Shown here piece by piece: positions 1 through 24,000 of a DNA stretch of 24,000 nucleotides. A program made the position numbers and the translations under genes. How positions within the stretch are numbered: position 1 is the stretch's first letter; the number at the start of each line of letters is the position of its first letter. This stretch comes from Lachnospiraceae bacterium (GTDB taxonomy: Bacteria > Bacillota > Clostridia > Lachnospirales > Lachnospiraceae), in contig JAEFAR010000024.1 in the NCBI GenBank assembly GCA_016287675.1, positions 8,137 through 32,136 of the forward strand, in the 5' to 3' direction. The notes beneath the pieces were generated by a model. It was not told the origin of the DNA and made no database searches. It was given only the letters and a program-made list of their open reading frames with translations.

Positions 1-577
1 TTTTATATTTTTTCAATTCTCTTACGGTTCTTGACAGCGGAAAGCCCACAACATTGTAATAATCACCTTCCAGCCTTTCCACATAGGGAGCAAACAGCCC
101 CTGGATCGCGTAACCTCCGGCTTTGTCAAAAGGTTCGCCGGTATTTACATAGGCTTCGATCTCTTCTTCGGTCATTTCACTGACAAAGACAGCAGTTTCT
201 TCTGAAAAAACGGTTTTAAAAGTCTTTCCGTCCTTTCTCCCCGTAAGGCAGACCCCTGTGTGGACGAAATGTTTTTTACCGGAAAGGAGCTTTATCATTC
301 TGTATGCATTCTCCTTCGTCCCCGGTTTTCCAAGGATCTTTCCTTCAGCAGCCACGACCGTATCTGCTCCTATAATAAGGAAATCTCCTTTTTCTTCCTT
401 TTCGATCCTTTCGTACACATCGGAGGCTTTCATTTCCGCCAGTTCCCTGACCACTTCCTCCGGGATCGAACTGTTTATCTTTTCTTCCTTTTCGGAAGTT
501 ACGATCCTGAACTCTATCCCCAGATTTCCGAGGATCTCACGCCGTCTCGGAGAGCCGGACGCCAGTATTATATTCAT
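1..577 (-). CDS. maf: Maf-family nucleoside triphosphate pyrophosphatase (septum-formation-inhibitor family); the C-terminal end runs off the window
   Basis: Absent from the ORF track because it leaves the window. My translation of the minus strand from the ATG at 577..575 gives MNIILASGSPRRREILGNLGIEFRIVTSEKEE...IIGADTVVAAEGKILGKPGTKENAYRMIKLLSGKKHFVHTGV...GEPFDKAGGYAIQG. These are the Maf signature blocks SGSPRR, GADT and KAGGYxIQ. An AAGGAA sequence lies just upstream of the ATG. Confidence 0.85.
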   Translation of the reverse strand, partial: MNIILASGSPRRREILGNLGIEFRIVTSEKEEKINSSIPEEVVRELAEMKASDVYERIEKEEKGDFLIIGADTVVAAEGKILGKPGTKENAYRMIKLLSGKKHFVHTGVCLTGRKDGKTFKTVFSEETAVFVSEMTEEEIEAYVNTGEPFDKAGGYAIQGLFAPYVERLEGDYYNVVGFPLSRTVRELKKYK

Positions 578-632
578 TAAGCTGTTCCTTTCCGCTGTTA
601 AGGCATTTTCCATGCGCAGCACATTAAGCTTC

Positions 633-661
633 ATTATAATAAAATTTCCACCATTGCGCAA
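633..661 (-). promoter_or_regulatory. Candidate sigma-A promoter for maf (TTGCGC-17-TATAAT on the minus strand)
   Basis: The reverse complement of 656..661 is TTGCGC and of 633..638 is TATAAT, with a 17-nt spacer. It lies about 55 nt upstream of the maf ATG. The -10 is perfect and the -35 is weak. Confidence 0.35.
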
Positions 662-717
662 GGGCGTGTGGGCAGTAATCACCAAATGAATTTTTTTGCA
701 TTATTTTCAAAAAAATC

Positions 718-746
718 TTGCATAATTATAAATTATGTCGTATAGT
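718..746 (+). promoter_or_regulatory. Sigma-A promoter for argG (TTGCAT-17-TATAGT) with a perfect 7-3-7 palindrome in the spacer
   Basis: TTGCAT at 718..723 and TATAGT at 741..746 are separated by a 17-nt spacer. The spacer holds CATAATT-ATA-AATTATG (721..737). It lies about 90 nt upstream of the argG ATG. Confidence 0.55.
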
Positions 747-834
747 AATGAACAAATTTAAACACACGATACTTTGATCGGGACCGGAGGGTTCTTTGCA
801 AACAGTATCAGGACATATAAAAAGGAGAAAAAAC

Positions 835-2061
835 ATGGCAAAAGAAAAGGTTATACTCGCTTATTCCGGCGGTCTTGACACCACCGCGATCATTCCCTGG
901 TTAAAAGAGAACTACGACTACGACGTTGTATGCTGCTGCATAGACGTTGGTCAGGGAAACGAACTTGACGGTCTTGAGGAACGCGCTAAGTACTCAGGTG
1001 CCGAGAAGCTCTACATCCTCGATGTAGTTGACGAATTCGTTGACGAGTACGCTATCCCCTGTGTTAAGGCAGGTGCAGTCTACGAGAACAAGTACCTTCT
1101 GGGTACATCCATGGCTCGTCCCATTATTGCAAAGAAGCTGGTGGAAGTTGCCCGTAAAGAAGGCGCTACCGCTATCTGCCACGGAGCTACAGGTAAAGGA
1201 AACGACCAGGTACGTTTTGAACTCGGCATCAAGGCTCTCGCTCCCGATCTCAAGATCATCGCTCCCTGGCGCTGCACAGACACCTGGAAGATGAAGTCCA
1301 GAGAAGACGAGATCGAATACTGCAAACAGCACAAGATCGATCTTCCCTTCGACGCAAGCCACTCCTACTCACGTGACCGTAACCTCTGGCACATCAGCCA
1401 CGAAGGCCTTGAGCTGGAAGATCCCAAGAACGCTCCCAATTATGATGATCTCCTTGTTCTCGGTGTAACCCCCGAAAAGGCTCCCGACAAGGAAACCGTT
1501 ATTTCCCTCTCCTTCGAAAAGGGCGCTCCCGTTGCTCTCAACGGACAGAAGATGAAAGCTTCCGACATCATCAAGGAGCTCAATAAGCTGGGCGGCGCTA
1601 ACGGTATCGGTATCGTTGACATTGTTGAGAACAGAGTTGTGGGCATGAAGTCCCGCGGCGTTTACGAGACCCCCGGCGGAACCATCCTCATGGCAGCTCA
1701 CGAGCAGCTGGAAGAGCTCATCCTTGACCGTGACACTCTTGCATACAAGAAGGGTATCGGCGACAAGTTTGCGGATGTGGTTTACGAAGGCAAGTGGTTC
1801 ACTCCTCTTCGTGAAGCTCTGCAGGCTTTCGTTGAGTCCACTCAGCAGTATGTGACCGGTGAAGTAAAGCTTAAGCTTTACAAGGGCAACATCATCAAGC
1901 AGGGCACAACCTCTCCTTACAGCCTCTACAACGAGTCCATCGCATCCTTCACTACCGGCGATCTTTACGATCATCACGATGCTGAAGGCTTCATCAATCT
2001 CTTCGGACTCTCCTTAAAGGTTCGTGCAATGATGATGCAGAATAACAAGGACAACAAGTAA
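835..2061 (+). CDS. argG: Argininosuccinate synthase
   Basis: The translation [25 protein letters not shown]...[15 protein letters not shown]...[13 protein letters not shown]...[13 protein letters not shown] shows the classic ArgG ATP-binding and signature motifs. I chose the ATG at 835 because AAAGGAG lies 6-7 nt upstream. The 796 TTG extension in the ORF track would translate through that RBS. Confidence 0.95.
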
Positions 2062-2085
2062 CCTCATATAGCATTTACAAAAAAA

Positions 2086-2125
2086 GACTTTTCTCCGATC
2101 TTATAGTCGGAGGAAATCTTTTTTT
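2086..2125 (+). terminator. Rho-independent terminator after argG (A-tract on the left, T-tract on the right, so bidirectional in form)
   Basis: GACTTTTCTCCGA-tcttatag-TCGGAGGAAATC forms a stem of about 10 bp and is followed by TTTTTTT (2119..2125). It is preceded by AAAAAAA. Confidence 0.7.
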
Positions 2126-2163
2126 GTTTCGGGGTTAAACCGATTGTTTTTTAAAAAAAATGA

Positions 2164-2172
2164 TGATAAAAT
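2164..2172 (+). promoter_or_regulatory. Candidate extended -10 promoter (TGATAAAAT) for the SGNH hydrolase gene
   Basis: TGnTAAAAT at 2164..2172 lies about 60 nt upstream of the GTG start. There is no convincing -35. Confidence 0.3.
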
Positions 2173-2230
2173 TCTTCTTACGCGAGGTGTGAGAAGGCTT
2201 GCGTATTCTGTTTTTTCGGGGGTGTGATTT

Positions 2231-2911
2231 GTGGGTAACACTGTATCTAAAAAAGTAACAAAAATCGTATGTATGGGTGATTCAATAACAGAGGGATTCG
2301 GACTCGGAAACGATTCCGCCATCTTCTATCCCACTGCTTTGAACGAGTATCTCGGACCGGCCTATTCTGTCCTTAACAAGGGTGTGACTTCATCCTGCGT
2401 CATAGATCATGAGATAGACGGCGAAGTCATGGGCCTGCCTTATGTACGGCAGCCGCGCTACACGGAAGCCATCGCAGCCCAGGGTGACATCTATGTCATC
2501 ATGCTGGGGACAAATGATGCCTCCGATGGCTACAATCCGGATACAAAGAAAAAAGAGCCGCTTTTTAACATGATCAAACAGAAGGAGTTTTTCATCCCAT
2601 CCTATCAGACTATCATAAACGATGTGCGAAAAGCTGTTCCCAAAGCAAAGATCTTTCTGGTCACTCCCATTCCCATAATGAAATGCCTGTGGCCCAAGCA
2701 TCAGGAACGCTATCTCGCAAAGCTCCTGCCCATGATCAGGCATCTTGCAAGAGAGAACAAGACCTACTTTATAGATCTTCACAAAGAGTTTCTCCTGCTC
2801 CCCATCGAGCAGCTGGAAAACCTCTATCAGCCCGACGGTCTTCACCCGAATGTGGTCGGTGCCCAGGTCATCGCCAGCATCATTGCGGGATTTATAAAAG
2901 CAAAACACTGA
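2231..2911 (+). CDS. SGNH/GDSL-family hydrolase (esterase/lipase-like)
   Basis: Block I is IVCMGDSITEG, block II is NKGV, block III is MLGTNDAS and block V is DGLHPN. It has a GTG start with GGGGGTG upstream. No signal peptide is evident. Confidence 0.8.
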   Translation: MGNTVSKKVTKIVCMGDSITEGFGLGNDSAIFYPTALNEYLGPAYSVLNKGVTSSCVIDHEIDGEVMGLPYVRQPRYTEAIAAQGDIYVIMLGTNDASDGYNPDTKKKEPLFNMIKQKEFFIPSYQTIINDVRKAVPKAKIFLVTPIPIMKCLWPKHQERYLAKLLPMIRHLARENKTYFIDLHKEFLLLPIEQLENLYQPDGLHPNVVGAQVIASIIAGFIKAKH

Positions 2912-2914
2912 ACT

Positions 2915-2960
2915 TTAAAAGAGCTCCGTTGCTTTACAGCTTCGAAGCTCTCTTTTTTTA
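2915..2960. terminator. Putative bidirectional terminator between the convergent SGNH hydrolase gene and the end of the long minus-strand operon
   Basis: AAAAGAGCT...AGCTCTCTTTTTTT, with an internal self-complementary AGCTTCGAAGCT. A-run and T-run flanks allow function on both strands. The loop is long, so the strength is uncertain. The T-run overlaps the last codons of the minus-strand ligase gene. Confidence 0.45.
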
Positions 2961-4622
2961 TTTGTTCGCATCCTCGTTTCTTATCTGGGCTCTCTTGATC
3001 TTTCCTCCGAGAGTCTTCGGAAGTTCATCCACAAACTCAACGATACGGGGATACTTGTAAGGAGCGGTGGCATGCTTAACATGATTCTGCAACTCCTTGA
3101 TGAGCTCCTCCGAAGGCGTGTAGCCCTTCGCCAGAACGACTGTCGCTTTAACTACCTGTCCGCGGATGGGATCAGGAGCTGCCGTGATGGCACATTCGAC
3201 AACCGCCGGATGCTCGATCAGAGCCGACTCGACCTCAAAGGGTCCGATACGATATCCGGAACACTTGATAACATCATCATGTCTTCCCACAAAGCGGTAG
3301 TAACCGTCATTATCCTTCCATGCAACATCCTTAAGGTTGTAGTCGCCTCCCTTAAATGCAGCATTGGTCTGCTCTTCGTTTTTGTAATAACCGATGAAGA
3401 GTCCCACCGGCGGATTCTTTTTTACTCCGCAGATAGTGATCTCTCCTTCTTCACCGCTCTCACACTCATTTCCGTTTTCATCCATGAGCTTGATATCGTA
3501 GATGGGTGAAGGCTTTCCCATGGCGCCCGGGATGGGTTCGAACCAGGGGAAATCGGCGAAGAGAACGGAGCCTTCGGTCTGTCCGAAGCCGGTGTGTATC
3601 TTTCCGCCGGTAAGTTCGAGCCAGCGGTTGTAAACTTCGGGGTTCAGAGGTTCTCCTGCCGTTGCGAAGTTCTGTATGCTTGAAAGATCGTAGCTCTTAA
3701 CATCCTCCTGCAGCATAAATCTGTACATCGTAGGCGGTGCGCAGAAGGTGGTGAGCTTGTAATCCTGCATGACCTGTAAAAGTCTTGCGGGTATGAATTT
3801 CTTCATATCATAACAGAAAACCGTAGCACCGCAGATCCACTGACCGTAGATCTTGCCCCAACCGAACTTTGCCCAGCCGGAATCGGAAACGCTCATGTGG
3901 AGCTTTCCTTCCCGGACCTGCTGCCAGTACTTGGCGGTAACTATGTGTCCGAGAGGATGGAAGTAGTTGTGTGTTACCATCTTGGGCATTCCGGTGGTTC
4001 CGGATGTAAAATAAAGCTGCATTACATCCGTACCCTTGGTAGCTTCCTCTCCCACAGGTCTTTCGAACACATCGGAACATTTCATGAATTCTTCGTCGAA
4101 GTCGATCCATCCGTCCTTCTTGACATTATCCACCAGTGCAAACTTCGTAACTCCGGGCATTTCCGGCTTTGCAAGCTCTACCTGGCTGATAACGTACTCA
4201 TCATCAACACACACCATCATCTTTACGCCTGCGGCGTTACAGCGATAGGCGATGTCCTTCTTTGTGAGCTGCAAAGTTGCAGGGATCAGGATCACACCGA
4301 GCTTTATAAGAGCTGTGGCACAAACCCAGTACTCCCACCTTCTTCTTAAGATCAGAAGAACAACATCTCCCTTTTTAAGTCCGCAGGATCTGAAGTAATT
4401 GGCGGCTCTGTTTGAAAGCTTGGACATATCCGAAAATGTGAAGCTCTTCTCATGTCCGTCATCATCGATCCAGAGCAGACATCTGAGATCGGGCTTTTCC
4501 TTTGCCCAGCCGTCCACTATGTCAAAGCCGAAGTTAAAGTTGTCGGGTGCATTTACTGTATAGTTCTTTTTAAAATCGTCGTAGGAATCAAATTCTGTTC
4601 TCGGTAAAAATCTCTCTAACAT
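2958..4622 (-). CDS. AMP-forming acyl-CoA synthetase, medium/short-chain (MACS/ACSM-like) family
   Basis: It carries the adenylation motifs YFTSGTTGMPKMV (A3), GFGQTEG (A5), SGYRIGPFEVESAL (A8) and LPKTLGGKIKR (A10 catalytic Lys). I chose the ATG at 4622 (MLERFLPR...) because GGAGA lies 8 nt upstream. The 4640 start in the ORF track would translate through that RBS. Confidence 0.9.
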   Translation of the reverse strand: MLERFLPRTEFDSYDDFKKNYTVNAPDNFNFGFDIVDGWAKEKPDLRCLLWIDDDGHEKSFTFSDMSKLSNRAANYFRSCGLKKGDVVLLILRRRWEYWVCATALIKLGVILIPATLQLTKKDIAYRCNAAGVKMMVCVDDEYVISQVELAKPEMPGVTKFALVDNVKKDGWIDFDEEFMKCSDVFERPVGEEATKGTDVMQLYFTSGTTGMPKMVTHNYFHPLGHIVTAKYWQQVREGKLHMSVSDSGWAKFGWGKIYGQWICGATVFCYDMKKFIPARLLQVMQDYKLTTFCAPPTMYRFMLQEDVKSYDLSSIQNFATAGEPLNPEVYNRWLELTGGKIHTGFGQTEGSVLFADFPWFEPIPGAMGKPSPIYDIKLMDENGNECESGEEGEITICGVKKNPPVGLFIGYYKNEEQTNAAFKGGDYNLKDVAWKDNDGYYRFVGRHDDVIKCSGYRIGPFEVESALIEHPAVVECAITAAPDPIRGQVVKATVVLAKGYTPSEELIKELQNHVKHATAPYKYPRIVEFVDELPKTLGGKIKRAQIRNEDANK

Positions 4623-4646
4623 TTCATAATCTCCAATCAATGTCGA

Positions 4647-5198
4647 CTACTCGGCGATCATTGTAAGGAAGGTTGCCGGCTTGTCGCCGTAGCACTTCTG
4701 ACCGTGTTTGTAGTTCGGGTTAAAATAAATACTGTCGCCTGTGTTTAAAATAATCTCCTGGTCGTCAAAGACGACGACGACACTGCCCGAAATGACAAGA
4801 TTGAATTCCTCTCCCTTGTGGCTTACAAGATCCGCGGGTTTGTCCGAAGGATCCAGAGTTACAAGGAAAGGTTGCATTATTTTGTTAGTGAAGCGATAGG
4901 CGAGATTTTCGAACTTGTATCCCGGATACCTGTCCGCGTTCTGGCCTTCGCCCTTACGAACCACCTGATAAGTACGAAGCTTTGCGCTGGTACCTGTCAT
5001 GATCTCGGAAAAATCCACGTGATAAAGCTTTGCCATTGAATAGATCACACTGATGGGAACGTTCGCTGCAGACTTCTCGTACTCATTGTAAGTCTCAGTG
5101 TCGATCCCCAGCTCGGATGCAACATATTCGGGTGTATAATCGCAAGCATCACGAAGGGCCCTGATCCTCTCAGCCAGTTCTTTTAATTCGTCTTCCAT
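4647..5198 (-). CDS. XRE-family HTH + cupin domain transcriptional regulator (PuuR/SutR-like architecture)
   Basis: The N-terminal part, LAERIRALRDACDYTPEYVASELGIDTETYNEYEKSAANVPISVIYSMAKLY, is an HTH_3-type helix-turn-helix. The C-terminal part, HKGEEFNLVISGSVVVVFDDQEIILNTGDSIYFNPNYKHG, is a cupin beta-barrel. It is clearly homologous to residues 1-195 of the 755-aa protein at 9870..12137. Confidence 0.85.
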   Translation of the reverse strand: MEDELKELAERIRALRDACDYTPEYVASELGIDTETYNEYEKSAANVPISVIYSMAKLYHVDFSEIMTGTSAKLRTYQVVRKGEGQNADRYPGYKFENLAYRFTNKIMQPFLVTLDPSDKPADLVSHKGEEFNLVISGSVVVVFDDQEIILNTGDSIYFNPNYKHGQKCYGDKPATFLTMIAE

Positions 5199-5233
5199 AG
5201 CTGCTCCTTTCGATTAAAGACCGTGGGGACGGA

Positions 5234-6301
5234 TCAATCGATCTTTACGATCCAGTTGTGCTCATCGGGAGCCTTACCCCACTGTATGGAAGTAAGTGTA
5301 TCATAAAGCATCTGAGTTGTCTTTCCTATTTCAAAATTATTGATCTTGTATTCCTTATCCTTGAAGATAAGTTCTCCGATGGGAGAAACAACAGCAGCCG
5401 TTCCGGTTCCCCATGCTTCTTCAAGTCTGCCGCTCTTTGCAGCTTCAAAAAGTTCATCAACGGAGATCCTTCTCTCTTCTACCTTGTATCCCTTAGCCTT
5501 CAGGAGTTCTATGCATGACTTTCTGGTAATTCCCGGAAGCACTGAACCTAAGAGTTCGGGAGTAACAACAACTCCGTCGATCTTGAACATAACGTTCATG
5601 GCGCCCACTTCTTCGATGTACTTTCTTTCAACACCGTCAAGCCAGAGAACCTGTGAGTAGCCCTTCTTTGCAGCCTTTTCGCCGGCTCTGTAGGATGCAG
5701 CGTAGTTACCGCCGCACTTTGCATATCCCGTGCCGCCTCTTACCGCACGAACATCCTCGTCCTCGATCATGATCTTAACGGGAGCGAGTCCTTCTGCATA
5801 GTAGCTGCCGGAAGGGGAACAGATCACGCAGAATGTGCACTGATGAACGGTGTGAACGCCGAGCTTGGGATCGGTTCCGATAAGGAAGGGACGGATGTAA
5901 AGAGAAGTTCCCTCCGAATGAGGCACCCAGTCCTTCTCCACTTCAACGATCTTCTTGATGCACTCAAGCATCTCCTCTTCAGGCATCTGAGGCATGCAGA
6001 GACGCTCTGCGGAATTGTTCATTCTGCGAACATTCTCGATGGGGCGGAAAAGCTGAACCTTTCCTTCTGCTGTTCTGTAAGCCTTAAGTCCTTCAAAGAT
6101 CTCGGCTCCGTAATGGAAAACTGCTGCTGCGGGTGAAAGTACGAAATCTGCGTAAGGCACGATCTCAGCATCCTCCCAGCCGTTCTCAGCCGTCCACTTG
6201 CGGATGAGCATATGATCCGAGAACACTGCTCCGAAGCCAAGCTTTGATTCATCTGTAGGTTTAGCTTTAGGCGAATTGGTAAGTTTTAAATTGATCTTCA
6301 T
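5234..6301 (-). CDS. ilvE: Branched-chain amino acid aminotransferase (PLP fold type IV)
   Basis: MKINLKLTNSPKAKPTDESKLGFGAVFSDHMLI...YGAEIFEGLKAYR...LYIRPFLIGTD...GTGYAKCGGNYAAS...GITR...GTGTAAVVSPIG is typical of the long-form BCAT. The ATG at 6301 is preceded by GGAGGG at 7 nt. The 6376 extension has no RBS. Confidence 0.9.
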   Translation of the reverse strand: MKINLKLTNSPKAKPTDESKLGFGAVFSDHMLIRKWTAENGWEDAEIVPYADFVLSPAAAVFHYGAEIFEGLKAYRTAEGKVQLFRPIENVRRMNNSAERLCMPQMPEEEMLECIKKIVEVEKDWVPHSEGTSLYIRPFLIGTDPKLGVHTVHQCTFCVICSPSGSYYAEGLAPVKIMIEDEDVRAVRGGTGYAKCGGNYAASYRAGEKAAKKGYSQVLWLDGVERKYIEEVGAMNVMFKIDGVVVTPELLGSVLPGITRKSCIELLKAKGYKVEERRISVDELFEAAKSGRLEEAWGTGTAAVVSPIGELIFKDKEYKINNFEIGKTTQMLYDTLTSIQWGKAPDEHNWIVKID

Positions 6302-6352
6302 ATTTATCCCTCCGTTTTCTTTATTTTCCCTTTTACACTTAAAATCGGAACA

Positions 6353-6401
6353 CAGTGTAAGCACTTTCCCGGCCAAATAACGGCGGAGACAGCTTACACT
6401 G
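6353..6401 (-). other. Intercistronic stem-loop formed by a perfect 10-bp inverted repeat with an inner GC stem
   Basis: The minus-strand RNA reads CAGUGUAAGC-ugucu-CCGCC-guuauuu-GGCCGG-gaaagu-GCUUACACUG. It sits between the gamma-subunit stop (6439) and the ilvE start (6301). A third partial copy, AGUGUAA, lies about 15 nt downstream. Confidence 0.6.
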
Positions 6402-6438
6402 CGTCAAGTTCGTATATGTCTGTACAAAGAAACATCTG

Positions 6439-6972
6439 TTACATATTGTAGCCTGTTTCAAGAGCTTTCTTGTTGAACTCAAGCATATCCTGATGTCTTG
6501 CGGAAATGATCTTTCCAAGTACCTTGTCAACGGAATCCATTTCAAATCCGGGGATCTCTTTGATGAGTTTTCCGGTAATGATCATGTTTGCAAGTGTGCT
6601 GATGTTCATGTCATTGGCTGTCTTTGTAGCCGGAATGTAGAAGACCTCCACATCCGTTCTCTCAACCTTTTTGTCGATGAGTGTTGAATCGATGAAGATC
6701 TTTCCTCCGGGTACTACGGAAGCCTCAAACTTCTCAAGAGAAGGAAGATTCATTGCCACCAGTACATCGGGCTTGTTTACAATGGGAGAACCGATGGGTT
6801 CGTCACTGATGATGACGTTACAGTTTGCCGTACCGCCTCTCATCTCGGGGCCGTAGGAAGGAAGCCAGGAAACCTGCTTGTCCTCGATGAGTCCCTTATA
6901 TGCCATGAATTTTCCCGCAAAGAGGATACCCTGACCGCCGAAGCCTGCGAATAACATTCTTGTTGTAGCCAT
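6439..6972 (-). CDS. 2-oxoacid:ferredoxin oxidoreductase, gamma subunit
   Basis: MATTRMLFAGFGGQGILFAGKFMAYKG...SYGPEMRGGTANC is the canonical gamma-subunit N-terminus of the POR/VOR/KOR family. Its ATG overlaps the beta-subunit stop (TGATG), which indicates translational coupling. Confidence 0.9.
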   Translation of the reverse strand: MATTRMLFAGFGGQGILFAGKFMAYKGLIEDKQVSWLPSYGPEMRGGTANCNVIISDEPIGSPIVNKPDVLVAMNLPSLEKFEASVVPGGKIFIDSTLIDKKVERTDVEVFYIPATKTANDMNISTLANMIITGKLIKEIPGFEMDSVDKVLGKIISARHQDMLEFNKKALETGYNM

Positions 6973-7724
6973 CAGTTGTTACCTCCTTCTGCGTAAATGT
7001 CCTTGTAAACGCCCAGAGGATAGTAGGGGATCATGTCTGTCTGGATGAACTCCAGCGCCTTCTCGGGGCTCTTTCCCCAGTTTGTGGGGCAGGAAGAAAT
7101 GACCTCAACAAGTGAGAAGCCCTTTCCTTCAACCTGATTCTTGAATGCATGAAGAATAGCCTTTTTAGCCTTTCTGACATTTGCAACGTTGTTTACCGCA
7201 ACTCTCTCGAGGTAAGCAGCGCCGTCAACCTTTGAAAGCATTTCGCACATCTTCATGGGATAACCTACTGTGTTAACATCACGTCCGTAGGGAGAAGTCT
7301 GCGTAACCATTCCGGGAAGAGTGGTGGGAGCCATCTGACCGCCTGTCATTCCGTAGATCGCATTGTTTACGAAGATAACGGTGATGTTCTCTCTTCTTGC
7401 TGCGGAATGAACGATCTCGGCCGTTCCGATGGAAGCGAGGTCTCCGTCACCCTGGTAGGTGAAGACGATCCTGGAGGGATCGGAACGCTTTACGCCTGTG
7501 GCAACTGCCGGAGCACGTCCGTGAGCTGCCTGAACGCAGTCAACATCGAAGTAATCATATGCCATAACGGAGCATCCTACGGAAGCCACGCAGATGGACT
7601 GTCCCTGTATGCCCAGCTCATCAATGGCTTCGGCAACAAGGCGATGAATGATACCGTGGGTGCAACCGGGGCAATAGTGCAGGGTCGCATCGGTTAATGC
7701 TTTGGGTTTGTGAAATTCAGCCAT
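6972..7724 (-). CDS. 2-oxoacid:ferredoxin oxidoreductase, beta (thiamine-diphosphate-binding) subunit
   Basis: The N-terminal Cys motif is YCPGCTHG. The TPP-binding motif is GDGDLASIG...NNAIYGMTGGQ. Its start overlaps the alpha-subunit stop (TAATG). Confidence 0.9.
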   Translation of the reverse strand: MAEFHKPKALTDATLHYCPGCTHGIIHRLVAEAIDELGIQGQSICVASVGCSVMAYDYFDVDCVQAAHGRAPAVATGVKRSDPSRIVFTYQGDGDLASIGTAEIVHSAARRENITVIFVNNAIYGMTGGQMAPTTLPGMVTQTSPYGRDVNTVGYPMKMCEMLSKVDGAAYLERVAVNNVANVRKAKKAILHAFKNQVEGKGFSLVEVISSCPTNWGKSPEKALEFIQTDMIPYYPLGVYKDIYAEGGNN

Positions 7725-8785
7725 TAGTTTTCACCTCCGTTTACTTTTTCGATGGAGGCAAGCACCTCTTCGGGGGAAGGGATCATTCCGCCCGTGCGGT
7801 TGCAAAGGTAAACAGGTTTCTTGCAACGCTCGGCAAGCTCTACATCCTGGATCATCTGACCCATGTTCATTTCAACAGTGATAAATGCCTTGACCTTGTC
7901 AGCTGCCTCTAAGATGGGCTTCTTGGGGAAAGGCCAAAGGGTGATGGGACGGATCATGCCCACCTTGATGCCCTTTGCACGAGCTGCAACAATGGCATTC
8001 TTTGAAACTCTGGCAGTGATACCGAAGGAAACGATGCAGATCTCAGCATCATCCATCATGTAGGATTCGTACATGACTTCGTTCTCTTCCACTGTCTTAT
8101 ACTTTTCAAAACGTTCAAAATTCTTCTGCTCAAGCTGTTCAGGCTTTAAGTAAAGGGAATTGACGATGTTTCTGGGTCTCTTGCATTCTGTTCCGGTGAG
8201 AGCCCAGGGCTTTGCAACCTCTTCGATCACGATGTCGTCAATGGCAACGGGCTCCATCATCTGGCCCATGGTTCCGTCTGCGAGGATCATGCATACCATG
8301 CGGTACTTGTCGGCAAGGTTGAATCCCTTTGCTGTGAGCATTGCCATCTCGGAAACGCTTGAAGGTGCAAGGACGATGTTATGGTAATCGCCATGGCTTC
8401 CGCCCTTTGTAGCCTGGAAGTAGTCGGACTGGGAAGGCTGGATGCCTCCGAGACCCGGTCCGCCTCTCTGGACATTGACCACAAGTGCGGGAAGATCGCA
8501 TCCTGCAAGATAGGAAATACCCTCACTCTTTAAGGAAACTCCCGGTGAAGATGAGGAAGTCATTACTCTCTTTCCTGTAGAAGATACGCCGATCACCATG
8601 TTGATCGCCGCGATTTCGCTTTCAGCCTGTAAAAATGTTCCTCCGATCTTGGGCATGCGCTTTGACATGTAAGCCGCAACCTCCGTCTGGGGTGTGATCG
8701 GATAACCGAAGTAGTAACGGCAGCCTGCCTTGATGGCAGCTTCTGCGATAGCTTCGTTACCCTTCATCAAAACTTTCTCTGACAT
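7724..8785 (-). CDS. vorB: 2-oxoacid:ferredoxin oxidoreductase, alpha subunit (VorB/KorA-like)
   Basis: MSEKVLMKGNEAIAEAAIKAGCRYYFGYPITPQTE is the typical alpha-subunit N-terminus. The ATG at 8785 is preceded by GGAGAA. The 8812 extension overlaps the delta gene. The symbol is tentative because VOR versus KOR substrate specificity cannot be read from the sequence. Confidence 0.85.
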   Translation of the reverse strand: MSEKVLMKGNEAIAEAAIKAGCRYYFGYPITPQTEVAAYMSKRMPKIGGTFLQAESEIAAINMVIGVSSTGKRVMTSSSSPGVSLKSEGISYLAGCDLPALVVNVQRGGPGLGGIQPSQSDYFQATKGGSHGDYHNIVLAPSSVSEMAMLTAKGFNLADKYRMVCMILADGTMGQMMEPVAIDDIVIEEVAKPWALTGTECKRPRNIVNSLYLKPEQLEQKNFERFEKYKTVEENEVMYESYMMDDAEICIVSFGITARVSKNAIVAARAKGIKVGMIRPITLWPFPKKPILEAADKVKAFITVEMNMGQMIQDVELAERCKKPVYLCNRTGGMIPSPEEVLASIEKVNGGEN

Positions 8786-8801
8786 AGGTGTTCTCCTTCC
8801 C

Positions 8802-9008
8802 TTAATTCTCAACAGTAATTACGCAGTCAGGGCACATTAGTGCACAGGATGCGCATCCGATGCAGGCATCGGTATCTATGCATTTTGCCGGATGATGTCC
8901 TTTTGCGTTCAGCACGTTCTCATCCAGTGCCACGATCTTTTTGGGGCAAGCTGTCACACAAAGCCCGCAGCCCTTGCAAACATCACTTTTAAATGAAATC
9001 TTCGCCAC
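8802..9008 (-). CDS. 2-oxoacid:ferredoxin oxidoreductase, delta subunit (2x[4Fe-4S] ferredoxin-like)
   Basis: It has two CxxCxxCxxxCP clusters, CKGCGLCVTACP and CIGCASCALMCP. It has a GTG start with GGAGGA 7-8 nt upstream. Confidence 0.85.
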   Translation of the reverse strand: MAKISFKSDVCKGCGLCVTACPKKIVALDENVLNAKGHHPAKCIDTDACIGCASCALMCPDCVITVEN

Positions 9009-9028
9009 TGTTGTATCCTCCTTTTAAA

Positions 9029-9060
9029 CCCCTGAGCCGCTAAAAAACGCGGATGCAGGG
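9029..9060 (-). other. Intercistronic hairpin between the P-loop NTPase gene and the delta-subunit gene
   Basis: The minus-strand RNA reads CCCUG-cau-CCGC-guuuuuua-GCGG-cu-CAGGG and is followed directly by the delta-subunit RBS. There is no U-tract, so it is not a canonical terminator. Confidence 0.5.
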
Positions 9061-9079
9061 TGATCATTTGTTGGTTGTG

Positions 9080-9745
9080 TTAAACTATCTTGTCTTGTAA
9101 ATGAATGACCATGAGGTTTTCGATCTTATCCTTCACCTCATCGTAGACCTTCCGGGTCACTGTCGTGAATCTGATGGGGATACCCGCCATTTCGGACACT
9201 TTTTGAGCAAATTCCACGCTTTCGAGAACATCTTCCGCCGTAGTTTCCTCACCGAGATTCGAATCATTAACGATCCCCGTGAATCTCATGTTTGCCGTGG
9301 TCTCTATCTCGTGCATGATTTCCATCGCCAGTTCCGGAGTTTTGGACAGGGGCCTGAATCTGTTTAAAACCAGAAGCAGTTCGTAGTCGTTCTCTTCCTT
9401 GATCGCATCTGCGTAGCGCCCAAGGGCCGTGGCTCCTCTGTCATCTCCGCCTATGTCAAAGATCGCATATCTGTCATGAATGTCAACCAATGAATAGATC
9501 TCTGCGGGAAGAGCGGGAAGATCCACATTTGATCCTGCATATAAAGACGAGATCAGCGTTATTCCGTTTTCTTCCAATTCCTTTTGGCTGTCCTTGGTCC
9601 TGAAGTAGGGATTTACAATGTCGAGATCGGCTATGGCCACATCCAGTCCCTTTTTCTTCAGCATCAGTGCATAATTAACAGCCACGTTGGTTTTTCCGCT
9701 GCCGTAGTGTCCGGCAAACAAAGTCACTCTTTTAAGCTTGTCCAT
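9080..9745 (-). CDS. P-loop NTPase of unknown function (MinD/ParA/CooC-like SIMIBI fold, classical Walker A)
   Basis: MDKLKRVTLFAGHYGSGKTNVAVNYALMLKKKGLDVAIADLD contains the Walker A motif GHYGSGKT, and AIFDIGGDD is Walker-B-like. The ATG at 9745 is preceded by AGGAGA. The 9802 extension lacks an RBS. Confidence 0.7.
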   Translation of the reverse strand: MDKLKRVTLFAGHYGSGKTNVAVNYALMLKKKGLDVAIADLDIVNPYFRTKDSQKELEENGITLISSLYAGSNVDLPALPAEIYSLVDIHDRYAIFDIGGDDRGATALGRYADAIKEENDYELLLVLNRFRPLSKTPELAMEIMHEIETTANMRFTGIVNDSNLGEETTAEDVLESVEFAQKVSEMAGIPIRFTTVTRKVYDEVKDKIENLMVIHLQDKIV

Positions 9746-9869
9746 TTTTCTCCTGTTAAAAGTATAATTATTCAGTTTATAACTTTTAAATACATTTTGC
9801 AAGCATTATTTCTTTAACGTTGTGAAGCAGTACCATTAAAAAATTTTACATTATTCAGAAGAAGCCCTT

Positions 9870-12137
9870 TTAAAGCGCTTTTCTGATAACTTTGCCGCTT
9901 ATGGTCTTGGGAAGCTCGGTTCTGAATTCCACGATCCTGGGATACTTGTAGGGAGCTGTCTTTTCCTTGACGTAATTCTGTATCTCTTTCTTAAGATCTT
10001 CGGTTCCTTCCTTGCCGGGAACAAGAACTATGCATGCTTTAACCACCTGTCCTCTGACGGGATCGGGAGCTGCACATACGCCGCATTCAAGCACATAAGG
10101 AAGTTCCATGATGACATTCTCGATCTCGAAGGGTCCGATCCTGTATCCCGAAGACTTGATGACGTCGTCGATCCTGGAAACATACCAGAAGTAACCGTCC
10201 TCATCCTTGTAGGCGATGTCTCCTGTGTGGTAATAGCCGTCATGCCATGCTTCTTTTGTCTTGTCAGGCTCTTTGTAGTACTCCAGAAGAAGTCCGCAGG
10301 GGATACCGTTCTTGGTGCTGATGCAGATCTCTCCGTTTTCCGCGGTACCCACGGGATTTCCTTCTGTGTCCAGCAGTTCCACATCATATGCGGGTGAAGG
10401 CTTACCCATTGAGCCCGGCTTCGGCTTCATGCCGACCAGGTTTCCGATCGTGAGTGTGGTCTCGGTCTGTCCGAAACCTTCCATAATATCAAGTCCCGTA
10501 GCCTGCTTGAACTGATAGAACACTTCGGGGTTCAAAGCTTCACCTGCGGTAGTCGCGTGCTCTATGCATGAAAGATCGTATTTTGTAAGGTCCTCCTTAA
10601 TGAACATTCTGTACATTGTGGGAGGTGCGCAGAAGGTGGTGATGGGATACTTGGCAAAAAGTTTCAGTATGTCATCCGCATGGAAGCGCTCGAAATCGTA
10701 AACGAATACTGCCGCTTCATTAAGCCACTGACCGAAGAGCTTGCCCCAGAGGGATTTGCCCCAGCCTGTGTCCGAAATCGTAAAGTGGAGGCCATTGGTC
10801 CTTACGCAGTGCCAGTACTTAGCTGTGATGAAATGTCCCAAAGCATACGTACAGGAATGGAGTACCATCTTGGGATAGCCGTTGGTGCCGCTGGAGAACA
10901 GCATGATCATGGGATCTTCGCCCTTTGCGCTGTCGGCGGTTCTTAAATACCTTCTGGAGAAGAAAACGTACTCGTCATCGAAATTTCTCCAGCCATCCTT
11001 GTGTCCGCCGACGATGATCTTGTTCTGAAGGAAAGGACATTCCTTTGCCGCATCGTCAACGGCATCTGTCGTACCGTCCGAAAACGTACATACGATGGAA
11101 TGGATGTCACCTGCCCTGAAGCGGTAGACAAAGTCATGACTCTTAAGCTGATTCGTGGCGGGAACAACAATCGCCCCGATCTTATTCAGTGCCAGGAAGG
11201 CTACCCAGAACTGATAGTGACGCTTGAGTACCAGCATTACCCTGTCGCCTTTTTTGATACCCAGGGATGTGAAGTAATTTGCCGCCTGATTTGAAAGTTC
11301 CTTGAATTCCTTAAATGTAAAACGTCTTTCGTTCTTGTCTTTGTCCAGATGGATCATTGCCAGCTTGTCGGGCTTTGTCTTTGCGATCTCATCCACAATG
11401 TCAAAAGCGAAATTGAATTTATCCGTGTTTTTAAAGTTGATGCTGTGGAAGCTTCCGTCTTCGTTGTCAACGCTGTCGATGAAGTTTTCGTAAACCAGTC
11501 CCTTGGTCTGCTTTGCACGTACGATAGCTTCCGTCGCAAAGCCGTTATCCTGTTCGTCGGATGCCATGATCATGGCGATGAACTTGCAGGCTTTTCCGCC
11601 AACAGCGATCATTCCGTGGGGCTTGCCGGAAGTGTAGTAGATGGAGTCTCCGGCATTCAGGATCTCCACATGTTCACCCACCTGCACTTTCAGCGATCCT
11701 TCAACGATGTAGTCAAATTCCTGGCCTGAATGTATCGTGGTGTGAATGGGAAGGTTCTGCAGCTTTTCATCGTAATCGTAAGTAACGAGGTAGGGCTCGG
11801 CAAGCTTCTTCTTGAAGTAGGGTGCAAGGTTCTGGATGAGCTCTCCGGCTTCGTTTGCTGTTGTAAGACCCATGCCTCCTCTTACCACATTGTAAGAAGA
11901 AAGTCTTGCACTCTGTCCCTCGATAAGTTCTGTCATCTCCAGTCCGAAAGCAAGTGCACATTTGTGCACAAACGTAAAGGGAAGTTCCGCTTCACCGTTC
12001 ATGTAAGCATTGAAATGCTCCATATCGACTTCTGCCTTTGCTGCAAGCTCTTCGTCGGAATAGCCTTTGATATCCTGCATATCACGTATTCTCACGACGA
12101 CTTCGTTCACTTGATCTTTCATTTCCGGCTTAACCAT
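9870..12137 (-). CDS. Fusion protein: N-terminal XRE-HTH + cupin regulator module (about aa 1-195) joined to an AMP-forming acyl-CoA synthetase (about aa 236-755)
   Basis: The N-terminal part, RIRDMQDIKGYSDEELAAKAEVDMEHFNAYMNGEAELPFTFVHKCALAFG...HSGQEFDYIVEGSLKVQVGEHVEILNAGDSIYYTSGKPHG, aligns along its length with the stand-alone regulator at 4647..5198. The C-terminal part has the ligase motifs FSSGTNGYPKMV, GFGQTET, SGYRIGPFEIENV and LPKTISGKVIRK. The ATG is preceded by AAAAGGAGAAAAACC. Confidence 0.9.
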   Translation of the reverse strand: MVKPEMKDQVNEVVVRIRDMQDIKGYSDEELAAKAEVDMEHFNAYMNGEAELPFTFVHKCALAFGLEMTELIEGQSARLSSYNVVRGGMGLTTANEAGELIQNLAPYFKKKLAEPYLVTYDYDEKLQNLPIHTTIHSGQEFDYIVEGSLKVQVGEHVEILNAGDSIYYTSGKPHGMIAVGGKACKFIAMIMASDEQDNGFATEAIVRAKQTKGLVYENFIDSVDNEDGSFHSINFKNTDKFNFAFDIVDEIAKTKPDKLAMIHLDKDKNERRFTFKEFKELSNQAANYFTSLGIKKGDRVMLVLKRHYQFWVAFLALNKIGAIVVPATNQLKSHDFVYRFRAGDIHSIVCTFSDGTTDAVDDAAKECPFLQNKIIVGGHKDGWRNFDDEYVFFSRRYLRTADSAKGEDPMIMLFSSGTNGYPKMVLHSCTYALGHFITAKYWHCVRTNGLHFTISDTGWGKSLWGKLFGQWLNEAAVFVYDFERFHADDILKLFAKYPITTFCAPPTMYRMFIKEDLTKYDLSCIEHATTAGEALNPEVFYQFKQATGLDIMEGFGQTETTLTIGNLVGMKPKPGSMGKPSPAYDVELLDTEGNPVGTAENGEICISTKNGIPCGLLLEYYKEPDKTKEAWHDGYYHTGDIAYKDEDGYFWYVSRIDDVIKSSGYRIGPFEIENVIMELPYVLECGVCAAPDPVRGQVVKACIVLVPGKEGTEDLKKEIQNYVKEKTAPYKYPRIVEFRTELPKTISGKVIRKAL

Positions 12138-12263
12138 GGTTTTTCTCCTTTTAATGTTGGATGTTGGTTCAAAAAATTCATTATGCTATACACGGATTGC
12201 TTCGCTGCTTCGTAGCTCCCGCAATCCTGCGAACATTCGCAAACCGCTGATTTTTGCTTTTGC

Positions 12264-12305
12264 AAAAAGAAAACGTCCCAAGATTAGTAAACTAATCTTG
12301 AGACG
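12264..12305 (-). terminator. T-box expression-platform terminator
   Basis: CGUCUCAAGAUUAG-uuua-CUAAUCUUGGGACG forms a 14-bp stem with one G-U pair and is followed by UUUUCUUUUU. Its 5' arm overlaps the 3' arm of the antiterminator. Confidence 0.85.
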
Positions 12306-12547
12306 AAATATTCATTCCGCGGTACCACTCAATTTCCTGCTTGGCAGGCTCTTTAAGGTCTTACAACCTCTTTGCACTAACGTAGCTCTCACGTAGGCCA
12401 CTACTCGCTTTCGCTTTCGCATCCTCAGCTCGGAAGGGATTGGATGATCTTAAGTTCTTACAGGCTCGCACCAAACGCCTGCTCTCTGAAAAGAAGTTTT
12501 AAAAGTCCGTCTTCGTCACAGCTTTTATTCAATACCTTATTTAATTG
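12264..12547 (-). promoter_or_regulatory. T-box riboswitch leader (tRNA-sensing transcription attenuator)
   Basis: Read on the minus strand, the leader contains the following elements. K-turn/GA motif: AGCUGUGACGAAG...CUUCCGAGCU. AG bay: CAGAGAG. Distal stem: CAGGC/GCCUG with an 11-nt loop GUUUGGUGCGA. Stem III: CCUGC-caa-GCAGG. T-box sequence: AAAUUGAGUGGUACCGCGG (12317..12335). Antiterminator: UUGAG/CUCAA flanking the 7-nt bulge UGGUACC. A mutually exclusive terminator follows. Confidence 0.85.
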
Positions 12548-12553
12548 TTCGTT

Positions 12554-12582
12554 ACTTTACCACTTTAAATTATCTTTGTCAA
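12554..12582 (-). promoter_or_regulatory. Sigma-A promoter driving the T-box leader (TTGACA-17-TAAAGT)
   Basis: The reverse complement of 12577..12582 is TTGACA and of 12554..12559 is TAAAGT, with a 17-nt spacer. The -35 overlaps the TGA stop codon of the upstream glycoside-hydrolase-like gene. Confidence 0.7.
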
Positions 12583-15500
12583 GAAGGTATTTTAAAAAGT
12601 TCAGGACGCTTCAAAATTCCGAAGGGATCCGGCTTGTATTCGTAGCTCCAGCTTGCCCCGACGGTTCTCCACGAATCGGGATCCTGATGTCTGTACTGTC
12701 GGTCGCAGAGATGCAAGGGACTGAAGGTGTTGTTCCTGTTTCCGAAAGCAGTGAGGCGGATCTCATGTTTTCCCCTCTTCACGCCGCGGATCAGGCATTC
12801 ATAAGGTGAAAATGCAATGTTTCCGGCGTCTTTTCCGTCCAGCTCAACTTTAATAAGAGGGCATCTGAAATCCGTCGCTCTGACAAGAAGATCTCCGTCA
12901 TTCCCGAGCTCAATGTCCCAGATGTAGCTTAAGTTTCCGCTGTAAAAAGGAAGATCCTGCCTTGAAATGTCGCCAAAGCCGAGAATCTCGGGCTTTTCGA
13001 CAATGACTGCCTTTGAGCCTTTAAGTCTCACGCCGAAATCACCGAGGACGTACAATGCTTCCAGTTCCTTGATCTTTCCGGACAGCGTCTTTAAAATGAG
13101 TTCATTCCTTCCTTTTTTCAAAACACCGAGGGCGATCCTGTCTATGTCACGATCCACGAAGAAGCCTTCCTTCTTCATTTCGACCGCACGGTCGTTAAAG
13201 ATCAGTTCATAATTCTCGGGTTTTTCAATACCGAGCGAGAGTTCTGTGCCTTCGATCTCCGACTCAAAACTGTATCTGAGCGTAAGGTCGCGCGTGTACT
13301 CAAACCCGTCGTCCATTGCCCACGGCTGCGGATAGGCATGCTGCCGCACGGTTCCGCCCGCTTTCTCGCGAAGGATGTTGTCGATCCTTAAGATCTCCTC
13401 TTTTTTACCGAACTCTTCGTCTCCGATCCTGTATTCCGCCATGTCCAGAAGCAGCACATTCGGCTCGGCAAGTTCGATCTTCACGTTCTCGGGCACTTCC
13501 AAAGAGAGACTTTCTCCTCCCGGCCTGCATTCATCGGCCGGCTTTGCAAAAGCCGCAGCCTCTTCCTTCAAAGGAACAAGTTTCAGCAAAAGGCTGTCAT
13601 GGTCGAAAAACTCCTTTTCGATAAATGTCCTTCCGTTTTCCGCCCTGAAAGGGATCTCATAAATGTCCCCGGTCAGCGCATCGTAGACCACGGGCTTAAA
13701 CATGCCTTTTAAGCATATATGGAGGTTATCCTTGTGAGGGATGTCCACAGGCTCATTTCTGAAGGCATGAGCCAAAAAGAGCCAGTTGCATTCTTCCTCA
13801 GACCGCATCTGATAGATCAGGTTTCCGACAGGATTTCCCCTGTCATCACGTATCTCAACGATCTTCTGATCCTTAAGGGCATTAAGGATCGAATACCTGT
13901 CAAAGCCCACCTTCGTAAATCCCGTGCATATTTTTTCAAGAGAATCGTCGGGTTTTGCATTAATATGCGTGGGTGTCCGGCCCGCAATGATGACTTTGCC
14001 GCCCGCTTCCGCAAAAGCTTTAAGTGCATCGATCGTGGTTTTTCTTATCGTGATGAGGTCAGGGACAACAACGGCATCGTATCTCATTTCGCCGCACACG
14101 AACTTTCCGTCTTCAACACCGTTCTTAAAGCCCGCAAGGAGCGATTCGGAGATAAGATCAAAGTCGACGGATCCGAGCAGAAGCCATGATGTCAGGTTTT
14201 GGAATTCCTCATCCCTCTGCCTTCTGAGTTCTCCGGTCTGTTCTTCGTTGCCCCATAGGAGCCAGAAGGACTCTATCGGATGGATCACGCCCACTTTTAC
14301 GACCGGCTTTCCTCTTGTGAGAGCCGTGTTGATCCTTGCAAAATAGTCCTCAACGTGCTTGTATTCTTTGTACCATGGCGACTGATAGCCGATCGATGCG
14401 GGATAGTCACGTTTTGCTTCTCCCGCCATTGATGTCCATGTAAGGTGCGGAACCCGCACAGTTACTCCGAGGGCAGCCTGCCAGTCTCCCTGAAGCTTGT
14501 GTCCTCTGAAGTCAAAATTGTAGCCGGTAACGCCGTAAAGCTCGCTCATGATCCCGGGAGCGCCCTTTTGATGAGCAGCACTTTGAGCCTGCTTTGCGGT
14601 GGTGAATTCTCTGTGATCGCAGAGCATGTCTATGCCCGGAATGTCAAATCCGCGGTAGGAACGCATGGCTTCGCCGAGACAGGCTGTCTGAGAAGTAAGA
14701 GTGGGCTCTTCCATCATATGCCCGGTCATCAGGATGTTGTGTTTCCTGCACCAGTCTCCGATATTGTCCGCAAAGCTTTCCGCAAACCGTTCGCAGACAA
14801 AATCGTGGTATTCGTATCTTGTAACGGAGTATTTTCCTTCTCCCGCTTCCCAGAAAAGCTCCGGAAGGCTGTCAAGCAGGCTGTGTCCGTATCTCTTCGT
14901 AAAGTCATCCTCAAAATCGTCCGAGAAGGGGATCTTGACCGTTCTGCTGTCCTCCGCAAAGCCCAGCCTTTCCTTTGATGCGAACTGGGGTTCATCCGTG
15001 AATATTGCGGGAATGTCCTTTCCGAAGCCGTCTCCGAGCTCGGAATAGTATTTGTCATGCGTTATCCTTATGAATTCGTCGATGGCCTTCTTGTCCAAAG
15101 TGTTTACATATGCCTGATAATTGAACCAGGGATTATCACCGCAGACTTCGAGAAATGCCCATCTCGTCTTCATCCCGGGTCTTGCGCTCTCGTTCTCCTT
15201 AAGCCTTCTGTAGGATTTAAGGAATCCGTCTTTGAGCTCGATCTCGTACTTCGCAAGGAGGACATTGTCGTCTCCTCTTACGGGCACGGCGCAAGAACTG
15301 TAATGGCGCTCTCTTTTCAGTTTTTCACGGTCTTCCTTCTCCTCTTCCGTGAAAACGAGGAACCTCTCCCTGAAGTGCCGGTCCTTCGTCACAAACCCGC
15401 CTGCCGAGCCGGACGGCCATCTGTCTTCATCATAGAGCCACGTGAGCATTCCGTTCTTTTTGAAATTCTCGCGTGCTTTCTTAATGAGTTCCATGAACTC

Positions 15501-15704
15501 TTCTCCGAGGTACACGTTTCCGAGTCCGATCCTCGAATGAAGATGTGCGCCTCCCATGCCCATGTCCTTAAAGACTTCGGTCATGAGATCCACTTTTTCT
15601 TTTGTCATCTTCGTGTTCCACGCCCAGAAAGGAGTTCCTCTGTATTCCGCTCCCGGGTCTTTGAACACTTCATCCGTTAATTTTTTGGTGTTTTCATATA
15701 ACAT
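12579..15704 (-). CDS. Large cytoplasmic glycoside-hydrolase-like protein (family not assignable by eye)
   Basis: The product is 1041 aa with no signal peptide. The N-terminus YRGTPFWAWNTKMTKEKVDLMTEVFKDMGMGGAHLHSRIGL...WLYDEDRWPSGSAGG recalls TIM-barrel glycosidases that PGAP annotates generically as glycosyl hydrolase. A mid-region VVVPDLITIRKTTIDALKAFAEAGGKVIIAG resembles the GATase1-like module of GH42 and lacto-N-biose-phosphorylase-type enzymes. The C-terminus is beta-rich. The ATG at 15704 is preceded by GGGGGTGA. The 15782 extension is rejected. Confidence 0.5.
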   Translation of the reverse strand: MLYENTKKLTDEVFKDPGAEYRGTPFWAWNTKMTKEKVDLMTEVFKDMGMGGAHLHSRIGLGNVYLGEEFMELIKKARENFKKNGMLTWLYDEDRWPSGSAGGFVTKDRHFRERFLVFTEEEKEDREKLKRERHYSSCAVPVRGDDNVLLAKYEIELKDGFLKSYRRLKENESARPGMKTRWAFLEVCGDNPWFNYQAYVNTLDKKAIDEFIRITHDKYYSELGDGFGKDIPAIFTDEPQFASKERLGFAEDSRTVKIPFSDDFEDDFTKRYGHSLLDSLPELFWEAGEGKYSVTRYEYHDFVCERFAESFADNIGDWCRKHNILMTGHMMEEPTLTSQTACLGEAMRSYRGFDIPGIDMLCDHREFTTAKQAQSAAHQKGAPGIMSELYGVTGYNFDFRGHKLQGDWQAALGVTVRVPHLTWTSMAGEAKRDYPASIGYQSPWYKEYKHVEDYFARINTALTRGKPVVKVGVIHPIESFWLLWGNEEQTGELRRQRDEEFQNLTSWLLLGSVDFDLISESLLAGFKNGVEDGKFVCGEMRYDAVVVPDLITIRKTTIDALKAFAEAGGKVIIAGRTPTHINAKPDDSLEKICTGFTKVGFDRYSILNALKDQKIVEIRDDRGNPVGNLIYQMRSEEECNWLFLAHAFRNEPVDIPHKDNLHICLKGMFKPVVYDALTGDIYEIPFRAENGRTFIEKEFFDHDSLLLKLVPLKEEAAAFAKPADECRPGGESLSLEVPENVKIELAEPNVLLLDMAEYRIGDEEFGKKEEILRIDNILREKAGGTVRQHAYPQPWAMDDGFEYTRDLTLRYSFESEIEGTELSLGIEKPENYELIFNDRAVEMKKEGFFVDRDIDRIALGVLKKGRNELILKTLSGKIKELEALYVLGDFGVRLKGSKAVIVEKPEILGFGDISRQDLPFYSGNLSYIWDIELGNDGDLLVRATDFRCPLIKVELDGKDAGNIAFSPYECLIRGVKRGKHEIRLTAFGNRNNTFSPLHLCDRQYRHQDPDSWRTVGASWSYEYKPDPFGILKRPELFKIPS

Positions 15705-15726
15705 GGCTTCACCCCCTGTTAAGGAA

Positions 15727-15755
15727 ATAATAGTGCTTTCCGTATCCCAAGTCAA
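15727..15755 (-). promoter_or_regulatory. Sigma-A promoter for the glycoside-hydrolase-like gene (TTGACT-17-TATTAT)
   Basis: The reverse complement of 15750..15755 is TTGACT and of 15727..15732 is TATTAT, with a 17-nt spacer. It lies about 25 nt upstream of the ATG. Confidence 0.65.
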
Positions 15756-15856
15756 CCTTACGAAGGTGTATATAAAGCGCAAAAAAGTGAGCCATCCCGC
15801 CCTGCGGAACTGCCCACGATGATGAATTGTTGCTTTACTGCATGTGTCGGAAGATC

Positions 15857-15888
15857 AAAAAAGCTTCGACGACATTTGTCGCCGAAGC
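15857..15888 (-). terminator. Rho-independent terminator ending the flaG-fliD-fliS-flgN-like-secreted-protein transcription unit
   Basis: The minus-strand sequence reads GCTTCGGCGAC-aaat-GTCGTCGAAGC followed by TTTTTT. It starts 15 nt after the TAA at 15903. Confidence 0.8.
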
Positions 15889-15902
15889 CTGTACTCATTG
15901 AA

Positions 15903-17657
15903 TTAATTTACAAATCCCACGGCTGCACTGGTCACCGACTTACCGTTGTACGTAATGGTGACGCGGACGTACTTGAGATGGGTCTGGGCATATACGGAAT
16001 CATAGCTTGCTCCGTCCGGAACAGTGTCCGAAATGTTCAAAGTTCTGGAGTTTCCCACACCGTCGATCTCTGTCCATGCTGTTGCATTCTTTGCGGCTGC
16101 GTACTCCCACTTGAATTCGAAATCATCAAGATCGGTAGACAGCTTTGATGTCAGGTTCGTGCTGGGGTTAGCAGTCAGTGTGAATCCGAGCTTCGGGCTT
16201 CCGGAGATGGAAGCATAGGTCAGAGCCTTTGAGTAATCAAGACTCGGCGAGCAAAGCCTGTAAGGTGAAGGAAGTTCGGTCTTGGTTCCGGTCTTTCTCA
16301 CAACTATGATGGATCCGCTCACTGCTCTGCTGTAAGCGATCTTGGTGTAGCTGTTTGCCTTTAATGTGGTCCACTGCATGTTTGTAACGGGAAGCTGCGA
16401 GTAAGCAGTTGCGGAGACCGTTGCCCCCGCTGCAGGGAAATTGGAAAGTCCGTATCTTGCAGCATCCGTGGGAGTGAGCACAGCAACCTGAAAATCGCAG
16501 TCATTGTTGTTGGTAATCTGGATGCCGCCGTTACCTGACTTTGAAGAAACGTATTCTATCTCAATGTTTGCCTGCTCTGCAGCAGAAAGGGTTCCGGATG
16601 TGGGCACGGTGATCTCTGTGATACGGCTGGCTGCAGCCCTCTGTGCGCCTGCGGTTCTGACGTAAAGCACCGCAGAGGATGTTATGGGATCCGACATGGC
16701 AAGCCCAAGAGCCTGCTGTGCAAGGAATTTTGTTGTCCTCACGGAAGTGGTGATGGGCTCGATGGCGGTGAGTCTGTCCGTGGAAGGCACCGTAGCTTCA
16801 TCGGTGGTGGCATTTGAGGCAAAAACGGGGATCAGAGTCCAGTTTTCTCCGTCCAGTGAGAATTCCTGTCCGTTCTTTAAATTGATGGTTCCGTCAATAA
16901 GATTAATGTTAACGATAGGTCCCGGAAGAATCTTTGCCAGAGTGTATCTCGCAACTCCCGAAGAACGGTTTCCGATGCCGTTTGCATCGTCTGCCTGGCT
17001 GACGGATCTTATGCGGAACTCAAGTGCTCCGCCGCGGATCTCCATCTCATGAGGATCCAGGTCCTTAAATTCATGCCAGTTTCCGTTGGTGCCTTTACGC
17101 CATTCTATGTTCTCAAGTTCCAGATAAGTCTGGTCCCTGTTGTTGACCTTTTTGGTAAAAATGAAGTATCCCGTGTCTTCACCGAAATGTACGGCGTAAT
17201 CAGGCTCCGCATACTTCGCTTTCCAGCTCTCTGCATCCGTGATGTCCGTTGCGAGAAGTGTTCCCGTGAACTTCACGCCGAGAGTGTCCTGCCACTTGAG
17301 CACTATGCTCGAGATCTTTGTGTGGTTGTCACCGCAGATGTAAACCTTTACATCCGCATTGCTCCTCGCCCAGGAGAAGTCAAACATGGCCACATCATCG
17401 CGTACATCGCAGCAGTACCATTTTGAAATGTCGGCGGTATAGGTGTCGGTGAAGTAGATCTTTTCATCCCTATCTCCTGCGGAAAGAGAGCTTTCATCTA
17501 TGATCACGGACATTCTGTCGTAATCGATGGTTATGAGGTTACTCGGCACTGCCACTCCTGCGGAAGCAAAGACACCGTCGTCAGCATTCAGTCCCACAGC
17601 CATCGCGATCAGTGTAACAACAGCGATAAGCCGCAAGATCAACCTTTTCGTTTTCAT
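15903..17657 (-). CDS. Secreted protein of unknown function (584 aa, Sec signal peptide, beta-rich)
   Basis: MKTKRLILRLIAVVTLIAMAVGLNADDGVFASA has a positive n-region, a hydrophobic core and an ASA cleavage site. The ATG at 17657 is preceded by GGAGGG. I recognise no motif, LPXTG signal or lipobox. It is only 40 nt downstream of the flgN/fliT-like gene, with no terminator between them. Confidence 0.7.
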   Translation of the reverse strand: MKTKRLILRLIAVVTLIAMAVGLNADDGVFASAGVAVPSNLITIDYDRMSVIIDESSLSAGDRDEKIYFTDTYTADISKWYCCDVRDDVAMFDFSWARSNADVKVYICGDNHTKISSIVLKWQDTLGVKFTGTLLATDITDAESWKAKYAEPDYAVHFGEDTGYFIFTKKVNNRDQTYLELENIEWRKGTNGNWHEFKDLDPHEMEIRGGALEFRIRSVSQADDANGIGNRSSGVARYTLAKILPGPIVNINLIDGTINLKNGQEFSLDGENWTLIPVFASNATTDEATVPSTDRLTAIEPITTSVRTTKFLAQQALGLAMSDPITSSAVLYVRTAGAQRAAASRITEITVPTSGTLSAAEQANIEIEYVSSKSGNGGIQITNNNDCDFQVAVLTPTDAARYGLSNFPAAGATVSATAYSQLPVTNMQWTTLKANSYTKIAYSRAVSGSIIVVRKTGTKTELPSPYRLCSPSLDYSKALTYASISGSPKLGFTLTANPSTNLTSKLSTDLDDFEFKWEYAAAKNATAWTEIDGVGNSRTLNISDTVPDGASYDSVYAQTHLKYVRVTITYNGKSVTSAAVGFVN

Positions 17658-17697
17658 GGCATTCCCTCCTTGCATATACTTAAAAGCCACGGAGCAG

Positions 17698-18192
17698 TCA
17701 GTGTTTTTCGTCAAGAAAAACCGGCGTCACGGCATTTAGCCCGTTCATGCTCTTGTAGTACTTGTCCGCAGTCTGGCGGCTGACCTTGAAACTCTTCTTG
17801 CCTTTACGGAGTTCCTCGATCCTCTTGTCCAGTGTAGACTTGTTCTTCTTTTCAAGAGCCGAAACAGTGACGCTCAGATCAGTGATCTCCTGAATCAAAG
17901 CTTGGAGCCTGCGGATCGCATCCGCATGCTCCTTGCCCTTTTCCCTGATATCCTGAGAGATCTTATCAAAGAGCTTCTGAAATCCTTCATCCATCTCCGT
18001 CAGCTCATTGATAAGCTTTGTTTTATTGTCAATGGCGTCATTAAAAGTCTTTTCGTCAATGCTCTCTTTTGCCAGTGCATCTTCCTGTGCCTTAGTGGCT
18101 TCGTATATGCCCGTAAGCACCTTCTTCTTTCGCACCAGCACGTCCTGCATTACTCTTAAGTATCCGCCAAAATCAAGTCTGTCTTCCATCAT
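17698..18192 (-). CDS. Flagellar export chaperone-like protein (FlgN/FliT-like), all-helical
   Basis: The product is about 164 aa and is a coiled-coil-rich acidic/basic helical protein sitting directly after fliS, as fliT/yvyG does in Bacillus. The motif MMEDRLDFGGYLRVMQDVLVRKKKVLTGIYEATKAQEDAL resembles FlgN-family N-termini. The second ATG at 18189 has better RBS spacing, so the start is uncertain by 3 nt. Confidence 0.55.
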   Translation of the reverse strand: MMEDRLDFGGYLRVMQDVLVRKKKVLTGIYEATKAQEDALAKESIDEKTFNDAIDNKTKLINELTEMDEGFQKLFDKISQDIREKGKEHADAIRRLQALIQEITDLSVTVSALEKKNKSTLDKRIEELRKGKKSFKVSRQTADKYYKSMNGLNAVTPVFLDEKH

Positions 18193-18207
18193 TTCTCCAA
18201 TGCGGGA

Positions 18208-18588
18208 TTAACGAACATACATATGGTTCTGCTTCATGATCTCTTTCCAGAGGTCTCTCATCTCACGGATCTGTCCGAGAGCCTTCTCAAGGCTTTCTCT
18301 TTCCTTTTTGATGTTGGCCTGGATCAGAAGTGTGTTGATGTATTCGTAAATGAGATCGAAATCCTTCGCTGTCTCATACTTGAAATCAAGTGTTGCGCGG
18401 AATTCGGTAATGATGTTCTGAACCTTGATGATGTTGTTATTCACTTTTTCGTAGTCATTGGTCTCGAATCCGAGAAGCGCGATGTTACAGAACTTGATAG
18501 CGCCTTCATAGAGCATCAATGTGAGTTCGGCGGGAGAAGCCGTGTTAACTTTTGTTCCCTGATAGAGTGTTGCTGCATTCATAGCCAT
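18208..18588 (-). CDS. fliS: Flagellar export chaperone FliS
   Basis: YQGTKVNTASPAELTLMLYEGAIKFCNIA...IIKVQNIITEFRATLDF...AKDFDLIYEYINTLLIQAN is the FliS four-helix-bundle signature. GGAGGA lies 9 nt upstream of the ATG. Confidence 0.9.
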   Translation of the reverse strand: MAMNAATLYQGTKVNTASPAELTLMLYEGAIKFCNIALLGFETNDYEKVNNNIIKVQNIITEFRATLDFKYETAKDFDLIYEYINTLLIQANIKKERESLEKALGQIREMRDLWKEIMKQNHMYVR

Positions 18589-18613
18589 ATTCTTTTTCCT
18601 CCGATTTCATTAA

Positions 18614-20518
18614 TTAATTCTGGGGTGTTGTTCCGAGCATTGATGCCAATGATGACGATTTGCTCTGAAGTTCGGCAAGGGCTTTTTCCATCGCCGTAAA
18701 CTGTTTATAGTATCTGTTTCTCAGATCGTCGATCCTGTCGTTTATCGTATCAAGATCGCTCTGGTATCTGTCAAGATCACTCTTGTACTGCTTATCGTTG
18801 TAGAAGGTAAGAGCACTTGAAACGCTTGTCTTTGCACATTTATCACTTAATGTAGTGTAAAGATTTGTAAAGATCCCGCTCATTGCTTCCATAACCTTGT
18901 CCGGATCTTCATCAAGAGCTGCCTTCAGTCTGTCATTGTCAGCCGCGTAGATGGCATCTTCCTTGTTGCCCAGGATGTGGAGCTTGCCGCGTTCGGTGTA
19001 ATTACCTGTAACGATACCGTAGGTGGAAAGTGAGTACTTGTTACCTTCGCTGTCGGTGTAAGTGCTTTGAAGAGCCGCTCTCATAGAGGTCATCAGACCT
19101 CCCAGTGTGGTGTCTCTCCTTAAGAGAGAACTCTTGATCTTGTTTTCCCACTGCTCCACCTCATCATCGGTCATGGACTCCTTCTGCTCAGCCGTCAAAG
19201 GATCGTAACCCCTTGCAGAATCTGCGTAGTAGAGTTTTCCCATTTCCTCGATGAGCTTATTGTATTCATTGACCGCATCTTTAATGAGATCATAGGTTGA
19301 TGACGTATCCTTTGTAACGGTTACGGTCATTTCATCGTAATCTCCGGTGGCCTCGTTCTTTGTGGTGTTAAGAAGATTCAATGTGAGGCCGTTTACCGTA
19401 AGAGTGTTTGTGGAAGAACTCATTGTAGCTCCGTCCACGATGGCTTTTGCGTCTCTCGCCGCAGTTACGACAAGATCGCCTTCAGTGCCTTCGGCAACGT
19501 TTTCTCCCGTAATCCCGCTGCCGAGTCCGAGTCCCGAAAGACTTGCCGCCTGATCCCTGTTGTCCGTGGCATTGGCGTAATCCTGAACCTTGGTCGTGAA
19601 CTCGTTTTCCCAAGCAGTGATCTGGTCATTGTCATCCGGGATGGTGAGTCCCGCGGTGGCCAGACTCTTTATTGTCTGCATCGCATTGTAGACTGCGATC
19701 TGATCGTCCGAATTTACCGATGTGTCATCGGGATCGAAGCCATTCTGAAGTGCGGCTTCGATGTCTTCCTTACTTGCCGCAAGGATCGTGTTTACCGCAT
19801 TGTCGTAAGCTGTCTGATCGGTCTCCGACATTGCGCTGACAGTGTCGGGATCGATGGCGTTCATTATGGATCCCTTTGCGCTTGCATATGCACTCGTAAC
19901 GGAAGTAGAGGTTATGGTAAACTTGTTCTCTTCGCCGCTGTCTCCGGAACTGAAGAAGAATCTCTTCTGCGCCGTATCGTAGCTGGCAGTGATCCCCGCT
20001 TCCTTTGCTGCGCTTATGATGTCCTTTATCTTGGTGTTATTGTCAACGGTAATGGTCTTTACCGTCTCGTCTGCGGATCCCGCTTTTCCCTTGAAGGTGA
20101 TGGTCTGCCCTACGAGATTTGATCCGCTCTCCGCATCCAGCTGTGCGAGTCTTGTCTCCGATGTGTAGGTCCCGCTGAGCTTTGCACCGGTAACGTACTG
20201 TGAACTGGCAACCTGCTTGATCTTAATGGTATGCTGGCCCGCAGATGCCGAAGAAGATGCAGACGCCTTGATCTTCGTTTCATCACTGCTCTCAGCTGCT
20301 TTTGTCTGATAGGAGCTCTTCAAACGAAGCTTGGATGCAAAATCCGTGTAAAAAGAATAGATCTTCTTGTTAAGGTCCGACCATGCTGTAGTCGTCCACT
20401 TATTAAGAGTAACCTTATTGTCGATTTTGGTCTTTTTTGCTGTCTGACCGCCGACCATTGCATCAACAATGGCATCCGTGTCGAGACCGGAGATCATTCC
20501 GGATAATCCGATACCCAT
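18614..20518 (-). CDS. fliD: Flagellar filament capping protein FliD (hook-associated protein 2)
   Basis: The N-terminus is MGIGLSGMISGLDTDAIVDAMV. The C-terminus is RIDDLRNRYYKQFTAMEKALAELQSKSSSL. The ATG at 20518 has GGAGG 8 nt upstream. The 20533 start would lie inside the RBS. Confidence 0.9.
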   Translation of the reverse strand: MGIGLSGMISGLDTDAIVDAMVGGQTAKKTKIDNKVTLNKWTTTAWSDLNKKIYSFYTDFASKLRLKSSYQTKAAESSDETKIKASASSSASAGQHTIKIKQVASSQYVTGAKLSGTYTSETRLAQLDAESGSNLVGQTITFKGKAGSADETVKTITVDNNTKIKDIISAAKEAGITASYDTAQKRFFFSSGDSGEENKFTITSTSVTSAYASAKGSIMNAIDPDTVSAMSETDQTAYDNAVNTILAASKEDIEAALQNGFDPDDTSVNSDDQIAVYNAMQTIKSLATAGLTIPDDNDQITAWENEFTTKVQDYANATDNRDQAASLSGLGLGSGITGENVAEGTEGDLVVTAARDAKAIVDGATMSSSTNTLTVNGLTLNLLNTTKNEATGDYDEMTVTVTKDTSSTYDLIKDAVNEYNKLIEEMGKLYYADSARGYDPLTAEQKESMTDDEVEQWENKIKSSLLRRDTTLGGLMTSMRAALQSTYTDSEGNKYSLSTYGIVTGNYTERGKLHILGNKEDAIYAADNDRLKAALDEDPDKVMEAMSGIFTNLYTTLSDKCAKTSVSSALTFYNDKQYKSDLDRYQSDLDTINDRIDDLRNRYYKQFTAMEKALAELQSKSSSLASMLGTTPQN

Positions 20519-20577
20519 ATGCTTTACCTCCAAATTCCTTTTTCTTTTTTGCGCTTCCCTGCGTAAGAGTTAATTGG

Positions 20578-20997
20578 TTACCTTTGTTCGTCTACCAGGA
20601 TCCCTGCCACTTCCCACATCTTGGAAAGCATGTCCAGCGTCTCCTGCGGCGGTATTTCTCTGATGACCTCATCCGTTTCGGAATCGATCACCTTTATCGA
20701 AACACGCTTTGTATCTTCGTGATAAGCGAATTCACAACGCGTCTTTTGATTCATCTTTCGATTGACTTCGGCGATGGCATTTTTGACCTTTTTTGTGTTT
20801 TCTATGTTCTCCTTGGTCTGTTCCTCGATCCTTTCCGTTGCCGAAGGCTTGGAGTTTTTGGGATTTGCTTCAGCCTTTTTTGCGGGTTCCTGCTTTTCGG
20901 GCTTTACCGTTTTGGGTTCCGGGGCCTTGGCAGTCACCTTGGCAGCCGCTTTACTGTTGTATACCTGGTTGTTTACATTGATCTTATCGATTCCCAT
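20578..20997 (-). CDS. flaG: FlaG-family flagellar protein
   Basis: The C-terminal FAYHEDTKRVSIKVIDSETDEVIREIPPQETLDMLSKMWEVAGILVDEQR is the FlaG domain. The N-terminus is low-complexity and Lys/Pro/Ala-rich. The gene sits directly upstream of fliD. Confidence 0.85.
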   Translation of the reverse strand: MGIDKINVNNQVYNSKAAAKVTAKAPEPKTVKPEKQEPAKKAEANPKNSKPSATERIEEQTKENIENTKKVKNAIAEVNRKMNQKTRCEFAYHEDTKRVSIKVIDSETDEVIREIPPQETLDMLSKMWEVAGILVDEQR

Positions 20998-21051
20998 TTT
21001 GCTCCCTCCGTTATTATTTCCTCTTTCTTATACTTCGGTCTTCTGTGTATT

Positions 21052-21079
21052 TTATCGGAATAACCCCATCAAATATTAA
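21052..21079 (-). promoter_or_regulatory. Sigma-28 (SigD/FliA-type) promoter for flaG-fliD-fliS
   Basis: The minus strand reads TAAT-N15-TCCGATAA, against the consensus TAAA-N15-GCCGATAA. It lies about 55 nt upstream of the flaG ATG and just downstream of the csrA terminator. Confidence 0.6.
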
Positions 21080-21101
21080 CGAAGAAAAATAAAATTTTTG
21101 T

Positions 21102-21133
21102 AAAAAAATGCAGGGTCATTAAAAACCCTGCAT
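21102..21133 (-). terminator. Rho-independent terminator after csrA
   Basis: The minus strand reads ATGCAGGGT-ttttaatg-ACCCTGCAT followed by TTTTTTT. Confidence 0.85.
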
Positions 21134-21145
21134 ATGTTTTCTTTC

Positions 21146-21364
21146 CTATAAGAGTTTTGCAAGATCTGCAGGATTGATGCTCTCCTTGACAGCCTGCTTG
21201 TTTTCTTCCTGGATCTGTACATAGATCTCTTTTCTGTAGATCGGTACTGATTTGGGAGCGCTGATGCCCAGCTTGGCCTGGTCGCCTCTGATCTCCAGAA
21301 CGGTGATCTCGATATCATTTCCGATCACGATGGATTCGCCTGTTTTTCTTGATAAAGCCAGCAT
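21146..21364 (-). CDS. csrA: Carbon storage regulator CsrA (flagellar-type, partnered with FliW)
   Basis: MLALSRKTGESIVIGNDIEITVLEIRGDQAKLGISAPKSVPIYRKEIY is the canonical CsrA sequence. It starts 4 nt after the fliW stop. Confidence 0.95.
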   Translation of the reverse strand: MLALSRKTGESIVIGNDIEITVLEIRGDQAKLGISAPKSVPIYRKEIYVQIQEENKQAVKESINPADLAKLL

Positions 21365-21367
21365 TGT

Positions 21368-21829
21368 CTACTCCCCCTTCTCTTCTTTTTTCTTCTGGAT
21401 AACATCATAAATGTTAAATTTAACGGGATGATCGCTCTCCGCGATGACCTGACATCCCTTCCTTGTTTCGGAATTTATGATGATGGGGGCCTTTAAGTTG
21501 ATGGACATCTTGGTAATGTCCGCAGGAACCGTGAGCGTTACAAAAACGCAGACAGAATCGGGACCAAGCTCGCCGAGAGGTGCAAGGAGTTCATCCTCAA
21601 CTTCGGGATTGTAATCGGTGATAACCGATGAAGGCATGATCACCGGAAGTGCCATTGCGGGATCGTCCACACTCTGCAGCCACTCTATGGCAGTATCATT
21701 ACCGTTTTCGTTGTTGTAGATGAGTGTGAAGCGGTGAAGGTTTTCGAATCCGATGAGACCGCGATCAAATGTCAGGATCTTGTTGTCATCCAGCTCGACT
21801 TCTCCAAAGTAACGTGTTTTTACAAGCAT
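21368..21829 (-). CDS. fliW: Flagellar assembly factor FliW
   Basis: FGEVELDDNKILTFDRGLIGFENLHRFTLI...WLQSVDDPAMALPVIMP...NLKAPIIINSETRKGCQVI is the FliW family signature. AGGAGG forms the RBS. Confidence 0.9.
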   Translation of the reverse strand: MLVKTRYFGEVELDDNKILTFDRGLIGFENLHRFTLIYNNENGNDTAIEWLQSVDDPAMALPVIMPSSVITDYNPEVEDELLAPLGELGPDSVCVFVTLTVPADITKMSINLKAPIIINSETRKGCQVIAESDHPVKFNIYDVIQKKKEEKGE

Positions 21830-21878
21830 CTGTAAATCCTCCTGATTTCCTTTTTTCTATATGAATGGCATTATGTTT

Positions 21879-23405
21879 TTAAGATATGTAATCCAGAAGC
21901 GAAGATCTCACAAGCTGTGCCGTGGCATTCAGCGAGGAATCGTAAACTGTCTTTGCGGACTGATACTTTACGATGGTATCCACAAGATCCGCATCTTCGT
22001 TTTCCGACAGCAGTTCTTCGTAATCCGTAGCCTGATCCTCAAGTCTGCTCTGGGTGAGGAGCAGTCTCTTGTATCGTCCGCCCAGATCCGCCACACAAAT
22101 GTTTGTGTTTTCCTGTTCCTCCGCGGTGATGGTGATGCCTCTCTGAAAAGCATCGGTCATGAGAGCTGTTCTCAAAGTGTACTCCGATTCAAGCTGTTCC
22201 CTGATGGCCTTGAGCTTTTCAATCCTGTCATCAGAGTATCTGGTGTCAGCCAGCATCTTGTCCACCTGTTTCAGCTGATCTTCGATGTCCGCAACCGCCG
22301 TGACCGCATCCGTGATCTCCGTCACCATTCGGTCGATACGGGTTGTGAAGGCATCGCACCCCTGGGTGTTGATGGTTAACTTCTGATTGAAATTAACCTC
22401 ATATCTGATATCCTGGTCCTTCTTTGTATAGGTAACTTCCTTACCCGTGGCCAGTTCCTTTGTAGTGCAGTCGTAATAATGCTCGGGTCTCAGATCGTTC
22501 TGTTTGAAGCTTGTCTTTTCAAAAGTCACTCTGATGTCCGTGGACTTCTGCATCTGCTCATAAACTGCTTTTCCGAGGATCAATTCACCCGTTTCCTTAA
22601 TGAAATTGATCTCTTCGTCACTCACATTGTAAGCATCCTTATCGGAAACGGAGTAAGCATTCACTGTAAGTCCTCTTGCTCCGAAGTTTGTACCGTTCAC
22701 GGTGCTGTGCTCCACTCCGGCGGAATCCACGTAGGAAACCTCGGGTATCACATCATCAAGATCATCGTAGCCCAGCGCCAGTCTGTAAACATTTTTCGTG
22801 GAAGGCATCGTAGGATAAAGTGCATCCCACTCTGTGGCGTAATTATCATTGGTAAGATCCAGATCATCGATCTGTACTCCGCCTGTGATCACCGTTACCA
22901 TCTCAAGATTATCACCGATCTTCTTTTCGGTGATGGAGTACTTCACTTCCTCCGTGTCCTCGTTGAAAACGAGGGGGGTGTCTGTCTTGTATCCCGAGAA
23001 AACGTACCTTCCTGCGTAGTTCGTATTGCCTTCCTGATAGAGCTGATTTGCATATTGCTGCAGGTTGATGACTATGGAGTTTCTGTCTTCCGCAGTCAGA
23101 TAATCGTTTGCTCCCTGATTGCAGTATGTGTTCATTGAAGAAATGATCGAATTTATGGTATCAAGGGATCCTTCCGTTACTTCCATCCAGTTAAGGGCAT
23201 CGGGGATGTTCTTTTCGGTGTACTGTTCGATCTCAGTAAGATTTGTTCTGAACTTGAGAGCTCTTACAGCCACGATGGGATCGTCGGAAGGTCTTGTGAT
23301 CTTCTTGCCGGATGAGTAACGGTTTTCAAGCATATCAAGAAGATTTTTGTTGGTGTTGATGTTATACAACGCATTGTTGGTCATCATCTTATTCGTAATT
23401 CTCAT
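21879..23405 (-). CDS. flgL: Flagellar hook-filament junction protein FlgL (hook-associated protein 3)
   Basis: The N-terminus MRITNKMMTNNALYNINTNKNLLDMLENRYSSGKKITRPSDDPIVAVRAL is a flagellin-N-like domain. The C-terminus is IVKYQSAKTVYDSSLNATAQLVRSSLLDYI. It lies between flgK and fliW. Confidence 0.85.
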   Translation of the reverse strand: MRITNKMMTNNALYNINTNKNLLDMLENRYSSGKKITRPSDDPIVAVRALKFRTNLTEIEQYTEKNIPDALNWMEVTEGSLDTINSIISSMNTYCNQGANDYLTAEDRNSIVINLQQYANQLYQEGNTNYAGRYVFSGYKTDTPLVFNEDTEEVKYSITEKKIGDNLEMVTVITGGVQIDDLDLTNDNYATEWDALYPTMPSTKNVYRLALGYDDLDDVIPEVSYVDSAGVEHSTVNGTNFGARGLTVNAYSVSDKDAYNVSDEEINFIKETGELILGKAVYEQMQKSTDIRVTFEKTSFKQNDLRPEHYYDCTTKELATGKEVTYTKKDQDIRYEVNFNQKLTINTQGCDAFTTRIDRMVTEITDAVTAVADIEDQLKQVDKMLADTRYSDDRIEKLKAIREQLESEYTLRTALMTDAFQRGITITAEEQENTNICVADLGGRYKRLLLTQSRLEDQATDYEELLSENEDADLVDTIVKYQSAKTVYDSSLNATAQLVRSSLLDYIS

Positions 23406-23461
23406 AAAAACCTCCGCTTCTGACCTTATGCACTGATCTTTCTGACCTGTTCCTTATAGAT

Positions 23462-23488
23462 TTATCGGCAACTGACCGCAAAAACTTA
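23462..23488 (-). promoter_or_regulatory. Sigma-28-type promoter in the flgK-flgL junction
   Basis: The minus strand reads TAAG-N15-GCCGATAA, a perfect -10 octamer. The -35 overlaps the flgK TAA stop. It lies about 55 nt upstream of the flgL ATG. Confidence 0.55.
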
Positions 23489-24000
23489 AACACCTGTTTC
23501 ATTTATTAATTTATCGTAGATCTGCTGCATTACAGAAATAACCTTGGCGCTCAGTGAGTAAGCTTCCTGATAGCGTATCAGTGACATGGCCTCTTCATCC
23601 TTGTCTACGCCGGAGACCGAAAGTCTCTGGTTTGCCACAGACTTTAAAATGTCCTTCTGACTGTTGGATGTATCTTTGCTGGCCTTTGTGTCTATGCCCA
23701 CTTCCGCAACCATTGTACGAAGGAAGGAAGCAGGATCGCCCTGTTTGAACATGTTGACATCACCCTTTAAAGCAATGAGTTTCTCAACGATGTCATTTCC
23801 ACTGACACCATCCACCAGATTTGTGGTGGTGGCTATCATGGAAGGACTGTCCATCACAGCCTGACGTACTCTGAAATTCTGAGCCGTCAGCATGTAATAG
23901 GATGTATTCTCTATGGTGGTATCTGAAGTGATCAGGGTCACATCCGTATCCACTGTATTGTTAAATGTTCCAAGGGCGTACTCTTCACCGGTGACTGCAT
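23486..24000 (-). CDS. flgK: Flagellar hook-associated protein 1 FlgK, C-terminal part (the N-terminus is outside the window)
   Basis: The reading frame is open to the window edge, and the 23953 ATG in the ORF track is internal. The C-terminus GVDKDEEAMSLIRYQEAYSLSAKVISVMQQIYDKLINETGV matches the conserved FlgK/rod C-terminal helix. Its position is immediately upstream of flgL. Confidence 0.8.
   Translation of the reverse strand, partial: AVTGEEYALGTFNNTVDTDVTLITSDTTIENTSYYMLTAQNFRVRQAVMDSPSMIATTTNLVDGVSGNDIVEKLIALKGDVNMFKQGDPASFLRTMVAEVGIDTKASKDTSNSQKDILKSVANQRLSVSGVDKDEEAMSLIRYQEAYSLSAKVISVMQQIYDKLINETGV

Follow-up and report, generated by a model that had tools for sequence, protein, structure and literature searches.

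A T-box-controlled gene cluster that most likely converts branched short-chain acids to isoleucine and valine in a Lachnospiraceae bacterium

The window, i.e., the whole 24,000-nt stretch of DNA analysed here, comes from a rumen/gut Lachnospiraceae. It contains nine minus-strand genes (g1–g9) that span 2958–12137, with a T-box leader on their 5' side and a terminator hairpin on their 3' side. Based on Pfam and NCBIfam models, the genes encode, from g1 to g9, a ligase fusion, a P-loop protein, the delta, alpha, beta and gamma subunits of an oxidoreductase, a transaminase, an HTH-cupin protein and a ligase. The features are as follows.

12554..12582, minus strand: sigma-70-type promoter, TTGACA, 17 nt, TAAAGT, with TG extension (10/12 matches)
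12296..12528, minus strand: T-box leader (Rfam RF00230, 100.6 bits, E=2e-21, full model length)
12438..12440, minus strand: specifier codon AUC (Ile), with C as the next base and, beyond it, the CUUC strand of the helix under the specifier loop
12318..12329, minus strand: T-box sequence AGUGGUACCGCG, whose UGGU bulge pairs with the ACCA 3' end
12264..12305, minus strand: T-box terminator, a 14-bp hairpin followed by UUUUCUUUUU
12184..12263, minus strand: inserted structured element, ~80-85 nt long, separating the T-box terminator from the g1 ribosome-binding site
9870..12137, minus strand: g1, HTH-cupin-acyl-CoA ligase fusion, 755 aa (Pfam Cupin_2, AMP-binding, AMP-binding_C)
9080..9745, minus strand: g2, cysteine-free SIMIBI-class P-loop NTPase of CbiA/ParA type, 221 aa, probable start ATG 9745
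8802..9008, minus strand: g3, delta subunit, 2x[4Fe-4S] ferredoxin-like, 68 aa (Pfam, NCBIfam)
7724..8785, minus strand: g4, alpha subunit, 353 aa from a probable ATG at 8785 (POR_N, PFOR_II; VorB NF005507)
6972..7724, minus strand: g5, TPP-binding beta subunit, start overlapping the g4 stop
6439..6972, minus strand: g6, gamma subunit (POR gamma), start overlapping the g5 stop
6310..6435, minus strand: strain-specific insertion of ~110 nt in the g6-g7 spacer, holding a 10-bp inverted repeat
5234..6301, minus strand: g7, branched-chain amino acid aminotransferase of fold type IV (Aminotran_4), probable start ATG 6301
4647..5198, minus strand: g8, free-standing XRE-HTH and cupin protein, 183 aa (HTH_3, Cupin_2)
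2958..4622, minus strand: g9, second short/medium-chain acyl-CoA ligase, 554 aa from a probable ATG at 4622 (AMP-binding)
2917..2954, minus strand: terminator hairpin at the 3' end of the operon (dG -24.9 kcal/mol, z = -3.45)

The open reading frames confirm the set, strand and order of genes given by the first-pass annotation, and the promoter-like sequence, the T-box and the 3' hairpin agree with its single upstream promoter and T-box and single terminator. Two of its descriptions hold only in part: the first gene, called a ligase, does carry an acyl-CoA ligase domain but is a three-domain fusion rather than a plain ligase, and the junctions, called small or overlapping, include the overlaps TAATG (g4/g5) and TGATG (g5/g6) but also three spacers of 71-137 nt (g1-g2, 124 nt; g2-g3, 71 nt; g6-g7, 137 nt), the remaining gaps being 16 nt (g3-g4), 35 nt (g7-g8) and 24 nt (g8-g9). 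The internal ATG starts listed for g2, g4, g7 and g9 are probable, judging from homologue lengths and ribosome-binding sites. The insertion in the g6-g7 spacer is missing from the relatives L002 and L086. None of 200 shuffles folds as well as the 3' hairpin, which is followed by four U on the operon strand and flanked by seven T on the other, which makes it a bidirectional terminator common to the operon and a convergent GDSL gene.

The leader exceeds the RF00230 gathering score of 93, and its specifier is isoleucine. The ATC triplet does not vary across the orthologous leaders (73/73); the base that follows it can be A, C or G, and in the window is C rather than the usual purine. The specifier register is secure, since it is anchored by the flanking 4-bp helix below the specifier loop, which is fully paired in 107/120 leaders and covaries through compensatory variants; moreover, the Val-class leaders would read UAG or UAA in a +1 register, which leaves the canonical one standing. 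Pairing of the UGGU bulge with ACCA implies discriminator base A73, which is compatible with tRNA-Ile, tRNA-Val and tRNA-Leu. Upstream, all four lineages compared (the window, L002, L086 and L087) have an identical -35 box and retain the TGnTA -10.

Among the oxidoreductase subunits, the alpha subunit g4 scores 535 bits against the NCBIfam VorB model NF005507, above its cut-off of 399, and 255 bits against the KorA model, below its cut-off of 579. The beta, gamma and delta subunits reach no substrate-specific NCBIfam cut-off. The P-loop protein g2 is a conserved neighbour directly upstream of the delta gene and is most likely, at a guess, an accessory or assembly factor of the oxidoreductase. 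The transaminase g7 passes both ilvE_II TIGR01123 (403 bits, cut-off 250) and NF009897 (483 bits, cut-off 307), in agreement with the fold-type-IV enzyme that had been proposed for the final step.

Both ligases belong to the short branched-chain subfamily of MacsMa (Methanosarcina acetivorans, 3ETC) and MbcS (Staphylococcus aureus), sharing with them the AKYW tryptophan and the GWGK region. The closest solved structure to each is 3ETC (634 bits for g1, 694 bits for g9), and in NCBIfam both match the MbcS model best, at scores (451 and 445 bits) well below its equivalog cut-off of 850. The preferred substrate of MacsMa is 2-methylbutyrate (PMC10455477), and MbcS prefers isobutyrate and 2-methylbutyrate (PMC13584741); these preferences, together with the VorB-family alpha subunit, bear out the suggestion that the acids are short and branched. 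At position 460 of g1, Gly is found in the Ile-class ligases and MacsMa, and Ala in every Val-class ligase. As an orthologue of the ligases behind Ile T-boxes, with their class-specific G460, g1 is a predicted AMP-forming 2-methylbutyrate--CoA ligase. The second ligase has Ala at this class-discriminating position, and isobutyrate is its suspected acid. It shares ~47-48% identity with g1 and with each of the T-box-linked classes, however, and is not an orthologue of the Val-class ligase, which leaves its acid uncertain. The earlier idea that paralogous ligases serve different acids fits the separate Ile and Val T-boxes of relatives (see below) and the preferences of MacsMa and MbcS.

Unlike MacsMa and MbcS, g1 has an N-terminal HTH-cupin domain. 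The N-terminal ~190 residues of g1 align with the whole of g8 (34% identity, E=9e-39), so that g8 and g9 together form a split copy of the g1 architecture; in the other genomes examined, a g8-type protein is always paired with a g9-type ligase. With its HTH_3 and Cupin_2 domains, g8 resembles the PuuR-like regulators, although it matches the PuuR model weakly (26.8 bits, cut-off 211), and no operator was found. BirA is a DNA-binding enzyme, and the fusion of a putative DNA-binding domain to an adenylate-forming enzyme recalls it by analogy, not homology. Our guess is that the HTH-cupin modules add a second input, either substrate/product sensing or ligase feedback.

Relatives are encoded in at least 596 genome stretches, the nearest being rumen metagenome-assembled genomes. 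The nine-gene order is the same in L002, L086 and L087, whose gene 1 is 97%, 85% and 77% identical to that of the window. Across the 45 informative loci (those where downstream sequence extends for 8 kb or more), the core of ligase, P-loop, delta, alpha, beta and gamma genes is syntenic in 41, the transaminase is also present in 33, and two tandem ligases occur in 33; an arrangement this conserved goes far beyond what chance would give. Relatives typically have the order T-box(Ile), ligase 1, T-box(Val), ligase 2, P-loop, delta, alpha, beta, gamma, transaminase, and the T-box before their second paralogous ligase, which the P-loop, oxidoreductase and transaminase genes follow, has a Val specifier in 50/50 cases (GUA 46, GUC 4). 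A Leu-specifier T-box precedes a third, unrelated ligase fusion. Thus, Ile, Val and Leu T-boxes each stand before a ligase of their own, and a Glu T-box never does. Rfam confirms T-boxes in six loci of relatives (10 matches, 93-117 bits).

We infer that the nine genes of the window are co-transcribed as one operon. Alternatively, the T-box could govern g1-g7 or fewer, with g8-g9 as an autonomous, self-regulated acid-activation unit downstream. The HTH-cupin and ligase pair does stand alone in unrelated contexts (L081/L082, L084/L085), with no T-box motif in ~150 nt upstream, and in L083 it follows the P-loop and oxidoreductase genes in a locus that holds no T-box motif anywhere; g9, moreover, is equally distant from g1 and both T-box-linked classes. 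The gaps of 124 and 137 nt, together with this independent module, leave room for internal promoters, and one weak promoter-like site lies inside the cluster (9790-9761, 9/12 matches). Nevertheless, the g7-g8 gap is just 35 nt and no promoter-like or terminator-like site was found in it, the sole convincing terminator stands 3' of g9, terminator-like sites over the whole region show no excess (8, vs 10.6 in shuffled sequence), and the nine-gene order holds down to 77% gene-1 identity. We therefore regard a separate g8-g9 unit as rather unlikely.

Taken together, it is quite likely that the cluster is a salvage operon, induced by isoleucine starvation, that turns exogenous branched short-chain acids into branched-chain amino acids; most likely, 2-methylbutyrate and isobutyrate are activated with CoA, carboxylated at the expense of reduced ferredoxin and transaminated to give Ile and Val. 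Which acids are used, and in which direction the oxidoreductase runs, is deduced from homology and regulatory logic. As a plausible mechanism, uncharged tRNA-Ile(GAU) would bind the leader by pairing at its AUC specifier and its UGGU bulge, stabilising the antiterminator and allowing RNA polymerase to read into the operon. The AMP-forming and effectively irreversible g1 would then convert 2-methylbutyrate to 2-methylbutyryl-CoA, g9 would activate a second acid, probably isobutyrate, and the delta-alpha-beta-gamma oxidoreductase of the VorB family would combine acyl-CoA, CO2 and reduced ferredoxin to give 3-methyl-2-oxopentanoate or 2-oxoisovalerate, from which the IlvE-type transaminase would finish Ile or Val. 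The anabolic direction had already been argued from induction by uncharged tRNA, and the invariant Ile specifier and the Val T-box before the paralogous ligase strengthen the argument: switching on a pathway when charged tRNA-Ile or tRNA-Val runs short is logical only if that pathway yields Ile or Val.

The Bacillus subtilis ilv-leu operon is controlled by a Leu T-box. It has in common with the present cluster a leader that senses uncharged tRNA through a specifier codon, a UGGN bulge and a terminator/antiterminator, as well as the control by one branched-chain tRNA of a pathway serving several amino acids. Its cargo, however, is the acetolactate/isopropylmalate pathway rather than a salvage route entering at acyl-CoA, and it differs from the relatives, where Ile, Val and Leu each have a T-box that gates a separate acid-activating ligase. 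The proposed chemistry, in which branched acyl-CoA, CO2 and reduced ferredoxin yield a 2-oxoacid that is transaminated, is that of the methanogen VOR (Tersteegen et al. 1997), an established anabolic 2-oxoisovalerate synthase (PMC3087415) to which the alpha subunit is linked through the VorB family, and of the rumen isoacid route, which established the formation of Ile from 2-methylbutyrate in rumen anaerobes (Robinson & Allison 1969, as cited in PMC2812497) and shares the rumen/gut setting. The present system is bacterial (Clostridia), unlike the methanogen VOR; the rumen work, as portrayed in the citing literature, is physiological and did not trace the route to genes of these bacteria, and these accounts of VOR and isoacids link no T-box, dedicated ligase paralogues, HTH-cupin module or P-loop partner to the chemistry. 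Isoacid physiology is 60 years old, but our literature search turned up no account of the gene set or of RNA switches specific to single amino acids within it.

The enzymes of the cluster all converge on branched acyl-CoA, and could instead supply primers for iso-/anteiso-fatty acids, the ligases scavenging exogenous branched acids, like MbcS in S. aureus, and the transaminase and oxidoreductase working oxidatively (amino acid to 2-oxoacid to acyl-CoA) as a ferredoxin-linked stand-in for the Bkd complex. MbcS, the best model for both ligases, supplies membrane lipid primers (PMC13584741) and not the amino-acid role proposed for g1 and g9, 2-oxoacid:ferredoxin oxidoreductases are reversible, and induction of ligase 1 at Ile scarcity would also suit anteiso primer supply. 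However, the co-induced transaminase and oxidoreductase would counter-productively consume Ile and Val just when tRNA-Ile and tRNA-Val are uncharged, neither the window nor the conserved neighbourhood holds fab or lipid genes, and the gating of each ligase by its own amino-acid T-box follows the logic of amino-acid supply; we consider a dedicated primer role improbable. The two uses of acyl-CoA are compatible, as it could feed both.

Transaminase and VOR-type oxidoreductase, both encoded here, form the central steps by which clostridia ferment branched-chain amino acids. A Stickland-type oxidative branch running from amino acid through 2-oxoacid and acyl-CoA to branched acid is nonetheless very hard to credit: AMP-forming ligases are unable to act as an ATP-conserving exit, no ptb/buk (phosphotransacylase/kinase), ADP-forming synthetase or CoA-transferase genes lie in or adjoin the cluster, and induction by uncharged tRNA-Ile or tRNA-Val is opposite to catabolic need. 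A 2-oxoglutarate synthase making Glu from succinate, an option in the first-pass annotation, has next to no probability. The beta, gamma and delta subunits do have 2-oxoglutarate-type models as their best NCBIfam names, with delta and beta scoring far below the cut-offs (47.8 vs 125 and 136 vs 364), but alpha passes VorB and fails KorA, the oxidoreductase is encoded together with a branched-chain aminotransferase and with ligases resembling MacsMa and MbcS, and Glu T-boxes play no part in the regulation.

The 80-85-nt element between the T-box terminator and g1 is present in L001, is absent at the same site in L002 and L086, and is not part of the conserved operon. It makes up the 3' two-thirds of a match to Rfam RF01699 (Clostridiales-1) over 12184-12327, at 47.4 bits just under the gathering score of 48.

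Nine ORFs follow one another on the minus strand between 2958 and 12137 (g1 to g9, by ORF calling), preceded by a T-box leader and a promoter-like sequence and followed by a hairpin at 2917-2954, which bears out the overall anatomy proposed in the first-pass annotation. The elements of this unit, with the domains assigned by Pfam and NCBIfam, are as follows.

Features of the gene cluster and its leader
12582-12554, minus strand: promoter-like sequence TTGACA-17-TAAAGT with a TG extension
12296-12528, minus strand: T-box leader, Rfam RF00230 (100.6 bits against a gathering threshold of 93, E=2e-21, model positions 1-219)
12438-12440, minus strand: specifier codon AUC (Ile)
12318-12329, minus strand: T-box motif AGUGGUACCGCG with the UGGU bulge
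12264-12305, minus strand: T-box terminator, a 14-bp hairpin (12305-12274) and then a U-run
9870-12137, minus strand: g1, 755-aa fusion, Cupin_2 + AMP-binding + AMP-binding_C
start at 9745, minus strand: g2, CbiA/ParA-type P-loop protein, 221 aa
minus strand: g3, oxidoreductase delta subunit, 2x[4Fe-4S] protein, 68 aa
start at 8785, minus strand: g4, oxidoreductase alpha subunit, POR_N + PFOR_II
minus strand: g5, TPP-binding oxidoreductase beta subunit
minus strand: g6, POR gamma subunit
start at 6301, minus strand: g7, class IV aminotransferase
minus strand: g8, HTH_3 + Cupin_2
start at 4622, minus strand: g9, AMP-binding ligase
2917-2954: 12-bp hairpin 3' of g9 (dG -24.9 kcal/mol, z = -3.45)

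For g2, g4, g7, and g9, the lengths of homologues and the positions of ribosome-binding sites indicate the internal start codons listed here. The junctions had been described as small or overlapping throughout; overlap is confined to g4/g5 (TAATG) and g5/g6 (TGATG), and the remaining intergenic gaps, in order, measure 124, 71, 16, 137, 35, and 24 nt. A ligase had likewise been placed first, and its domain is present there, but as part of an HTH-cupin-ligase fusion. The search for internal terminators and promoters gave no convincing candidate within the cluster, in which terminator-like sites number 8, compared with 10.6 in shuffled sequence. Two of the spacers are widened by strain-specific insertions not seen in close relatives. 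One insertion of ~110 nt (~6310-6435, minus strand) separates the stop codon of the gamma subunit gene from the ribosome-binding site of the transaminase gene; inside it, a weak U-run comes after a 10-bp inverted repeat (CAGTGTAAGC...GCTTACACTG). The insertion is missing in the related loci L002 and L086, in which the spacer is ~20-25 nt, and it could attenuate the expression of g7-g9.

The leader of the cluster displays the features of an RF00230 member, namely the covariance score, the specifier register, and the UGGN bulge with mutually exclusive antiterminator and terminator; readthrough dependent on the uncharged cognate tRNA is predicted. Using the g1 fusion protein as the query, we found at least 596 stretches encoding a relative, almost all of them in metagenome-assembled genomes from the rumen or gut that belong to Lachnospiraceae, Oscillospiraceae, Acutalibacteraceae, and other Clostridia. 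From species-representative genomes, we retrieved 80 related loci. Scanning six relatives with Rfam confirmed 10 T-boxes scoring 93-117 bits, and 125 leaders carrying the AGUGGUACCGCG motif were aligned. In the leaders of the first ligase, including that of the window, the specifier position reads ATC in 73 of 73 cases, followed by A, C, or G (C, not a purine, in the window), and in the leaders of the second tandem ligase it reads GTA (46) or GTC (4), followed by a purine. A 4-bp helix immediately 3' of the codon sets the register; its pairing is complete in 107 of 120 leaders, and it occurs in compensatory variants (GAAG/CUUC, GAAA/UUUC, GGAG/CUCC, GAGG/CCUC, and GGGG/CCCC). Moved by one base, the codon would read UCN (Ser) in the first class; in the homologous Val-class leaders it would be UAG or UAA, and these stop codons argue for the canonical register. 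The Ser reading is also ruled out by the UGGU bulge, which implies the discriminator base A73, as fits tRNA-Ile and tRNA-Val; bacterial tRNA-Ser has G73. Thus, the specifier of the window is AUC (Ile), which gives a name to the tRNA behind the induction by uncharged tRNA that had been proposed without one.

At 12184-12327 on the minus strand, we observed a near-threshold match to the orphan family RF01699, Clostridiales-1 RNA (47.4 bits against a gathering threshold of 48, E=4e-8). Its 5' hairpin aligns onto the T-box terminator, and its 3' two-thirds correspond to an ~85-nt insertion that separates this terminator from the ribosome-binding site of g1. The insertion is larger in the related locus L001, and L002 and L086 lack it at this position; it resembles a small structured element capable of insertion. 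Scanned permissively with Rfam, the region returned only the T-box and this match, and a search for an HTH operator in four aligned promoter regions revealed only the shared -35 and -10 boxes.

Both ligases have the AMP-binding + AMP-binding_C architecture (Pfam), and their nearest solved structure is that of MacsMa from Methanosarcina acetivorans (3ETC; 634 bits for g1 and 694 bits for g9), an enzyme that prefers 2-methylbutyrate (PMC10455477). Among the NCBIfam models, MbcS fits both ligases best; this enzyme prefers isobutyrate and 2-methylbutyrate (PMC13584741). The scores of 451 (g1) and 445 bits (g9) lie below the equivalog cut-off of 850 bits, and the two proteins are relatives of MbcS rather than equivalogs. 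The first ~190 residues of g1 are homologous to g8 throughout (34% identity, E=9e-39), so that an HTH-cupin + ligase pair is present twice in the operon, once fused and once split. We rejected g9 as an orthologue of the ligases controlled by Val T-boxes, since it is only 47-48% identical to both the Ile and the Val class; it belongs to a separate, conserved two-gene HTH-cupin + ligase module that often occurs alone and then lacks a T-box. An analysis of class-discriminating residues gave three positions, one of them clean: position 460 of g1 is Gly in 100% of the Ile class and in MacsMa, and Ala in 100% of the Val class. In g1 the residue is Gly (TGWGK), and the aligned position of g9 is Ala (SGWAK). 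As a lead only, this position may determine chain length by offering a larger pocket for a C5 acid and a smaller one for a C4 acid.

The architecture of g8 (HTH_3 + Cupin_2) is that of PuuR-like XRE-cupin regulators, its PuuR score (26.8 bits) falls below the equivalog cut-off of 211, and no solved relative of g8 was found. Candidate roles of the HTH-cupin modules are those of a transcription factor, a feedback sensor, or a dimerisation device. At the end of the HTH region of g1, residues 53-60 (PFTFVHKC) are invariant in eleven aligned fusion ligases that are 64-84% identical to g1, and the presumed recognition helix preceding them is variable. This pattern hints that the 'HTH' may serve a purpose other than sequence-specific DNA binding.

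All four subunits of the oxidoreductase are encoded together (Pfam: POR_N + PFOR_II, TPP-binding, POR, and 2x[4Fe-4S]), with solved relatives in 1YD7, 8YS5, and 6N2N. The alpha subunit g4 passes the VorB model NF005507 of NCBIfam (535 bits, cut-off 399), and the beta, gamma, and delta subunits stay below any substrate-specific cut-off. The alpha subunit is thus VorB-type by its profile match and the other subunits are not diagnostic; activity on branched substrates and the reductive direction are predictions. The aminotransferase g7 passes both TIGR01123 ilvE_II (403 bits, cut-off 250) and NF009897 (483 bits, cut-off 307). The P-loop protein g2 comes from a large family whose members carry no annotation beyond 'hypothetical' or 'MinD-like'. 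Its AlphaFold2 model is confident (mean pLDDT 89) and has the P-loop NTPase fold of the SIMIBI class; the top Foldseek matches are SRP54/FtsY G domains, the ATPase-type HypB ranks 43rd, TM-scores are ~0.5-0.6, and the matches are generic. The protein contains no cysteine, nor does any invariant column of its family, so that the conserved Cys ligands (CXXC or CXC) of the Fe-S- or Ni-inserting SIMIBI NTPases (Mrp/NBP35/ApbC, CooC, HypB) are missing, and it scores ~20 bits against the Mrp/ApbC models of NCBIfam, whose cut-offs are 348-450.

Taken together, the flow through the pathway is most likely anabolic. The ligases g1 and g9 would convert the acid to its acyl-CoA, which the oxidoreductase (g3-g6) would reductively carboxylate to the 2-oxoacid, and g7 would transaminate the latter to the amino acid. 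Such a flow matches the established anabolic VOR of methanogens (PMC3087415) as well as the classical route of rumen anaerobes from 2-methylbutyrate to Ile (Robinson & Allison 1969, cited in PMC2812497; see also PMC10658910). The main rival explanation is that the cluster supplies branched acyl-CoA primers for lipids. This role fits the gene content and does not fit the co-induction, when amino acids are scarce, of transaminase and oxidoreductase; the cluster may also serve both ends. The catabolic reading is rejected, and three points argue for the anabolic direction: a leader predicted to open only on uncharged tRNA-Ile (tRNA-Val in relatives) makes sense only for a pathway that provides the amino acid in question, the formation of the CoA ester by AMP-forming ligases is a committed step for the acid, and no ATP-conserving exit enzyme is present. 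The synthesis of Glu from succinate, which the first-pass annotation had offered as an option, is likewise discarded.

The usual layout among the relatives is T-box(Ile), fusion ligase 1, T-box(Val), fusion ligase 2, P-loop protein, delta, alpha, beta, and gamma subunits, and transaminase. Of 45 loci informative for synteny, each with at least 8 kb downstream, 41 encode the P-loop protein and, on one strand with it, all four oxidoreductase subunits, 33 of these 41 the transaminase as well, and 33 of the 45 two tandem fusion ligases. In the layout with two T-boxes (L006, L008, L063, and ~30 others), the oxidoreductase and transaminase genes lie behind the Val T-box only, and Ile starvation alone should therefore induce just ligase 1. 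The lineage of the window has a lone Ile T-box and the split HTH-cupin + ligase pair at the end. Its nine-gene order is repeated in L002, L086, and L087, whose g1 proteins are 97%, 85%, and 77% identical to that of the window, with ATC leaders confirmed in L086 and L087.

A third class of T-boxes in the relatives has CUC or CUG (Leu) specifiers. Such units (e.g., L008 5352-9523, minus strand, and L006 4048-8213, plus strand) often adjoin Ile/Val units. The Leu T-box controls a divergent LeuA-like protein (HMGL-like + LeuA_dimer) that falls below every isopropylmalate synthase cut-off, and an 819-aa protein in which a xylose-isomerase-like TIM barrel (AP_endonuc_2) is fused to a FadD-type acyl-CoA ligase. 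In one relative (L029 3223-3320, plus strand), a THF riboswitch (71 bits) lies ~2 kb upstream of a Leu T-box unit.

That many rumen anaerobes need the isoacids isobutyrate, 2-methylbutyrate, and isovalerate, or are stimulated by them, has been known since the 1960s, and dairy cattle receive these acids in their feed. The literature that we searched treats the isoacid route physiologically, without a gene assignment in Firmicutes. A joint reading, which we put forward as a rather doubtful proposal, is that gut and rumen Clostridia share a widespread, as yet undescribed regulon for the salvage of branched-chain amino acids, of which the window is one example. Under this proposal, Ile, Val, and Leu T-boxes would each gate their own acid-activating ligase, the ligases, with an HTH-cupin module as fusion or partner for DNA binding or first-step feedback, would be 'sensor enzymes', and the cysteine-free SIMIBI NTPase would be an obligatory partner of the carboxylating oxidoreductase. 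If true, it would provide the genetic basis of the classical isoacid requirement and set right many of the Ile/Val/Leu auxotrophies predicted in models of the gut microbiome. Auxotrophy scoring by ilv/leu genes only may mislabel organisms that carry the cluster. The readable Ile, Val, or Leu specifier label of the operon gives testable candidates for which bacteria use which acid, and two conserved parts offer targets for mechanistic work, the cysteine-free P-loop NTPase that accompanies the oxidoreductase and the HTH-cupin module fused to an adenylating enzyme. The chemistry, the physiology, and T-box-controlled biosynthetic operons are already known. In full-text literature searches, we found no account combining a dedicated salvage operon controlled by amino-acid-specific T-boxes, specifier-partitioned paralogous ligases, the HTH-cupin fusion, and the conserved P-loop partner; a mention in the main comparative T-box study (Vitreschak et al. 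2008) is possible. The finding would overturn nothing, yet it would bring an old nutritional question to the gene level.

The flanks of the cluster are unrelated to it: a large glycosidase-like gene lies upstream together with flagellar genes, and the downstream side holds a convergent GDSL hydrolase gene and argG. The upstream flagellar block (17698-23405, minus strand) encodes a FlgN-like protein, fliS, fliD, flaG, fliW, and a flagellin, and this neighbourhood is also kept in L086 and L087. Between the flagellar block and the glycosidase-like gene (1067 aa) lies a gene for a 603-aa protein without a Pfam match (15903-17714).

Follow-up and report, generated by a model that had tools for sequence, protein, structure and literature searches.

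An HTH/cupin module fused to a predicted branched short-chain acyl-CoA synthetase at the head of an isoleucine T-box operon in a Lachnospiraceae bacterium

Results

Organization of the locus

The DNA analyzed here ("the window") is a 24,000-nucleotide stretch of a Lachnospiraceae genome assembly (GCA_016287675.1, contig JAEFAR010000024.1, positions 8,137 to 32,136). All genes between positions 12137 and 2958 are co-directional, with one promoter-like site and one T-box terminator upstream of them, and a search of the internal intergenic gaps for terminator-like sites found none. The features are as follows.

12554..12582, minus strand: promoter-like site TTGACA-17-TAAAGT, TG-extended, upstream of the leader (consensus match only)
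12296..12528, minus strand: T-box leader with Ile specifier AUC (Rfam RF00230)
12274..12305, minus strand: intrinsic terminator belonging to the T-box leader (stem of 14 bp, then a T-run), overlapping the 3' end of the Rfam match
9870..12137, minus strand: fused protein of 755 aa, HTH/cupin module plus MacS-type branched short-chain acyl-CoA synthetase, Ile class
11922..12119, minus strand: XRE-type HTH of the fused protein (residues 7-72), five helices, strongly acidic (AF2 model)
11562..11801, minus strand: cupin barrel (residues 113-192) with triad H136 / E140 / H174 (Pfam Cupin_2, E 5e-13, 48.9 bits)
11433..11561, minus strand: weakly conserved module-ligase linker (residues 193-235; pLDDT, identity)
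9873..11432, minus strand: ligase domains (residues 236-755; Pfam, motifs)
10869-10898, minus strand: A3 motif FSSGTNGYPK of the fused ligase
10758-10763, minus strand: pocket residues W459-G460 of the fused ligase
9891-9893, minus strand: A10 catalytic K749 of the fused ligase
9080..9802, minus strand: divergent MinD/Mrp-like (SIMIBI) P-loop NTPase without Cys (Pfam CbiA, 32 bits)
8802..9008, minus strand: VOR delta subunit, 2x[4Fe-4S] ferredoxin-like, 68 aa (two CxxCxxCxxxCP motifs)
7724..8812, minus strand: VorB (alpha), 3-methyl-2-oxobutanoate (2-ketoisovalerate):ferredoxin oxidoreductase (NCBIfam NF005507; Pfam POR_N, PFOR_II)
6972..7724, minus strand: VOR beta (TPP-binding) subunit (Pfam TPP_enzyme_C)
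6439..6972, minus strand: VOR gamma subunit (Pfam POR)
5234..6376, minus strand: branched-chain amino acid aminotransferase IlvE (BCAT), class IV (NCBIfam)
4647..5198, minus strand: stand-alone HTH_3 + Cupin_2 protein, 183 aa, triad H127 / E131 / H165 (Pfam, alignment)
2958..4622, minus strand: split-type ligase of 554 aa when read from the ATG at 4622, with pocket motif GWAK and A7 YNLKD (Pfam, alignment)

The fused gene is the first of a nine-gene operon under isoleucine T-box control. Co-directional genes and the absence of an internal terminator-like site agree with the earlier view that one operon carries both a fused and a split version of the module. The promoter-like site is the sole 10-of-12 match within the 10-kb region. 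The leader scores 100.6 bits against RF00230 (gathering score 93, E 2e-21) and contains the T-box sequence GUGGUACCGCG. Its AUC specifier, at 12438-12440 and one base 5' of the CUUC helix, was read by register from the Rfam consensus and from the homologous leaders of related loci. Score, in-register codon, T-box sequence and terminator together identify the element, and its response to tRNA is predicted: uncharged tRNA-Ile would switch the operon on. Of 114 fused genes about 106 have a T-box; of 70 split loci, one does. AUC is the specifier in the window and in about 70 orthologous leaders, and 36 paralogous ones have GUA or GUC, which divides the fused genes into an Ile (AUC) and a Val (GUA/GUC) class.

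The four VOR genes are recognized by a VorB match above its cut-off (535.5 bits against 399) together with the presence of beta, gamma and delta subunits; the substrate range is predicted. The beta and gamma subunits match, below the respective cut-offs, the NCBIfam 2-oxoacid:ferredoxin oxidoreductase beta families and gamma-subunit families, and orthologues of the delta subunit bear Fer4 families. IlvE exceeds the cut-offs of both NF009897 (483 bits; 307) and TIGR01123 (403; 250). The NTPase, whose true start may be an internal Met (MDKLK...), keeps its position between ligase and VOR across related loci; a search of the PDB for a close relative found none. We rejected the idea that this ORF is a NifH-like Fe-S ATPase driving reductive carboxylation, as it has no cysteine and gives only weak MinD/Mrp/SRP matches. 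The order ligase, NTPase, VorDBAC and BCAT is repeated in dozens of species.

The fusion is genuine

The 9870-12137 frame on the minus strand is uninterrupted. Pfam places Cupin_2 at residues 135-188, AMP-binding at 249-610 (198.5 bits) and AMP-binding_C at 671-749 (75.1 bits), the last two above their gathering scores. The best 120 database matches to the fused protein are all about 755 aa long, with identical domain order and 64-97% identity, and a full-length fusion is encoded in each of the best 80 species-genome loci, from which 114 complete fused ORFs were taken. Among rumen and gut Clostridia, no fewer than 80 species-level genomes carry the full-length fusion, often in two tandem copies, and the habitats of the loci are those of rumen and gut MAGs. 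The 755-aa fusion is genuine, ancient and widespread. That an assembly or frameshift error merged two genes, a caveat attached to the preliminary description, has virtually no chance of being correct and is already refuted: the window's exact protein is missing from the contig index, where the nearest cluster is 97% identical, but the same architecture of about 755 aa recurs across hundreds of independent assemblies and all of the best 80 loci are full-length. A 777-aa ORF upstream of the L004 cluster, considered as a further fusion, proved unrelated.

Fused and split versions diverged together

Residues 6-190 of the fused protein align end to end with the stand-alone protein encoded at 4647-5198 (34% identity, E 3e-35), and residues 239-755 with the ligase encoded at 2958-4622 (49% identity, E 4e-180). 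Both the full-length homology of the two modules and the 24 nt between the stand-alone module's stop codon and the ATG at 4622 had been reported before and are reproduced here. A GGAG lies upstream of that ATG, and the stand-alone gene starts 35 nt past ilvE. In the split copy, HTH_3 (32.9 bits; cut-off 23) and Cupin_2 (55.1 bits) are both detected, and its ligase scores above the gathering thresholds for AMP-binding (216.8 bits) and AMP-binding_C (79.3 bits).

Within the split orthogroup, an HTH-cupin gene lies upstream of the ligase in 42 of 70 loci, at 150 nt or less in 38 of them, regardless of the other neighbours. The other 28 split-type ligase loci contain no module, which implies that the module is dispensable for catalysis. 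A survey of domain architectures, with fused and split states placed on trees, showed that the fusion is widespread and that split versus fused is a deep division; neighbour-joining trees of module and ligase domain have the same deep topology, the split pairs standing apart from the fused proteins and the Ile and Val classes lying inside the latter. Components that are fused in some genomes, separate neighbours in others, and diverge together constitute a Rosetta-stone pair. The proposal that this is such a case is borne out by the congruent trees and the adjacency at split loci, which support a functional link between module and ligase.

Ligase motifs and substrate

The ligase part of the fused protein is closely related to MacsMa (3ETC; E 4e-188), and the best NCBIfam model for it is MbcS. 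Scores against the MbcS equivalog NF047394 (451 bits fused, 445 bits split) miss the cut-off of 850; on this measure both ligases are relatives of MbcS, not equivalogs. The core motifs A3, A5 (GxGxTE), A7 (Y-x-[STA]-G-D), A8 hinge and A10 Lys (PMC3438747) are all found in the fused copy, with A7 reading YHTGD and A8 RIDDVIKSSG. The split copy fails at A7 (PMC3438747), where YNLKD is invariant across its orthogroup. The A10 lysine is kept in both ligases (PKTISGK, PKTLGGK), as previously noted. The P-loop FSSGTNGYPK had been correctly located at 10869-10898, but its description as unusual did not survive comparison. Its Asn, restricted to the seven closest sequences, falls inside the normal T/S/A/N range, and MacsMa, an active enzyme, has Ala there. 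The Asn thus appears lineage-specific and harmless, and we reject it as the mark of a pseudo-enzyme.

W459, which all 102 of the fused proteins examined share, aligns with the Trp of the GWGK motif of 3ETC, taken to be MacsMa Trp259, the alternative pocket Trp. The residue that follows it tracks T-box class: all 67 Ile-class ligases, like MacsMa, have Gly there, and 34 of 35 Val-class and 119 of 120 split-type ligases have Ala. As the preferred substrate of MacsMa is 2-methylbutyrate (PMC10455477), this acid is the predicted substrate of the fused Ile-class ligase.

The HTH/cupin module

The AF2 model of the fused copy contains HTH helices at residues 7-24, 28-34, 39-46, 54-64 and 68-72. Pfam HTH_3 and HTH_19 go undetected in this copy, and HTH families are recorded for most homologues; the XRE-cupin order (HTH_3-type domain, then Cupin_2) is therefore present, with the HTH of the fused copy drawn from the AF2 model. 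Linker residues 193-211 have pLDDT below 50, and in the full-length model (pTM 0.64) this low-confidence linker leaves the docking of the module on the ligase not confidently placed. When the split module was searched by itself against PDB sequences, nothing matched; only a family profile reached 1y9q (E 2e-13) and, across both domains, HppE (E 3e-10). The module also matches the PuuR model NF007408 (E 3e-6). Foldseek ranked 1y9q first and HppE at 2-17, followed by HEPD, MPnS and Psf4, with E values to the HppE-type fold of about 4.5e-13 to 1e-12.

The cupin H-x3-E...H triad is invariant (columns in sets A1, A2 and A4), is shared with PuuR, and is matched to the HppE triad in the family-profile alignment. 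The module thus has an HppE-like two-domain alpha + cupin fold with a 2-His-1-Glu triad, and metal binding is predicted. These observations show that the histidine motifs are not simply degenerate, as had been claimed, and the suggestion of sensing that had been built on degeneracy does not follow from an invariant triad.

Net charge of the HTH core, which is only a proxy for DNA binding, is about -8 to -9 in the fused copy, -6 in the split copy and about -5 on average in 102 fused proteins, compared with +3 in PuuR, +4 in SutR, +3 in 1y9q and -4 in HppE. Conservation is lowest at the exposed positions of helix 3, which are variable and acidic, and none of them carries a conserved basic or polar residue. 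Identity within a class is 0.54-0.66 in the HTH, 0.64-0.68 in the cupin, 0.31-0.37 in the linker and 0.70 in the ligase N-domain. Positions distinguishing the Ile class from the Val class are some ten times denser in the module (19/235; HTH, 8/72) than in the ligase (3/520), and include F141C, adjoining E140; class-specific residues are concentrated in the module at a relaxed threshold (65% or more per class), and at a strict one (85% or more per class) none is found in the cupin. The module is apparently still functional and class-specific.

A shared operator was sought in 98 fused-gene promoters and 30 split-pair upstream regions, and no common motif or inverted repeat emerged. The best perfect inverted-repeat arms average 6.2 nt against 5.6 nt in shuffled sequence for the former set, and 6.6 against 5.3 nt for the latter; strong matches are mostly upstream terminators or AT runs. 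At locus L005, an inverted repeat, TTATAATA-N10-TATTATAA, covers the -10 box. Many split loci have no T-box and carry the module gene as first cistron, downstream of a sigma-70-like promoter of its own. "DNA-binding", the label initially given to the module, comes from homology; the acidic HTH and variable helix 3 tend to speak against it, and no shared operator was found in these regions. Overall, the homology and linkage argued in the preliminary description stand, the DNA-binding label is left unsupported, and the step from degenerate histidines to sensing and the unusual P-loop do not hold. That description had overlooked the Ile T-box leader, the VOR/BCAT context, the association of T-boxes with the fusion and the existence of ligases without a module.

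Discussion

We give roughly even odds (about 0.5) to the reading that a genuine fusion heads an operon for the salvage of branched-chain volatile fatty acids (BCVFA), in which the module is a metal- or ligand-binding regulator of the ligase rather than a DNA binder. A metal/ligand-sensing regulatory domain is favoured over a classical repressor: the acidic HTH, variable helix 3, lack of a common inverted repeat in the regions searched and match to HppE indicate that the module is probably not the latter. The RNA-level control to which the fused genes are already subject was also counted against that role. Most likely, the module derives from XRE-cupin regulators and would now act on protein instead of DNA. 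We propose that it binds a ligand, contains a metal at its 2-His-1-Glu site and serves to tune or gate the ligase, in cis in the fused protein and as a partner subunit in the split pair; the five-helix HTH would be a structural or oligomerization element, as in HppE. In its full form, the proposal holds that an XRE-cupin factor was exapted as an allosteric, metal-dependent sensor domain or subunit of the ligase, with its HTH off DNA and class-specific control exerted on the ATP-costly first step. This we advance tentatively. If true, it would provide fast control by an Ile- or Val-related ligand, according to class, in a previously undefined T-box-encoded salvage operon of many rumen and gut Clostridia.

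Several observations weigh against a regulatory domain. AF2 gives no confident docking of module on ligase, the closest characterized sequence relatives (PuuR and SutR) are DNA-binding repressors, and the top structural match, 1y9q, is annotated as a transcription regulator. The T-box-free split loci in which the module gene is the first cistron show the arrangement typical of a local repressor that regulates itself, and 28 of 70 split-type ligases do without the module.

Some of these points would fit another reading, in which an operator is recognized by the HTH, the split protein is a local ligand-responsive repressor and the fused one is a BirA-like enzyme-repressor, so that a second input, such as substrate availability, would be laid over the T-box input of product shortage. 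We consider this possible but doubtful. XRE-cupin factors, including E. coli PuuR and SutR and a Pseudomonas family, share with the module the order five-helix HTH_3 then Cupin_2 and the invariant H-x-G-x-E...H residues; like the module gene, they adjoin linked metabolic genes, for which they are reported to act as local repressors (PMC7901475). The homology to PuuR and 1y9q, the HTH_3 score of the split copy, purifying selection on the five-helix HTH, its share of class-specific residues, and the sigma-70-like promoters of T-box-free split loci, some with inverted repeats over the -10 box, would all fit a transcription factor. On the other hand, the HTH is strongly acidic (-8, -6), unlike those of PuuR and SutR (+3, +4), its recognition helix is poorly conserved, with variable, acidic exposed residues, and no operator is common to the 98 fused-gene promoters or the 30 split-pair upstream regions. 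In the window, moreover, the split gene lies within a T-box operon, with no more than 35 nt in front of it. Unlike XRE-cupin factors, the module is covalently joined to an enzyme, across hundreds of species, and the fused genes are T-box-regulated. The trigger enzymes BirA, PutA and NadR likewise combine a DNA-binding-type fold and a metabolic enzyme in one polypeptide, and BirA forms an adenylate intermediate, as does a ligase of this type. The architecture of the fusion is compatible with such an enzyme, although its DNA-binding fold (XRE plus cupin) and enzyme family differ from theirs and the proxies speak against DNA binding.

The likeness to HppE raises a further alternative, which we regard as improbable: the module could be a mononuclear metalloenzyme, its HTH serving as a structural alpha-domain, that performs chemistry on the acid, acyl-adenylate, acyl-CoA or 2-oxo acid in a 1:1 ratio with the ligase. 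HppE itself is a non-haem Fe(II) enzyme made of two domains (PMC9088020). The profile match to it covers both domains with the triad aligned, HppE, HEPD, MPnS and Psf4 follow 1y9q in the Foldseek ranking, and HTH charge and helix-3 signature resemble those of HppE, the helix 2-3 region being acidic in both. However, identity to HppE-type enzymes is about 19%, and the triad is no sign of catalysis since the repressor PuuR has it as well. Phosphonates are the substrates of these enzymes, whose chemistry requires O2 or H2O2, while the module's hosts are gut and rumen anaerobes and no phosphonate gene was found among the ORFs scanned across the window. Ligase, VOR and BCAT make up a complete route with no missing step, and the 28 split-type ligases lacking the module tell against an obligatory catalytic partner. 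What HppE-type enzymes do offer to the regulatory-domain reading is a precedent for an XRE-like HTH in a structural role.

The T-box classes, the VOR/BCAT context and the kinship with MacsMa point to salvage of BCVFA into Ile and Val, and the operon probably converts 2-methylbutyrate and isobutyrate from the rumen or gut to isoleucine and valine. An AMP-forming MacS/MbcS-type ligase would make the acyl-CoA, the fused Ile-class enzyme acting on 2-methylbutyrate and the split, Ala-pocket enzyme on isobutyrate. The four-subunit VOR, with reduced ferredoxin, would convert the acyl-CoA to the 2-oxo acid by reductive carboxylation, and IlvE would transaminate the product to Ile or Val. In rumen anaerobes, BCVFA are precursors of Ile and Leu (PMC10658910). 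The reductive carboxylation described there, for methanogens, is the same chemistry as predicted here, from acid through acyl-CoA and 2-oxo acid to amino acid, and the classical physiology of BCVFA carboxylation shares its rumen and gut habitat with the operon loci.

The analysis establishes the architecture and how widely it is conserved, the T-box with its codon classes, the gene neighbourhood, the homologies and the charge of the HTH. What the ligases use as substrates and how the module would act after translation are inferred, as is the direction of the pathway, for which we rely on T-box logic and AMP-forming chemistry. BCAT and VOR are reversible, and many amino-acid fermenters run them oxidatively. 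The operon might thus ferment Ile and Val to branched-chain acids, with ligases kept for another purpose. This is very unlikely: T-box genes are induced by uncharged cognate tRNA, hence by Ile or Val shortage, AMP-forming ligases push acid toward acyl-CoA without conserving ATP, and the operon encodes neither phosphotransacylase and kinase nor an ADP-forming synthetase.

MacsMa (the Methanosarcina acetivorans medium-chain acyl-CoA synthetase) and S. aureus MbcS belong to the same ANL subfamily as the ligase, and MacsMa shares the pocket Trp and following Gly with the fused enzyme. Both lack an N-terminal HTH/cupin module, and the A7 motif of the split paralogue, YNLKD, sets it apart from them. 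MbcS supplies primers for fatty acids, not for amino-acid synthesis. A literature search found no paper on an HTH/cupin-ligase fusion, nor one assigning a pathway from BCVFA to branched-chain amino acids to a T-box operon of ligase, NTPase, VOR and BCAT.

It has been known since the 1960s that many fibre-degrading rumen anaerobes need isobutyrate, 2-methylbutyrate and isovalerate as a source of branched-chain amino acids. The same three acids serve as feed additives. With a conserved, T-box-labelled operon, the physiology of this requirement would acquire a genetic handle, and the acid used by each ligase could be predicted from sequence, by the T-box codon together with one pocket residue (Gly or Ala). 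If the module binds DNA, the fusion would add a new BirA-like case to the trigger enzymes, with both a riboswitch and a repressor as inputs. If it is a sensor that does not bind DNA, a transcription-factor scaffold would have been recruited as the regulatory domain of an enzyme.

The fused gene and its operon

The gene at 9870-12137(-) is an unbroken ORF of 755 aa in which Pfam recognizes Cupin_2 (residues 135-188), AMP-binding (249-610) and AMP-binding_C (671-749). Each of its two parts has a match in the window: the 183-aa HTH_3+Cupin_2 protein encoded at 4647-5198(-) covers residues 6-190 with no large gap (34% identity, E 3e-35), and the ligase of 2958-4622(-) covers residues 239-755 (49% identity, E 4e-180). 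ORF, Pfam matches and alignments thus confirm the core of the preliminary description, that a fused HTH-cupin/ligase and a paralogous unfused pair share one locus. The spacing of the split pair was also correctly given: the ligase starts at an ATG at 4622, 24 nt past the module's stop, with GGAG upstream, and MLEKFLPR is the N-terminus of its orthologues. These genes belong to a row in whose internal intergenic gaps a scan found no terminator-like site.

Features of the operon in the window
12554-12582 (-), promoter-like site, first in the row
12296-12528 (-), T-box leader (Rfam, 100.6 bits)
12274-12305 (-), leader terminator
9870-12137 (-), fused ligase
9080-9802 (-), divergent MinD/Mrp-like P-loop NTPase
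8802-9008 (-), VorD
7724-8812 (-), VorB (NCBIfam, 535 bits; cut-off 399)
6972-7724 (-), VOR beta
6439-6972 (-), VOR gamma
5234-6376 (-), IlvE (NCBIfam, 483 bits; cut-off 307)
4647-5198 (-), stand-alone HTH-cupin
2958-4622 (-), second (split) ligase

Upstream, between the operon and a flagellar cluster (fliD, fliS, flagellin and fliW; 17698-23953), lie two large ORFs with almost no family matches, 12579-15782(-) (1067 aa) and 15903-17714(-) (603 aa); the first gives only a weak Glyco_hydro_42M and rhamnosidase-like signal.

The best 120 matches to the fusion among 5.8 billion proteins are all of about 755 aa, with identical domain order and 64-97% identity, from Lachnospiraceae, Oscillospiraceae, Ruminococcaceae and other Clostridia; databases call them nothing more specific than "AMP-binding protein" or "cupin domain-containing protein". 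When one genome per species was scanned, at least 598 related stretches came up. The best 80, nearly all from rumen or gut MAGs, encode the full-length fusion in every case. From these 80 loci 114 complete fused ORFs were taken. A tblastn map of 88 loci distinguishes three layouts: most commonly two fused ligases, NTPase, VorDBAC (2-ketoisovalerate:ferredoxin oxidoreductase, VOR) and the aminotransferase BCAT, with tandem fusions in about 35 loci; a single fused ligase ahead of NTPase and VOR, sometimes also BCAT; and the fused gene alone. Loci L001 and L003 exemplify the first two. The MinD/Mrp-like NTPase is a conserved partner of VOR. It has about 220-240 aa and neither a cysteine nor a close solved relative; nearly all fused loci have its gene between those of the ligase and VorD, and in split loci it precedes vorD.

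T-box leaders and codon classes

A T-box core, GTGGTACCGCG, lies 80-380 nt upstream of nearly every fused gene, each tandem member included. Rfam alignments bear the leaders out, with scores of 100.6 bits for the window, 111.4 for L001, and 73.9 and 81.7 for the first and second copies of L003. Specifier codons, assigned in register with the codon position of the Rfam model, define two classes. Leaders of the first-copy class (about 70) read ...AUC(A/C)-CUUC..., with an Ile codon, and the window, with AUC at 12438-12440, is among them; those of the second-copy class (n=36) have GUA or GUC followed by a purine, specifying Val. T-box presence follows the fused state, being found for about 106 of 114 fused genes versus 1 of 70 split-type loci.

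Oscillospirales loci (L003, L011, L015-L018, L028-L032 and others) show the order T-box(Ile), ligase, T-box(Val), ligase, NTPase, VOR, BCAT, in which two different T-box terminators, one after the other, precede the shared VOR and BCAT. At L025, L027 and L031 a second fused copy lacking a T-box begins only about 100-125 nt after the first; the module tree and the ligase tree each place these copies on a separate branch.

Substrate reading of the ligases

The closest solved relative of the fused ligase is MacsMa (3ETC, E 4e-188), and the top NCBIfam model is methylbutyryl-CoA synthetase MbcS, with a score below its cut-off. In the alignment, W459 of the fusion falls on the Trp of the 3ETC GWGK motif, here taken to be Trp259 of MacsMa. 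That enzyme prefers 2-methylbutyrate, and Trp259 shapes its acyl pocket (PMC10455477). The residue after the pocket Trp (10758-10763(-) in the window; species loci L009-L088) is Gly in 67/67 Ile-class fusions, as in MacsMa, whereas it is Ala in 34/35 Val-class fusions and in 119/120 split-type ligases. It therefore tracks the T-box codon class and would serve as a one-residue predictor of preference for C5 or C4 branched acids; the smaller Gly is expected in the Ile class because the C5 acid is larger. On this criterion the window's split ligase is predicted to be the isobutyrate/Val-type partner, and the fused gene plus split pair would fill the role of the tandem Ile and Val fusions of Oscillospirales.

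The A10 Lys is present in both ligases and the P-loop FSSGTNGYPK does lie at 10869-10898, as first described. Its Asn is no oddity: this P-loop is limited to the window and its six closest relatives (at least 84% identity), T or S occupying the position in the other 114 of 121 (T in 63/67 of the Ile class of the species set), and MacsMa, an active enzyme, has Ala. The A3 Asn is ordinary variation. More striking is the A7 motif of the split-ligase orthogroup, an invariant YNLKD, which in the 554-aa protein spans Y428-D432. Against a superfamily-wide consensus of Y-x-[STA]-G-D, whose Gly is highly conserved (PMC3438747), the split type has Lys in place of this Gly, which positions the ribose-binding Asp.

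Linkage of module and ligase

Mapping fused and split states on trees agrees with the proposal that module and ligase belong together. Neighbour-joining trees built for the module and for the ligase domain share one deep topology, split pairs against fusions, and both part the Ile from the Val class within fusions; such congruence implies a partnership older than those divergences. The split ligase is a separate conserved orthogroup, and adjacency is kept in 42 of the 70 metagenomic loci with enough upstream sequence, where an HTH-cupin gene precedes the ligase, within 150 nt in 38 of the 42. These pairs follow VOR genes or form isolated two-gene units. In the related loci L102 and L106 a conserved hairpin, ACACGCC...GGCGTGT, occurs after vorC, some 100 nt ahead of the split HTH-cupin gene; it may act as a terminator or in regulation.

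In the other 28 loci the ligase stands alone among housekeeping genes, with no HTH-cupin gene. The module-less subclade (L110-L120, L125-L135, L138-L149), largely from human-gut assemblies and 68-70% identical to the window copy, also lacks the T-box; at L116 and L140 its neighbours are unrelated genes (purH, purD and next uvrC; or a P-type ATPase). Such ligases argue that the module is not needed for catalysis.

Nature of the HTH-cupin module

The module shows no decay: within a class, identity is 0.54-0.66 in the HTH, 0.64-0.68 in the cupin, 0.31-0.37 in the linker and 0.70 in the ligase N-domain. For the isolated module AF2 predicts, at pLDDT 85.5, an XRE fold of five helices and a cupin barrel. 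The full-length model (pTM 0.64) is of low confidence both in the connector joining HTH to cupin and in the linker that leads to the ligase, and gives no sign of a fixed docking of module on ligase.

Of the earlier claim of degenerate metal-binding His motifs we keep the motifs and drop the degeneracy: H136, E140 and H174, which correspond to H127, E131 and H165 of the split protein, are invariant and shared with PuuR. The family profile matches 1y9q, a putative regulator of the HTH_3 family (E 2e-13), and, over both domains, the enzyme HppE (E 3e-10). The H/E/H residues fall on GHAGNEF...PH of HppE, its Fe(II) triad. Foldseek ranks 1y9q first, then HppE, HEPD, MPnS and Psf4. In HppE-type enzymes the helical domain is structural (PMC9088020). 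Since the architecture occurs in both transcription factors and enzymes, a Pfam HTH match does not prove DNA binding.

Net charge of the HTH core (61 residues)
PuuR, proven repressor: +3
SutR, proven regulator: +4
1y9q, annotated regulator: +3
HppE, enzyme: -4
Window split copy: -6
Window fused copy: -8

The acidic core, averaging about -5 over 102 fused proteins, sets the module apart from PuuR and SutR and is shared, like the aligned triad, with HppE. Helix 3 (x-x-x-E-x-Y-x-x-Y-E-x-G) keeps its core, and its exposed positions, none of them a conserved basic or polar residue, are the least conserved of the domain. No shared operator was found among 98 fused-gene promoters and 30 split-pair upstream regions. 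Positions separating the Ile from the Val class (65% or more per class) are about ten times denser in the module (19/235) than in the ligase (3/520); F141C, adjoining E140, is one of them, and several others lie in the first strands of the barrel. This density suggests that the module may read something class-specific.

Proposed role and alternatives

T-boxes turn genes on when the cognate tRNA is uncharged. Uncharged tRNA-Ile or tRNA-Val would thus induce the AMP-forming ligase, VOR and BCAT. These enzymes constitute the gene set required for converting 2-methylbutyrate and isobutyrate to Ile and Val by reductive carboxylation, a route long known from rumen physiology in the older bacterial literature and restated for methanogens (PMC10658910). 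In the model we favour, the module regulates the ligase as a domain or subunit that binds metal and ligand, and the HTH would have been recruited for structure or oligomerization. Candidate ligands would be the amino acid, the 2-oxo acid or the acid itself, all of which can chelate a 2-His-1-carboxylate centre. To the whole model, T-box(Ile)-controlled salvage of branched-chain fatty acids to amino acids plus a regulatory module with a structural or oligomerizing HTH, we assign a probability of about 0.5; the pathway part by itself is very probably correct.

A true repressor, or a BirA-like trigger enzyme, is a possible but doubtful alternative; its strongest case is the split form, whose gene, where a T-box is lacking, is often first behind a promoter of its own. 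A catalytic cupin is improbable, as the pathway has no missing step and the hosts are anaerobes. Operation of the operon in the catabolic direction is more improbable still, contradicted by T-box logic and AMP-forming chemistry. An assembly artefact is ruled out by the recurrence of the ~755-aa architecture in independent database proteins and species genomes.

The components (ANL ligase, XRE-cupin module, T-box, VOR and BCAT) are all of known kinds, and our literature search found no paper describing the fusion or the operon. The fusion and its operon are very widespread and ecologically relevant.

Follow-up and report, generated by a model that had tools for sequence, protein, structure and literature searches.

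Genes of the locus

The 24,000-nucleotide stretch of DNA analysed here (the window) comes from an uncultured Lachnospiraceae MAG. Its minus strand carries a T-box leader followed by nine genes, which are, in their order downstream of the leader:

9870..12137, minus strand: fusion of an XRE-like HTH and a cupin to an AMP-forming acyl-CoA synthetase (ACS1), 755 aa, with Cupin_2, AMP-binding and AMP-binding_C domains
9080..9802, minus strand: P-loop NTPase of the CbiA/MinD/ParA type, likely start ATG 9745, 221 aa
8802..9008, minus strand: 2x[4Fe-4S] ferredoxin, 68 aa, a VorD-like delta subunit
6439..8812, minus strand: 2-oxoisovalerate-type 2-oxoacid:ferredoxin oxidoreductase (POR_N, PFOR_II, TPP_enzyme_C and POR domains), made up of VorB alpha at 8812..7724, a TPP-binding beta subunit at 7724..6972 and a gamma subunit at 6972..6439
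5234..6376, minus strand: IlvE, branched-chain amino acid aminotransferase, likely start ATG 6301
4647..5198, minus strand: stand-alone XRE HTH and cupin protein, 183 aa, with HTH_3 (32.9 bits, cut-off 23) and Cupin_2 domains
2958..4640, minus strand: second AMP-forming acyl-CoA synthetase (ACS2), 560 aa

The initial annotation had placed a fusion gene, an oxidoreductase and a transaminase in this order on one strand behind the T-box, and domain and family profiles bear out these identities. The ACS1 gene is preceded by a Shine-Dalgarno sequence (AAGGAG, 12150..12145). The closest PDB match of its product is MacsMa (3ETC, 634 bits), and its top NCBIfam model is MbcS (NF047394), at 451.1 bits, below the equivalog cut-off of 850. 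ACS2 resembles the same two references (3ETC at 695 bits; MbcS again the top NCBIfam model, at 445.5 bits against the cut-off of 850) and is just 48% identical to ACS1. It bears the GWAK variant typical of the synthetase copies that stand under a valine T-box in related loci (see below). Orthology of ACS2 with those copies was considered; it shares the variant with them, but overall identity, at 48% to all copies, does not support it. The other parts of the putative pathway are all present: VorB passes its model (NF005507, 535 bits, cut-off 399) and IlvE passes two (NF009897, 483 bits, cut-off 307; TIGR01123, 403 bits, cut-off 250), together with the TPP-binding beta subunit, the gamma subunit and the 68-aa 2x[4Fe-4S] protein. 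The P-loop protein is cysteine-free and its position is conserved in related loci; a PDB sequence search with it gave zero matches.

No strong terminator was found between the genes downstream of the T-box. A second T-box was searched for inside the operon and none was found even at E values up to 1, the intergenic gaps being too short to hold one. The spacer after the fusion gene is 125 nt long, AT-rich and contains promoter-like hexamers, and a 10-bp stem-loop lies upstream of ilvE, so that the distal genes may have extra control. Co-transcription of all nine genes from the leader, and T-box control of the distal ones, is predicted.

The fusion had been labelled a regulator, a function that the properties of its N-terminal module leave unestablished. 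The HTH reaches 19.4 bits against the Pfam HTH_3 cut-off of 23, and it is strongly acidic, with a net charge of -5 to -10 and a pI of 4.2-4.7 in 18 of the 18 family members examined. The first 72 residues of the stand-alone 183-aa protein are acidic as well (net charge -9, pI 4.3). Being both sub-threshold and acidic, the HTH makes DNA binding by the XRE-cupin module of the fusion doubtful. The only match of the N-terminal module in a PDB sequence search is a marginal one to the cupin RemF (E 0.0013). The AlphaFold model of the fusion, built with 18 sequences, has a mean pLDDT of 64.7 and a pTM of 0.52, values too weak for fold-search or docking claims, and its only reliable part is the five-helix HTH (pLDDT 79-91).

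Architecture of the T-box leader

The leader upstream of the fusion gene comprises the following elements:

12554..12582, minus strand: promoter, sigma-70-type, with -35 TTGACA at 12582..12577, a 17-nt spacer and -10 TAAAGT at 12559..12554
12296..12528, minus strand: T-box leader (RF00230) with Stem I, Stem II region, Stem III, T-box sequence and antiterminator, supported by covariation in 46 orthologues
12428..12524, minus strand: Stem I, with K-turn, GAAG/CUUC helix, compact specifier loop, GGA/UCC helix, AG bay and distal loop
12522..12511 with 12436..12428, minus strand: K-turn (GA motif) at the base of Stem I, in which 5' GC-UGUGA-C-GAAG pairs with 3' CUUC-C-GA-GC
12488..12482, minus strand: AG bay, CAGAGAG
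12476..12466, minus strand: distal loop, GUUUGGUGCGA
12440..12438, minus strand: specifier codon AUC (isoleucine), followed by C12437
12317..12335, minus strand: T-box sequence, AAAUUGAGUGGUACCGCGG
12327..12321, minus strand: antiterminator bulge UGGUACC, 7 nt, within the T-box sequence
12298..12332, minus strand: antiterminator, UUGAG/CUCAA and GCGGAAU/AUUUCGU with the 7-nt bulge
12264..12305, minus strand: intrinsic terminator, a 14-bp stem at 12305..12274 (one pair being G-U) and the U-tract UUUUCUUUUU at 12273..12264
12184..12263, minus strand: Clostridiales-1 RNA (RF01699) remnant in the 5' UTR of the read-through transcript, downstream of the terminator and ahead of the ribosome-binding site

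The initial annotation had read a T-box leader here from its sequence motifs and had suggested a minus-strand search with the RF00230 covariance model as a check. This search returns a significant match at 12528..12296, which scores 100.6 bits (E 2e-21) against a gathering score of 93 and spans model positions 1-219 of 219. The leader is thus confirmed over the full model, and the promoter, K-turn, AG bay, distal loop, Stem III, T-box bulge and terminator that had been listed for it all lie where they had been placed, and in that order.

The -10 hexamer is of the extended type, with an upstream TG (TGnTAAAGT, 12562..12554), and the transcription start would lie near 12547. With 10 of 12 matches plus the TG, this is the top promoter-like site in 2000..13000, a region in which such sites are not commoner than in shuffled sequence (9 found, 11.3 expected). 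The related locus L081 also has TTGACA at the equivalent position. The -35 hexamer overlaps the stop codon of a 1067-aa ORF located upstream.

In Stem I, the AGAGA of the AG bay and the GGUG of the distal loop are conserved across the aligned leaders. In characterised T-boxes, the tRNA elbow docks on the platform that these two elements form. The specifier loop of the window leader is compact, with AC on its 5' side and A-AUC-C on its 3' side. It has no S-turn (AGUA/GAA), and the RF00230 alignment deletes the AGUA positions along with two 3' positions of the loop. The conserved purine 3' of the codon is replaced in the window by C12437. Both the S-turn and this purine are common in T-boxes, not universal.

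The antiterminator, folded alone, reaches -7.1 kcal/mol and displays the 7-nt bulge. When the terminator is included, the fold reaches -22.4 kcal/mol (z = -3.6); the terminator is put at about -21 kcal/mol. The terminator and the 3' strand of the antiterminator share CGUCUCAA, making the two hairpins mutually exclusive, with the energy gap expected of such a pair. Within the bulge, UGGU (12327..12324) is the part that would pair with ACCA at the 3' end of the tRNA.

The RF01699 model matches the window at 12327..12184 with 47.4 bits (E 1e-7), just under its gathering score of 48, the first hairpin being missing. The closest relative (L001) harbors a complete copy at the equivalent position (113.2 bits). 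Searching 82 loci for the exact 3' hairpin pattern of Clostridiales-1 gave no match, because the loop of the L001 copy differs.

Conservation and covariation

Related loci derive from rumen, hindgut and human-gut MAGs. The T-box motif lies upstream of the fusion gene in 76 of 80 such loci from gut and rumen Clostridia, and among the 49 that are long enough to judge, VorB is found downstream in 47 and IlvE in 37. L081 and L082, relatives with 85% identity, share the same nine-gene order, while L032 and L048 possess the T-box and fusion gene as a unit devoid of Vor genes. Many relatives have a second T-box, specific for valine (GUA/GUC), ahead of a paralogous synthetase. In most relatives the Vor and IlvE genes stand behind a second, valine-specific T-box, which makes control of the whole operon by isoleucine only, as in the window, a lineage variant.

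Covariation was assessed in 46 aligned orthologous leaders. In Stem I and the antiterminator, 96.1% of the cells are paired, a share that drops to 38-49% once the partners are slid. Compensatory changes occur in ten pairs, and none of 500 shuffles attains the observed values; RNAalifold reports double changes in 24 of 41 pairs. Pairing reaches 98-100% in the Stem I helices 17-20/101-104 and 23-25/93-95, alignment columns 25/93 alone showing 27 double changes. Wherever a leader covers the columns of the GAAG/CUUC helix (38-42 of the 46 for each pair), that helix is 100% paired. Three pairs of the antiterminator helix 252-258/277-283 have compensatory changes, and covariation is present in both the terminator and the antiterminator. 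All T-box elements are intact and under purifying selection.

Specifier codon and predicted tRNA

From its codon, the T-box is predicted to read tRNA-Ile, a specificity that the initial annotation had left unnamed. The codon AUC is invariant in 46/46 aligned leaders, and the variable N of UGGN is U in all 46. The flanking positions vary: the base 5' of AUC can be C, U, A or G, and the base 3' is A in 28 leaders, C in 17 and G in 1. The T-boxes of the paralogous synthetases carry, in the same register, GUA (41 leaders) or GUC (4 leaders), then G or A, then CUUC, which confirms the register of AUC. The codon also matches the pathway, as it stands upstream of genes for IlvE, VorB/A/C and a MacsMa-like ligase. 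The UGGU bulge calls for a tRNA with discriminator A73. No tRNA genes were found in the window, and no tRNA-Ile in the 49 related loci scanned.

Proposed function of the operon

The locus is best read as a canonical transcription-attenuating T-box, responding to tRNA-Ile(GAU), that controls an operon making isoleucine, most likely from 2-methylbutyrate; we give this reading a probability of about 0.7. Transcription would begin at the TTGACA/TAAAGT promoter, and Stem I would offer AUC in its compact specifier loop beside the K-turn. With uncharged tRNA-Ile, the free ACCA end would pair with UGGU and stabilise the weak antiterminator against the far stronger terminator, allowing read-through. 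With charged tRNA-Ile, the terminator would form and the transcript would stop at 12264. Isoleucine starvation would thus turn the operon on.

Read-through would express an operon of ~9.2 kb whose products turn a branched short-chain acid into a branched-chain amino acid. The likeliest substrate is 2-methylbutyrate, of which the rumen and gut contain plenty. The AMP-forming synthetase would convert the acid into its acyl-CoA, VorB/A/C and the ferredoxin would reductively carboxylate the acyl-CoA to the 2-oxoacid, and IlvE would transaminate the 2-oxoacid to isoleucine. The isoleucine formed would recharge tRNA-Ile, closing a feedback loop. VorB/A/C and IlvE are reversible, and sequence leaves the direction of their reactions unreadable; a net flux from acid to amino acid is suggested by the logic of the T-box and by the AMP-forming ligase, since a switch thrown by isoleucine scarcity and an ATP-consuming ligase fit synthesis better than fermentation.

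The choice of acid can be questioned. The T-box would be just as isoleucine-specific if the acid were propionate, its CoA ester being carboxylated to 2-oxobutyrate, from which IlvBCD and IlvE would make isoleucine. Carboxylation of propionyl-CoA to 2-oxobutyrate is a documented isoleucine route in clostridia (PMC7476758), and MacsMa adenylates C3 to C8 acids; for full CoA-ester formation, however, it prefers 2-methylbutyrate (PMC10455477). The top NCBIfam model, MbcS, describes a 2-methylbutyrate/isobutyrate enzyme, the oxidoreductase passes the VorB (2-oxoisovalerate-type) model, and the operon has neither ilvB, ilvC nor ilvD, whereas IlvE alone suffices to finish the route from 2-methylbutyrate. 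Propionate is thus an improbable substrate.

The synthetase might instead serve chiefly lipid synthesis, isoleucine scarcity inducing it to scavenge 2-methylbutyrate as a primer of anteiso fatty acids; we consider this unlikely. MbcS has exactly this role in S. aureus (PMC10026030), and the few loci with the T-box-plus-fusion unit and no Vor genes (L032, L048) would agree with it. Against it, the linkage of the synthetase to VorB/A/C (47/49 loci) and also to IlvE (37/49) would be needless for primer supply, and T-boxes report tRNA charging, a signal of protein synthesis. The premise here is that 2-methylbutyryl-CoA cannot be made from isoleucine when the latter is scarce. Lipid and amino-acid uses of the synthetase can coexist.

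It is very unlikely that the operon is catabolic, with IlvE and VorB/A/C running oxidatively from branched-chain amino acids to branched acids and the T-box acting on the first gene only or being a relic. Both enzymes are indeed reversible and catabolic in many anaerobes, and the promoter-like hexamers after the fusion gene could serve the distal genes. A switch for isoleucine starvation, however, is the wrong logic for isoleucine degradation, and the T-box is no relic to judge from its intact elements and covariation. The AMP-forming ligase, moreover, spends ATP; fermenters conserve ATP via phosphotransacylase and kinase or ADP-forming synthetases.

The idea that the specifier is shifted to the +1 register, giving UCC (UCN across the family) and a response to tRNA-Ser, can be dismissed. 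In its favour, the +1 readings UCA, UCC and UCG are all serine codons and the base after AUC is not invariably a purine. The same shift, however, yields UAG or UAA in the paralogous leaders, which share this architecture, and it would place the position 3' of the codon inside the CUUC helix, on its first paired base. UGGU needs A73 whereas the tRNA-Ser gene of one such genome (L056) has G73, and no serine link exists among the regulated genes.

Returning to isoleucine synthesis from 2-methylbutyrate, the initial annotation had proposed that uncharged tRNA switches on an unconventional route to an amino acid. The tRNA switch is the best reading and a complete route is encoded, but the route itself has long been known. 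Biochemical knowledge of reductive carboxylation to valine, isoleucine and leucine goes back to the 1960s. The operation of this route from 2-methylbutyrate to isoleucine has long been described and has been put forward to explain why M. ruminantium requires 2-methylbutyrate (PMC2812497). Isoleucine formation from both propionate and alpha-methylbutyrate is attributed to Monticello 1984 where that work is cited in PMC7476758, and the reductive-carboxylation pathway is established physiology (PMC10658910).

Beyond the window, we would tentatively suggest that amino-acid-specific T-boxes label the substrates of a widespread and uncharacterised group of XRE-cupin-tethered short-branched-chain acyl-CoA synthetases, AUC marking one paralogue and GUA/GUC the other. 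In that event, these labels would define the long-sought gene set with which rumen and gut Clostridia assimilate branched-chain volatile fatty acids, and the T-box codon would predict which paralogue activates 2-methylbutyrate and which isobutyrate. A candidate substrate determinant is the Gly/Ala switch beside the Trp of TGW[G/A]K, a residue that we take, from related synthetases, to line the acyl pocket. The acidic and probably non-DNA-binding XRE-cupin module would then act as a protein-level sensor on top of the RNA-level control. Isobutyrate, 2-methylbutyrate and isovalerate are required by, or stimulate, many fibre-degrading anaerobes of the rumen and gut, and these acids are fed to ruminants to raise their performance. 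Through the leader, a complete set of candidate genes is coupled to a sensor whose read-out, the charging of tRNA-Ile, is unambiguous, and the valine T-boxes of relatives provide testable substrate predictions for each synthetase. Three uncharacterised parts always accompany the pathway or the leader: the acidic XRE-cupin module, the cysteine-free P-loop protein and, in this lineage, the orphan Clostridiales-1 RNA.

Comparison with known systems

The RNA itself is a T-box of the ordinary kind; it is the set of genes it controls that is undescribed in the papers searched. A full-text literature search found no paper that assigns this or another gene cluster, or T-box control, to the pathway in Clostridia. 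The leader shares with the RF00230 T-boxes, such as the B. subtilis ileS and ilv-leu leaders, the K-turn, a codon beside the K-turn helix, the AG bay and the distal loop, as well as Stem III, the 14-nt T-box sequence with its UGGN bulge, the competing hairpins and amino-acid-related genes downstream. It differs from T-boxes of the B. subtilis type by its compact specifier loop (5' AC, 3' N-AUC-N), which lacks the S-turn and, in the window, has a C after the codon. As the initial annotation had remarked, the targets fall outside the usual classes: the operon encodes no aminoacyl-tRNA synthetase, is not a canonical ilv/leu operon and is not a transporter operon (classes in PMC2494555). That T-box catalogue leaves CoA ligase or ferredoxin oxidoreductase targets unmentioned (PMC2494555).

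The XRE-cupin module resembles regulators of the PuuR type (NF007408), with a five-helix XRE HTH followed by a Cupin_2 domain in the same order. In contrast to these, it is fused to an enzyme or encoded beside one, and in the fusion its HTH is strongly acidic and falls under the Pfam cut-off.

The nearest solved relative of both synthetase domains is MacsMa from Methanosarcina acetivorans (3ETC), whose preferred substrate is 2-methylbutyrate (PMC10455477) and which itself has no N-terminal XRE-cupin module. MbcS from Staphylococcus aureus is the top NCBIfam model for both synthetases, yet their scores are far under 850. It activates 2-methylbutyrate and isobutyrate, and isovalerate poorly (PMC10026030), a range that matches the occurrence of isoleucine and valine T-boxes, and of no leucine ones, before the synthetase family of the window. 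MbcS feeds fatty-acid synthesis, however, and has no link to VorB/A/C or IlvE. The sequence of steps in the window, from acid to acyl-CoA, 2-oxoacid and amino acid, is that of the reductive carboxylation of rumen bacteria and methanogens, and the habitat matches too; the T-box regulon would thereby extend to a salvage and CO2-fixing route.

The leader RNA and its predicted tRNA

The minus strand at 12582..12264 carries a complete T-box leader, whose identity as a real T-box is practically beyond doubt. The search with the Rfam T-box covariance model RF00230 proposed in the initial annotation yields a significant full-length match at 12528..12296 (-), with 100.6 bits (gathering score, 93 bits; E 2e-21). 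All T-box elements listed in that annotation are found as it described them, the terminator by a terminator scan and the others by reading of the sequence:

12582..12577 (-), promoter -35 box, TTGACA
12559..12554 (-), promoter -10 box, TAAAGT, with TG upstream
Leader (-), K-turn, GC-UGUGA-C-GAAG pairing with CUUC-C-GA-GC
12488..12482 (-), AG bay
12476..12466 (-), distal loop
12335..12317 (-), T-box sequence with the UGGUACC bulge
12305..12274 (-), terminator, a 14-bp stem followed by a U-tract

The TTGACA/TAAAGT pair is the best promoter-like site of the scanned region, of a class not enriched relative to shuffles. Folded alone, the antiterminator reaches -7.1 kcal/mol and displays the expected 7-nt bulge, while addition of the terminator brings the fold to -22.4 kcal/mol (z = -3.6). 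This energy gap is the usual one, which tRNA binding must overcome. With 5' AC and 3' A-AUC-C, the specifier loop is compact. Unlike textbook T-boxes, this leader has no S-turn, a minor structural peculiarity; the Rfam alignment shows deletions at the corresponding positions (AGUA/GAA). Directly above the loop, a short GGN/NCC helix shows strong covariation, one of its pairs having 27 double changes.

The specifier codon, not given in the initial annotation, is AUC at 12440..12438 (-), one position before the K-turn helix. For comparison, 80 loci were gathered from species-representative genomes encoding the 755-aa fusion protein of the first gene (61-97% identity), nearly all of them rumen, hindgut, or human-gut Clostridia MAGs. 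The motif GAGUGGUACC[G/A]CG is located 90-250 nt upstream of the fusion gene in 76 of the 80, and 46 of these leaders were aligned. The specifier bases A, U, and C are invariant in all 46, the preceding base is variable (C/U/A/G), and the following one is A in 28, C in 17, and G in one; the N of the UGGN bulge is U throughout (46/46). The hand-written Stem I and antiterminator structure is 96.1% paired in this alignment, versus 38-49% when the partners are slid, and shows compensatory changes at ten pairs, the observed values being reached by none of 500 shuffles. Independently, RNAalifold finds double changes at 24 of 41 pairs.

The sole competing register, shifted by +1 to serine (UCN), is excluded on three grounds. 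Paralogous leaders read GUA/GUC-purine-CUUC in the same frame, in which the +1 reading would be UAG or UAA. Moreover, UGGU demands a discriminator A73, the tRNA-Ser gene of one related locus (L056) has G73, and none of the regulated genes is related to serine. Bacterial tRNA-Ile has A73. Judged from its sequence, the leader is very probably specific for tRNA-Ile.

The operon and its predicted pathway

Nine genes follow on the same strand as the leader, with short gaps between them:

12137..9870 (-), XRE-like HTH and cupin fused to an AMP-forming acyl-CoA synthetase, ACS1 (Cupin_2, AMP-binding domains)
9745..9080 (-), CbiA/MinD-type P-loop protein (Pfam CbiA; ORF 9080..9802, likely start 9745)
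9008..8802 (-), 2x[4Fe-4S] ferredoxin (Fer4 families)
8812..7724 (-), VorB, alpha subunit (NF005507, 535 bits vs 399)
7724..6972 (-), TPP-binding beta subunit (TPP_enzyme_C)
6972..6439 (-), gamma subunit (POR)
6376..5234 (-), IlvE (NF009897, 483 bits vs 307)
5198..4647 (-), stand-alone HTH-cupin protein (HTH_3, Cupin_2)
4640..2958 (-), second synthetase, ACS2 (AMP-binding domains)

The fusion, oxidoreductase, and transaminase that the initial annotation placed under the leader are thus all present downstream. With the ligase, VorB/A/C plus ferredoxin, and IlvE, the operon would hold every enzyme needed to convert a branched acid into a branched-chain amino acid by reductive carboxylation. Such a route is known from rumen organisms (PMC2812497; PMC10658910; Monticello 1984, as cited in PMC7476758). 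The closest solved structure to both ACS1 (634 bits) and ACS2 (695 bits) is 3ETC, the acyl-CoA synthetase MacsMa of Methanosarcina acetivorans, which prefers 2-methylbutyrate (PMC10455477). Their best NCBIfam model, with both scores under its cut-off, is the Staphylococcus aureus methylbutyryl-CoA synthetase MbcS (NF047394), which activates 2-methylbutyrate and isobutyrate and handles isovalerate poorly (PMC10026030).

Uncharged tRNA-Ile would open the switch, and the operon for acid-to-isoleucine salvage would then be expressed. We infer an anabolic direction, since the switch opens on uncharged tRNA-Ile and the AMP-forming ligase consumes ATP. The probability that the T-box switches on acid-to-isoleucine salvage is put at roughly 70%.

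Two features within the operon leave T-box control of its distal genes unproven. Promoter-like hexamers (TTTAAA-18-TATACT) occur in the 125-nt AT-rich spacer 3' of the fusion gene (9745..9870, -), and this spacer may supply the P-loop and Vor genes with an internal promoter. A stem-loop (6340..6405, -) with a 10-bp stem, CAGUGUAAGC ... GCUUACACUG, and 26 nt in its loop occupies part of the 138 nt that separate vorC from the likely start of ilvE; it may mark a processing site or act as a partial attenuator. Terminator-like sites within the operon are weak, and their frequency does not exceed that of shuffled sequence. Beyond ACS2, a weak bidirectional terminator candidate, AAAGAG ... AGCUUCGAAGCU ... 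CUCUUUU (2915..2957, -), not reported by the terminator scan, separates it from a convergent GDSL-type gene (2231..2911, +). The P-loop protein is cysteine-free and has no PDB match by sequence search; its gene lies between the synthetase and ferredoxin-VorB/A/C genes in nearly all related loci.

The XRE-cupin module

The initial annotation called the first product a regulator-ligase fusion. The fusion itself holds, but a regulatory role by DNA binding is unproven and rather unlikely, since the HTH is sub-threshold (19.4 bits vs the Pfam cut-off of 23) and acidic. The N-terminal module begins with five helices predicted to adopt an XRE-type fold (pLDDT 79-91, the rest of the model being weak), and a Cupin_2 domain comes next. 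Among 18 family members the HTH net charge is -5 to -10 (pI 4.2-4.7); the fusion (11913..12137, -) and stand-alone (4983..5198, -) HTHs both have a net charge of -9 and a pI of about 4.3-4.4. Such acidity is unusual in a DNA-binding domain. The would-be recognition helix of both is rich in Asp and Glu. The module recurs together with a synthetase, either in one protein or encoded next to it, which suggests a joint function with the enzyme.

Related loci

In 49 loci the sequence extends 7 kb or more past the first synthetase; VorB is found downstream in 47 of them and IlvE in 37. The commonest layout (34 loci) comprises the Ile T-box, the fusion synthetase, a second T-box, a second XRE-cupin/synthetase, the P-loop protein, ferredoxin, VorB/A/C, and IlvE. 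The second T-box is valine-specific, as its specifier is GUA (41) or GUC (4). It is located at 12311..12558 in locus L005 (99 bits with RF00230) and 12312..12571 in L018 (88 bits), and about 45 other loci carry one. Some Ile leaders of relatives also score slightly under the Rfam threshold (86 bits in L018). Here, VorB/A/C and IlvE come after the Val switch, so that Ile starvation alone would not obviously induce them. A single-T-box variant is represented by the window together with L081 and L082, its relatives of 85% identity; in this variant the Ile T-box stands ahead of everything and the operon ends in a divergent synthetase (48% identity, with GWAK) and a separate HTH-cupin partner.

Ile- and Val-controlled synthetases split into two separate groups of orthologues: 75 of 76 sequences have their nearest neighbour in their own group. 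A single column separates them at 90% or more, TGW-G-K (Ile-controlled) versus TGW-A-K (Val-controlled). It corresponds to residue 460 of the window fusion (codon about 10758..10760, -), and is G in ACS1 and A in ACS2 (motif SGWAK); this residue may help to set the size of the acyl pocket.

Leu T-boxes (CUC or CUG) occur near the cluster at 4048..4285 in L005, 4659..4898 in L074, 5361..5597 in L026, and 9512..9273 (-) in L023. In L005 the Leu T-box is followed by genes for a LeuA-like protein of 463 aa and an AP_endonuc_2::AMP-binding fusion of 818 aa. This arrangement is consistent with leucine synthesis that starts from the valine keto-acid instead of isovalerate, matching the poor use of isovalerate by MbcS. 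A THF riboswitch (RF01831, 71.4 bits) upstream of the L026 cluster (3223..3320) is unrelated to the T-box finding.

Surroundings of the leader

After the T-box terminator and before the ribosome-binding site, the orphan Clostridiales-1 RNA is matched just below its threshold at 12184..12327 (-) (RF01699, 47.4 bits vs 48, E 1e-7); the 3' two-thirds fit well, and the T-box terminator replaces the first hairpin of the model. A 97%-identical relative, L001, harbors a complete copy at the same place (571..749, 113.2 bits), and L081 and L082 carry none. The element looks like an insertion, partly deleted in the window. The motif was reportedly classed by Weinberg, in 2010, as not cis-regulatory.

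Upstream, a 1067-aa ORF (12579..15782, -) with only a sub-threshold Glyco_hydro_42M match lies between flagellar genes and the operon, its stop codon overlapping the -35 box of the T-box promoter. It looks like a lineage-specific insertion, since it is missing from the otherwise syntenic L081 and L082. The ORFs at 15903..23953 (-) match, in size and order, the annotated flagellar filament cluster of L081 (flagellin, FliW, CsrA, FlaG, FliD, FliS, and two unknown proteins).

Comparison with known T-box systems

Full-text literature searches found no paper tying a T-box to Vor genes, acyl-CoA synthetase, or branched-acid assimilation, and a survey of T-box regulons names no such targets (PMC2494555). 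The leader RNA is one more member of a thoroughly characterised family and would work in the same way; its regulon, undescribed in the literature searched, is biologically coherent.
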